A stretch of DNA of 63,899 nucleotides, counting the filler, from Perkinsus chesapeaki ATCC PRA-425 (lineage: Eukaryota > Protista > Perkinsozoa), in assembly GCA_013115145.1 (NCBI GenBank). It is 3 parts of 3 records of this genome, joined end to end, with 100 filler letters (N's around TTAATTAATTAA, not from the genome) between each part and the next. Parts side by side here need not be neighbours in the genome. Positions count along the whole stretch, not along the records: positions 1 to 31,007 come from JAAPAO010000428.1; 2 more parts are not named here. One strand, given 5' to 3'. A program made the translations under genes and the position numbers. How positions within the stretch are numbered: position 1 is the stretch's first letter; every line of letters starts with the position of its first letter. This document shows positions 1-63,899 of the stretch, one piece after another. Below the pieces are notes generated by a model that saw nothing but the letters and a program-made list of their open reading frames with translations, did no database searches and was not told the DNA's origin.

Positions 1-1072
1 CAGGCCTCAAAGGACAAGTATCTGGTTTATTGCTTTGCGCGTTTGAGTTGGTTACAGTTCTACGGAACAGCAGCTAGGGTTATAAAACAGACCTGGTCGG
101 AGATAATCGCGAACAAGCCAGATTCATACCTATTGAAATCTATCATTGAGAAATACATCGATGACGAAGTTAGCCCATCATCCCAATTGCCTCGGTTAAG
201 CTATACTGGCATCGCTATGAATTGGCTTGCGAGCTACTCCGCCAGTCCAATGGAAAGGCTGTCACTTTCGATAATAACACATGGCCTGAAAAAAGACTAC
301 TCTTTACCATCCGAAGAACCAGCCATAGTCAAGAAGGGAATCCGCGCCAAGGTTCGTGTGTCTCATACTTGCGAAACCTGTTAACATATTGCCTCTTAGA
401 AACCTGCGCCTTGGCATGGAGAGAATTGCATTTTGAGAGTCCCAGAAAATATGCTTAATGGAGATATTGTTTACCTTCAGCTATCATTCGACGCTGAGCA
501 CGTCTTCGTAGGGAGCACCTTTGCTGGCCGAGAATAGTAAGTCGCTTCATTCTTACAATAAATTTTCTATTGGCTATGAAATTCTCTCGACAGATATGCA
601 CTATACAACTTGATAAAATTGACTGCAACCTTTCCTAATTTTATTTCACCACCAGCGAGACTGCTCGTATCGAGCTCGAAACATATGCGAATATCTCGGA
701 ACTATAGCTCTTTTAAATCTCGAAGTTGAGTATTGCGATTCCTTCAGTAATATGCCCACCTCGAAGAATGTGACAAAGGTTGTTAAAACGGCTATACGTG
801 CCTCGAGGAAACCCCAGACGTGCGGTAAAATTTTCAACGTTCTGGTCTGGTCTATGTGGAACACCTTCATCGATCTGTACGTCCCTAATACTGGCATTCG
901 GGAACATGTGAAAGAACTGACAAAATTGGAGATTAAAGAGTTCTTCCTGAGGGAAAATGATAATATATTCACAGAAGATGACTGGTTAAGTTTAATCTCT
1001 TTGGCCATGGCGTGGCTTGTCGGGAGTTCACCTCGAGTTCATATATACTATGGAGGATCAACGATCCTATAG
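1..1072 (+). other. Unidentified, probably degenerate coding-like sequence
   Basis: Frame 1 is open from base 1 to 384 and resumes after stops. A second ORF lies at 752-1072. No recognisable motif; could be a decayed retroelement or pseudogene. Confidence 0.2.
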
Positions 1073-2469
1073 GCAAAGTGGCCAGCTGATCGTGAGTCGA
1101 AGTAATTGCATGGCTATCCTGATGTTGATGTTATTCACCAAAAAAGCGTCTCATTGCGTTCTGACACATGGTGAATAACAAGTTAACGGTGCCCAGGGCG
1201 TAGCCGCAAGGCGACAAAGAAACAGTAAATCTTTGGAGTAGCTTTGTTTCTTCCGGGCATTCCCTCGGCAAGTTGTGGAATACTGTATTTCCGGGCTTCG
1301 ATGCCGGGTGAACCCGGCAAGATTCAAAAATCGCGGTTTAGTTGGAATTCGGTTATGCCAGGTGACTTGTCAATTATGTACTACATAATATGTAGCGATT
1401 ATACCTTTGCATGACAGAGATATCTCATTTTGCTGGAAGAAAAAAACCGCTGCACTACGATCCAGTCGAGATTGACTTTAAGCGGGATCGGTTTCCGTAG
1501 ACCATAGAACTCCCTTGTAGTCGATCGCTTCTCAGGTATTGTGTAGTGTGGACACAGTTGCCGATCATCTCATGGTTATTGCCATTCATAGGACATGTTG
1601 GAATATGCGACAGCACGGGAAAGGTAATTCCTGAGGTTTATTCTTCTCGCTTTTAAAGCTAAACGATCGCATTAATGCATAAATTTTGCACTCCAACCCA
1701 CACAAAAATCAGCGCGGGAAAATGTTATAATTGACCAAAAGATTTTCAATGATGCTAAATCTAAGTGATCCATGGAAACTCGAAATGCGTCGCATTAGAC
1801 GTGAGTTTTCTAGGCGGCCCATTGATTCGACGCTTAAGGGCCCGAATAATGCCCTCGTGTCACCCGAGGGTATCGTTAGATTCGAGTCGAGAGTCCTGAC
1901 TCAGGACCAACATCATTGGTCCGACAAACAGTTTGATCCATATTATATCTCTCAAGGCAAATCTATTTCTGTCACGACTACTGTAGTCTAGTCGAGGTCG
2001 TTGCCTTTTCTCACCCAGTCATGAATCGCCAGAATCGAGACTCTTAACTGTGCGATCATTGATCGCGCGACCGGCTCGAGTAACTAGATTCTCGGTCTAC
2101 GAGTCTCATAAACTACAGTCTAGTTTATGAAATACATGGACCGAAAATCAATGGAAAGCACTGATGAGAGAATCTCTCATCAAGTTGAGATCGGATCTCA
2201 ACTTGAGATTCTCAAGGCTGATTGAGGCTACGAGACTTTTAGTGGCCTCTGGCAGACTACCAGTGGCAGCGCCAGACTGGGCCAGTCTGACTGGCACACG
2301 GGGATGTCAGACAATATCAAGTATCAATACAGGTTGGATTTGATACAGCCTGTATTAACAATTGGCGAGCATCCGTTCCATGATTCATACAGCGGAGGCT
2401 CGTCAAGATGGAAATAGTGTGTTGAATTCTTGTCTATCACCGTGATAGTATCACGGCCCGTCAAATCAT

Positions 2470-2590
2470 GGGCCCAGCTGATGAAAGAGTACCTGACAGC
2501 GATGTGATCTACTCATTGGGCTCTCTATAGCCCTGATCTGAACCCCATTGAAAATCTATTGGGTGATTTCAAGCGTAGAATTCACTCCGT
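2470..2590 (+). mobile_element. Degenerate Tc1/mariner transposase relic
   Basis: 2517-2585 translates as WALYSPDLNPIENLLGDFKRRI, matching the Tc1 WPxxSPDLNPIExxW..LKRR catalytic-E motif. Upstream sequence has stops and frameshifts, and no TIRs were found. Confidence 0.65.
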
Positions 2591-3245
2591 GATCGGACCA
2601 CGGTAGTCCGAGCTTCAGACTCCGATGGAACAAAGATGAACCGCGAAGCTGCATCTTGGAGGAAAGGAGATCAGCGGCAGTTGAAGAATACCGCATTCTG
2701 ACTTGTTCCGCAGCAGCGACGATTGCGATGAAAAATAGGGTTGCACTACGACTGCAGAACGTGGCCGTTGCAGCAGCATTTCGAGAAGAAACGCTTGAAT
2801 CCGGCCAGGGCTTTCGAGCGACAAGGCATTACAGTGTCCTTTGTGAGCCATACCGCATTGGTGTGATAACATGGGCAAAGCTCTCGAGGAGGCTAAGACA
2901 TTTAATAACCCCTTATGTACTACTAACCATGCCTTCGTAGTCTAGTAGACTGCTGATTAATAATCACTGCCATCGTGTATTTGAGTTGGACATGAGGTTG
3001 GAAGTGATTTCTTATCTACCCAGCTGATTGTGTAGAGCTCGAAATATGTAGCTTGCTGGCCCCGGGGGCGGCTCCATAGTGGAGCCTCCACTAGATAATC
3101 TAGTCTACATTCCCCAGTCTCCTTCTGTGTCGTAATTTCGAAGCATAGGATGAGGTGTATGCTGCTAATGGCGAAAGTGGGTCATCCAACTGGGGTGCAT
3201 GCCGCATGCCAGGAAACGCTTACACATGAGAGAACATCTACTCAG

Positions 3246-4333
3246 GTACACGACTTCGCTGGCTCCTATTTTATATCGGTCGACGAGATGGGCTTTGCTA
3301 GGCCCATGAAGTACATGCATTTGTATCCAAATGCTCAAGAGCAGGATGCCTGGGACACAGCGGTGAGATACAACTATAGCTTTCGGAAATGTCCTGCTGT
3401 CACTCGGTGAGGGTTGGATCTTCGGGTAGCGAATTGCTACTGGTGATAAGGATATACTATAATAGCTGGTGTCGCCTTACGAAGAAGTCACTCATCAGTA
3501 AGCCACCGAGTCGGTTGCACCGATAGTGATAACTACTACTCGAAAACTTCGAGTCGAAATTGTGGCCTCCCTGACATATCTTAAGACATTTTGATAAAAT
3601 GATCATAATGTTATCTAGCTACTAGAACGTTAACACTGACAGACGTTCATGACATGGATTCTTCTCACCAATTGATTGTACTTCGAGACTTCATATCTGC
3701 CATTTCAGCGAATTTCGCGGTTTATTTCCAAGTTTGTTTTTTCGATTCCTCGGTAAGAGCTTCGAAACTTTATAGGAATATGCCAATGAAAAAAGGGTTC
3801 TGAAGTTCATATCCTACTTACATATGTTCACTCCCTTGATCGACAAATTTCACACATCAAATTTACTGAATGTGAAAAAGGCCTCGAGCAGCCTGCTCAT
3901 AGCAGGTGTTAGAGCTGTGAACTTCAGATTCGAGCGGCGGATTCTACTTTCGAAAAGCGAAGTCATAACATCATTTGCAACAACTGTCATCATCACGTAA
4001 GTCATCGTTCCTTACGTTCATCGACTTGTCGTTTTCCGGAAAACATTCCCGTAACAATTGAGATTATGCAGGCGTTGTCAATCCCTTAACAGTTCCGCTA
4101 ATATTAGGTAGTGGAATGCTTGAACGACATGCAATATGGAGGTTCTCGTAAATGGAATCAGGCTACTCTATGTTGGTTACTTCTAATCAATGGATGCTTT
4201 GTGTCCTGGAAAGCAGCGGTAAGCATGCTCTCCTCAGCAAGTACTTGAAGCTGTATTCCAGGTTCAGACATGGGGCCCGTTTGTATTCATCGTCACGTTA
4301 CTATCGGTTATGCCATACTTGAAGCACTTATAA
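3246..4333 (+). CDS. TMEM222: TMEM222/RTE1 (DUF778) family membrane protein, multi-exon, 5' end unresolved
   Basis: GT-AG exons give VHDFAGSYFISVDEMGFARPMKY..AWDTA, HNIICNNCHHH, CLNDMQYGGSRKWNQATLCWLLLINGCFVSW and VQTWGPFVFIVTLL..KHL*. These match the family motifs DFAGPY..AWD.AV, HNL..DNCHSHVA and KTWLPF. Confidence 0.75.
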
Positions 4334-4453
4334 GTTTCGAACACGCACCTGTTTGTCTTGTCAGTGTTAAATTGAAAGCCTTCCACGGTTCGAAATTATA
4401 CATTATTTCTTCAATCCGAATCTGGCAGTTCTCCTTTATTATTATTCTTGTGC

Positions 4454-5926
4454 ATGCGTGCTATTTCTATATATGGAATTCTCATACCAGCTGTTTACTC
4501 TGATAACGAGTTTTGCTTCCAAGATGTTAATATTAATTATCATGCATTTGTCGAATATTCTGGTACTTTAACAAATGATAAATGTTCGCAATGTTATAAA
4601 ATTAATAGAAGTAAATACTACATTGGTGATGCATATAAAAATATAAAAGATGCACCTGAAAGTGTTGGCATATGTTTACCGATAACATGTATGGAATGGC
4701 ACGCTAAATTATTAATTCATCAATTCTATAATACAAATGTAATTGCTTTTATCAACTTGAAAGAAGTTTCAATTGATGATTGCAATGATGATAATAAAGA
4801 TGAGGTTGCTGTTTGTATTGAAGGGCCAATTGGAAGAGCATCTTTAGAAGTGTTGGACTCAATTAGGCAAAACGTTATTCGACCAATGAAAGGGAAAGTC
4901 TTCTTCGTCGGCGATTTCGATAAAAAGTCAAATCGAACAATCGCGGATATTTTACAATTCCTCCGCATCGGTCTCGGTGAGATTGACTCATTTGACATTC
5001 GGGAGGATATTACACGAGATGAAGCTTTGGTAGAATTCATAAATGAAAGTGAAGTTGGTGAAATAATTATCAATCAAGATTGGCTTACTGGAAGGGAAAT
5101 ACTCAATTTAAAAGGAAAACGAAGATGTTTGGAAATAATTGAAAAATGGGAAGAAAATAATTTGATGAAATTTGATTATATTTTCTACACAAGAATTGAT
5201 CTGATGTGGTTGAGTAAACCTCCACCATTAAATGTTTTGAAATATGTTAAAACAAATGATGATATTATATGGATACCCGATAGTGAAGATTGGAGAGGAT
5301 TAAATGATAGAACAGCAATAATGAAAAGGCAACTGGCAAATGTATACTTTTACCGTTATGATGTTTTTATTAATGGTTTAATACTGGATTATTTAAATAA
5401 TATAAATAAGATTAGTTACATTGGAGTTGACGATGATGAAATGTTTAATAAAGTTGATTTAAGTATCAATCCAGAAATAATCCTCAAAATGCATTTATTA
5501 TATAATAAAATAATCATTGGACGTTATCCAACTGTAGCTGCAATTAGAACATGTCAACAAGGACAACAATGTATTGGTAAATCAACCAAATTGAATAATG
5601 GATTTCGATTCATTGCTGAACAATCTGTGGCGCGCGGTAATTCATATCTTATAAATATATTAGGTTGGCGATGGTCAATTGATTCTATCCCTCAATTATC
5701 TCCTCCTTGTTTTCAAACTTATCAAGAATATCAATTTTGTTGTGAAACTGATGCCGCCATTTACGGAAAGACTCTTTGTTATCTCGATGGCAGTTATTCA
5801 TTTCATAGATGTTGTGATAATAAAACAATAACAATTGGTTTATCAAAAGCTCACAAAAGTTACGATAACAATGATTCATGTATTAATGTAATTGGTGATG
5901 TAAAACTTTGTTATTATTTTAAATAA
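4454..5926 (+). CDS. Intronless secreted glycosyltransferase-like protein with Cys-rich N- and C-terminal modules (copy 1)
   Basis: 490-aa ORF from ATG 4454 with a hydrophobic leader MRAISIYGILIPAVYS. Core motifs VAVCIEG..R, FDYIFYTRIDL and WIPDSEDWRGLNDRTAI resemble the AVC.SG..R / D...R.R.D / NDRFA family of GT-A-like proteins. GICLP..C near the N-terminus; C..YQ..Q.CC..C..G.YSF.RCC at the C-terminus. Function is inferred. Confidence 0.8.
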   Translation: MRAISIYGILIPAVYSDNEFCFQDVNINYHAFVEYSGTLTNDKCSQCYKINRSKYYIGDAYKNIKDAPESVGICLPITCMEWHAKLLIHQFYNTNVIAFINLKEVSIDDCNDDNKDEVAVCIEGPIGRASLEVLDSIRQNVIRPMKGKVFFVGDFDKKSNRTIADILQFLRIGLGEIDSFDIREDITRDEALVEFINESEVGEIIINQDWLTGREILNLKGKRRCLEIIEKWEENNLMKFDYIFYTRIDLMWLSKPPPLNVLKYVKTNDDIIWIPDSEDWRGLNDRTAIMKRQLANVYFYRYDVFINGLILDYLNNINKISYIGVDDDEMFNKVDLSINPEIILKMHLLYNKIIIGRYPTVAAIRTCQQGQQCIGKSTKLNNGFRFIAEQSVARGNSYLINILGWRWSIDSIPQLSPPCFQTYQEYQFCCETDAAIYGKTLCYLDGSYSFHRCCDNKTITIGLSKAHKSYDNNDSCINVIGDVKLCYYFK

Positions 5927-6018
5927 ATAAATATTATTTTTATTAATAATTGATAATTAACCATTCTCATCATTTGTTGTTTCATCACTTCACAGCACTC
6001 ATCTGGACAATTCCTTAA

Positions 6019-7691
6019 ATGGCCCATCAACCTCCAAGTGTCATAAAAGATACTTCTAAAGTAACATCAATTATAACCTGATAATAATTTATTAATTTCA
6101 GGTCACCTTCGTTCCATCATCAGCAACTATCATCCCACCTAATGTTTGCTCTTCCATAAATCCGCCATCGATGAGGGAGGTGATTATTAATGTCTACTTA
6201 ACTTGTTATTATTGGTCAAATCAGTTTACTTATAATACTCGACTATCAACTCGTACTTTACCATCGATAACTTCAACTTGGTTACCTCCACAAGAAGTTA
6301 ACTCATTTAAATCATTTCAACAACCAATCGACAATCAGTAATTATCGCATCGACGCTCTTTATCATAATTATTTATTATTTTCAGTCAATCCATTTTCCC
6401 TCCTCTTCCACTCATCAATTCGACGATTCCCTCCCAAAAGGTAAATCATCATAAAACGGCGTCTGGCAGTGATGCTCAATCGATTCCATTTTTCCATTTT
6501 CGTATCATTCAATCGCATCACAGGCCTTCATTAATAATTCCTACTTTGAAACTAGTAGGAGATTATCTAACACATCAAACCAGCAGCAACAACCTCATCA
6601 TCATGATTCGATCAAAACATCAACAATTATAAAACCAAAGATGAACGGAATCGATTATCAACAAGCTGATCTGAAATGGCGTGTAACTGAGACAAGAATG
6701 TTGAGTATGCAAATTGATTTTGGAAAAGGAGAGTTTGAAATAAATGGTAAAACTAGTAAGTATATCTTAAGCATTTCCCCATCATTAATCAGGTATCCCA
6801 CTTTATCTAAATTTAGATCATCCAACTACTCCTGGTGAGACTGGCCTTCGTGTTTGGGATGCTGGAATATGCATGGCGAAGTGATTTAATAACTTTTATG
6901 AAACTCAAACATTCTTTTGGTAGATATTTTGAAACTCATTTGGAAGATATTAAAGATATGAGAAAAGTTGAAAGACTGAAAGTGAGGATATTTTCCCGAC
7001 GTGTGAAGAGATTTAACAGATTCTCGAACTCGGTTGTGGTAGTGGAGTTGTCGGCATTTCTTGTTCATTAACTTCAACACCTTGTGATGTTATATTAACC
7101 GATCGAGCGATTATTAAACCTCGGACTGAATCAAACGTGAGATGATCGTCTCAAACAGAAGTTGAGTGGCAGCTGACCAGATTGATATTAATAAGGAAGC
7201 GATTGCGAAGAGAGGGAATACATGTTGTTATACAGTAAATAAAAGTAAGATACGAATGAATTATCGAATCGATTAGGTGATCGATTGGAAGGACCTAGAT
7301 AACAGCGAGTATGATTGGTCTTCTCCTCCTGATATTATCATAGCAAGTGATGTCCTCTGGTCGCAGGTATTCTTACATTATCATACTTACAAATTTACAC
7401 TTTAATCAGGTATTCGTTAAACCATTCGTTGAGACACTTTTAAAGGCTTCTCCAAATCACACAAATACTCCTGACTTTTATATTTGCCAGAAAAGTCGCA
7501 ATGTGGATTTGGATGCTCTTTGGATTAATGAAGTATCCAAGCATTTCGAGGTCAGCAAACATTAATTCAATTCGATCGCGAAGTTGCCAACTTTAATTTA
7601 TTCTCAGTTGTTGGATGAATGTCGTTCGACGGAAGTCCTTCCTGAAGAATATCATCACGCGAGAATTAACATGTATCATTTTAAAAGGTAA
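6019..7691 (+). CDS. METTL21/Methyltransf_16-family SAM-dependent (lysine) methyltransferase with S/T/P/Q-rich N-terminus (copy 1)
   Basis: Spliced reading from MAHQPPSVIKDTSK (6019) through GETGLRVWDAGICMAK, ILELGCGSGVVGI (motif I, ~7020), VILTD and PDIIIASDVLWSQ to INMYHFKR* (7689-7691). Short GT-AG introns keep the frame open. Confidence 0.85.
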
Positions 7692-8172
7692 CAAAAGTTA
7701 AACAACATTTCATTTATCATAATACTTAGACGATTGAAGGATTGTTGAAGTGTATCCTCATTTGCATGTCTTAATTATTAAATAATAACCATAAAGGTTT
7801 CGAACGATCATATTGAGTGTTGTTGTCTTGAAAGTACACTATTATTGCATCAATCTATCATGGAAATCAAAAACACACAAATGATTCGAAACTAGAACGA
7901 TGGCATGCCACTGAGAGCTATTGAGCGATAAAAGTATAAAGATATGATGCAGTGTCGTACTATAGCTGGGCGGAAAACAGAAGCCTCAATCATCACAGGG
8001 CAAAACGAGCGGTTAAAGAATGATAAAAAATGAAAGATAAGAATGATAATGAAACTTCGTGGCGGACCAGATGCGTATGGTTTGGCGGGTAAAAAGAGGC
8101 ACCTAGGGCCAAACATTGAAGGAACACCATAAAGGTGAAGCTCAGGCAGCTGTAGAGAACACGGGGAGCATA

Positions 8173-9458
8173 TTGTGCGTCCAAATTCGTTAGGCAAATC
8201 CGAAAAAAAGCTATAACTTGACGAGTAAAACGAATTTCAATAAGAAATCAACATATGTTGCGTATTCATGTGGGACAAGTATAACTGTCATGACAAACCA
8301 AATCGATCGCCGTTTCATTGCTCTAGGGCGAGCGAAAAGTCAACTGGCACGTCTTGTTACCGTCCAAATTTGTTGGGCAACTCAACACATTAGGTCTTTG
8401 TACATGAGAAACTTTACTTTATTTCAACTTGCATGCACCCACATACCCTCCCTTACACTGGATGACACGATCTACCCTAGTATCTGCTGACTCGGTCAGT
8501 TTTTTCACCGTCTGGGAGTCAACTGCCTTGAACTCTCGCTTGATCGCTTCCCATAGCTCGTCGGTCGAGTGATACTGGGTCCCGTTGCGATAAAGACCCC
8601 TAAGAATTATTTGTATAGGCTTGGGGACTGGGCGGCTTATAATATTACTGTTTGATTATAGCCCACAAGTGTTCTATAGGATTGAGATCTGGGCTATTCG
8701 GTGGCCACTTCATCAGGCGTGACCCACGGAAGCCCTTCTTCTCCAGAAATGACCGTGTGAAGCTCGAGCTATGTGATGGTGCGTTGTCCTGCATAAGCTT
8801 GAGCTTTCGTTTACGCGCCGTGGCCTGCGATTTATACCAAGGAATGAAATCTTCTTGCAGAATTTTCATGTACCTAAGACTCCTACGTATTGCGCTTTAG
8901 CGAAGCACTTTGACTCACTCTTCCGAGTTGATCTTGACGCCCTTTGGTACCCTAGTGGGGCCTATAATCTCATCGTCAACGATTGCAGCCCATATCATTA
9001 CTCCTCCCCCTCCCTGTTGCCTCTTAAAGCGCCCCGGGACCTCCTTCCCATTGACCACCCACCCCTTTGCCCATCCATCGGGGCCATCGAGTGATGCGCT
9101 CGTTTCATCCGTCCAAATAACGTTTGAAAAGTCCTCTTTTTTGTATGTGCGGGCCCATTCCAGCCTTGCCGCCTTATGTTTCTTGGTCAAGGAGGGCCTC
9201 GCTTCAGGCTTCCGGACCTTTCCTATTTCCTTGAGGACATTGCACCGTGTTGACTTTCCTTATTTGGACGGTAACAAGACGTGCCAGTTGACTTTTCGCT
9301 CGCCCTAGAGCAATGAAACGGCGATCGATTTGGTTTGTCATGACAGTTATCCTTGTCCCACATGAATACGCAACATATGTTGATTTCGTATCGAAACTCG
9401 TTTTATTCGTCAAGTTATAGCTTTTTTTCGGATTTGCCTAACGAATTTGGACGCACAA
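8173..9458 (-). mobile_element. Tc1-like DD37E (TRT-type) DNA transposon, internally deleted, ~197 bp TIRs, TA target duplication
   Basis: TIRs at 8173-8369 and 9262-9458 (ttgtgcgtccaaattcgttaggcaaatccg...), flanked by TA at 8171-8172 and 9459-9460. Encodes a transposase on the minus strand. Confidence 0.95.
8419..9259 (-). CDS. DD37E transposase, 5'-truncated, two spliceosomal introns (8874-8918, 8600-8648)
   Basis: Motifs IWTDETSASLDGPDGWAKGW, RQQGGGGVMIWAAI, QDNAPSH followed by 37 residues to SPDLNPIE, and DELWEAIKREF..KGGY..*. Removing the 45 bp and 49 bp GT-AG introns joins the three ORF pieces in frame (NSEE|YMKIL; IIKQ|GLYRNG). No start codon and most of the N-terminal DNA-binding region is missing. 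Confidence 0.9.
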
Positions 9459-9779
9459 TATATCGAGCAGACTTACCTGAAAGCACGCATAGATGCTTCA
9501 AGCATCATACTTGTAGAGCCAGAGTCGCGAAGGAAAATTTCTCAGTTGAAGCCCGGGCAACTGAGACGTAGAGACCGGGCCTAGGTACAGTAGGAGCAAT
9601 TACAAATGGCCTATCACAGATTATTAGTGAAATGTTCAATTTAAAGTAGCTTGAATCATCTAGTGCGAGTGTTCCCACTCACATTAGCTACGTGATCTAC
9701 ACAGCTGCACGGGTTTTTCCACCCTCAATAAGCCTTGGGTTAGGATTATAAGTGTCCCTGGCGCCATGGCGCCAGCCAG

Positions 9780-10591
9780 AAGCTCCTGTGTTTCTTCTTG
9801 AAGCAAATTCATGCCCGGTCCGGGCGGGAGCCTGTTGTTGTGCAACTGCACAACAATGGAGCCTTAAGCTCAGCTCGACGCTAGTACTGCTACTAATGTA
9901 CTAAGTTAAGATTAGATTTCCAGATTCTTGCCTCACTTTGGTTCCTTGAGTTCCCTGATGGTTAACAGAGCCAACCAGCTCCCTGGGCGCCCCGGCCCTC
10001 CGAGCCTTAGGCTGATAATTAGCGCGACAGTTCGCCTGTTGTGGTTCCTTTAGCCCAAAGTGAGTCACGCAACCACTGATGCGCCATCCACCTCGCGGAC
10101 TTGGCAATCCGGAGACTGGGAAAATAGACAGCAAGGAAGGTACGGACGCGCCGTCCGACGACAACACCACCCGAACTCGGAGATTAGAGATTCCATGAAC
10201 TGTTAGAGAGAATTGAGCTGCAGCAAGTGGCAGGTCCATCACTACCGAGTCCGACTCGGCGAGTCGGTCGTCATTGATCCTATAACACACAGATTGAGCC
10301 AAAATAAGGCTGCTCTCGTATCACAGTCCTTTGAAAGTAGATCCAGAAAGTGTACGCATGCACTGTACGGGTGTCACGGAAAATTAGACAGCAAGAACAA
10401 CTTACAGATGTTGTGGGTCCAGATTGATCCCCTCTTGCTATGTTGCTGATCTCCCCAAAACTTGTTATGTCCCGAAGGATATTACTATATCCTGGAGAGT
10501 TGTCTGATGGATTAAACCTTCGCCATTCCCTGTATAGCTGTCGAGCCCAATATCGACTAATTGCGTAGAGTAGTTGTGTTTGCATACACAT
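9780..10591 (-). other. Broken ORFs, possibly a decayed retroelement ORF1/gag remnant
   Basis: Two offset ORFs (10280-10591, 9901-10302). PRGGWRISGCVTHFG..QANCRANYQ loosely resembles eroded CCHC knuckles. Not diagnostic. Confidence 0.2.
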
Positions 10592-10761
10592 AGATTGCTG
10601 CAGAACTTGTGTGCAGTTAGTGTGCTTATACCTAGTGCCCCAGGGTCGTAGTATTGGTATTCTGGCTCAAGGTCCTTTGTTATGTTACTCTTAGGAGTTC
10701 ATCAACTGATACCACGACACAGATAAACTTAAGGCATTCTCACATCAGGCTTCTCTTTTCA

Positions 10762-11904
10762 ATGGCTAAAAGGGACCCTGCTCTTATCAGTAGATTTACA
10801 AGCTTCTCCGCTGCTTTGCTATTTGTTATTGAGATGATTCACAGGTCACATGCTGGTAACGTTCTCCGTGTGAAAGTGGCGAGTAACTTCATCACAACCA
10901 AAGCGTTCCAAGGCGACATGCTTCATGCCACTGTGGTAGCTGACGGCCAACAAATGGAGGTACTTGTGGACACCGGATCCTCCTACCTTTTTTGGGTATG
11001 GAAAACATATTATGGAGGCGTCATGGGTGTAGGGGCGTGCAACGCTTTGTTCTTTAAGTGCTACGAGTGTCTTCACCCTTGCAAGCCGACGGAGCCGACG
11101 ACTCTCAAATTTGACGGCGGTATCTTTCTTGAGATATTCAAGCATTCTGGTGACGTTACGCTTGGAAACATAGAGCTGATGAATATTGATTTCGGCTTGG
11201 TCAGCTGGTCTAAACCTTCCCCTACAAAACGAAGCTACCCTGGAATACTTGGGCTGCGATATGACATGGATCCTAAGTATCCTGCTTTCTTGAAGCAGCT
11301 TGTCGCTCAAGGAGTTGTTGAAAAGAACGTTTTTGCCTTATACTTGAAGCCGGGTGGATGTTGCACTGGACAGTTCGAAGGGGAACTGCTACTCGGTGGA
11401 GGTGATGCAAAACTTTTTAAAGCCCCTCTTCGGTACGTGAATACAGTCGGTGAAGACGAGTGGTTAGTAGGGCTGAGTTTGGTTCAGATCGAAGCCGAGA
11501 GCCTTGTTGTTAACGGTCGTGTTATCCTTGATACTGGATGCAATAATATACTCATTCCACAACAAGAACTGGACAACTTTATTGAGAAAATATCCAAGGC
11601 AGCGAGCGAGTCGGCCGGAGGTGAAGTTATCGTTGAATACGATGACGTGGAAAAAGTATGGGCATTTGACTGCGACTATCTTGCGGACATGCCGACCTTG
11701 TACTTCATGTTATCCGCTCCAACTGGTGACGTCCCCCTCACTATGAACTATGAGAGTTATGTTGGGATGGTAAACTACTACTGTTACCTTAATGTAGAGG
11801 AATCTAGAAGCGACGATTGGAGCTTACCACATTTCATGTTAGTTGGCAATTACGTAGAGTTTCAGCTGGACAATAAGCGGGTCGGCATAGCTAGACTCAA
11901 GTAG
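10762..11904 (+). CDS. Pepsin-family (A1) aspartic protease, intronless, probably secreted
   Basis: Two catalytic motifs VLVDTGSS and VILDTGCN, flap-region GILGL, VFALYL..GELLLGG and C-terminal YVEFQLDNKRVGIA. Hydrophobic leader; ATG 10762 is in frame with the track ORF. Confidence 0.95.
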   Translation: MAKRDPALISRFTSFSAALLFVIEMIHRSHAGNVLRVKVASNFITTKAFQGDMLHATVVADGQQMEVLVDTGSSYLFWVWKTYYGGVMGVGACNALFFKCYECLHPCKPTEPTTLKFDGGIFLEIFKHSGDVTLGNIELMNIDFGLVSWSKPSPTKRSYPGILGLRYDMDPKYPAFLKQLVAQGVVEKNVFALYLKPGGCCTGQFEGELLLGGGDAKLFKAPLRYVNTVGEDEWLVGLSLVQIEAESLVVNGRVILDTGCNNILIPQQELDNFIEKISKAASESAGGEVIVEYDDVEKVWAFDCDYLADMPTLYFMLSAPTGDVPLTMNYESYVGMVNYYCYLNVEESRSDDWSLPHFMLVGNYVEFQLDNKRVGIARLK

Positions 11905-12568
11905 TGGTTGCCAGTCACCGCTGATACAACCGGTAAACTGACTACTAGTCAATTAGTATCTAGTACTGTATCATGGGTACCATCATTTTACAACTATGTA
12001 AATCTTTCAGTACAAGTCAGTGCTTGTCTATCCCGAAGTGCCAATCGTGGTACATGCATAAGTTGGCTAGATCAACCTGGCGGCGCCAAATCATTATAAA
12101 ATGAAAGACCCGCGGAAGTCTGTCGAGTGCTTTCGGAAAGAGAGGCGGATAGACATTACGGGTGGAGTGTCTTCTCTTGGGCGCCACTACATCGCCATCG
12201 CCTTGTGCAGAGACTCAAGCAGAATGGTTGAATTTATCAGAACGTAATAGTTGTTGCTTAGGAAGCGACTCATTGCTAATAATGGGTTCGACCCGGAATC
12301 GAGACGATACCTTATAGACTTTAACAGCGGTTTGACCTCGAAAGGTGTTCCATCATCTCATAAGATTTGTATCAATCGAAGGCTCATTCCGCCTGGTCTC
12401 ACTTGGCAGAAGATCAACGAACGAGTTTGATCTCGCCCGCCGTATGCGATGCATCATTCCTCCACAGCGATCACACGTCTGGTGATCGGCGGAAGTATGT
12501 TACACTTAATCAACACTAAACACTTGAGCTATATCAACATGTGAACATCGACAATTGAACTGTTGTTG

Positions 12569-14371
12569 TTAAGTTGAAGTTGAGTTATCTTTAGCAACAT
12601 GAAAATTGCCGGATAGTTTATTATACCAAATCATGCCTGTCGGACTCTTCGGGTGTTGTAGCTTCACCCACTGACCGTTAAAAGCCGACTCGGCGTCACC
12701 GGCAGCCTGTACAGCAGCCTCTACGGAAGGACGGCGAACCTGGAGGCACGTAGCAGAGTCGATATTCATAATCAGCATCATCCTCCTACGCTTTGGTAGA
12801 CATCCTTAACAATGAGCGGAGGCGCCTTAGCTTCAGCTAGCATCTCACTTAGTTTATTAAATCCATTATCAGCAGCTATTTGATTCGTTGTTCGATTGCT
12901 CTCAGAAATGACTCTGAATTGAGCTCTATTCAGAGGTTATCGATATAGTCACTCACTGGATGGTAGGGTCAGCTTCTTGCTCCAACAGTAATTCACAGAC
13001 ATCCTGATGGCCTCTCGACGCCGCCATCGTTAACGCTGTGTGACCCCAGCTATTCTTCAAATTCACATACCTTTAAAATAACAAATAACAGATATAGTCC
13101 ACGAATGCACCAACGGCTACGTGCGTATTCGTTTCCTTTCGACATGACGTAATAATGTGTTTACAGTCTTAGCGTTGCCGAAGTAGCTGGCTATATGCAG
13201 GGGCGTGTCCTTGTATGTTGGTGTTGGTTTCTGTGATATGTTGCTCATAGCATTATGGCAAAGTATACACGGTGCTTACAGTGACATCTGCTTTGTACCG
13301 AACTAAAGCATCGATCACTTCAACCACTTTACGATGACCTTTATTCTTCTTGATGGCAGCTGCAACATGGAGGGCTGTAACCTAACAATTGATGGTCTTC
13401 ACTGAGTTAACAGCAACTCGGAGTTGCCAACTCCCCCTTGCCTGCGATGCTCCCTTGTTCGGCGAATGTGAATAGCCAGCGCGTGTGTCGAGATCAACTC
13501 GAACGGCAGGGCCCAGAGAGCTTGGATCAGCCCTGGCCTCGAGAAGGCCCCGAACCTGGTGATGCCTACGACTTGAAAAAATCGACCTAGGCATCCCACC
13601 GCATCAACTTGCAGCTTTTCCGTCGCCGCGATAAGCTCGAAGGAATGGAATGAAGCTGAGATGGATGAAAATAGATTAGCAAGTAACACTGGTGTTTTAC
13701 TTCCGGTCGCCTGCTCCACGTAGTTGACCAATTCGAGCTGTCTAACGGCTTTACTGTATGGTGAGAGTTGAAGTTCATAAGCAGCAGCAAGTCGATCCTC
13801 CGCTGGTACCCCTCCGAGGGCCTGGTGCTGATGTCCTGGCGAGCTGCTTAAAGGTGAACTGAATAATAGCAGCGAGTGAAGCTACTAGGCAATGTTATCC
13901 TTACTAAAGGACCAAAGCTTGCTGTTCATGCTCAACATCATCGTCCTCATCATCACTCGCATTCTTGTCAACCTAGCGACCACTACTGAGATCGCCGACA
14001 CAAAAACTGTCCCCACCAATGCGAGTGTAGTTATATCTTCCTTATCATCCATAATAGCTAAGGGCATCGGCGATACCTTCTTGGGCATCGACTTCACTTC
14101 TTCCTCTAACAACCCTGAGCCAGCTACTGTCACCACTGCCAGCAGCATCACATCTCTTTACCCAAAGTGCCGACCATACAGTCCTCTTCGATCTGCCCAG
14201 CCAATGCCTCTACAAACGCAGGGTCGCACTTGGGCGGGTGACCGTAGACGACTTTCCGAGCAATCTGCAGAGAACTAACCGAGCCGTCGAAAGTGGTGTT
14301 TTTACGTCAGGATCGAGTGGCTCCTTTTCACCATTTAGCGCGGCGAGGGACTTCTTCAGTGAAGCACCCAT
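12569..14371 (-). CDS. Ankyrin-repeat protein, multi-exon
   Basis: Exons encode LLEARADP, VTALHVAA..LVRYKADV, DTPLHIASYFGNAKTVNTLL and GHTALTMAASRGHQDVCELLLEQEADP. Likely start MGASLKKS at 14371. Last exon has WVKLQHPKSPTGMIWYNKLSG. Ends approximate. Confidence 0.75.
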
Positions 14372-14567
14372 CTCGAACGCTACAGTTGCTGGTGACGTAC
14401 CCAACTACTCTTGACAACACAAAACTAATATTAGCGATGACATGACAACATCATAACCATTATCATGAAGACAAATGGGTAAGGAGGCTCGAAGCCCAAG
14501 GAAGCATGCCCAAGACAATGGTGGTGATAATGATTATTATGATACAGTAGAATGCCTCTAAGGCACT

Positions 14568-17313
14568 CTACAGATAGGCTGGCTTCCCGTTACTGCCGCC
14601 CAGCATCTTGTTATTCCCTCCACTGCCGCTGCCGGAGCTTCTGGCAGATGACAACAATAGCGACGATGACCTTGCGGAACTGAAGTGTCCCATCGTTCGA
14701 CTGAGTGCGGTAGGGCCTCCTAAATGAGCGGCAGGGTAGAGGGCTCCCCGAGCGCTCTGTTGCCCGATAACCGCTGCAAAATCGCGCCTTCGACCAGGAC
14801 TGTTGATGTGTGATGGTAGTGCGGCTCGAGCGCTGTTCCTAGCTGGCCCTCCTCCTCCTCGCCCGGGGGCGCCATAACTGAGAGAGTGGTGCCTAGGTTA
14901 TGCATATATGGACTCACAAGGTAGCATGTGTTGGGTATCTTCCGTTGTACTGACTACGATGCTTTCTGACACCTTCCGAACATGGGGAAGCATGTGAAGA
15001 TGGTGAAGGAAGTAAAGTAAGAGATGGATGATGAGGATTATGGTGTTGCTGATCCTGTCCATAAAGAGATGGTGATACCTAAGAGTTAGAATTATAACCG
15101 ATCAATATAGTAGTATCTTACCTCGGAGAATGAATGATCTATATGAGCTTGCTCATTCATACCATGTGAACGCTGGGCAGCGCCCTGTATAGGCGGTAAG
15201 CGAGTTGTCGACATTGACTGATGCTGCCAACTGTCCACCATCCGCCGATCTTCATGTCGAGCAAAGCCGCTCATTGACGTGACACCAGCGGCTTGTAGTG
15301 CCCGTTGTGGCGGTTGGGCATATTGAGGCAACGATCCACCACCGTAGATGGCACGCGCCGCCCTGGATGAGATAACATTTCAGTTTGCTCACGCCCCCCG
15401 CCGCAGCTGCTGCTGCTGCTTACCCTTGTTGTTGCCTATGTTGAACCTTGCGAACATTTTTTGAAGATAGATGATGATGTTGCTGTTTTGTGGGAACATC
15501 ACACATCTAATAAAAGATGCCACTCAATGACTTTCCCTCAATTGCCCTACCTTATCGATAGATGGTTCTGGTGAGCCTCCAGTAGTGACTGTGGTTGATA
15601 CTGTCATACCTACCCTCCAACTCTACAACCCTTCAATTAATCACATACACTTACTTCCTTCGGTGTCGCTCGGGTACGGTGGTGATCGTACAGCACTCGT
15701 TGATGAAGTCGACGCGGGTGTTAGACCTGACAGCGTCGGTATCGGCCCTCGAGCCATCGTTATGCTTGTAACTACCGTGATGGGTTTGACGGAAAGCATC
15801 GAAATAGGGCAGTCGCATCGCCTAAAAAATAGATTAATGATTCTCGGGCACCACGAGTTGAAGCAGCAGCAGCATCATCACCTCAGTTGCACTGGGTCGA
15901 TATTCGGCATCATATGTTAATAATATTTTAATAGTGTCAATCGCTTCCTCGGAGACTTTACATTTATGCAGCCATATGTCGATATCTGATCGTTAACAGT
16001 TCATCGGCCTTCCTCAATGAAATAGGAGGTACTATTCCCCAGTAGTCTACCGTCGTATATTAACTGTAAGATTCTGAAGCTTAGTTACAAAGTACAGTAA
16101 AGTGTGCTGAATATGTCCAAATCGATCAACCGTTTCATTCCTTGGCAGCAAGATACCGACGCGCGAAGTTTATGAATCTATTGCGGTGATATGGCCAAGT
16201 GCACCTACTTCTGCCTTTATTATCAGACACAGTTCTTTCCATTTCTCTCAGTGGCCGGTTGCCTTTGCCACTTTTCGACTTGCAATGTTTCTTGAAATGT
16301 TCAAGCAGATCTTGAGAAGGTAGTCCCATGACCTGATAGCATCGGATGCAACTGTACCCTCCAGGCGACCATTATTCTCACTTTGTGTATCTTGTTGACC
16401 TGATCTATCTCGTTCTTCCCTGGAAAAAGCGGCACAAGTGCCAAGACTTCAAAGAAAACACAGCCAATTCTGAAGGAGATTGATAATAGACTCGGGTTCT
16501 ATCCCCAGTAGAGGCAGTTTTACGCCCAAATATCCATCCCAGTGGAATAGTATCCATCAGTTAGCATGCACTCAGGTGCTCTGTACCACCGTGTCGATAT
16601 GTATTCGGTAAATGGCTGCTTCCCGTCGATTCCTGATGCCATCTTTGATTGTCTTTACTGACATATTTGTTACTTTTGCAACTGCCAAGGTCTGCTAACT
16701 TCAAAGTTTCATTTTGATACAGTAATAGATTCTCTGGTTTAATGTCCCTGTATATTAAACATAATCTAACTTCCCTGTATAAATCTTTACCTATGAAATA
16801 TCCCTTTGCCATGAAGGTATTCAACTGCATATAGTAGTTGCCACATCCAGTGGCCTACCCTTTCTTCGGGAATATAATGCCTGCTCAATAAATCCCTCAA
16901 TTCTTTATTGTTTTGTTACTTCCGGCCTTTAATAGCTTCATAAACGTTCATATCCATGAGCTCTAAAACTAACGCTAAGTTCCCTGTATTGGCATCGTAG
17001 AGAACGTCTAGAAGCTTCACTATATTTGGATGCTCTAAAAGATTCTTATAAGGTTAACAACAGGCCTCTCGCTTAATATGCAAAGTTACCTGTTAGTTGT
17101 CTGAGGGCACGTATTTCATGGAAGGAGTTCACTGCATCCATGGAAGTGAATTTACTCTTCATGTACTTAATAGCGACCTAATTAGTATCTTTCAGTTTCG
17201 TTGATTCGCTCGGCTTTGTTGTTTACTTGTCTATTGCTGCTTATATGTCGCCCGAGGAGGACCTCTGAGAAGGTCCCTTCACCCTTTTTACCGAGTAATC
17301 TGTATTGGTTCAT
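14568..17313 (-). CDS. MOK: MOK/RAGE-like (RCK/MAPK superfamily) Ser/Thr kinase with low-complexity C-terminal tail
   Basis: MNQYRLLGKKGEGTFSEVL, VAIKYMK, HPNIVKLLDVLYD..TGNLALVLELMDMNVYE, YRDIKPENLL, KLADLGSC, KQPFTEYISTRWYRAPEC and LFPGKNEIDQVNKIH. The tail reads in frame across introns to a TAG at 14568-14570. Confidence 0.9.
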
Positions 17314-18125
17314 TAATGCCGAAATATCGAGGTTTAATGTAGAGTAAAACAGAACAACATCTGCAACAACAGGTAAGGTCAATTTAAGGAAGGAAAATTG
17401 CGAACTTGCGCAAAATGCGCGGATATGATCTGAGCGTTGAGGAAATGTAAGAACGAGCAAGTGAGCAAGAAGTGTATAGAGGGATGTACGCGATGCTCGT
17501 TTTGCTGGTTTGGCGCAGTAAACATGTCAATCGTGACTTTATGATCTTATCTACTTCCCATGACGACCATAGTGCTGTCCTACACTTTAGAACCTACTAT
17601 GACTTGATTAGTTGTGCGATACTATCATCAATCATTATGCACGCATGCGCATATTAGCTATAAAATCAATCGTAATTATCATACGTAATCTGACTAAAAC
17701 AGGCACAGGCAAAGTCAAAGCTGATCGGAGTTGGTATAATCTATCGTTAAGATACGATGTAGCAGTGCCTTCAGCCGAATCGGATATGGAAATATGAGAT
17801 CCTCGCGCCAGGAAACGTGAGGTTGTTGTAGGATTCTGCGCAGTCTATGTGCATGCGTGCTAGAATAATCTATAGCTAAGGGGCCGGCGCGGTTGGTTAT
17901 TTCGCCTACCCTTGGTGTGTTCTTGGTTATCACTCCTATCCCTAGCGTAAGCTAACTATCCCTCAAGGTCCCTCCTGTTGTGTTAACGCATCTGAGCCTC
18001 TAGTCCCACATCAACTAACTAGTTAACCGAACCCGATAACAAGGTTCATTCCTGAAGGACTCAACCTTAGCTCAATACCACAGCTGATCATCACTCTAAA
18101 ACTACTGTTAAACTTATCAGCAACT

Positions 18126-18290
18126 ATGCGTCTTATCTACTCTATTGTAGCTCTAATCGCCATCTTTAAAGAAGCCAACGCACAAAGCTTCAACAATTGT
18201 GGAGGCCGTACTTGCCCACCAGGCCACTACTGTCGTTGTGCTCCTGTGGGGCGCACTGGCTGCAGATACACTTGCGAAAGGAATCCGTAA
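18126..18290 (+). CDS. Small secreted cysteine-rich peptide (54 aa, 6 Cys)
   Basis: MRLIYSIVALIAIFKEANA-QSFNNCGGRTCPPGHYCRCAPVGRTGCRYTCERNP*. Clear signal peptide with A-N-A cleavage site. Below the 60-aa ORF-track cut-off. Confidence 0.7.
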   Translation: MRLIYSIVALIAIFKEANAQSFNNCGGRTCPPGHYCRCAPVGRTGCRYTCERNP

Positions 18291-19677
18291 TATCTTTCCA
18301 ACTCATGCTTATCATTCATGGTGGTCATCATTACCTCTATCAAAAGCTCCTGGTAATTGTAATACAGGCAAGCTATAAGATATGCCATCGTTAATGATGA
18401 TACTATTTGTCCGAGTCGTCAATGGTTCACACCCTCTCAGTTATCGACCATAGCTGGCTTCTCGTTAACTACTACATACTACGCTCATGCGCCTCAGTAT
18501 TACCCACTAAGTTAACTGTTCTGGTCAACAAACAGATTCTGTTTCGAGTCCCATATATCCTTTTGCGTTTATTAAGTGTCACGAGCAATCAACACTGAGT
18601 CCAGAAAAAGATCAACCAACTGTCATCACTGATGCTGTCCAGTTTCCCGCACATAGGTGAGCACTAACTGTGTTGTTACTTCTAGTGATATGTAGCCTAC
18701 TCGAAACGCCAACTCCTACTATCACGAGGCTTAATGAGTGCTGCCAGTCGATGTTGATCGAACTTGTGCTTTGGTACCTTCTGTTTTTGAGTGACAACAA
18801 CTCCTGATGACAACTCAGTGCGTTTGTACAACTCCTTGCCAAGGTGCCATGGGGTGCACGATTTGAGCTAACGTGAAGTTACTTCAAACTGAACAACTTT
18901 TCAATTCTCATCTATGACTGTCCATTCTTGATTGCTCCCACTGTAGCCTCGGCCGTACTCTACCTCTCATCTGACCGAGCATAACCTCAGCATCAAATAA
19001 GGCACCTTGTTTCATAACTCGAGTCTTCCAAGTATCTGTGCATGCCTTCGCAGAGGGCCCTTCGGTTGAGTTTGCCTTGATATCCGCGCTTCCCTACAGC
19101 TGCCTGAGCTTCACCTTCAATGTTTGGCCCTAGGCGCCTCTGCCACCCGCCAAACTATACGCATCTGGTCCGCCACGATGTTTCTATCGTTGTCCGTTCT
19201 ATTCAAGTCGACGCGCCACTCGAGCATCTCCTTGAGAATGCCTATTTATCTGTCGTACCATTGACTCTAATGCCCACATGGGGGATTTATGTATGGGTTG
19301 CGTTGCAGCCGCCGTGGTGTACCAGTTTTCCTCGCTCGACGCTGTTTCTACTTCAACCGCTCGTTTTGCTCTGTGATGGTTGAGGCTTCTGTTTTCCGCC
19401 CAGCTATAGTACGGCACTGCATCATATCTTTATACTTTTATCGCTCAATAGCTCTCAGTGGCATGCCATTGTTCTAGTTTCGAATCATTTGTGTGTTTTT
19501 GATTTCCATGATAGATTGACGCAATAATAGTTTACTTTCAAGACAACAACACTCAATATGATCGTTCGAAACCTCTATTGTTATTATTTAATAATTAAGA
19601 CATGCAAATGAGGATACACTTCAACAATCCTTCAATCGTCTAATTATTATGATAAATGAAATGTTGTTTAACTTTTG

Positions 19678-21359
19678 TTACCTTTTAAAATGATACATGT
19701 TAATTCTCGCGTGATGATATTCTTCAGGAAGGACTTCCGTCGAACGACATTCATCCAACAACTGAGAATAAATTAAAGCTGGCAACTTCGCGATCGAATT
19801 GAATTAATGTTTGATGACCTCGAAATGCTTGGATACTTCATTAATCCAAAGAGCATCCAAATCCACATTTCGACTTTTCTGGCAAATATAAAAGTCAGGA
19901 GTATTTGTGTGATTTGGAGAAGCCTTTAAAAGTGTCTCAACGAATGGTTTAACAAATACCTGATTGAAGTGTAAATTTGTAAGTATGATAATGTAAGGAT
20001 ACCTGCGACCAGAGCACATCACTTGCTATGATAATATCAGGAGGAGAAGACCAATCATACTCGCTGTTATCTAGATCCTTCCAATCCATCACCTGATCGA
20101 TTTGATAACACAATCGTATCTTACTTTTCTTTACTTTATAACAACATGTATTCCCTCTCTTCGCAATCGCTTCCTTATTAATATCAATCTGGTCAGCTGC
20201 CACTCAACTTCTGTTTAAGACGATCATCTCACGTTTGATTCAGTCCGAGGTTTAATAATCGCTCGATCGGTTAATATAACATCACAAGGTGTTGAAGTTA
20301 ATGAACAAGAAATGCCGACAACTCCACTACCACAACCGAGTTCGAGAATCTGTTAAATCTCTTCACACGTCGGGAAAATATCCTCACTTTCAGTCTTTCA
20401 ACCTTTCTCATATTTTTGATATCTTCCAAATGAGTTTCAAAATATCTACCAAAAGAATGTTTGAGTTTCATAAAAGTTATTAAATCACTTCGCCATGCAT
20501 ATTCCAGCATCCCAAACACGAAGGCCAGTCTCACCAGGAGTAGTTGGATGATCTAAATTTAGATAAAGTGGGATACCTGATTAATGATGGGGAAATGCTT
20601 AAGATATACTTATTAGTTTTACCATTTATTTCAAACTCTCCTTTTCCAAAATCAATTTGCATACTCAACATTCTTGTCTCAGTTACACGCCATTTCAAAT
20701 CAGCTTGTTGATAATCGATTCCGTTCATCTTTGGTTTTATAATTGTTGATGTTTTGATCGAATCATGATGATGAGGTTGTTGCTGCTGGTTTGATGTGTT
20801 AGATAATCTCCTACTAGTTTCAAAGTAGGAATTATTAATGAAGGCCTGTGATGCGATTGAATGATACGAAAATGGAAAAATGGAATCGATTGAGCATCAC
20901 TGCCAGACGCCGTTTTATGATGATTTACCTTTTGGGATGGAATCGTCGAATTGATGAGTGGAAGAGGAGCGAAAATGGATTGACTGAAAATAATAAATAA
21001 TTATGATAAAGAGCGTCGATGCGATAATTACTGATTGTCGATTGGTTGTTGAAATGGTTTAAATAAGTTAACTTCTTGTGGAGGTAACCAAGTTGAAGTT
21101 ATCGATGGTAAAGTACGAGTTGATAAACGAGTATTATAAGTAAACTGATTTGACCAATAATAACAAGTTAAGTAGACATTAATAATCACCTCCCTCATCG
21201 ATGGCGGATTTATGAAAGAACAAACATTAGGTGGGATGATAGTTGCTGATGATGATGATGATGGAACGAAGGTGACCTGAAATTAATAAATTATTATCAG
21301 GTTATAATTGATGTTACTTTAGAAGTATCTTCTATGACACTTGGAGGTTGATGGGTCAT
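19678..21359 (-). CDS. METTL21-family methyltransferase (copy 2)
   Basis: Same exon chain as 6019-7691 (MTHQPPSVIEDTSK...ELGCGSG...DIIIASDVLW...HFKR*). The coding indel seen is in frame. Confidence 0.85.
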
Positions 21360-21451
21360 TTAAGGAATTGTCCAGATGAATGCTGTGAAGTGATGAAACA
21401 ACAAATGATGAGAATGGTTAATTATCAATTATTAATAAAAATAATATTTAT

Positions 21452-22924
21452 TTATTTAAAATAATAACAAAGTTTTACATCACCAATTACATTAATACAT
21501 GAATCATTGTTATCGTAACTTTTGTGAGCTTTTGATAAACCAATTGTTATTGTTTTATTATCACAACATCTATGAAATGAATAACTGCCATCGAGATAAC
21601 AAAGAGTCTTTCCGTAAATGGCGGCATCAGTTTCACAACAAAATTGATATTCTTGATAAGTTTGAAAACAAGGAGGAGATAATTGAGGGATAGAATCAAT
21701 TGACCATCGCCAACCTAATATATTTATAAGATATGAATTACCGCGCGCCACAGATTGTTCAGCAATAAATCGAAATCCATTATTCAATTTGGTTGATTTA
21801 CCAATACATTGTTGTCCTTGTTGACATGTTCTAATTGCAGCTACAGTTGGATAACGTCCAATGGTTATTTTATTATATAATAAATGCATTTTGAGGACTA
21901 TTTCTGGATTGATACTTAAATCAACTTTATTAAACATCTCCTCATCGTCAACTCCAATATAATTAATCTTATTTATATTATCTAAATAATCCATTATTAA
22001 ACCATTAATAAAAACATCATAACGGTAAAAGTATACACTTGCCAGTTGCCTTTTCATTATTGCTGTTCTATCATTCAATCCTCTCCAATCTTCACTATCG
22101 GGTATCCATATAATATCATCATTTGTTTTAACATATTTCAAAACATTTAATGGTGGAGGTTTACTCAACCACATCAGATCAACTCTTGTGTAGAAAATAT
22201 AATCAAATTTCATCAAATTATTTTCTTCCCATTTTTCAATTATTTCCAAACATCTTCGTTTTCCTTTTAAATTGAGTATTTCCCTTCCAGTGAACCAATC
22301 TTGATTGGTAATTATTTCACCAACTTCACTTTCATTTATGAATTCTACCAAAGCTTCATCTCGTGTAATATCCTCCCGAGTGTCAAATGAGTCAATCTCA
22401 CCGAGACCGATGCGGAGGGATTGTAAAATATCCGTGATTGTTCGATTTGACTTTTTATCAAAATCGCCGACGAAGAAGACTTTCCCTTTCATTGGTCGAA
22501 TAACGTTTTGCCTAATTGAGTCCAACACTTCTAAAATTGCTCTTCCAATTGGTCCTTCAATACAAACAGCAACCTCATCTTTATTATCATCATTGCAATC
22601 ATCAATTGAAACTTCCTTTAAGTTGATAAAAGCAATTACATTTGTATTATAGAATTGATGAATTAATAATTTAGCGTGCCATTCCATACATGTTATCGGT
22701 AAACATATGCCAACCCTTTCAGGTGCATCTTTTATATTTTTATATGCATCACCAATGTAATATTTACTTCTATTAATTCTATAACATTGCGAGCATTTAT
22801 CATTTGTTAAAGTACCAGAATATTCGACAAATGCATGATAATTAATATTAACATCTTGGAAGCAAAACTCGTTATCAGAGTAAACTGCTAGTATTAGTAA
22901 TCCATAAACAGAAATGGCACGCAT
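21452..22924 (-). CDS. Intronless secreted glycosyltransferase-like protein (copy 2)
   Basis: Same length as copy 1, with 19 amino-acid differences counted by eye. Leader MRAISVYGLLILAVYS. Confidence 0.8.
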   Translation of the reverse strand: MRAISVYGLLILAVYSDNEFCFQDVNINYHAFVEYSGTLTNDKCSQCYRINRSKYYIGDAYKNIKDAPERVGICLPITCMEWHAKLLIHQFYNTNVIAFINLKEVSIDDCNDDNKDEVAVCIEGPIGRAILEVLDSIRQNVIRPMKGKVFFVGDFDKKSNRTITDILQSLRIGLGEIDSFDTREDITRDEALVEFINESEVGEIITNQDWFTGREILNLKGKRRCLEIIEKWEENNLMKFDYIFYTRVDLMWLSKPPPLNVLKYVKTNDDIIWIPDSEDWRGLNDRTAIMKRQLASVYFYRYDVFINGLIMDYLDNINKINYIGVDDEEMFNKVDLSINPEIVLKMHLLYNKITIGRYPTVAAIRTCQQGQQCIGKSTKLNNGFRFIAEQSVARGNSYLINILGWRWSIDSIPQLSPPCFQTYQEYQFCCETDAAIYGKTLCYLDGSYSFHRCCDNKTITIGLSKAHKSYDNNDSCINVIGDVKLCYYFK

Positions 22925-23191
22925 GCACAAGAATAATAATAGAGGAGAACTGTCAGATTCGGATTGAAGAAATACTGTACAATTCCGAACCGTGGAAGGC
23001 TTTCAATTTAACACTGACAAGGGAAACAGATGCAGGCAGTTGTGTCGAGTAAGGGTGTGAGCAATACGCCAACGCGGAGGTAAGACATGAAGTGATTGAC
23101 CAGCTTAACAAGACACTTTTCATTAAAGCACACAAACAACGGAAAACACCAAGGAGTGTTCTGAAATATACAATGATAAAAAATCGTAATA

Positions 23192-25900
23192 TCAATTCTT
23201 TGCTGTTGCATTGCCATCGTTATCATCGGCCAACGGCGTGGCTGGCTCTTCAGGAGGTGTAAGACATATCGAAGTCGTCTCTTCCAGCACTTGATCGTTG
23301 GAAACTACTTGATCAACTTTCTCTGCTTTGAAGCCTTCTTCAATACCAGCATGCTTCAGTACAACCTGGGCATGCCGGTACCTGGAACCAACCACCGTCG
23401 GCAAGCCACGATGATTCCGACCCTACAAAGACTCTATTCTTTCCCCTTCAAGCCTGAACGTTTCAACGTCAACTCGAACCTTCAACGGTTGGACGAAATC
23501 AATGGCAGCCTGGCGGCACGCTGAAAGCCTTTGGTAATCTGCAGCCAGCTGCGAGCGTATCTGCGAAGTGGGACGAATCGTGTTTAAATATCCGTTAACC
23601 TTCGTCAACACAGATCTTAATTTCCCAGCTGCGTCTTCGCCATGTGAAATAATTAAGTAAAATGCGCAAATCCGCCCTTGTTTGTGAAATTTTCCTCAAA
23701 ATTCCCATCTTTTCACCACTGGGATCAATTAAGTCTACCGACCCCCAGTAGGCACAAGCCTCCTCCCCCCGACTGACCTGTTTAATTTGGTCAAGCGTTG
23801 CCTCGCTGGTCCTTGCCGTATATGAATTCAGAACGCTGGAGCTGGTAATTGCAGAGTCGAAGCCTGTCAGAGCTGCTGCGGAGGTGTACCTAAGGATTGA
23901 GAGGAGTGAGAATATGAATTGGGCCGCAACATGACCATTCAGATCAACCAGCAATCGATAGGGGAGGGTATCGGATACTTTCCGGTGGCATTCGAATCTT
24001 CTAAAAGCTTGGAGATAGCTTCCTTATTAAGAGGCGTCAACAAGGACGAAGTATGTAGAAAAATGAACAACAAGATTATACTGGAGGCCTAGAAGAGTGC
24101 AAAAATTATCGATGTTCCCCGAGAGAAAGTTGCTGAATGTAGGAAAGCCAAGACGCTCGCCTCACCCCGCCAGCATGCCCGTATTTCCACGTTCGAGTGT
24201 CTCCTTCTGTTGTGCAAGTTTTTTAACATTCTCCGAAATGTTTGTCATTCGGTCCTCAATGAACCTCAAGTGCTCACGACACGTACCGATATACCTGAAC
24301 GATCACGAAAAGGTCCGAAATGAAATGTGTTGGTGAGATGCGAGAATGTTAAAGGAGGAAGAGCAATATGTTATGGCATCCAAATGAGATATTTTCAGAG
24401 ATTCTCACAGCAGACCGCCTCACTCTCCGAGCTGGCCCCAAGGCCGATCGACTCTTCAGAAGCTCTCCCGAATCCCCGCTCATGGTCGAGACTGGAAAGC
24501 ACTGTTTTGCTCAAACACTCACGCTTGAGAAATCTGCGACAACTTCTTCTTCATTTCGACACCCATCTTTTCATCAGTCTCGGCAACCACCCTCTTTGAA
24601 TTCCCCGCCAGCTCAACAATTTTGTCGAATCGCTTTTGCAGCCTTCCATATTTGTTCTCGGCCTCCTCGGCGGCTCTGATCGATTGCTGATAGGACTGCC
24701 TCGTGTCGCCCAAACTCTGACGATAAGTCTTCCGCAAAGCTGCACTTGAGCGGTTCACCTTCCTGACGCTGTCCTCCCGTTGCATACACAGCACCTGCTG
24801 CCGTTGAGCTTCAACCAGGTCCTCCGAAATCTTCTCGAGTTCGAGCCGCAACTTCATTTTCTTCGCCTACCAGAAAAATGCCCTGAAATTCCTTCACCAA
24901 ACCACTTCAAAAAGCGCACGCAGCAGTGATGAAAGATGCGAAATTTTTCCCGGGATTTTTCGGAAATTTCTCAAATTTCCCAACCAATTTATGCAACTAA
25001 CGTAGGAGTTAGAGCACGCGCAATTTAGAGAGAAAGGAAGTCCTCAACCGGACTGAAATTTCCACGGAAGAGTCGGATGAGTGTATCATCCGGAAAGCCT
25101 ATTCGCGCAGATGAAGATACCTCCAGGGCGGCAATGCGGGCGTCTATCTCCTTTCGATCGGTCATCATGGCGTTCATCTGTTCTTCGACTCTCTTCTCCT
25201 GGCAGTTCAGACCACTGGCGTCCCTTGCCTGAAACGATTACTATTCACCGACACCCGCCGATGGAGATCGACCGGGATTTTGCGAAATCTCGTCGCTCCC
25301 TTCTCCGCAAAGATACGTAGGCGAAGCCGTGTTCCAAACCAAGCCGAGGTTAATGACAACTCACCTGAGTGTCCCTCTGGCCGTTTGCCATAAGCGCCGC
25401 TTTTTGAGAGGATGCCACGGCAGATTTAGTCTGAAAATTATTGCGTCCAATGGCCAGAAAAAGCTCCGAAAAACATCTCACCATCTTATCGCATTCACTG
25501 GCGATAATATCCTCATGTGCTTCTCGACATTTAATTGATGAGCTCGCGTGGTCTCGAATTCGGCCCCACAAAGCCACCAAGTTCTCCGACTGACCGAGTC
25601 GAGCGTCGAACCACCTGTTAGAGAGTGCCAGTGGCAAGTGATACAATTGTGTTACTTGTCCCAATCGTTATCCTGCGGTCTTTTGTTCATCGCTACCATC
25701 AGCTCTTGGCGCCGATAATCGGCCTCTATCTGATCAAAATACCCTTGCCCCGGTTCGAACTCGAGTCTCATTCGGTGATGCCACTTTGTGGCAGAAGTGG
25801 GATCTTCAGCATTATCGGATTCCGTAGCGATCAATTGTATCGCGCAGAGTAGAGAACTTCGGATGCGGACACTCCAACATACAAAATAGTAATATCGATC
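23192..25900 (-). CDS. Multi-exon coiled-coil protein of unknown function (limits approximate)
   Basis: Heptad-like exons (KRVEEQMNAMMTDRKEIDARIAALE; AKKMKLRLELEKISEDLVEAQRQ..LQKRFDKIVELA) are bounded by AG/GT. Further minus-strand ORFs run to 23192. Could be more than one gene. Confidence 0.45.
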
Positions 25901-25999
25901 AACCGTTTCATATACTAACGCATGAACCCCATAGAAGGTTCAATCAGACCGAACCTCAGATCGAAGCGGAACTGGATGAGGAAGATATACGCTCGCTAA

Positions 26000-26657
26000 T
26001 AACCGTTACCAACATGTCGACTATTTCCAATAAAAAAGTGAAATTTCGAGGAAAATTTACACGAAATTCCAGAAGTCGGAAATTTCAGGAAATTGTTCAA
26101 TTGAATTCTCTGTCGTGGATCAGTTGCCATTCGTACCCCATTCCTTTTCATCTCGCTCGCCAGCCAGGAAGCATTCCAGTCCTTCTTCAAACAGTGGGAT
26201 AAAATATTAAGCGACCTGCGCCACGAAATCGCCGCAACTTTCCACAATATCTCCTCACCAGACGCATGCATCTCCTCCCTCCTTAGCTTTCTTAAACGCC
26301 TCAACCGCAGGCGTTCGACTCGGACTAGCAGCTGCTCCAGCAGGTTCACTGGGCTCCGATGCTGCTAGATACTCAGGGCTCGTGGACAGTATATGGGCGA
26401 CCACGGGAACCCAGACCTCAGAGTCGCCGTCGAGGAGCTCTAAGGAAAATACAGCTGGGACGGGAGTCATTCGAACACTTACTTGAAAGGAGACTAAACA
26501 ACAGACCAGCTGCCTCCCCCTCCATGTCCGCTGCTGCCTCCTCCAGTGTCCTTTCCTTCACCACACGAACGTCACTTTCAGAGGCGGAGTCTGCCAGGTA
26601 ATACTCAACCATAGCGGTCAATATGTCGCTTACCAGATCCAACTTCTGTGGAGCCAT
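26000..26657 (-). CDS. Hypothetical protein, multi-exon
   Basis: MAPQKLDLVSDILTAMVEYYL..LLFSLLS splices (gtaagt..cag) into TVFSLELLDGDSEVWVPVVAHIL. No family recognised. Confidence 0.35.
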
Positions 26658-27294
26658 TCGCCACTGAGGGCGATGCTGTCTGAGGTGGCCAATTTTTCAC
26701 TAAGTATACATTGGTCCAAATTAAAGTGGCAAGCCACCTACATATGCCGGTCGCAATTGTGGTAGATATTCGCGGACCCGAAGTGACCTTCACCGATGAA
26801 CAGAGGGTCTCCTCTAGTGCACGAGATCTCAGCAGCACCTGCGATGATCTTGATAAGCTAGCAGAAGGACATGTATGATGAAGCGGTAGTTAGCCAGCAA
26901 CCACGGATGGATAATCGCAAATTTCATCAGAAGGGGAACGATCGGTCACTTCAACTCGAACGCACACACGGAGAGTTCATTTGGGAATCCCAAACTGGGA
27001 TGTGTAGCATGCAAACATATGTTTAAATTGTGCACTAGCTTCATTTGATCATCCGAAATGGGTGCATGTTCATTTCGGGTTTTTGCAGGACCCGTCGTCG
27101 ACTATGAAGATAATACAGGACTGCTGGCAGCATGACTAAACTTGATCTCGTATACACCGTAATGTCAAACGCTTTTGGTAGTGTAAGTTGCACATGGCCG
27201 CAGTGTAGGTTGGTTTGTTAACCTGGTCACCAACGCATCAGATGCCATACACTGTCATCAATTAACTTTCCAGGTCGGTGCGAGTAACTATCTT

Positions 27295-27354
27295 CGTACT
27301 TTGAGTACGAGTAACGTACTTTGAGTACGAGTAACGTACTTTGAGTACGAGTAA
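27295..27354. repeat. Perfect 3 x 20 bp tandem repeat of a hairpin unit
   Basis: (cgtactttgagtacgagtaa)3. Each unit contains CGTACT-ttg-AGTACG, a 6 bp stem with a 3 nt loop. Confidence 0.9.
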
Positions 27355-27714
27355 CTAACCAGTGCTAAGTGCTAAGTGTAGCACTTGGTCCCATCACTTG
27401 GCCCAGGTATACGGAAGATGACACATACGCACCCGTAGCCCGGGTAGCTGAGATACAGGTAAACATGGCCGTCCATCAGCCTGCATTAGCAGCAGCTATG
27501 TCAGCCACCTTGGCTCTAAAATAGACTCGGTAGCGGAACCATAGACCACTTTACGCATTGCAGGCCTCAGTTCCAAATTAGAATGTATTTCAACTCTTGC
27601 AGTCGATGCGGAGGTGATCAATAAGGAGGGTACCACCATCGCCCAAGTTGGGGAGTGGTATTACTAAATCATTATAAATTTATTTCTTAATATATATTAG
27701 GAGGTATTAAATAA

Positions 27715-28391
27715 TTAGTAGCATTTCATAGAACGGCACGGCCGGAAGAAGGGAATGGCGTTCATGGAAAGCTTGAGCCAAGATGACCAAAGACGGAGAA
27801 CATCCATTGAGGTCTTTGTGAGACTGGTAGTACTGTCAGAGCCCCCCGTCGCAGAGGCATTATGAAAAAGCCCTTCTAGCGCATATCTCATTGACATCAC
27901 TCTTAATTGGTCACGTGCTATTTCGTTCTTAAGGCTCAATCTATACAATTCAGGTATTACTGAAGCAATATGAACCACCACCATAACCTACAGTCAATCA
28001 CTATCGAAGTTTGAATCAGTATTAGTATCACTTCATAAGTATCACTTATTCTGCACGTACGTGCCCCTACCTGTGTGAAATTTAGTTGCTTAGGTCTACC
28101 GAATGCCTCATCACTGGGAGTTGTCTCTATGAACATCGGAGCCAATGACCGCACGCCCTCCTGTTCATTCGGCATCAGCTGTCCTAGACTCTCCTCCGCC
28201 TGACAAAAGATCTCATACCGACTTTCCCACAAATTCATGAGATATATCTCTTCCGGGAATCGTTCTGTAAGCTTTCCCACATCACGACCACTGATGCGCA
28301 TCGAACGCCATGCAAATGGGAAGTTTTTCACGGCTGGCTGAAATATCAATATCGAAACGCTCCCAGTTGATCGAGCTTTAATTTTTTTCAT
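27715..28391 (-). CDS. Hypothetical protein (two large exons; may continue towards 26000)
   Basis: ORFs 27957-28391 and 27715-27984 are separated by a gtagg..cag intron-like stretch. Protein-like composition, no family recognised. Confidence 0.35.
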
Positions 28392-29474
28392 CGATGAGAA
28401 ATGAACAAAACGATCACCATCTGGTGAGATCGACGTGAAAATTGGTTCAACTTATCCTATCCAGCTTCATCGCTTGATCGCCACAATAAAAAATAATAAT
28501 CCCATAATAAATTCCAAGTCGTATTCTTACCTCATTAATAGATGCCAGCCACTCCCTATACAGAGCCACCAATGCCTGCACATTCCGCACCTGAGCTGCA
28601 CGGAGCTCCAATGCCTCCTGAAACCATTGAAATCAGTGACGCCGGCGTCACGTCACAAAACTTACAATCGCGGCCTCGACACTAGTTGATCCCCTTCTAA
28701 CCTGAGATACCTGGCATAGGATATTACCGCGCGCCACGAAATTATGAGACCTACTCTTTGACGTAACGTAGTGCTCTTTTCTTTAACACTTTCGAATGCG
28801 CCACGAAACCAGCTTGACATTATTCAAATAAAATAAGTGGTGTTGATTCTGTGACATAAAATATCATCATCATTATCGTGCAGATCTGCTGTGAGCCGGA
28901 AGTGCTGCAATATATGTAATCTGATCCTTTGAGTTAGTCTCTGATTCATAACTGCATTCCAAACGTTTAGAACCGTACTTGCTACTACGGCGGCGATGTG
29001 CCAAGGAACTGGAGGAGCCCGAGTCAGGAAGGCTTACACAGACCACTTGAGCTCTCCGACGAGGACTTTTTCAAGCACCGATAAGTAAGAACGTCTATCC
29101 CGAATTTTCCTCAAAATTTCGCGTTTTCCCCTCTAAAATATGTCACTTATCGCGAATCTGTACTCCACGTTTTCTTACAGAAAACCAATCAACACTTCTT
29201 TTTCCGACAGCGGAGTAGTTGAACTAGTTTTCTACCATTTTTCTGACACCTTTAGCTATCACGTGCAAGTACTTCAAGACAATCTCCTTTGTCCACACTT
29301 AGTTCCCAAATACCCAAGCTAGCAAGAAGTAGCTCACAAGGAGGACAGGAGATGATTGCTCCAGAATGCTCCGCAACACAATTTCTGTCTACTTAATTAA
29401 ATGAGCTCGACACCACTATATTCGATTGTTCAACTAATTGTGGAGAGAATGGTACGAAACTGCAGAGCAATAAA

Positions 29475-30618
29475 TCAATCGTCGAGTAGCCTCTGAGTAA
29501 GGTGACCTGTTACACTAGTGGCCATTTGGCGACCATAGGGAATGTAGGACAGAGCGTACCAGAGTATCGCGAAAAACTGGACAATAACAGAGATAAGGAT
29601 CAGCACTCGATGGTGAGGTGAATGAAAACACGTATAAAGAGTTGTGAACATCGCGAGGAGGTATCTGAGAAGATTCAAAATGAATATCTTCAATGTGCAT
29701 CCTAGGTAGGCAAATTGAGGCGTTTGGAATGGGGACAGTTTTTGTGTCGCGCAAAATGGCGAATCAATGCGTAGTATTTCGTAATTATTAATCGGGGGGC
29801 TAAACGTGAGTTATATCTATTATAAAGCTAACAAAGCATGGACCTCTGCTCATCGAAAGCCATTTCCCACTTGATCTATCCTTCATCAGCATTACTTCTA
29901 CTAGTGAGATATTATATATGCGCTCGCCCAGCTAATACGGTGAGAAACCCAAATCATTCCATACTGTGCAAAATTAGGATACCAACCCGCCCGACCTTCC
30001 TTGCAGTGGAGGTCGCATTATTACATCCCAGCAGCTATCGCTCTAGTGTCCTTAAACATGTTCTTTATCTGCCTTATTGGTCCCACTAGAAACATGGTAG
30101 ATAACAGCTCCAATACATTACCAAATGTGTACCTAAATAGAAAAGGATTTCACAAAATGTCATGTCACGGACGGGGAGCAAGCATGCTAATCCACTATAT
30201 ATCATCAATGAAAGTGATAGTGACAGACCAACACGTTTAGGACGGTCCTAGTGGTATGGTATACAAATTTTGACATACTTATAATATTAATATAATGAAT
30301 ATCAGTGAAAGTAGAGGTGGAGAACGTGGCAATTACATGACTGTGAAATACGGAGCGTGGATTACTATGTATCATATGACAGAGCGAGCGACTTCATTTG
30401 GGGAGCCCCGGCAGTCCACTAATCATATCATTTATTAAATATAAATAAGGATCCCGCCTGGATCAATAGCAAACTGATAATCATGATAATAATGTAAATA
30501 GGCTGACTTACGTTATTGCGAACCTAGCAGGCTTTCCCAATAGGAGCAACGTGAATGATCCAAAGGACCCTATTGTAAGGAGCACTCCAAGTCCGAAGCA
30601 ACATGCCCATCCTATCAC
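29475..30618 (-). CDS. SFT2: SFT2/Got1-family Golgi vesicle transport protein, 5' end not found
   Basis: Exons VIGWACCFGLGVLLTIGSF..GKPARFAIT | YTFGNVLELLSTMFLVGPIRQIKNMFKDTRAIA | ..QFFAILWYALSYIPYGRQM match the SFT2 signature. Confidence 0.85.
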
Positions 30619-30898
30619 CTGAAACAGGGCTTATAAGGTAGTGAATATTAAACGGGTCAGAGGATTCAAGTTGATATTAACATAGGAAATATGATACATC
30701 AGTGCTGTTGCATTTAATATAATCAACAGTGGTAGGTCAACAGATTATGATGTATTGGTTTTTCACGAACGACTATATTCTCATATAAAACTACTAGTAA
30801 CGCTACTGTCTCTTATCCGGGTACTGCTGGTGTGGGATTCACGATTCAATAACGTGAGCTATAGTGAGCAATCCTCATTGAGGATACTAGTTGGAAGA

Positions 30899-31007
30899 TT
30901 TATATATTATTTTTATATCATTACATTTATACAGTATTTTCATATCATTACATTTATATATTATTTTTATATCATTACATTTATATATTATTTTTATATC
31001 ATTACAT
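30899..31007. repeat. 27 bp AT-rich minisatellite, 4 copies, running into the contig end
   Basis: Unit tttatatattatttttatatcattaca; the second copy carries substitutions. Confidence 0.9.
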
Positions 31008-31107
31008 NNNNNNNNNNNNNNNNNNNNNNNNNNNNNNNNNNNNNNNNNNNNTTAATTAATTAANNNNNNNNNNNNNNNNNNNNNNNNNNNNNNNNNNNNN
31101 NNNNNNN
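31008..31107. other. Assembly gap / contig linker
   Basis: N run with central TTAATTAATTAA (stop codons in all six frames) at 31052-31063. An identical construct is at 62719-62818. Confidence 0.95.

Positions 31108-31180
<73 letters not shown>
31108..31180. repeat. (TAA)n microsatellite at contig start
   Basis: About 24 perfect TAA units. Confidence 0.95.
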
Positions 31181-31986
31181 CTTCCACCAGCCGCACCATA
31201 TTTATCACGATATTGTTTGTTTGTGAGTGATACGTGACAAAATGGAATGTTTTTGAAATCGAGGGGCAACGCCTCCAAGTGACTTGTCGTGAAGCTACGG
31301 TTCGAGCGGAGTTAATACAAGCATTAGCACAGTTCGGGGAGTCTGTAGGGTTGTATGATCAATACTCTGTCTGGAATCTTTTGTCAAATAAAAACACGGC
31401 CTCCACGAATCGAACCTGGGACGCGCTGTTGTTCGAGCACACGGAATCCTGCTAAACTAGCCTTCTCGTAGTAAACTGACTGTACACGTATAAAGCCAAT
31501 GCCTAGCACGCGTGACAGAACTGTTGCTGTCACAACACTGCTATCCTATGTTGTCAGAATTACTATCGCGTCTGGATTTGTCAACTTTAACTCAACTGTT
31601 GGATAAACCTGGTTCGATATATACTTCTTGCCAATGTTAATGTCATATTCATGTTTCGTGTCTATTGTCGACAACGAGGTTGTCAAGAATAGGGTGTTGA
31701 CCTCGTAGGGCGAGCGCTACTTGTCACTTTGTAAAATCGACAACCTTGAATGTTGTTCAGAGGTACATATTTGCGCTTTAGTCTACTCCTAGCATTATTT
31801 ATTTCGTCAACGTAAGGTGCACTGCTAGTTTCGACTACGATTTCCGGTCAACTCGTGTTGTCCAAATTCTATGCAGCCAAATGAACATGCGCGTTGAAAA
31901 GCGCGCGCCCGAGCTTCGGAAGGCTTCTGAATTTGATTCTAACTTCCTTCTATTGACCTGTGTTCACTCTACTGTCTTTCCTGACT

Positions 31987-33305
31987 ATGCCCTGTGGATC
32001 ATCTTCTAACTGTTGTGGTAAGAATGAGGACTGTTGCGGCGGTAAGAAGGTGGCCGAACAAGCTGAGTCCACTGATAGTGAGTGCTGTGGAGAGAACTGT
32101 CAATGCTGCGGCTTTGATCGTCCTGAGATGAGTAAGATTCCATTGAGGTTACTTCGCGAGCCTCCTGTCGGTATATGCCTGAAGGTGCTACAGAAACGAC
32201 GCATGCTCTCTCACTTTCATAGGATGCATGAAATAAACTGTTCCAGCTAGGCGTTGCTTATGAGCTCTAAAATATCCTTTAGATACCGAAACCGTCTTAG
32301 GAGCCATGAAAAAGCTCGCGGGACAGGCCTACGTTATTTACGGCTCTCACACTACCTGGCCGAGCGACGCCAACACTATGGACGATAAACTGAAGGTACT
32401 ACTGTGCAAGATACTTTTTAGGTTAACTTGATGCCTTTAGGAAATGGTTGATACTCTTCGTAAGCCTTTGCCGAAGAACTTCCCTGTCGTTGTGGCTGAA
32501 GGCATTCCCGGTGAAGATCAAGAAGGAGATATGGTAATAATAGTTTTCAAGGCCTGCGCTATTAGATCGTCAAACTATTAGTTACTATTCCCCATGGGCC
32601 TACGCATTCCCGCGGGCTCGGATCTCACCAAACTCGAAGTCAAAAAGACTAAGGACCTAGCCGAGGTTTCCCATCCAGATGCCGTACCTCTGCCTGCTAA
32701 ATCGAGGTACGTAAACCACCACATGTTGCTTGTCATTGGGGACATTTCAGGCATATCTTTGTGTGCGCCCATGGTAATCGCGATAAGCGTTGTGGTCGCT
32801 GTGGGCCGGAGCTGGCGGAGTGTATAGAAAAGTTGCAGGACTCGAGGACCCATGTGAGGAAATGCAGCCATATTGGCGGCCACAAGTTCGCTGGAAATGT
32901 AGTAATGGTTAGGAGGGAAATGATGGTGATGATTTTTGTCGTTGTGTAGTTGATTGTATACGACTTAAAGTTCTCCGATCCTGGTGATTGGTATGGTTAT
33001 GTTACACCAAGTAACCTTAATAAGATATTAAAACATAGTGAGAGGAAGGCATTCACGTCTGGTGTAATAATATATAATATATATAATTATTATTAATTAT
33101 TATTTAGATTTATCAATCCCATTGGCGTGGACGTACTGGTATGTCTAAAGATGAATGTATTAATTATGCATCATATCAGAGACAACATCATCGTATTAAT
33201 ATTGCCATCGGTGGTGTTGCATTAACTGCTACATTAGCCGCTCTAGCTGCCTTTGTATTTAAGGGTAAAGATACCCCCAATAAGGTAGCGGCCAACTCAA
33301 GCTAA
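31987..33305 (+). CDS. Sucrase/ferredoxin-like (Apd1/Aim32 thioredoxin-like 2Fe-2S) protein with Cys-rich N-terminus and C-terminal membrane anchor
   Basis: CAHGNRDKRCGRCGP...CSHIGGHKFAGNV..GDWYGYVTP is the family signature. N-terminus MPCGSSSNCCGKNEDCC..ECCGENCQCCG; last exon INIAIGGVALTATLAALAAFVFKGK..SS*. Confidence 0.85.
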
Positions 33306-33557
33306 TAATGAGTAGCAAGGCTGTTACGCCATGTATCCTATCTCGCGCAAGTTCTCCCGAGTAACCAGTGATGACGGTAGTCTCTAGAGGAGCCCTTAAT
33401 AGCTCATCAGTTCCTATGCTAGCCAGTATGGCTTTGTAACGGTAGTTTGCTGTTCAAAAGATTATTCTGCAGAACCTTGAGGAGCGTTGAGTTGCTGTTA
33501 GTTTCACCATACCGTAGCCGCCTCCCCGTTGCAGTTGTTATGGTCCTAACTAAGCTC

Positions 33558-35214
33558 ATGCAACAAGGGCGATTTGGTGGCGATGAGAACTCCAGGTCGA
33601 ATCTTCGCAAAACTCTCCGAAAATTCGTTTCAGGATCGTCGCTAATCGAGCGGACGTCCAACAACCGCCTTTAAAAAGGCGCAAGACAATTACGAGGTGA
33701 GAGGGCTCCTTTGGCTCGAGGACTGGCTTGCTCAGTAACGTTGGCACTGAGAGCTCTGGGAGGGTCTTTTACAGCGGGCTGCCGGCCGTGGGGAAGAGCC
33801 CTTTCGGTAGTACTAGGGGTGGTTTGGGGGGTTCAAGTCCTTGCAGAAAATTTTGATGATTTTGTGACGCCTGACCGAAAGCCCGGCAGTGGTATGCAGT
33901 GCGTTTTCTGGGAAGGCAGGGCCCAGTCTAGCAGAGGGCTGCAGACTGTATTGAAGGAGTTTAAAAATATTGATTGGAAGGTCAATTTGAAGCCTTGGGA
34001 CAGGAAGGTCGCCGGAGACGCTCAGTAGGGTGGACAGGTCATCGGAGCAACAATATGCTTACAGGTACTGCGCAGAGCTGGCTGATGAGATCTATCACAA
34101 CCTGTTTAAGTTCGACGCTTCGTACTTGTCCCTTGCAGATGGCATGCTTGATCCTAAGTAACAGTAGCTGCCTTATAGGTGTAACTTTGATAGGTACCTC
34201 GACAAACGGGGGTATAGGATAACCCCGCGGATGAGGGCCATGCTGGTCGATTGGCTGGTAGAAGTCCTCCTGAAGTGGCGGATTACCGACGAGGCTCTTC
34301 ATCTCTGCATCTCCCTATTAGACCGGTACGGGTTGACCAACGCTCAAGTGCTGGTAGTACTTTTGCCAGTTTCCTGTCAAACTCGGACAGCCCCATCGAG
34401 GTGGCCAAACTTCAGCTCGTCGGGGTGTGCTGTGCCATGATAGCAAGTAGTGTAGTTGTCCCTACCGCTAGCACCATCTCGGTTGCCTCAGGCAAGCTCC
34501 AGAACCCCTTCTCGCCAGAGATAGAATCCTTAATGAGGATCTGTGACGGAGCGTAGGCGTCACGGAAGTGTCAGTGGGAACCTCCATGATAGATATGAAG
34601 TTTGCGAAATCGAGCAGATGGAGCACGTTATATTGCGGACACTAGACTACCGCTTGGACCTTCCAACGGCATGGACCTATCTCGCCCGGTGGTGCCAGGT
34701 TAGTCGTGGTGGAGTATCTTTGGTCGGAGCGCGCTTTAGGTATTTGGCCTCCGAAAGCACTACCGTGAGATCGCAGCGTATCTTTTGGATCTCACTCTCC
34801 TCGAATATGAGGCGCTGAAGTGATGGCTTCCACCCACAGTAAGGCTTGGAGCTTCGATTTAGGTACCGACCAGCGGTGCTTGCTTTGGCGTGTACATGGG
34901 TTGTCGTTCGGATGAAAAGGGACCGCAAGAAGCATCGGGTGGCTGGGGCAACTCTGGTAGGTTGCTGTAGGCTCCTGGCCAAAATACGATATTATATTAT
35001 CCCACTTTTAATTGCGTACTGCTATTCCCTATTGGGGTGTTACTGCAAGAATCTTATCTCGGTGTTAAATGCACGCTCGTTTCAGGAAGAGGAGAATGTG
35101 CTTGAGGATCTTGGGATCTCATCTAAAGAACGTAAACCTATCGCTGCCATCTGCATCTGTCGAGTGATTCAACTTGGTTCTCAGTCGACGCAACCGCTCA
35201 TTTCATCACAGTAA
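33558..35214 (+). CDS. A/B-type cyclin, multi-exon
   Basis: Cyclin box MRAMLVDWLVEV..EALHLCISLLDR, KLQLVGVCCAMIAS, MEHVILRTLDYRLDLPT and RYRPAVLALAC. Start approximate. Confidence 0.85.
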
Positions 35215-35678
35215 TCCTGAGCCATCATCGCAGAGACTCCACAGTAGCGCCGCCCTCGGAGACCCGCAATCTCAACGCTGTGACGAGAAAGTAAGGGCTG
35301 CCCACGTCTGGTTGTATCATTTTCGTCAGGTACGAGTCTGAAGATCGCCTTGCTGTTGCTAGAAGAATTGAATGATGTCCCTCCTCCTCATCCTCCTTCC
35401 CATCAAGCCAGCTAGCTTTTACCCGCCACATGATTAAGTTATAGTTACATGAACGTTTTCTGACCGAGTGGGTTGGGTTAGGATGTCCTTAAGAGAGGGG
35501 AGGAAGTGGGATGCCAGAAAAAAATGGCAATAGTGTCGGAAATGTTCATCCCACTCCTGCTGAATTCAGCTGTATACAAAGAACCGTATAATTCCGACCT
35601 TGGCGTACCTGGTGGAGGTTAGCTTCAATGCATTTGGTGTGTAGGATTTACTGTTAACCTCCTGATTGGTCAGAGCTG

Positions 35679-37971
35679 ATGTTCTCCTATGCTACCCTAG
35701 CAGGCACTCTTGGAGTGTACCTGATGACAGCCATACTTAAGACATTCCTGATGCCCTTTTATCATAGCACAGACTTCGACGTACCGCTCCTTCTTCTTAT
35801 CTTGGCTTTAACCCCCCGCAGGTTCACCGTAACTGGTTGGCCGTCACCTACTCCTTGCCCATCTCACAGTGGTATCGAGATGGCCCATGGGCCCCCTCTA
35901 AATGGACCCTAGACTATCCCCCTATCTTTGCGTAACCATTAGTATCCTGTCTTCGAGCTCAGCGCCTTCAGATACTTCGAGGAAGCTTTAGCAAACGTGG
36001 GGGCCATTGTAGCCTATTGGACCGGCAATGATGACTTATGGCAAATGCTTGATCCACAAGTGACCCTTTCGCCGCTCAGTGAGTTTGGCACTGGTATCTT
36101 TCAGGCTCAGGAAATACCAGCTCCGACCTCCGTGGTGACTTTTCAGCGTCTCACAGTCATCATTTCGGACCTTGCTTTGATTCCAGGGGTCCTCTTGCTG
36201 TGCCCACCATCGGGGCTCTTCAGTACTTCATATAACTCCGTTCGCTCGGTGCAATTGTTCTTCGATCGCAGCTCCGATGAAGACCCTCCGCTATCTCGGC
36301 CTTCTCTACATGCTGGCCATGCCCGCGCTGCTCCTTATTGACCACGTCCATTTCCAGTACAATGGTGAGCCCATCTATTTTGCGGCGCGCAAGAATGTTG
36401 TTAGGGATGCTACTGGGAGTTTATTTCTCGGCCATCGGGTTGATGCAAAGAGGGAAGGTCCTGTCCGGTGCTGTAGTCTTCACCCTCCTAGTAAGCTCCA
36501 GATTTCTCGATCGCTGAAATTGCCTTCCTTCAGGTTTTATCAAAGCACATCTTCGCCTATGCTGCTCCTGCCATCGGAGTCTGGCTGCTCTGCAACTACT
36601 GTATGGTACCGGCTCCCTACCAGAGGTCTGTAGTCTCCAAGAGGGTCTTCAGCTTCCACCGTTTCTTCCAGCTTGTCGGTGCTGTACTTGGCACGACATG
36701 TCTCGTACTTATGCCCATAATGTAGCGGTGACGACCATGATACCTGTTCACTGCGGCTTCAGTTACTATGGCGAGCTGCAGCCGATGCTCAATCGGATGT
36801 TCCCCTTCGGTAGGGGTCTCACCCATGCCTACTGGGCGCCTAACTTATGGTCAGTCTCATTCCCTCTCTTGCTTCACGGCGACTCTCTTCGTTATCAGGG
36901 CCCTCTATTACGGTGTTGATGTTGTCCTGGCCAAGCTAAAGGGCCTTCCAGGCTCGGCATTGACGCACGGTCTGGTTCAAGTGGCCGACCCTACAGTGTT
37001 GCTTCCTGTACGCCCGATACACGCTCTCCTCATCACTGGTTAGTCTTTCCTTCAAGTATCTCCAAGATGACTTCTCTCTTCAGTTGCCGTCTATCTACCA
37101 GTACTAACTGGCATCATTCGGGAGTCTGGCCGTCCCCACGGCAGTCAAAGGAGCCTCCTCTTCTGGGCCACAATGGGTACCATCCCTTCCCTCATTTAGA
37201 CCATAATTCCGCCTCAGGCACCAGCGCAGCGTTCATGTGCGGTTGGCACGTTCACGAGAAGGCTCTCGTAACAGTTGTGGCTCCTCTGATGCTGGAGGTA
37301 AGCTCACAAGTCCTCCAAACCGCCCATTTCTTAAAGATAACACCCACTCAAAATCATGTTCAGATCATCCTAAAACGAGACCTCCACGGTTCCTCGCGGT
37401 ACCTCACATCCGTTGCATGCCTCTCCACGGTGATGATGGCCTCCTTGCTACCGTTATTGCCGGACACCCTTCCAGAGCTCGGCCTCAAGTGGACGTTAAT
37501 GGTACGCTACCCCACAATGTCTAGGTCTAAGTAATTGTCATGCCAGTTGCTATCCTGGTCGATTGATGACTGTGTTGCGTCGATGGCTGAGGATGGTGGT
37601 CGTCTTCATAGAGTTGTGGTGGCAGTGACGGCAGCAGCTTGCGTGCTTCACCAATGGGTAGCCAATGTTACACATCGTTTACCCTATATTGCGACTGACA
37701 CTTATTTTTGCGGGCAAGTGCCCTCCCGCAGGAGCTCGACCATCTACTGGCTTCGACCACAGTGCCCTAGTTTCCGATTTATTTCATTCAACTTGAACAT
37801 TGTATCAGTGTTATTGGTCAGGTTCTCCCAGCGGCCCTCCCATCGATGGCTTTCGCTCCGCTCATGTTCATGAGTGTCTACTGTGCTGCTGGCGTGACAC
37901 TATCTCTCCTGGCCTGCTACTGGTTTTCGACCGATCATCTGGTGCCGGTGGATGAAATCAAGGAAGACTGA
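35679..37971 (+). CDS. ALG8: Dolichyl-P-Glc alpha-1,3-glucosyltransferase ALG8
   Basis: [63 protein letters not shown] and [10 protein letters not shown] are ALG8-type rather than ALG6-type motifs. Confidence 0.9.
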
Positions 37972-38070
37972 CGCCACTGTGTGTTCCGTGTCTAGTTTTT
38001 TACACTTGCCACTGCAGCCTGACGAATTGTGTTGTCCGGCAGGGGGAACTCTCACCAGTTTTCAACCGCC

Positions 38071-39345
38071 ATGCTATGCCAGCTCGGTCGGCGGCAAGCC
38101 GCCATGGCGGCCGTCCTCGGGGCCCGCGTCGATCGTGCGCCTGTCTTAGACAGCTTCCGATACCAGTCGGTACGGTACAAGAGGTATCGCCCATTCGTGA
38201 GGACGCCAACACCTAGCCAACGGGCTTTGGCGCATGAGAATTATCTCAAAAGGCGACGACAATATCGAGTAATGAGTAGCTCACTCGCTGTACTAGGTTT
38301 GCACCTTGATTAGGCTCCTGGATCGAGCGAGAGCGCCGATGTTGTTACTGGAGATGGGGAGCAGATTGTTTTGAAGGTCACACCCTTTCAGGCATTGAGG
38401 CTCCTCCGGGCCTTCAATAATACCGATAACATCAGCCGAATAACCTTCGATGTCGAGTAAGACCGTGTGTTTAAGAATGCTAAAATTGACTTGTTCAGTA
38501 TTCGTGTTGATTTGACGCGGCAGTCTGTCCGAGGAGTGGTCCAACTACCTTATGGCCTTCAGACTGAGATAAGGGTCCTCGCACTGTGTCCCGACTACAT
38601 GGCCAGCGTAACAGCTCAGTGCGTGATTTAAGCGAAAGAGTTTCTCAGGAGATGTTGGAGGCCGGGGCGGATTACGCTGGTTTGAGCGAGCCGTTAAACA
38701 AGATAGAGCGAGGCTGGCTACCGTTCGACAAAGTGATAGCTCTCCCCCAGGTTATCCCGCAGGTTGTCAAGCTGGCCAAGGTAACTTATTTGTTCCGGAA
38801 TACGTGGTATTTCCTTTTCGGCAGATTCTCGGGCCCAAAAGATTGATGCCAAACGCCCGTAACGGTACCGTGGTGCAGAACTTAAAACAGGCTGTGATCG
38901 ACGCTAAGTCCGGCAGCCAGCTTGAGTATCGCGCAGAAGGCGAGGGACACATTCGAGTGGATCTTGGCAAAACTAACATGTCGAACGAGCAAATCTTAGA
39001 GAACATGCGGTTCTTTGTACATTATGTGTTAAATGCATTTGGACTGCAGTTCGGGTTCAGATAAAGGAACTGCTCCGAAACAGGCCCAAGGAGGCCGGAG
39101 ACAACGCGGCAGCAGTCCGGAAGACTGGGGAGCTCGCAAAACTCACCACGATGCTGCCCAAGCTGATGGGAGGGATATCATCCTTCTCTGGTGGCGGTGG
39201 TGACGAAAGTAAGTGCGGCACTGGGAGGGGTTGGTATGTTCCTTGACAGGAGCGCGAGCTATCGACTTGCCGTACTTCAAGGCAGCGTCTATCAGCTGCC
39301 CGAATCTACCGCGGATTCACATCGAAACTGAGCACATGATGCCTT

Positions 39346-39368
<23 letters not shown>
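38071..39368 (+). CDS. Ribosomal protein uL1, organellar (probably mitochondrial)
   Basis: EAGADYAG..IERGWLPFDKVIA..ILGPKRLMPNARNGTV..LKQAV..K.G..EYRA. Arg/Ala-rich presequence-like N-terminus. Ends PSSSGYFR*. Confidence 0.9.
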
Positions 39369-41037
<1,669 letters not shown>

Positions 41038-41167
41038 GGGAGCGTATGCTACCAATTCGATTGTATGATAACTACCAACTCAATGCAGCTGATAATGACA
41101 CATTAACAACAGTAATGGGACCATGTAAAATGCAAAGTGCAGAAGCACTGGGCGCGGTAAGGAGCGC

Positions 41168-44100
41168 TCAGCATTCGTGAGGGTCATGGAGGGCTAGGGA
41201 GCTGGCAAAGTGTACGGTGAGGTGACTGTTGCGCTTGGACGCTCGGTTGGTGCGCTGTGACGCTAAACGACCACTTTGGCTAGCAGCCACGGAATACCTG
41301 CAGGAGGCATGTCGTAGAGACCTCTATAAGGCTAGGTACCTTCCTATTCTGTCCACATTGCTGTGCTCGCTGAAGCCGTAGCCTCCTCTCGACCGCACTG
41401 CCTTTGGAGTCGGCGCTCCCTTTATCGTACTGTACGCCAGGGACTGTCTCCCCTTGCTGGGGTGGCTGCTGCTGCCACCGCCGTGAGGGGCACCTGGGCC
41501 ATCGGAGGGGTGGGGATACTGTGCCTTGTGCTTGTCGCCATCCTTCTTGACTACCACTAGCTTGCGAGCCTGTAATGGTATAGCGTTAACCACCTTCGGT
41601 ATTGGGAAGACCTTACCCCGAGCCGCAGACGTTCCTTTACTAGTCGGGAGTTTGATGGGGAGAAAATAGCATAGTACTGATGCTGGAAGGCAAGTGGCAT
41701 CAGACTCATCCCTGAGGACGGGCAGAGATAACAGAGGAAGGCGGACCTCCGGACCTACCGCAAGTGAGAACAAGCGAGCCTATTGCTGGTCCGGTGAGCA
41801 ATGTGTTGAGGAAGGAGCTATCGAAATGGTCACCAAATATCTGATGAAAGACATGGAATAGCCGAGCGGAGCGAAGCAGACTTACGCTTCCACCAGCCCA
41901 GCTGATCATGAAGAGGATAATGCCGAACCAGATGCCAGCGTGGGTGAACCAGAACCATATATTGCTGAATTTGTATATGACGATGTTGCACACGAGGACC
42001 ATACCCAAGAAGACTAACATGCCGATCTGATGGTCAGAAGGGCCAGTGTAGCCGTCCGAATGGTAGGACTCGGGGTAGAGGATCCATAGTGGGGGGAGAA
42101 GGCACCAGATAGCGGTCCATATGGCACCGAATATCCAACGGGCAAGGACGAAGTTACCGAAGGTACGATGACCGAATTTATACAGGAAGGCGCACCTGGC
42201 CAGGACGGAGGCGGGCAAGTCCCTGTCGAAGACACCGTGGAGGAGTATAGGGAACACGGTGAAGAGGACATTGTAGACTTGCTTCAAGATGGGATCGTAA
42301 AGGTTAGTGCCAGAAAAGTACGAGTAGAAGCCGAGGAAGAATGTCGGCAGGGAGAAGGCAACATTCTTGTAGACGGTATAGTAGACGAAGATTGAGTTCT
42401 TGCGGACGGCTTCGCGACCGTGGAGGAATAGTAGACGACGGAGAAAGCGGAACTCTGGGATGGCGTAGTCAGCTGAGCGGGCAGCTTGGGCACCTTCCTT
42501 GCCATTCAGTCCGACCTGACAAAGATACGCAGAATCTGCGCACACGGAAGATTTTCTACAACTCACCCCGACGTCAGCCACCACGATCATGCCCACGTCG
42601 TTGGCTCCGTCACCAATAGCCAACATTGTGTTGGCAGGTAGGTAGCTTCCGCTCCACCTGGTAAGATACCATCAGCGATGGCGGACGGTGAGGGCGACTT
42701 ACTTCACAACATCGGCCTTTTGCTTGGGAGACACTCGACACGCAATAACAGTGGTACAGTTTGCCAAAGCCAAGCGGAAGAACTTGAGACGGAGCGCTCT
42801 GAAGAGAACCTCAGCAAATCCAGAGGAACGAGGATGCCTACTTGTGACGCAGAATAACCGCCAAGGCATCTCCGGAGACTGTGATGGCAACCTGGCGGAA
42901 CCGCGCCATCTCAGGCTCCTCGTGAGCATGGGGCCGATCCTCGCTTGCGTCATCATCGTCATCCTCATCTCCCAGTTCGATATCCTCGATGTCTAACTGT
43001 GAGCGGGCAATGTAGCCCTCTTTCTCGAGCTTCTCCTCGGCGTCGTGGTCCCATTCCAAGGTGGCAGCTCGTGTATTGATTCTGGACTCTATGAGCTTGT
43101 TCAAGGCCGCCAGAGCCGCGCTGATCTGGCGGGTGCAAGTGGAGTCAATGATCTGGTTGTAGACTTCATTTGTGAGCAGGTTGCTACTGTATCTGATGAC
43201 GATCGGTAGCGGCGAGATTTTGCCCCGGTCGTCATCGACTAACCCTACCCGATGTTGATAGCAGTTTCTATCTTGTCTCCCGTCAGCACCCACAGCTTTA
43301 TGCCAGCCGAGTGGAGCTCCTGTATCACTTCCGGCACTTGTTCCTGAACAAAAAGATACCGTCGAGACTGGTGATGGTGCTAGGTCTCAGACCTGTAGTT
43401 TGTCCTCGATACCGGTGCTGCCTAGGAGTTCGACCTCGGACTCCATCCTCATCATACAGTCATAAATTGCCTTCTTTTTATCGTCTCCGATTCTACCTCG
43501 AGCGGTAGAGTACGCTGCTTGCCACCTAACACGGACACCATGAATGCTGCCTACACCATTGCCAACTCAAGTTAGAAAGGTGTCATCGATTTTAGTACCA
43601 AGTTTCACCGATGTTCAATTTAAATCAAAAAGGTGTAAATCGAAGCTGGAATTAAAAGCTCCCGAAATCAATTAAAGAAAAGGATACTAGTTAAATTTAG
43701 TTCGGAGTACTTACTCGTTCACAAACTGTATCTCATCGGTTAGGTCACGCACACCGTAGACTAAGGTCCGCAGGCCATTGGCAGCCAGAGTCGCGAGAGT
43801 CTCGGCCAGCTCGGTATCTGTTAAGTGCTTCAGTAAGGCCAGTGGAAGGAACTCACCCTCATGGCCGGACAGCGGTGTAGCAACGTCAAGCATAGAGGAG
43901 TCGGCCCCTTTGATTAGTAGAAGGGTGCGGGGATGAGGACAACTCTGAGAGGGGAGATGGTAAGCAGGCATCATGGTCCAACAGGAGCAGCCGCCCGACC
44001 TCTCTTATCTTCTGTCCCGCCGGTTTAGCCGCTACTCGGTCCTGGACTCGTTGGCGGCGTTCTGCGGCAGACGAGCTGAAATAGGATCCATGGAGGCTTC

Positions 44101-46564
44101 GATTATGTTCTGACGCACTCCGCTGTTGGAAGGATCTCCTTCACCAAGACGCTCATCCGCTTCCGGTCGTTATCAAACTCAATGACGTCCATGAGTTCGA
44201 AGTCCATGTACTCGACGTCGAGCCCCATCAGCTACACAGCACTCCCCTTCGAGCAGCGCTATTCGCCTTACCTCCTTGGCGAAGTCACTCTTCAAATTAA
44301 CACGGACGCTGTTGACAGTCGGTCGCTCGGCGAACTCCATGCCGAGCTCCCGAGCACCAGCAACCAGTGCCAATTCGTCTGGGGATGAAGCGTCGTATCT
44401 ACAACTGGGGTGGGAGGCCACAGAGAGGGGGTACACCTACAGCTTGTCTGAGTGGATGTGACCGCTCTGATCAGCTTGCTTGTCGTCGGCGTCATCCTCC
44501 TCATCATCAGCTTTGATGAGGACGGAATGGCACACGGAAAGGCAGATGAGGAAGTCGACGAATCTGTGTTAGGTACTCGAGACTGAACTCGATGGACGAA
44601 AGATACCTTTGCCGCACAGCACCGGAACTCTCCCGGACGATTTTTTTGAACAATTCGACGTCAAAGTCCGACCCAACATGCCTGTCTCGTACGCGGGTGT
44701 CATGCGAGTGATCTGTAGGGGACAAGCGATGTCGACCATCTTTGCGGTTGAGGCACTTACGTGGCCGATGTTCCTCTGGCTCTTGCTGAGACTTCCTCAC
44801 CAGCAAGGCCGAGTCCGCGCCACCGGTGCCAATTGCGCAAGCGGCTGAAGGATGCGTTAAACCAAACAACAAGACTTAGCTGTACTCGTGAAGAGCATGA
44901 GGTTCTGCGTCAGTGTCCCCGTCTTATCACTGAATATATGCGTAACTGACCCCAACTCCTCGCCCAGTGTCGAACTGTTGGCAGTGGCCCCGAGGCCTGA
45001 GAGGAGGGCAGCGTCAGGGATGCCGGACTAGAGGGAGTAGTCGTGCCTCCCGAAACCATGTGCTGATCCTCGTTAATGAACTTGGCCTGGAAGAACTTTA
45101 CAATCTCCAGGGTTACCTTGACGAAACGACCGACATCAGCGGCAGATAGCGGTGGTCGGATGGCTCACCAGTAAAGAGATCGGTACGAAATACGTGAATT
45201 GGAGCAGTAGGGTGCCCACAACCTTCACGGCGTCCAGCGCCACCTCCCCGCCGTCAACGGTACTGGTGCCATCCGCGTCGAGATACCTAAGGCCTCCTCG
45301 AGACGGAAGTTGAGGGAGGAGTGGTAGTACCAGTCGCCGGTTGTTGTAGTGTAGACTGCGTTGACAGCTGCTGCTACTATACAGATGAAGGCTTGTAGGA
45401 TAAAGAGGGTAATGACGTGCTGGTTGTAGGTCGCCATCAGCTTAGTCAACTTATCCCGACCAGTGCCTGATGAAACCGTCCCCTCACTTGGCAATATTCC
45501 GCCTCACCGGTGTCTGCCGCGTTCCTAAAAATCCTAGTCTGGTCGCCACAGTAGACGACAACGCCATAGATGTAGGCAGTGGTCTGGAGCGTGGACCCCC
45601 TCAGTAAGAACTGGTCCACAGTGAGGGGGTATGCCCGGCCGTTGGCGACCATTTCACCGTCGAACTTGTACAGGTTGGTGTTGGGTTTCTCGTACTTCAA
45701 CGTTGCCGTGAAGTGCGCGGCATCTTTATCGTTATTAATTTCGTTCATAATTGTCACATTGCACATCTTCGGTTTGAGATTCGTCTCCCCGTCCAGGTTC
45801 ATTGTCTCCACGTAAGCCATACCAGATTCATCCTCGGAGCTCAACATGACCAAGTCTGCCGGGAAGCCCTCGCCGCGCTTCACCTTGATGACGTCACCTA
45901 GGCCAAGATCGGCCCAGGTAACCTCCTCCGTATGATGACCATGTGCGTTCGGCTGCTGCAGTATCCTGGTTACCTTTCGACCATTCTCCCTCGTATCACT
46001 TTTATGTCGCTGTATGTCCTCAGCAAGGTCTCTTATAGCGGCCACGGCCAGCACGAAAATGAGCGGCAAAAGCAGCAAAGGTTGGCCGCCCGAGTCGCTG
46101 ATGGAGGGGATGCACTGTAGCGCTGCCGCGGCGAGGAAGTAGATGTTGGCAAAAAGATGGAATTGGTACCAGAGGTTTAAAGGCAGGAAGGTGAGCGGCG
46201 TGTACTTCGACGTTCGTATGAAATTCTTCCATTCAACACTGGCGGCCTCCCTGTCATAAGTGACACATCGCACAGCACCATCGTCGCCGCCTCCGCCGCC
46301 GCCTCCGCCGCCATCCTCCGGTGGTGCCGCCTCCGCGTTATTCCTACTGGACGCCTTCTGGGACCTCACCGAAGCTGGTTGGAAGCTTTCAACGTGGGCT
46401 TGACGCTCGGCCGCTGACTTGTGGCAGAGGCATTCGTGCTCGTCTCCCCAGCAGATCTCACAAATGTCAGTCTTGGCTCTGCTACGCCTCAGAGCAGACC
46501 TTCCTGATGTCCGTGGTGCCTAGCAATAAAATAGGCTATCCGCGGCCTGAATCAGTCTCACCAT
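41168..46564 (-). CDS. P4-type ATPase (phospholipid flippase), multi-exon
   Basis: [51 protein letters not shown] (~44910), [53 protein letters not shown] and C-terminal GYGFS. Confidence 0.95.
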
Positions 46565-47233
46565 GGTAAAGCTAAGAGTGGCTGAGGGCCTTCGGCAATG
46601 GAAAACACAGACGCGCTGAAAGATGACATCATATCCCATCGCCGCCGCCGCCCCCGCGGGTGCCCAGAGAGAAGTTAACGGAACGCAAATCAGAGTGAGA
46701 GGAGATCGTGAGAGTGAAGCCACCGAGATCCACGCTGAACGGAGGAGGAGGAGAGTTGATGGAGATTCTGGCTTTCCCTGCTGCTGCTGCTGCTGCCTCG
46801 AATAGCAGGAGGAGGAGTATAGGGGACAGCCGACACAAGACTAAGAAGGCAGCACGGTGTATTGCCTACTACGACTGGTGACAGCAGCGAAAGAAAGCAG
46901 CGGGCAACATCAAAAACAAAGTGAGACATCACCAACAACAGCGGCATCGTCAGTGGTGCGGATTATTCCGGGATAGATGGAGTCACCACAAGGGAGAGTA
47001 AACGGACGGTAATGGCTGCACATGATGGCACAGGTAATGCGAGATTATGATAACACTCGCCACTGCAAGAGCATCTCCAAGAGCAATGATAACTTCAGAA
47101 AGCCAAGCTGATGATTATCATGTACACCACCACAGCAAGGGAATATTGACAAAAACAGCAAAGGTGAAATGCTCACCACCAAAGATGGCAGTGTTAGACG
47201 ATGTCCCTCGCAATGATGACCATCATCTTCGCA

Positions 47234-49586
47234 CTACCATCTGTCTACAAAGTCCCAACTATGGCCATCAGCCCGCAATTCCAAATAGTAGCCAAGTGGC
47301 GGCATCACATAGCTCTGAGTGGCGGCGGAGACAGCGGCGGCCTCTTGCTGCTGCTGTTGTTGTTGTCGCTGCTGTTGCTGCTGAGTGTAATGATAATAGG
47401 GAGATGCCTTCGTCCCTCCGTATCCTCCTCCCGCTGGCATACCCTGCCCTGCTGGCTGCTGCTGCTGAACTCTCACTCCTCGAATGCCCTCTGCTATAGC
47501 GGAAGCCCCTGGGCCGTCCTTCACTGGACTTAATGTCAAATTGGGGTTTCTAATGTCACCAAGGCCTACTGGCATGCCCATCCCCCCAGTCCCCATATTA
47601 TAGCCACCGACCGGCATGCCACCACCGCGCACCATACCAGGCAACCGATTCTGATACTCTCCTGCATTCCCTGCCATCGGCGCCTGCCGATCCTGTCCCA
47701 TTCGCATCCGCAACCGTTGCTGCTGTTGAGCAGCTGCTGCTGCTGACATTGTCGCCGTATGTTGCTGCAATGTGGGTGCAGTGAGACCGCCACCCCCAGC
47801 TGTTGCAGTGGCCTGGCCATGGCCTCGAGCTCCCGGGGGCCCACCAACCCCCATAGCAGCATTCTGAGCATGTTTGGCTGCTATCGCTGCTGCCGTAGGA
47901 CCAGTGCGCATCCTCGTCAATGTCTTAGCTTGCACCAATAACTCCTCCATCGTAGCGTCAGCCACCTTATTAGCAAACAGACTAAAGGCTCGACGCAGAC
48001 GTATACGGCCTTCATAATCTAATACACAGTTTAAATTCCTGCTAAGATCCAAGGGATCCTCTATTAAGATATTGCTATCAGCATCCCGTCTAGGCAACTG
48101 AACGTACTCGTCGATACTATGCCGCTGCCCTGTTCGAATTGATACCACCTAATAAGCAGCACCGCCGTTCTAGCCACCCATAGCCAGACCACCCACCTCA
48201 GAGCCCCATTTATAGTCTCGGTCATAGAACACGAAAAAATCGCGAAGGAGCTCAGACGGAGTAGTGTCCGCCGCTTTGAAGCCATCCTCTCCCGAGGTCG
48301 CCTCTGAAAACAATCGATAAAGCGCGCAGCGATAGCGAGCCAATAGCTCACCAAAGCGGTCCACAAAGTCGACATTAAAAACGCGACCGCTGATGGGGCA
48401 GGAGTAATGTTTCACTTGCTCGCCTTGTCGCTTCTTCGCCGCCATCGCTTGTAAAGACGGCAGAACTGCGCCCTTTGACCGCACCTGGAGACACTGCTAC
48501 ATCGGGGCGGATGTTATGAAGTAGTAGCACTTGTAGGAAATAGATGCAAAGCAAGGTCCAACTGTAGCTGCTAAGGTTACCCTCCTTGGCATCACTCACT
48601 GCACACAGCTTGGCCCATCGCTGTCAAGGCAAGTCGTTATAGTAGTACAATAGGGAATCTTACCTTGACGCAAAGAGCAAGGATCTGCACCCGCTTGTCC
48701 ATTTCAACATAGTTACGGAGCAACTAAGATGAGTTATAATAACCAAGTAACGGCCACCGCGCCCAGCCTACCGCGGTATTGTGTAGTGGTAACTGGTTGT
48801 TTATACTGACATCCACTATTTGCACATTACCATTTGGGCCAATCCATGACAGCACCACAATAGGCACTTTTGCTGATGGTATGACCTATAATGCAGGGCT
48901 GCTGCTACTGCTGCGGCATCTGTTAAGGCTATTACCTGTACGACCCGAAGACCAACGCCTGGTGCCTCCTTCTCAAATTTACTAATTGCTTTACCCAAGC
49001 CCATCACCGCTGCCGAACAGAGGCTCTTTTCGTCCCCAGTTGCACCAAAGCGTTTCTTTAATGCCGAGAACCGGCATATTATAGTGGCATCGATGTCGCT
49101 GCTTTTTTCCGATAGCCCACTGGCCGCCGAGCCAAAGGTCTCGATGGTGGCCTCTATGTCAAGGTTGCTCCGAGCCACAGACAGAATCGATCCGAGAATA
49201 TGATTATGGATGTGATGATCTTCATCGGTCAAGGCCACTCGCTCCACAAATGATGACAACTCATTATCCACCAGCTCTGCCGGGTTGGCTGAGGTAGTTG
49301 GCTCATCTGCCTCATCATCAGCATCATCTCCTCCTGATGGTGATGCTGCCTCCTCTCCAATAGGGCTGGTATCACCGTTTTTGACAACAGGGGATGAGGT
49401 CCCGTTAGTAAGGTCGGTAGCACTGGGTTGCGCCGTGGCCTTCTTAGCGGCCTCTTCCTGTTGCTCTTTATGCTGTATAACGAACTGAGCGGCCAGGGCC
49501 GATGCTTCGGTTATCTCGGCCAACTTGGTGGCTTGTGGCGGTATGGCATCCTCTTCAAGCGACGCTGGAGTCGACGTAGTAGACAT
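47234..49586 (-). CDS. Cid1/GLD-2-family terminal nucleotidyltransferase (TUTase or non-canonical poly(A) polymerase)
   Basis: FGSAASGLSEKSSDIDAT (GS..DxD), VDVSINN, VKRWAK..SDAKEGNLSSYSWTLLCIYFLQ, FFVFY..YKW..VVSIR and ILIEDPLDLSRNL. Q/G/A/M-rich tail. Confidence 0.9.
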
Positions 49587-49797
49587 CGATGGCTTTGCAA
49601 TTTTCGGGAGTAGTTTAGAAGTCACAATAAGAGACAACGACAACTGTGAGGAGACGGCAGGATTGATGACGTAACTATGATCACGACGACGATGGCGAGC
49701 ATTCAATTCGGTTTCTTGCAGTTTTCGTGCAATTTTTGGGCGGAGCGAAGCACGGCAACATTACCAAAAGGAAGTTGGATCCTATTTTAAAAGGGGA

Positions 49798-50873
49798 ATG
49801 AAGAAGATATCAGCGGCGATTCTAGGGAGTGTGGCCAGCGGGAAGTGTATCATAACAAGTACTGTATGTGAGCACTTCCCTCATCTCAGTAACATGCAAT
49901 TTGATGACGCTAATGGAGAGAAGTAACATAGCTTCTGATCGCCAATGACCATCTATCAACCTCCTAGGTATCTTTCTACAGCCGACAATGAGCCCATGTG
50001 TCTAAGACGCGCCCAGCAGCTCCACGACTGGTGCGGCAACCCTGCCGATGCCAAGGTAGCATCTCTCGGTCTTCCGGCAATCCGTTGCCCTTTCAGACCA
50101 TCACAGTGGCAGCCAGCTTTCAAGGGGGGCATACCCAGCTGTTCAGCCCCGAGGCCTGTGACCAGGGTTGGGTGCTCTACGGCTCCCACTGTTACAGGTT
50201 TGGTGCACGGGCTGCCATGGCGTCATTGTCGTCTGGTAGGTTCTTCGACGCCATGGTCAGTTTTTTCGAGGCCGAGGGAAGATGCAATGCAATGGGGGCT
50301 AATTTGGCCAGCATCCATTCGGAGGGAGAAAACGAATTCGTAAAGATACAAAATAGGTTAGTTTGCAGCCCTTAGTTTTGTGGCGCAGGTTCGGACACTA
50401 ACGGGTGGTCGGTCGACGTGGATAGGTTATAGTGATGCTGACCAAGATGAAGATTACGATTGGACTGACGGCTCCGAAAACGAGTTCAACAAATGGGCCA
50501 AAAACTGCACTGGTAAAGTTCCACTGTCCATCTGTGGAGATACTCCCCAGCAGACCCGGCCTTGGCTGACGATCCTGACTGCGCGCCAGAAAAATCTCAG
50601 GAGCAGTGGTACGATTGGGACGGCAGCGACCCAGGGCCGTTCGTGTGCAAGAAGATGGTGAAAGGGGCGAGGAAGTGGGGACCCAGGGGAAGGAGGATGT
50701 TTGCAGCTGTCTTTAGGAACTACCTGGTGAGCTTGTCGGCAGAGGAGCTGATAACTTCGGCTGGAGTTCGCCAAGATATAGGTGAGCTCGAGATCGAAGA
50801 TACAAAACGGGTCGACTTGGAGGCCATAGAGCGCTGTCGGGTCGACGAGACAGGTAAGTTGATTACGTCTTAG
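49798..50873 (+). CDS. Secreted C-type lectin domain protein with extra N-terminal Cys module
   Basis: Leader MKKISAAILGSVASG. CDQGWVLYGSHCY, FFEAEGRCNAMGANLASIHSEGENEFV, TWIGYSD..YDWTDGS..FNKW and FVCKK. Confidence 0.85.
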
Positions 50874-51087
50874 TGGTGCTAGCCGCGATGCAGGCACCAG
50901 TCTGGTATCACGCCCCGAGGAGCTGCTGGGCCCTCATCGTTATCTCCCTCGCATGGGTTTAATATCGCCACGGTGATGGCATCATCAATCTGACATGATT
51001 CTTAAGTCGTTGATCGAGCTGGTGTTGAGTTGACGCTTGGACACTCGGCAGTCTCGGTTCCAGACCTTCCCTTTTCCTTCTTCCGTC

Positions 51088-53517
51088 ATGGACCAACAAC
51101 CACCGGCCATCGAGTAGTCAGCTCGAGCAGTGCCAACAACCGTAATGTGCAATTTCTCAGGACACCGGTAGCAACACCCGAGACCCCAGCAGCGGACCCT
51201 TCCATGCAGCCGACGTCAGAGGCAGAGCCATCGACGGAGGCCTCGCCTGCTGAGCCTAGCACGGAGGCTTCGCTGGCAGGAGATGCTCCGGCAGCCACCA
51301 CACAACCGGCTGTCTCCTCTGAGCAAGCAGCCCCAGGTCAAGAGGCACCGCATAGTCAGGTAGGCTCATGAGCGGCTTGGTGTTGGATTGTCTTGTGATG
51401 GTAGGCCACACCTCAACCGCCAGCCGAGGCTCCCCAGCGGTCTACCGGCGGCTTTGACGCTCCTCCTTCTCGTCCGCAGCAGGGGTTCTCGTCAGGGCCT
51501 GGTCAAACCGGTCTAGGATCCCAGAGCTCTCCTATGCCACCGCCTGCTACACCGTCATATAGTGGACCACCTAAGCGAGGAGATGATACGAAAAAGGTAA
51601 GGAGGGCGATAGATATGGGTTTAATAACATTCATGTATGGTATTGTATTATATAAAATAATTGTTCTTTTTTATTGGTGGCGGCCTGGCCCAAGCGGTAG
51701 TGTAAAAATCCCCTATTTTCGACAAGTATTTTTATATAATGGCGTTATCACGCGGATGCGCACACTACTATATCAAGTCACTATTATTATTGATTGCTAA
51801 CTAATATTTTACTTTCTAAATGTACTGGTATAGTTCAAGCTAGATTGATATCTCATTGTAATGATGCAGGTTTTCATCGGTGGGCTGCCGAGAGATGCCG
51901 ACAAGGCAGCTATTGACGAGTACTTCAGCCAGTTCGGCACCGTCGTCGACTCGGTCGTTATGATGGATCGTATGACGGGTCGAAGCCGAGGCTTTGGTTT
52001 TGCTACCTTCGACACCAAGGAGCAGATGCTGGTGGGCCAAGACGGCGGTGTGGTCTCTGTGGTCGATTACCTTCCTTAGAACTGCGTGGCCTCGGCGCCC
52101 CACAGTATATTGGGCAAGTCTGTGGAGGTCCGACGGTCCCTCAATGAGGACGGTACGTCGACGGCTAAGGAGAGACGATCAACTGGGAAGGGGAGCAGTG
52201 TTGGCAGTCCTCTTCCCCCTCGGGGTTACGATGACTACAACAGCGCTGGGTAGGCTGGAGGTCCGAGCGGTATGGAGAGTGGTGGTTCTTCAGGAAGGGT
52301 AAGGGCGGTCATCGGGACCAGAACCCTAATAAGCTTTTCGTTGGAGGTCTACCGAGAGAAGTTACGAGTGGTAGGTTGGTGGCTGCTGTTTTTTGATGCA
52401 GGGTAGGATACTGTGAGTGGTGAATCTCCTTAGATGCTCTTCGGGATTTCTTCAGCCAATATGGCAACCTTGTAGACTGCGCTGTGATGTAAGATACTGG
52501 GCGCTTATTGGTGTGACTCACTCTTGCTGAGGGTGTAATTGCCATCTCTAGAGACCAGCAATTTTTATTGGGCAAAAGCGATGTTGTCAAAGCTAGCGAA
52601 CATCCCGGGCAAGAGGCTCGTACGTCGTTATTCATTTGAATCTGAAAAGCGGTTTCCAAAAGCAGAAATGTTTGAAAGTCTCTCTCGCTTTGATTGCTAA
52701 ATCAACTGGCTTGGTGGGCTGAGATATGCGGTGACGAAGCGGGAACTGAGTGGTTAGTCTATACGGCTAATGAGTACTGCTTTTTAGCACTGACAGGATG
52801 ACCGGTCATTCGCGAGGCTTCGGCTACATCACTTACGAGGATCTATCGTCCGCCGAGGCCGCTATAAACAACTCCTCCAATAACGTTATCGAAGGCAAAT
52901 GGGTAGTGCTGGGGGTCCGGAGAGATGGTTGAGTTATTGCTTGCAGGTTGATGTGAAGCACACCACTCGAGAAGCTCCTCGACGATCATATGGTGGGGGA
53001 TATAATGAGTACGAAAACTCTGGCGGAAGCGGCGGTGGTCCAGTGTATAACGATTACGGCAGGCAGCGGGGCCCTGATGAGTGAGGGGCTGTCAGTGTGG
53101 GTCTAATAGTGGTATTGTGGGCTTTATCAGTTACCAAGCTACAATGCAGGCTAGTAGAGCTGCCTCTAACGCTTATTTCCAGCAACAGCAACGAGGGCAG
53201 CCTCCTATGGGAATGTACGGCCAACAGCCACCTCAGTATGGGATGCCTCCTCCTCAACAACAAGGGTAAGTCGGTCTGAGATGGGGAGTGACTGTTACTG
53301 ATGCTCCAGGTACGGTATGCAACAGGGTGGGGGCTATGGCGGTAAGGGAGGGGGATACCAGCGAGGAGGAAGGCCACCGATGGGAGGATGTAATGTGGTG
53401 AATGATTGTGCTGTTGGTTGCTGCTATGGTGATGTTATTTTATTAGATAACGCTCCACCACCACCTCGCTATGGTGGCCAGTACGGTGGTGGCCCTTCCA
53501 GAGCCAGCCCATATTAA
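51088..53517 (+). CDS. Double-RRM hnRNP A/DAZAP1/Musashi-like RNA-binding protein 1
   Basis: VFIGGLP..RSRGFGFATF and KLFVGGLP..HSRGFGYITY. G/Y/Q-rich tail ending RASPY*. Confidence 0.9.
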
Positions 53518-53800
53518 GCTGCCGGCTGTGAAGTCACGTAAACTAGAATGCAGCCTCCGAGGCTGATGGCGACCGGAGGCGTTCACTACTGTCTGGAGCT
53601 TCTGTATCCGACGGCTCCCCTGCTACCTTTTCTCCAGCTTCTCTCTTACGAATAGTTATTGGGAAGAGGAGGCCAAGTCTGAGCTGGTTGCGTTGGGGGT
53701 GTGTCGGGGCTGCTATTGAAGCACCATCTCTTTAAATAGTCTACATTGCCTTTGTGTCCCATTCTGTCCCTTTTTTAAGTTGCCTCCTATTCTAGTGAAT

Positions 53801-55253
53801 ATGAACGGTACTTCTGCCCCTGGTGGTTCCAACAGTGCTAGTGGAGGAGGAGGAAGGCCGAGAGACGGCGAAGGCCGGAAGGTGCGTCATCACTGCTGGC
53901 TTCGCTCCGCTAGAACTTTGTTAGTTGTTCGTCGGAGGGTTGCCTGGCACATGCGAGAAGCAACACATGGAGAGCTATTTTGGTCAGTTTGGGCAAGTTG
54001 ATGATGCCTGTGTGATGTTCGATCGGAACACGGGCCGCTCGAGAGGCTTTGGCTTCGTGGTGTACAACCAGCTCACTGATATGGAGGTAAGGAGGGAGAG
54101 GTAAGGGGGGGGGCGCTATTCTGACGAGGTTGCTCTCAGACGTGCCTCGCGAGTGGACCACACGTTATTCTTGATAAGAGCGTGGACGTTAAACGGGCGT
54201 CAATTGACCCGCCTCCAGGCAGTGGTGGCAAAGGTAATATAAGACTGGTAGGGGATATACGATGACACCTGAAGTTTCAGGTGGCAAGGGATTTTCGGGC
54301 AAGGGTAAAGGCGATAGGAGGGATGATTACGGGTAGTAGTGGCGGTGTTAGCCTTGCCTGCTAGTGGCATCTCTAGAATGGATGGTGGCCGAGGTTCGAG
54401 AGAGGGCGATAATCCTTGTAAGGTGTTCGTAGGGGGGCTCCCGAACAGCTGTGATCAAGGTGATAGCGGCTGCTGCTCTCGGTGGCCTTGGAATTCTGTG
54501 GCTTCCTTCAGCTCGACTTTCGGAGCATTTTTCCCGATATGGTGCGATCGACGAGGCTATTGTGATGTACGAGAAGGACACTGGACGCCACAGAGGGTTC
54601 GGATACGTCATATTCTCCTCGCCTGCTGATGCTGACAAGGCTATAGCAAGTCGAGACAGTAATAAAATCGATGACAGATGGGTAATTTTGTGGCGCGGTG
54701 ACGATGGTTTTCTTGTACCTTCTCTTGTAGGTTGAAGTAAAGCATGCTCGTCGGGAGGCTCCGCGTGGCAAGGGAAAGGGCCGCCCTATGGGGTAGGGTA
54801 ACGAGTACTTCGACAAGGTTTCATATCCATCAGATACGGTAGTGGAGGACCCTCGAGTGGTGGGGGATATGCTCAAAGGCCACCACCACCATCCTATCAA
54901 TCTGGAGGAGGGTATAATAGGCAGCAGCAACAATATGGCCAGTAAGAGATAGGTAGCGCTGATGGTGTTTAGTGGATTCTTCTTCTTTCAGACCCCCGAT
55001 GTACAGTGGCCCTCCCAGTGGTGGTGGATACCATCACCAACAACCAATGATGCAGCAGCAACCAGCTCCGCCTCCCGGCCAGTATGGTGGCTACGGTACT
55101 TCACCGTATGGTGCCAGACAAGGCGGTGGTGGTGGGGGTTATGGAGGCCCACCACAGCCAGCACCGTATGGTGGCGGATATGGACAAGCTCCTCCTCCTC
55201 GGCAGGCATACGGCCAACAGCCTGGGCCGGGGTATAGGGCAAGTCCCTATTAG
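53801..55253 (+). CDS. Double-RRM hnRNP-like RNA-binding protein 2
   Basis: LFVGGLP..RSRGFGFVVY and NPCKVFVGGLP..RHRGFGYVIF. G/Y/Q/P tail ending YRASPY*. Confidence 0.9.
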
Positions 55254-56430
55254 ATGTACAATATGATGGTAAGTAAATTATCCTCTTGCGGCGCAGAGAA
55301 TCTCAACGGGTGATTGCGCGCTGCTGCTGTGGTTGTTGGTGGGATTCCCTTACTGTTTTAGGGTGTAGAAGTTATCGTCCTCGGTAGTATGACATATATT
55401 AAGACCACTAGTCGATTAGTCATGACGGTGATGGTGGTGGGTAATGCCCAATCACAGTGTGACAAAGCGGCGTCCTAGTCTATTGCTTGATGATGCTGCT
55501 GTTACCGCGATGGTGGTGATTGTTGTACCCGTTTGCACTGCTCTCATCAGTGCGGGGGCTATTTTGAGTAGTACAGTAATATAGGATTAGTGTTTAGTAA
55601 AGAGAAGTTTATTAATGTCAAGAGGGATGGATGATAGAGGTTAAGAGGGTTAAATCTTATTAAATCTTGCAATCTTGGGATTTCTCAACGCTTATGTCCT
55701 AGTAGCCTATTATTAGTATGCTATTACTACCCTATTATTATCGGCTCTATGAGATAGTTATGGCATGATGACACAGTAGTCGGCTAGTAGCCGAATGAGG
55801 ATCGTCATTGCTGCTGTAGGGAGTAAGGCATCCGTTTCGCTAGCGCCGCGCGGTCTCGAGCACGGCCTCGCTAACAACCTTCTGTCTAGCTCCCAGTGCC
55901 CCTATGTCAGGTTCCTGTCGTTCCTGGTCTGTTCAAGCCTACTCTTCTCAAGCCATGGTAAGTTGTGTACTAGATATGTGTGTTTTATATGGACTTTTGT
56001 CCTTCGCTGAATAAGCAATGTCTGTAGTGTTTAAGTGCTTCAATTTGTGTGTTGTTATTGTCCTCCTCCTATTTCAGCTTGATTGCGCTCAGCCGTCTCG
56101 GCTTCCTTCCTAGGTTAGTCCAGTCCTAGCCAATCTCGTAGCACGTATCGCTATCAGCATCAGCAGAAACAGCAGCAGCAGCAGCAGTAATTTGTATATC
56201 AGCTTCCTTCTTATCATCGTCGTATAACTTGTATTACTATCGATTGACAATATAATGGCAACTCCTAGAAATGAGTAAGTCACTGTTACCGAATGCCGCC
56301 CGCATAGTATGGGTCTTGTTTCGTCAGTTACACACCACCAACCCCCGAGCTGGCTACCTCTCGCTTGTCGAAGGGCTCCCAACCCTACTACTCTACCACG
56401 GGCACCAGTACAGCCGCCAACACACCTGAA

Positions 56431-58878
56431 ATGTCCTCAACGAGCTCGAGAGTTACGCCATTGGCCGCCGCCGCTGGTGGAGTCGGCAATGGTATGATGG
56501 GTAACATCGCCACAACAGCAGCGGCTCCCGGGATATCGAGCATCCCTGAATTTGGAACTACTGTGGGGGGCGGTGGGCACCACACTGCGGCAGCAGCCTT
56601 GATGCAGCAGCAGCAACGTCATCAACAGCGCCACCAGGCAATGGCGATGCAGCAGGCTGTAGCCGTGGCAGCATCACGTAAGGGGTGAACTCTGCTGCCG
56701 ATTGGTTGATGTTTGCCGCCGCTGAACTCTGGTTTTTTTATCGGTTTGTTGTTTCTATAGGATTGTTTCCTTCGTAAAGTTACTTTTGACCTGAAATGTT
56801 TTATATGACGGTATAGGTGATTCTATCTTAGCGCAGTAAGAAGTTTGTAACGGTTTTTCGATTGGATACTGCCAATATGTTCAAGCGTGCACTTTACTCA
56901 ATCGCAAGATACCCTGTATTATATCATATAGTGCACTCTTTGCATAATTTGTAGTATCGATATAATTGGTACCATATTTGAATAATGCTTGGTATTTATC
57001 CTTCGAGACTACCACACTATACAGATGTGTGCTGTTCAGTTGGTGGTGGCAGTGGCAAACAGTTGCAGCCCCAAGATCTAAGTGTCTTGGCCCAACAAGC
57101 TGCTGGTATGCAGAGCTTCATGGTTGGCATGAGAGACTATGCCCACGCTGATCATATGGGCCGTCCTATGATGTCGAATGGTAGCAGCGCCTTGAATCCT
57201 AACGTCACCGAGAGAAAGGTGATATCCTCATCACTCCGTTTGCTGGCATCACTGCCGTTTAGCTCTTCATTGGTGGCCTGCCGAGTCTCGTGGACAGGCA
57301 GACTTTGTGGAATTATTTTAGCCAGTTTGGTCAGCTGGAGGAGGCTGTTGTGATGATGGACAAGCTAACTGGTCGAAGCAGAGGCTTTGGATTTATTACT
57401 TTTGTTAATGTTAAAGACTTGGAGGTGAGTCTGTGTCATCTGTCCCCCCCCAAATCCGAGAGCTTTCAGTCGTGTCTGTCCTACCCCAATGCCCATGTGT
57501 TATTGGACAAGACGGTCGATGTTAAGCGAGCCATCTCCCAGGAGGAGATTCGCGCCCAAACAGCTCTCCAGGCTCAGCCCAGCAGCGGTCTCACTGGCGG
57601 CCCTGGTGGCTCAGGCCTGGGTATGATGCACCATATGATTGCTGGCACTACCGCTCCTGCTCAAAGCTCTATGGGAGGCTTTGGTGGCCTCGGGGCCGGC
57701 GGCGTTACAAGCAGTGGGTTGCCGCCTCAAGAGAACCCTTGTAAAGTTTTCTGTGGAGGGCTGCCCGCTACAGTGGACCGAGGTGGGAGGCTTCGATGAC
57801 GTGCACGGGGACGGGAAATGACTTTCTCTTCAGAACGTCTGCGGCAACATTTCTCTCGATACGGAGTCATCACCGATTGCATCGTCAAGTAGCGTTGATG
57901 TTTTCAGCCGTCGAATAGGATTTGCCGATCAGGGTGGATCGGACCAGTGGAAGATCTCGTGGGTTCGGCTATGTTACCTTCCAGACTCCAGCAGAGGCCC
58001 AAGCGGCGATACAAGGTGGTGTGGATGGTCAAGGGAACACTATTGATGGCAAATGGGTGGGCATATTGGCGGGCGGATGCGGTCAGAGAAACTTGCTGTA
58101 GGTTGAAGTCAAGCCGTCCACTCGAGAGGGCACTGGGCCGAGCAAGTACCTTCAGGGAGGCATTGCCAGATACCCAACAGGAGGCAGCGCTCGAGGTGAG
58201 CAACATCCTTCTCGCCCGTCTTGAGATGATGGCCCTCAGATGCTGGTTGGGCTATGGCAGGCGCCACTGCAGCGGCAGCACCTCCGCCGCACCACTACAT
58301 GGCGAGCCCTCAGCCTCCGCACTATGTAGCTGGATACGGTATGCAACAGCAGCAGCAGCAAACACCACACCACCAGCCGTCTAACGCAGGGTAATGGGAA
58401 TTTGAGCGCATGTCGGTGATGCCGGGGTAGGTATGGCTCGGGGAGTGGCAATGGTGCCACACCGAATACTTATAGTAGTGGCAGTCCTCAACAGAACAAC
58501 GGGTATGTAGAATGTGAAGGAAGTGTGGTAGATATTAATTATTAGGTACGGTGGAGTGATGTCACCGGCCCACGGCTATCACCATATGTTCCAGCAACAA
58601 CAGCAGCATCAGCAGAGGGCAGCAGCTGTCTATCATCATCACCAGCAGAACCCAGCACCTCAGCTGTACACACCACAAGCCGGTGGTGAGTCCTTGCTCT
58701 CTACGCCCGCCTCGATGTAGTCCTGACCCTATCAGGCTTCTCCGGTGCAGATTCCATGCCGGGTGGGCACAATAGCAGTGATCTTAATTCGAGCGGTAGG
58801 GCGGAAGTGGGGCAAGCATTGGAGGTTACGTCGTCATCAGGTGCTGATGGCTGCAGCAACAGCAGTCCGCTGCACTAG
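56431..58878 (+). CDS. Double-RRM hnRNP-like RNA-binding protein 3 (ends approximate)
   Basis: MDRQTLWNYFSQFG..RSRGFGFITF and NPCKVFCGGLP..GFGYVTF..IDGKWVEVK. Q/A/H-rich N- and C-terminal regions. Confidence 0.85.
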
Positions 58879-59557
58879 GAAAGCCGGCTTTGATTGCCCT
58901 TTTATCCACGGAATGGTTTCTTCTGTTGGCTTCCCTTTTACCCGCAATATTGAATTTGCGGCATGTACCTTCTCATCTACAACCACCGCCGCCGTCGTCT
59001 CCTGCAGGAGCTATAATTTCTGTTCTATTTCTTATAGTTCTATCCTCCCCTTCGCTCTCGTTACACTTCTCACCATCGGTCACGCTGGTCGACGATCTCT
59101 GTTATTACGATTTACACTAGGACCATCTCGCCTGCACTATGAAGGTCTAGATGATTTTTTGCCGAGTAGTTGTTAGTATTGAAATTTGATGATCGTAGAG
59201 AGTACGGTAGAAGCTTAGCGCCTTAGTAGTGGCAGTAGTAGTACTGTGTTACTTTTTATATTTACCTGTGTTAGCAGCAAAAGCCTCCCCCCTATTGGGC
59301 ACTGCGGAAGGCAATGATGCCAAAGAGTATTTCACGGTAAAGACTAATAATAATTATCTCTATAGTGGTTTCTATAATATGCGATGTTATTGCGTCTGTG
59401 AGGTGACATGGCAATTTGGCGGCAGCAGTTTGTATTACCAAAGTCCCTCTTCACAGTGGGCTCCACCTTATCCACCTTTATTCCTTCCCTGTTCTCTCGT
59501 GCGAGTGCATTCTGGTCTGCTCTTTTCGACTATTATAAAGGCAACACTAGTAGAGTA

Positions 59558-60490
59558 ATGTCGTCATCATCATCAGCTACTTCGCCGCATGAAAAACTGG
59601 CCGCCGCCGCCGCCGCCGCTGCTGAAGGCGAATCGCCCTATAAGGCGGTGCCGGTCGGGGCTGCGAATGCCAGTAGCACTAGTGGCGAGGAGAGTGATAG
59701 TATGAGACGGTCCGATAGCAAATTGAGGAAATCGTTGAACGAGAAAGGGGATAAATCGTAAGCTGCAGGGATCCGTTTGGAACGGAAACTCTTGGGTTGT
59801 TTTAGATACTACTACGCGCATTCTCGAGACTTCTACGTCCCACCGGACGCTAAAGTGGTGAGTATTTCTGGGGTTAGGGTTGGTAATTTTATGGCGGAGT
59901 TCTCCAGGTTACTGGACCAGGTCTGATCACTGGCGGCACTCCTGAGCTTATTGCACGGTCGCCCTCTCCGGAGCCAGCAAACGTTGTTAAGAAGGTATGT
60001 GACGTCGCTCAAATTGATGTGAGACACGTTGCTTCCTTCAGCGTCCTGTGAAACAGTACAGCTGGTTTGATGATGAAGACAAGGTGAAGGTCTACACTGG
60101 TAGCAGCTGGTCTGGCGTGGCATAGGTCTATATCGATTTTCAGAGGACCCGCAGTTGCTGAAGGCGTTGGAGGACGACGCAGTGGAAGTCCATAGCAAAT
60201 TCACAAGCACTGGCTTCGACTTGTAATAGGAGGCTGGGGTGGGAGGGGTTTGTGGATTGTTGGTGTTTAGATGGGCGGATACCTCTGATGACTGGAGAGT
60301 TATTTTGTCGGTCCCTATGTTGAATGCCGAGATCGTTCCTGAGGAATGCAAGCATAGGGTTACTAGAGGGAAGCGGGTGTCGATCACGCTTAAGAAAAAG
60401 AACGTCCATAGGACCTGGTAGGACAGGGACGTAGTGGAGGGCAGCGGTGATGGTGTGGTCAGGTACAACCTGAAGAGTACCTCCGATTGA
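59558..60490 (+). CDS. CS (p23/SGT1-like) domain co-chaperone-type protein
   Basis: LRKSLNEKGDKSYYYAH..., then KFTSTGFDL, LSVPMLNAEIVPEECKHRVTRGKRVSITLKK and W|YNLK, typical of a C-terminal CS fold. Confidence 0.65.
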
Positions 60491-60725
60491 CCATCGGAGT
60501 TATGTCATTTAAGATAGTCGATTCTTGCAACTATTGAAACACCGTAAATATGATCATCATTCCGCTGATTGTTGGACACACTGTTATATTACCTTCGGTC
60601 GAGTTCATCTTCACCAATGGCCGAATACCCAGTACTGCTTCTGTGATGTGAAAAGCGTCTGGTTGTTACTTATACGATGAAAGGAAAGATGTCCTTGCAG
60701 TTTTTCAGACGGAGTGTTGAAAAGC

Positions 60726-61418
60726 ATGTCGAGCGATAGGCAGGGGAGTGCGCCGCGTACGGACTACCTGAAATGGGACGAGTAATATGCCAGGGTTTTG
60801 GTTTGTGCAGAGCTCGTCAGTGCTCAGCAATCTCTTGCTGTAGTTACTTCATGTCGGTCGCTTTCCTTACGGCCATGCGAAGCAAGGACAGAGAGAGTAG
60901 GGGTGGGGTCGTTATAGTGAACGACCAGAATAGGATAGTGGCTGTCGGGTAATGCTGTGTCGAGTGCAATGGTGGAGAGTTAGGCAGATATAATGGGATG
61001 CCAAGGGGCATATCGTACAGGGACCTGCCTTGGGCTGCACATAATGAGGATAAGGTGCAGGAAAAGTAGTGCCGGCTAGGTGGGAGAGGTCGTGGCTTCG
61101 AACCCAGGCAGATACATGTATATGTGCCATGCTACCATAAACGCCATTATGAACAAAAACCAGCACTCGGTGAGAGACTGTCGAATCTACTCGACCGCAT
61201 TCCCGTGCTGTGAATGCGCGAAATTCATCGTAATAATATGAAGATACGGTATGAGACGGAGGTAGACGGCGTCATAGTGTAGGTGCAAAGCGGGATCAGA
61301 AGGATAGCGTACGTTGCTGATGAACAAGAGAATGATGCGTTGGAGGATGTAATAGTGCAAGGGATCGGGTAGAGGATACATTGCTGGCCGCTCCATTTGC
61401 TCGCTAGTGGGATTGTGA
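60726..61418 (+). CDS. dCMP deaminase homologue with catalytic Glu replaced (HAT)
   Basis: DYLKWD|[28 protein letters not shown]|[34 protein letters not shown]|VQSGI. 3' end approximate. Confidence 0.85.
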
Positions 61419-61857
61419 AAAGACACTGTTGAGATATATAGACACTGTGGTCCATGTGTTTGGTGGCGAGAAGAAAATCGGGGAATTGTCAGGGCGTCGT
61501 TGTTGTCAACAACGAGTTGACATCGGCGGTGATCACCTACAGCTGCGGTGATTTCCGAAGCACACATTCTTGCACTGTTTTAGTGTTGGTAAGATTTTTC
61601 GTTTGTTCAGTCTCCTTCAATGGAAGCAGCTCGTATGATGTTTTCATTAGCAGGGATCTCCGTAGTCCCAATAAAGCTCAAACAAAGGGAACTTGTTGTA
61701 CATTTTAAAGGCCTCAATGAATTACCGTCTGCACCAGCAGCAGAATCGATCATCACCAACTCTACTGCCCCCAATTGATTCTACCGTCCCTTCACAGCGT
61801 AGAGTTAGTGACATATCAGTGCAGGCATGGAACGAATCCGAGTAGCATAGAGGGTTC

Positions 61858-62718
61858 ATGAGCTCGGATATCTTTCCTCCATGGTCTCCCTCTTTGGCGT
61901 TTGCCAGTCTCCGTCGTCGAATAATTAAGCTGTCCGGGGGAATGGATCCCTCAGCAGCGATCATGGATGCTGCTAGAAAGGCAGCCGGTGGCAGAAGGGA
62001 AACGACTGATTGCAGTGTGGCGGAGGCAGCCTTTATTAGCTCCTTGGACGCTATTGGACTCCTGGCAAGGTCGGAGATAAGATATCTCTGGGAAGTGATG
62101 AAACCACGGAGCACCGTAGATGAGTTCCGATTGTGCGTACTGGCGGAGTTCGGTACTCGAATTAACGAAATGGCGGCTCGTTTGAATGCTCGCGCGACTG
62201 ACTGGATTCATCAGTATGTTGGCGCGTATGGCAGCGGAATCACTCGGAATGATTTCCTTACAGCAGTCGACCTGCCGGAGGCAGAGCTGTGCTGATTGGA
62301 CCCAGTTTACGGCGTAGCACAGTGTGTGAGAGCGATGAACCCTGCTATGGCAGCCGGCCTTAAGGGTGCAGACATCGACCGAGCCCTGCCATCCTCCTTG
62401 TCGCTGGAGTCTGCTTCGCAGTTCTCTAAGGATGGTGTGGCGTACATGCTAGTAATCACTTCGCTAGATGACGCTGATGCAGTCTGGCGGCTCTGCTCGG
62501 CTGAGGTAGCCGGCGGAGGGCCTCTAGTAGGGACGTTGCGTCGATGGTCGAGGGGAGAACTTCCTGGCCAAGTTTTAGCTGCTGCATTTGGGTTGCTGGC
62601 CGCAAAGCCAGACATGGCAGTCAGGGTTATACATCCTCGGGAACAATTGGTCATTGTTCCTATGTTCCATGTTCCCGGGAATGTTCCCGGGAACAATATG
62701 GGAACAAACAAAATGGGA
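61858..62718 (+). CDS. Hypothetical protein, 3'-truncated by the gap
   Basis: Two same-frame ORFs (61858-62295, 62296-gap) separated only by a TGA. No family recognised. Confidence 0.4.
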
Positions 62719-62818
62719 NNNNNNNNNNNNNNNNNNNNNNNNNNNNNNNNNNNNNNNNNNNNTTAATTAATTAANNNNNNNNNNNNNNNNNNNNNNNNNN
62801 NNNNNNNNNNNNNNNNNN
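62719..62818. other. Assembly gap / contig linker
   Basis: N run with TTAATTAATTAA at 62763-62774. Confidence 0.95.
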
Positions 62819-63899
62819 CAATTATTGTGTGATGAGATATCATCTTTTGGGACAATCTCTGAAATTGTTGTGGTAGAAGTCCATTAATACTGAAGGTTCC
62901 AGTGCCTTACGCGATCATCTTCGTATTCGTGTGAAGAATGCTGATATTGAAGATATTACTGATTTTCGGGTAAAATCGAGCCACTGACTAACGTGAACGA
63001 AGTGGTCCCACACAATGATCGAAAAAATGTAAATGATATAAAATCCCAACGAACACGGGAGTGCGGGAGGAAACCACAAACCTGAAGCCCGAACACCCTA
63101 AAGGTTGAGGAATATTTCGGGTTTCGGTTTGGGTATCCATGTCAATACAGTGCAAGACTCGAGACACGTTAAGGGTCAGTAGTATCCTTAACATACCAAG
63201 GCACCGGTAGAGCGCCTCAGATTCGATGTACCACCGTTTAATCAAACGAGCGACATCCTTGGATATAGACCTAAAAGCCTTACAGGAGAGCCGGTATGCC
63301 ACCTTTGTCGCCCAACATCAGGCCGTCAATGTGAACCTGCGATAGAAGTGGCAAATTCAATCCTCTTACAACGGAACATTTGGTTACTTTTACCGACAAC
63401 GTAACGTGGTCCACGTTTCCCATGGAGGCTCCATGCTGGAGTGGGTGATGTCTGGCGTCGTTGTACTGTATTTCGAGTTAATATAGACTTTCGTTTTGAG
63501 TGTCGCGGCAAAATTATAGCACCTGAGGACCAGTGGGACCTGCAGGTGAGGAATTCATTTCGATAAAGTGTAGGTGTCTGGATTCTGAATACGAAGATCT
63601 GTGAGATCGTGCCCCGCCTGGCGCCAGTAAACGAAGTCCGGCTCCGCCGGACACAACGGAGCCGCTCCGGTGACGCGGATGAAATGCACCGGGAAGTTTT
63701 GAACTCTGGCAATGCATTTTATGTGAGAAGTGTTTCCCCATTAAGTAGACATAACTCAAAGCATACCCAAGGTTTTTGTGAACAATAAGCCGGGATTCTG
63801 AACCGAGTAGCAGGAATACGTCTATGCCAGGTAAGTCGAGTCGTGACGACTCAGTCGTCAGGAAGACATCCTCTCTGTCCGTTCCCCATTGTTCACGTC

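Follow-up and report, generated by a model that had tools for sequence, protein, structure and literature searches.

An inverted duplication of a two-gene unit in the genome of Perkinsus chesapeaki, with a core most likely homogenised by arm-to-arm gene conversion

The palindromes of the primate Y and X chromosomes are gene-bearing structures that undergo arm-to-arm gene conversion. Inverted arms with intact genes surround a unique spacer, non-coding DNA is homogenised as well, and the arms are far more alike than copies of their age should be. We describe a locus of Perkinsus chesapeaki, a clam parasite, that appears to share these properties. It lies on contig JAAPAO010000428.1 of assembly GCA_013115145.1, which provides positions 1 to 31,007 of the window, i.e., the whole stretch of 63,899 nucleotides, filler included, that was analysed. 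The arms are about a thousandfold smaller than those of primate palindromes (3.7 kb vs tens of kb to Mb) and less alike (97.4% vs more than 99.9%), and they are AT-rich and not, as expected from GC-biased conversion, enriched in GC. Moreover, this is a single protist locus, and both arms, together with the orientation of the spacer, are read from one contig of one assembly.

Local duplications as such are common in P. chesapeaki, with four of them present in a 244-kb sample (contigs C2295, C3015, C2904 and C1402), and like the arms described here they are kilobase-scale copies lying a few kb apart. In contrast to the arms, these copies are all in direct orientation, and three of the four duplications, at 80-87% identity, have a normal GC content; the 411-bp pair of C2904 alone resembles the arms in being both about 98% identical and about 31% GC. 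A literature search for such structures in Perkinsus found no paper, and the nuclear genome dynamics of Perkinsozoa are little described. The locus would represent a clean, small case, within this group, of an inverted gene pair that evolves in concert, a modest curiosity of genome architecture that leaves the understanding of the parasite unchanged.

Repeat search and blastn both revealed the arms. The differences between them amount to 87 substitutions plus one indel of 9 bp, at position 6115. The arms face inward and are separated by 11,332 nt (Table 1), which confirms the sequence-only reading of inward-pointing inverted arms about 11 kb apart. A genome-wide count of the arm unit, proposed in the same reading, was carried out over the whole 41.7-Mb P. 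chesapeaki assembly and returned two copies only. Both arms are internal to the contig and their outer flanks are unrelated to each other, the left and right copies sharing only about 100 bp upstream of the first gene of the pair. No repeats or target-site duplication were seen at the outer junctions, no terminal repeats were found on the arm unit, and no recombinase specific to it was detected nearby, the sole transposase being that of a dead Tc1/mariner element which inserted later; the earlier reading had likewise reported neither a target-site duplication nor an element-specific recombinase. Rfam matches were absent from the entire window. A two-gene unit has indeed been duplicated here in inverted orientation. 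The duplication is of a fairly ordinary kind and does not look like a mobile element. The suggestion that the arms form a mobile cassette is unsupported, because target-site duplication, recombinase and extra copies are all lacking; it is further weakened by the ancestral gene order around the left copy and by the late arrival of the only transposon, which inserted into the tail of that copy.

Table 1. Coordinates of the features at the P. chesapeaki locus, as positions of the window.
Feature	Position	Strand	Remarks
RTE1-like (PF05608) gene	1501-4245	+	synteny anchor with P. olseni; adjoins left arm only
Left arm, high-identity core (probable ancestral copy)	4345-8018	+	3674 nt, 33.5% GC
DUF7796 gene, left copy	4448/4454-5926	+	intronless, 490-aa protein; ORF open
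Methyltransf_16 (METTL21-like lysine methyltransferase) gene, left copy	6019-7748	+	12-exon model, introns 38-83 nt
Left decayed tail, part 1	8041-8172	+	81% identical to 19184-19090
Broken Tc1/mariner element	8173-9460	-	interrupts left tail; TA on both flanks
Left decayed tail, part 2	9461-9716	+	about 65-72% identical to 18990-18812
Truly unique spacer	9717-18811		about 9.1 kb
Aspartic protease	10765-11904	+	Pfam Asp, 115 bits
Protein kinase exons	about 16564-17526	-	
Short six-Cys ORF	18126-18290	+	signal-like N-terminus, secreted-type
Right decayed tail	18812-19191	-	continuous across empty Tc1/mariner target site
Stretch differing between arms (indel)	19185-19350		
Right arm, high-identity core (probable derived inverted copy)	19351-23033	-	3683 nt, 33.6% GC
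Methyltransf_16 gene, right copy	21359-19621	-	12-exon model
DUF7796 gene, right copy	21452-22924/22930	-	ORF open; 19 amino-acid differences from left

Inward of the arms, homology continues for about 400 bp more at 67-81% identity. With the transposon left out, a continuous alignment joins 8041-9716 on the left to 19191-18812 on the right; its identity is 67% and its score 268 vs a shuffle maximum of 67. These tails are co-linear and contiguous with the arms, lie in the same inverted orientation and are unique in the genome. Neither blastn nor tblastx revealed spacer homology beyond about 9716 and 18812, which rules out the spacer as a larger decayed palindrome. The sequence-only reading had overlooked this inward decayed homology, and with it the indications of an old duplication and of a core evolving in concert. 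The element that interrupts the left tail carries a DDE_3 match of 43.2 bits (above the cut-off) and an HTH_Tnp_Tc3_2 match of 27.9 bits (below the cut-off of 31.5), and is bounded by 200-bp terminal inverted repeats, 97.5% alike, copies of which are present on more than 10 other contigs. It can be regarded as dead, because its transposase is broken up among three or more frames, and as younger than the duplication, since the right copy keeps the empty target site. The decay of the tails to 67-81% next to a core of 97.4% identity points to an old duplication whose core was homogenised later.

The polarity of the duplication can be read from P. olseni, in which the order is RTE1, DUF7796 and methyltransferase. 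P. olseni model P0002 comprises RTE1 and DUF7796 and model P0001 comprises DUF7796 and Methyltransf_16, co-linear with positions 1414-7550; the annotation merges neighbouring genes, even fusing DUF7796 with Methyltransf_16, and the synteny is that of merged gene models and not of DNA. Because RTE1 exons adjoin the left arm only, as in P. olseni, the left copy is judged on gene order to be the ancestral one and the right copy the derived one. The linkage of the two genes in a relative, the absence of which would have reduced the locus to a one-off segmental duplication in the sequence-only reading, is present in these gene models. That the left copy is recognisable as ancestral had been overlooked there.

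Homogenisation seems to extend to the non-coding core, in which introns are 97.5% and intergenic DNA 98.9% identical, vs 67-81% in the tails; synonymous sites diverge by 5.3%. As core introns and intergenic DNA differ by just 2.5% and 1.1%, the gap between core and tails goes beyond a lack of constraint. Furthermore, the differences within the core are clustered, with nine of them falling within 60 nt (P = 0.002) and an identical run of 386 nt (P = 0.005), and divergence climbs to 7.8% in the outermost 103 nt of the arms. The core was most likely homogenised by arm-to-arm gene conversion, a reading drawn from two sequences with no outgroup close enough to polarise the changes; a more recent re-duplication overwriting the first copy would give the same picture. 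The unit copied in the nuclear genome would have been an ancestral neighbouring gene pair with about 0.4 kb of downstream DNA, the predicted products being a DUF7796 protein of secretory type with a GT-A fold and a protein-lysine methyltransferase of the Methyltransf_16 family and of cytosolic type. The derived right copy would have been set head-in about 9 kb downstream of the left one, the non-genic inner tails would have drifted to their present similarity, and the Tc1/mariner element landed in the left tail after the duplication. Repeated ectopic gene conversion has most likely kept the 3.67-kb gene-bearing core alike, so that a small palindrome would be evolving in concert. The outcome would be two functional copies of each gene, with a possible dosage benefit, and pairing of the arms could also invert the spacer via crossover. 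For this whole account, an old lineage-specific inverted segmental duplication with a later homogenised core, we estimate a probability of about 0.7.

A single inverted duplication only about 2.6% old, with no gene conversion involved, would fit arms that are evenly similar at coarse scale, and young local duplications do occur elsewhere in the genome. It would, however, require the similarity of the tails to be unrelated or the product of fast decay, which is hard to combine with their contiguity with the arms, shared orientation and uniqueness; their divergence of 19-33% is about ten times that of core introns, and the differences in the core are significantly clustered. We consider a recent origin of this kind unlikely. 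An assembly artefact, in which divergent haplotypes of a polyploid, heterozygous genome were joined and one locus came to appear twice in inverted form, draws on the reported polyploidy and heterozygosity of Perkinsus genomes, as stated by the title of Bogema et al. 2020 cited in PMC8062965, and on a divergence of 2.6% that is within the plausible allelic range. A haplotype mis-join would nevertheless leave allelic flanks, unlike those seen: the arms are contig-internal, their outer flanks are non-homologous and about 9 kb of unique, gene-bearing spacer lies between them, while the similarity of the tails and a transposon difference of 1.3 kb are far beyond allelic divergence. Such a mis-join is very improbable.

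The AT-rich 3.7-kb block might instead be a mobile or foreign cassette, for example one derived from a giant virus, that was inserted twice. In composition the arms are sharply bounded outliers, the DUF7796 gene is intronless, and Nucleocytoviricota make up 79% of an ESM Atlas cluster of the DUF7796 family (PF25072 is present in 17% of the cluster members). Yet the gene order of the left copy is common to P. olseni, the methyltransferase gene has 11 short introns of host type, and the nearest non-Perkinsus relatives of known source of the DUF7796 protein are dinoflagellates, the sister lineage. With just two copies, the lack of hallmarks of insertion noted above, and other AT-rich regions, for example contig C36, in which short-intron housekeeping genes occur in single copy, we give a foreign origin very little credence. 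Crossovers between the arms could also make the locus an invertible switch, in which the spacer with its protease, six-Cys peptide and kinase is flipped, both orientations coexist and a regulatory effect follows. Inverted 3.7-kb arms at 97% identity are good recombination substrates and the proposed gene conversion would imply arm pairing, and spacer flipping is mechanistically plausible because there is evidence for arm-to-arm sequence exchange. Against a switch, the assembly shows one orientation only, no site-specific recombinase lies nearby, and the spacer contains whole genes, so that flipping would occur without an obvious promoter-gene change; this function seems quite improbable. The old duplication with a homogenised core remains the preferred reading.

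The first gene of the pair is predicted with confidence to code for a secretory-type protein with a GT-A glycosyltransferase fold, which bears out at fold level the earlier label of glycosyltransferase-like. The protein has a hydrophobic N-terminus, like transferases of the secretory pathway, and Cys-rich N- and C-terminal parts around a GT-A core of about residues 113-484. Its Pfam assignment to DUF7796 (PF25072) exceeds the gathering threshold of 27 by a narrow margin (27.8 bits for the left copy and 29.0 for the right), and of the 46 relatives aligned, 39 likewise match this family (best E-value 5e-16). The AF2 model has a mean pLDDT of 76.8, with most of the core (~113-490) above 85. The best 50 Foldseek matches of this model were all GT-A enzymes (E 3e-6 to 6e-5), and VIA-align of the core against GT-A enzymes gave Z 10-11.5 with an rmsd of 3.8-5.0 A over 207-258 residues. 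The enzymes to which the core (~105-484) aligns over 200-260 residues include GnT-I, POMGnT1, Kre2/Mnt1, COLGALT1 and GT6 alpha-1,3-GalT. In contrast to them, the protein has extra Cys-rich N- and C-terminal modules and is filed by Pfam as DUF7796, and sequence identity is 6-14%, a search of PDB sequences returning no matches. A family-invariant R-x-D takes the place of DxD: strand 242-247 is followed by R247-I-D249, with no canonical DxD after beta-4, and all 45 relatives carry the R and 44 of them the D/E, the conserved acidic D279 and D285 sitting in the following loop. The widespread uncharacterised DUF7796 family, with 253 relatives, dinoflagellates among them, and nothing found by a literature search on its name, may thereby gain a GT-A glycosyltransferase fold with an unusual R-x-D motif.

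Both copies of the DUF7796 protein keep the family-invariant R247, D249, P275, D279, G282, D285 and R286, and none of the differences between right and left falls at a family-invariant position. Comparison of the copies for selection, as the sequence-only reading had advised, gave a pN/pS of 0.33 for this gene. The protein of either copy was absent from the searched protein collection, both by similarity and by exact look-up; hence both copies may be missing or differently modelled in the public annotation.

The second gene matches Pfam Methyltransf_16 (PF10294) in both arms, as expected from the methyltransferase named earlier. Exon 7020-7136 alone scores 31 bits against a cut-off of 21, and the arms scored 39.3 and 38.8 bits in a six-frame scan of the genome; the exons were scanned and translated singly and not as a joined protein. 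All exons of the model are open and all GT/AG splice sites are kept in both arms, the right copy differing from the left by 9 amino-acid substitutions and by a Ser-Ser-Ser insertion in exon 2. The latter is produced by the 9-bp indel, which is in frame, in line with the in-frame coding indel described from sequence. The protein carries the GxGxG motif I (LELGCGSGVVG) and the motif DIIIASDVLW. The best solved relatives of the P. olseni orthologue are 7oas (the top match), an unnamed protein of the SAM-dependent methyltransferase superfamily, together with METTL21D, EEF2KMT and METTL21B. With PF10294 above the cut-off and motif I, the predicted protein resembles METTL21D / VCP-KMT and other Methyltransf_16 lysine methyltransferases. 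It differs from METTL21D-type enzymes in that about 200 aa, rich in Ser/His/Thr and poorly conserved, extend its N-terminus, and in that its gene follows a secretory GT-like one, as it also does in P. olseni. The predicted 5' exons (6019-6440) are poorly conserved as well. The stop codon of the DUF7796 gene and the proposed, predicted methyltransferase ATG are 92 nt apart, close to the earlier figure of about 90 bp. All four genes look intact, in agreement with the initial claim, as judged by open reading frames and exons, splice sites, family-invariant residues and the pN/pS of the DUF7796 gene.

The spacer contains most of what had been listed for it, namely the aspartic protease, whose ORF matches P. 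chesapeaki FOL47_007306 at 100% identity, the six-Cys ORF, a kinase exon and the Tc1/mariner remnant; the ankyrin protein of that list was not found in 20 scanned frames.

The AT-richness of the arms, estimated earlier by eye, was measured as 33.5% GC vs about 45% elsewhere on the contig (left flank 44.6%, spacer 46.4%, right flank 45.2%). A 200-kb sample of other contigs has a mean GC of 48.2%, with an sd of 3% and a minimum of 36.9% among 1-kb windows. The block of 33% GC matches the homogenised core within about 100-200 bp and excludes the older decayed tails. The shift is lineage-specific, the FYMINK/GARP ratio of the DUF7796 protein being 2.25 vs 0.8 in its P. olseni orthologue, and the P. 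olseni orthologues are free of the AT shift (amino-acid counts of the methyltransferase are sums over four exons). Differences between the arms are of the A/T versus G/C type in 75 of 87 cases. With a TpA/ApT ratio of 0.66, a (CpA+TpG)/(ApC+GpT) ratio of 1.43 and an observed/expected CpG of 0.94-0.98, the arms bear no RIP or deamination signature, and RIP-like or methylation-driven repeat decay was ruled out.

Another AT-rich region, contig C36 (21-36% GC), is unlikely to be a contaminant or a homeologous subgenome, its P5A-ATPase being the sole close genomic copy and its introns being short and of Perkinsus type. AT-rich islands are not two-copy duplicates in general, as C520:8151-9075 contains a repeat of about 200 bp that is dispersed in 15 or more copies. 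The sharp match between the homogenised core and the 33% GC block provides a cheap lead for holders of the whole genome and reads. AT-biased ectopic gene conversion between young P. chesapeaki paralogues, or the escape of converted tracts from a force towards 48% GC, might be involved, although we regard this as distinctly unlikely; if true, segments evolving in concert would turn into sharply bounded AT-rich islands. Among the duplicates of the 244-kb sample, the three older ones (80-87% identity) are GC-normal, and the C2904 pair (20522-20932 / 26152-26562), the only other one at about 98% identity, likewise stands at 31% GC within a context of 50% GC.

Repeat finding and all-against-all blastn showed that the 31,007-bp piece of P. 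chesapeaki DNA contains a single large inverted repeat, with arms that are 97.4% identical and separated by 11,332 nt, in agreement with the coordinates, arm size, spacer size and inward-pointing genes of the sequence-only reading (see the table). Base-by-base comparison of the arms identified 87 substitutions (62 transitions and 25 transversions) and a sole indel of 9 bp at position 6115. Searching the entire assembly (41.7 Mb in 3544 contigs), in which this piece is the complete contig C2869, yielded just these two copies. Each arm carries gene A, coding for a DUF7796 protein, and gene B, coding for a Methyltransf_16 methyltransferase. Beyond the right arm the contig ends in a tandem repeat, and the GC content of its last kilobase drops to 36%; together these probably account for the assembly stopping there.

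Features of the inverted-repeat locus, in window coordinates
Feature	Position	Strand	Description
RTE1-like exons	1414-4245	+	directly upstream of the left arm only
Left arm	4345-8018	+	3674 nt
Gene A, left copy	4454-5926	+	uninterrupted 490-codon ORF
Gene B, left copy	6019-7748		12-exon model; eleven GT-AG introns of 38-83 nt
Tail block	8051-8159 vs 19184-19090		81% identity (blastn)
Tc1/mariner remnant	8173-9460		1.29 kb, left copy, between the two tail blocks
Deeper tail block	9551-9652 vs 18980-18876		about 72% identity
Six-cysteine ORF	18126-18290		just inside the right decayed tail
Right arm	23033-19351	-	3683 nt
Gene A, right copy	22924-21452	-	uninterrupted 490-codon ORF
Tandem repeat	30898-31007		55-bp unit, 95% identity, reaches the contig end

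The N-terminus of gene A contains a hydrophobic stretch (MRAISIYGILIPAVYS) that resembles, by eye, a signal peptide or signal anchor. Gene A matches Pfam DUF7796 with 27.8 and 29.0 bits, narrowly over the 27-bit threshold, and 39 of the 46 sequences aligned with it match the same family. Only three P. olseni proteins are close homologues, the two full-length ones being 48% identical to it. When 1.84 billion representatives were searched exhaustively with HMMER, 253 relatives were recovered, the best named of which belong to dinoflagellates (Polykrikos, Prorocentrum/Polarella) and a green alga. The AlphaFold2 model built on that alignment reached a mean pLDDT of 76.8, and from residue 113 on most of its core exceeded 85. 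Since the top 50 Foldseek matches of the model in the PDB were all GT-A glycosyltransferases, and VIA-align gave Z scores of 10-11.5 against POMGnT1, GnT-I, Kre2/Mnt1, COLGALT1, hyaluronan synthase and alpha-1,3-GalT, the earlier label "glycosyltransferase-like" is supported at the level of the predicted fold. The canonical DxD motif is absent from gene A, in which strand 242-247 leads into an invariant R247-x-D249, with a second conserved block, P275..D279..G282..N284-D285-R286, after it. As modelled, the protein has the features typical of a GT-A enzyme that is luminal or secreted, and it has Cys-rich modules. Exact look-up in a 15-billion-protein collection returned the protein of neither copy, and the homologues in either length range included none from P. 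chesapeaki or P. marinus; both copies appear to lack a model, or a correct one, in the public annotation. The fold assignment for DUF7796 and these annotation gaps are by-products of the locus, as is a compositional puzzle.

Gene B lies 92 nt downstream of gene A. Its first four exons (to about 6640) are of low complexity and lack conservation against P. olseni, and the start codon of the model is therefore only putative. When exons were scanned singly, the one at 7020-7136 by itself scored 31 bits against Methyltransf_16 (cut-off 21), and a six-frame genome scan gave 39 bits in each arm, in line with the methyltransferase initially recognized there. For the part of the P. olseni model FOZ63_010405 that is orthologous to gene B, the closest solved structure was 7oas, a SAM-dependent methyltransferase-superfamily protein, followed by METTL21D/VCP-KMT, EEF2KMT and METTL21B. 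Gene B is predicted to code for a METTL21-type lysine methyltransferase without a signal sequence.

The two copies of gene A differ at 19 residues (pN/pS 0.33), and none of the changes between arms falls in family-invariant columns. In gene B all exons are open and all splice dinucleotides are retained in both arms, which differ by nine amino acids and by Ser-Ser-Ser in exon 2, owing to the 9-bp indel, which is in frame. As far as sequence can tell, all four genes are intact, as had been proposed. Adjacency of the two genes is conserved within Perkinsus; the methyltransferase domain occurs in no other DUF7796 relative of the alignment. The two proteins probably do not share one pathway, and the likeliest outcome of the duplication would be no more than that each gene has two expressed copies.

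In P. olseni, the model FOZ63_030691 carries an RTE1-like (PF05608) N-terminus joined to a DUF7796 protein, and FOZ63_010405 joins a DUF7796 protein to a Methyltransf_16 domain. In tblastn searches of the window, the DUF7796 and Methyltransf_16 parts matched both arms, whereas the RTE1 part of FOZ63_030691 matched only the exons beside the left arm, which were corroborated by Pfam. Whether fusions or merged neighbours, these models show RTE1, DUF7796, methyltransferase to be an ancestral order, which leaves the left copy in the ancestral position and makes the right copy derived. The possibility had been raised that the two genes are unlinked in relatives; their linkage is conserved in P. olseni, between species with proteins only about 50% identical. 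Because a TAA stop lies between the DUF7796 and Methyltransf_16 genes in P. chesapeaki, both P. olseni models are probably merged neighbours, a real fusion in that species being conceivable. As its two DUF7796 sequences are mutually 90% identical, P. olseni may have two DUF7796 copies or two divergent haplotypes. In P. chesapeaki the first two RTE1 exons lie about 1.6 kb apart (1626-3234), against introns of 38-83 nt nearby; this gap holds two short palindromes (2087-2149 and 2180-2206) and may represent inserted sequence or a gene that escaped recognition.

Homology between the arms continues inward of 8018 and 19351, past a short stretch in which they differ, through decayed tails interrupted in the left copy by a dead Tc1/mariner element. 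The element has unusually long terminal inverted repeats of 200 bp, TA on either side, and DDE_3 and HTH_Tnp_Tc3 fragments spread over three frames. Further copies of its terminal repeat occur on more than 10 other contigs, copies and solo copies at 65-98% identity including those on C3068, C1261, C2861, C3091, C2295, C47, C2914 and C822. Once the element is excised from the sequence, left 8041-9716 and right 19191-18812 form one unbroken alignment with 67% identity including gaps (score 268, shuffles at most 67). The right copy retains the empty insertion site, and the element therefore arrived after the duplication. Inward of the tails, no homology between the arms was detectable in the deeper spacer. 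The aspartic-protease ORF of the spacer is intronless and 100% identical to P. chesapeaki FOL47_007306. The small six-cysteine ORF has a signal-like N-terminus (MRLIYSIVALIAIFKEANA...) and lacks a Pfam match.

Because homology extends through the tails, the original duplicated unit is estimated at about 4.1 kb. The unconstrained tails have diverged by 19-33%, while within the 3.67-kb core the differences come to only 2.5% in introns, 1.1% in intergenic DNA and 5.3% at synonymous sites; selection cannot explain an intron identity of 97%. The simplest explanation of tails so diverged beside such similar introns would be that arm-to-arm gene conversion homogenised the core after the original duplication. 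Clustering of the differences, nine of which lie around intron 8 within 60 nt (P = 0.002), a difference-free run of 386 nt (P = 0.005) and a divergence that climbs to 7.8% over the outermost 103 nt fit such conversion. The suggestion of recombinogenic arms is thus partly borne out by the evidence for arm-to-arm exchange, and the mobile unit suggested with it is not supported. We regard the structure as a small palindrome that carries genes and undergoes concerted evolution, of a kind already known and neither a mobile element nor a new system.

Mis-assembled haplotypes, by which one locus would appear twice, are an unlikely source of the two arms, as these have separate, non-homologous outer flanks, and their inner tails differ far past allelic levels, a transposon insertion included. 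Nor is a mobile or foreign cassette supported by a sequence present in just two copies, with gene order shared with P. olseni, host-type methyltransferase introns and, for gene A, dinoflagellates as the nearest non-Perkinsus relatives of known source; terminal repeats are lacking, and so are a target duplication and a recombinase, neither of which the sequence-only reading had found. In principle the arms may also act as a functional invertible switch. Local duplications are frequent in the P. chesapeaki genome, with about one in every 60 kb of the sample, and three more local direct duplications (1.0-3.1 kb, 80-87% identity, 2-6 kb apart) were observed in the sampled stretches L010 (contig C2295), L015 (C3015) and L022 (C1402).

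The AT-richness of the arms, the compositional puzzle of the locus, had been noticed by eye and amounts to 33.5-33.6% GC against 44.6-46.4% in the remaining contig; 1-kb windows over 200 kb from five other large contigs have a mean of 48.2% (sd 3%, minimum 36.9%). The low-GC block matches the homogenised core within 100-200 bp at all four edges. GC3 is 0.21 in gene A and 0.49 in the spacer protease, and the shift extends to the protein, with a FYMINK/GARP ratio of 2.25 against 0.80 in the P. olseni orthologue. RIP-like decay was rejected as a cause, the composition not being RIP-like, and CpG deamination was likewise rejected by the composition of the arms.

A 411-bp direct repeat on contig C2904 (20522-20932 and 26152-26562; L021:522-932 and 6152-6562), in two copies of 98% identity, is the only other duplicate of about 98% in the sample. 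With 31% GC against 50% in its surroundings, it matches the arms in high identity and sharp AT-richness; it holds a gene fragment with a DMDGT (HAD-like) motif and tiny introns, with faint decayed homology downstream. The three older duplicates are GC-normal. Two such cases make no rule. That AT-biased gene conversion lies behind AT-rich homogenised segments is rather improbable. The AT-rich island at C520:8200-8415 (L017) is a dispersed MITE-like repeat roughly 200 bp long; other contigs carry 15 or more copies that are 70-87% identical. AT-richness also occurs away from this locus. On contig C36 (40001-76264; L023-L026) at least 36 kb have 21-36% GC, one 1-kb window reaching 42%, and carry ordinary housekeeping genes, for a single-copy P5A-ATPase and for an EH-domain protein, which have short introns of Perkinsus type and low-complexity inserts rich in N and I; hence, the P. 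chesapeaki assembly includes large AT-rich compartments alongside a bulk of 48% GC.
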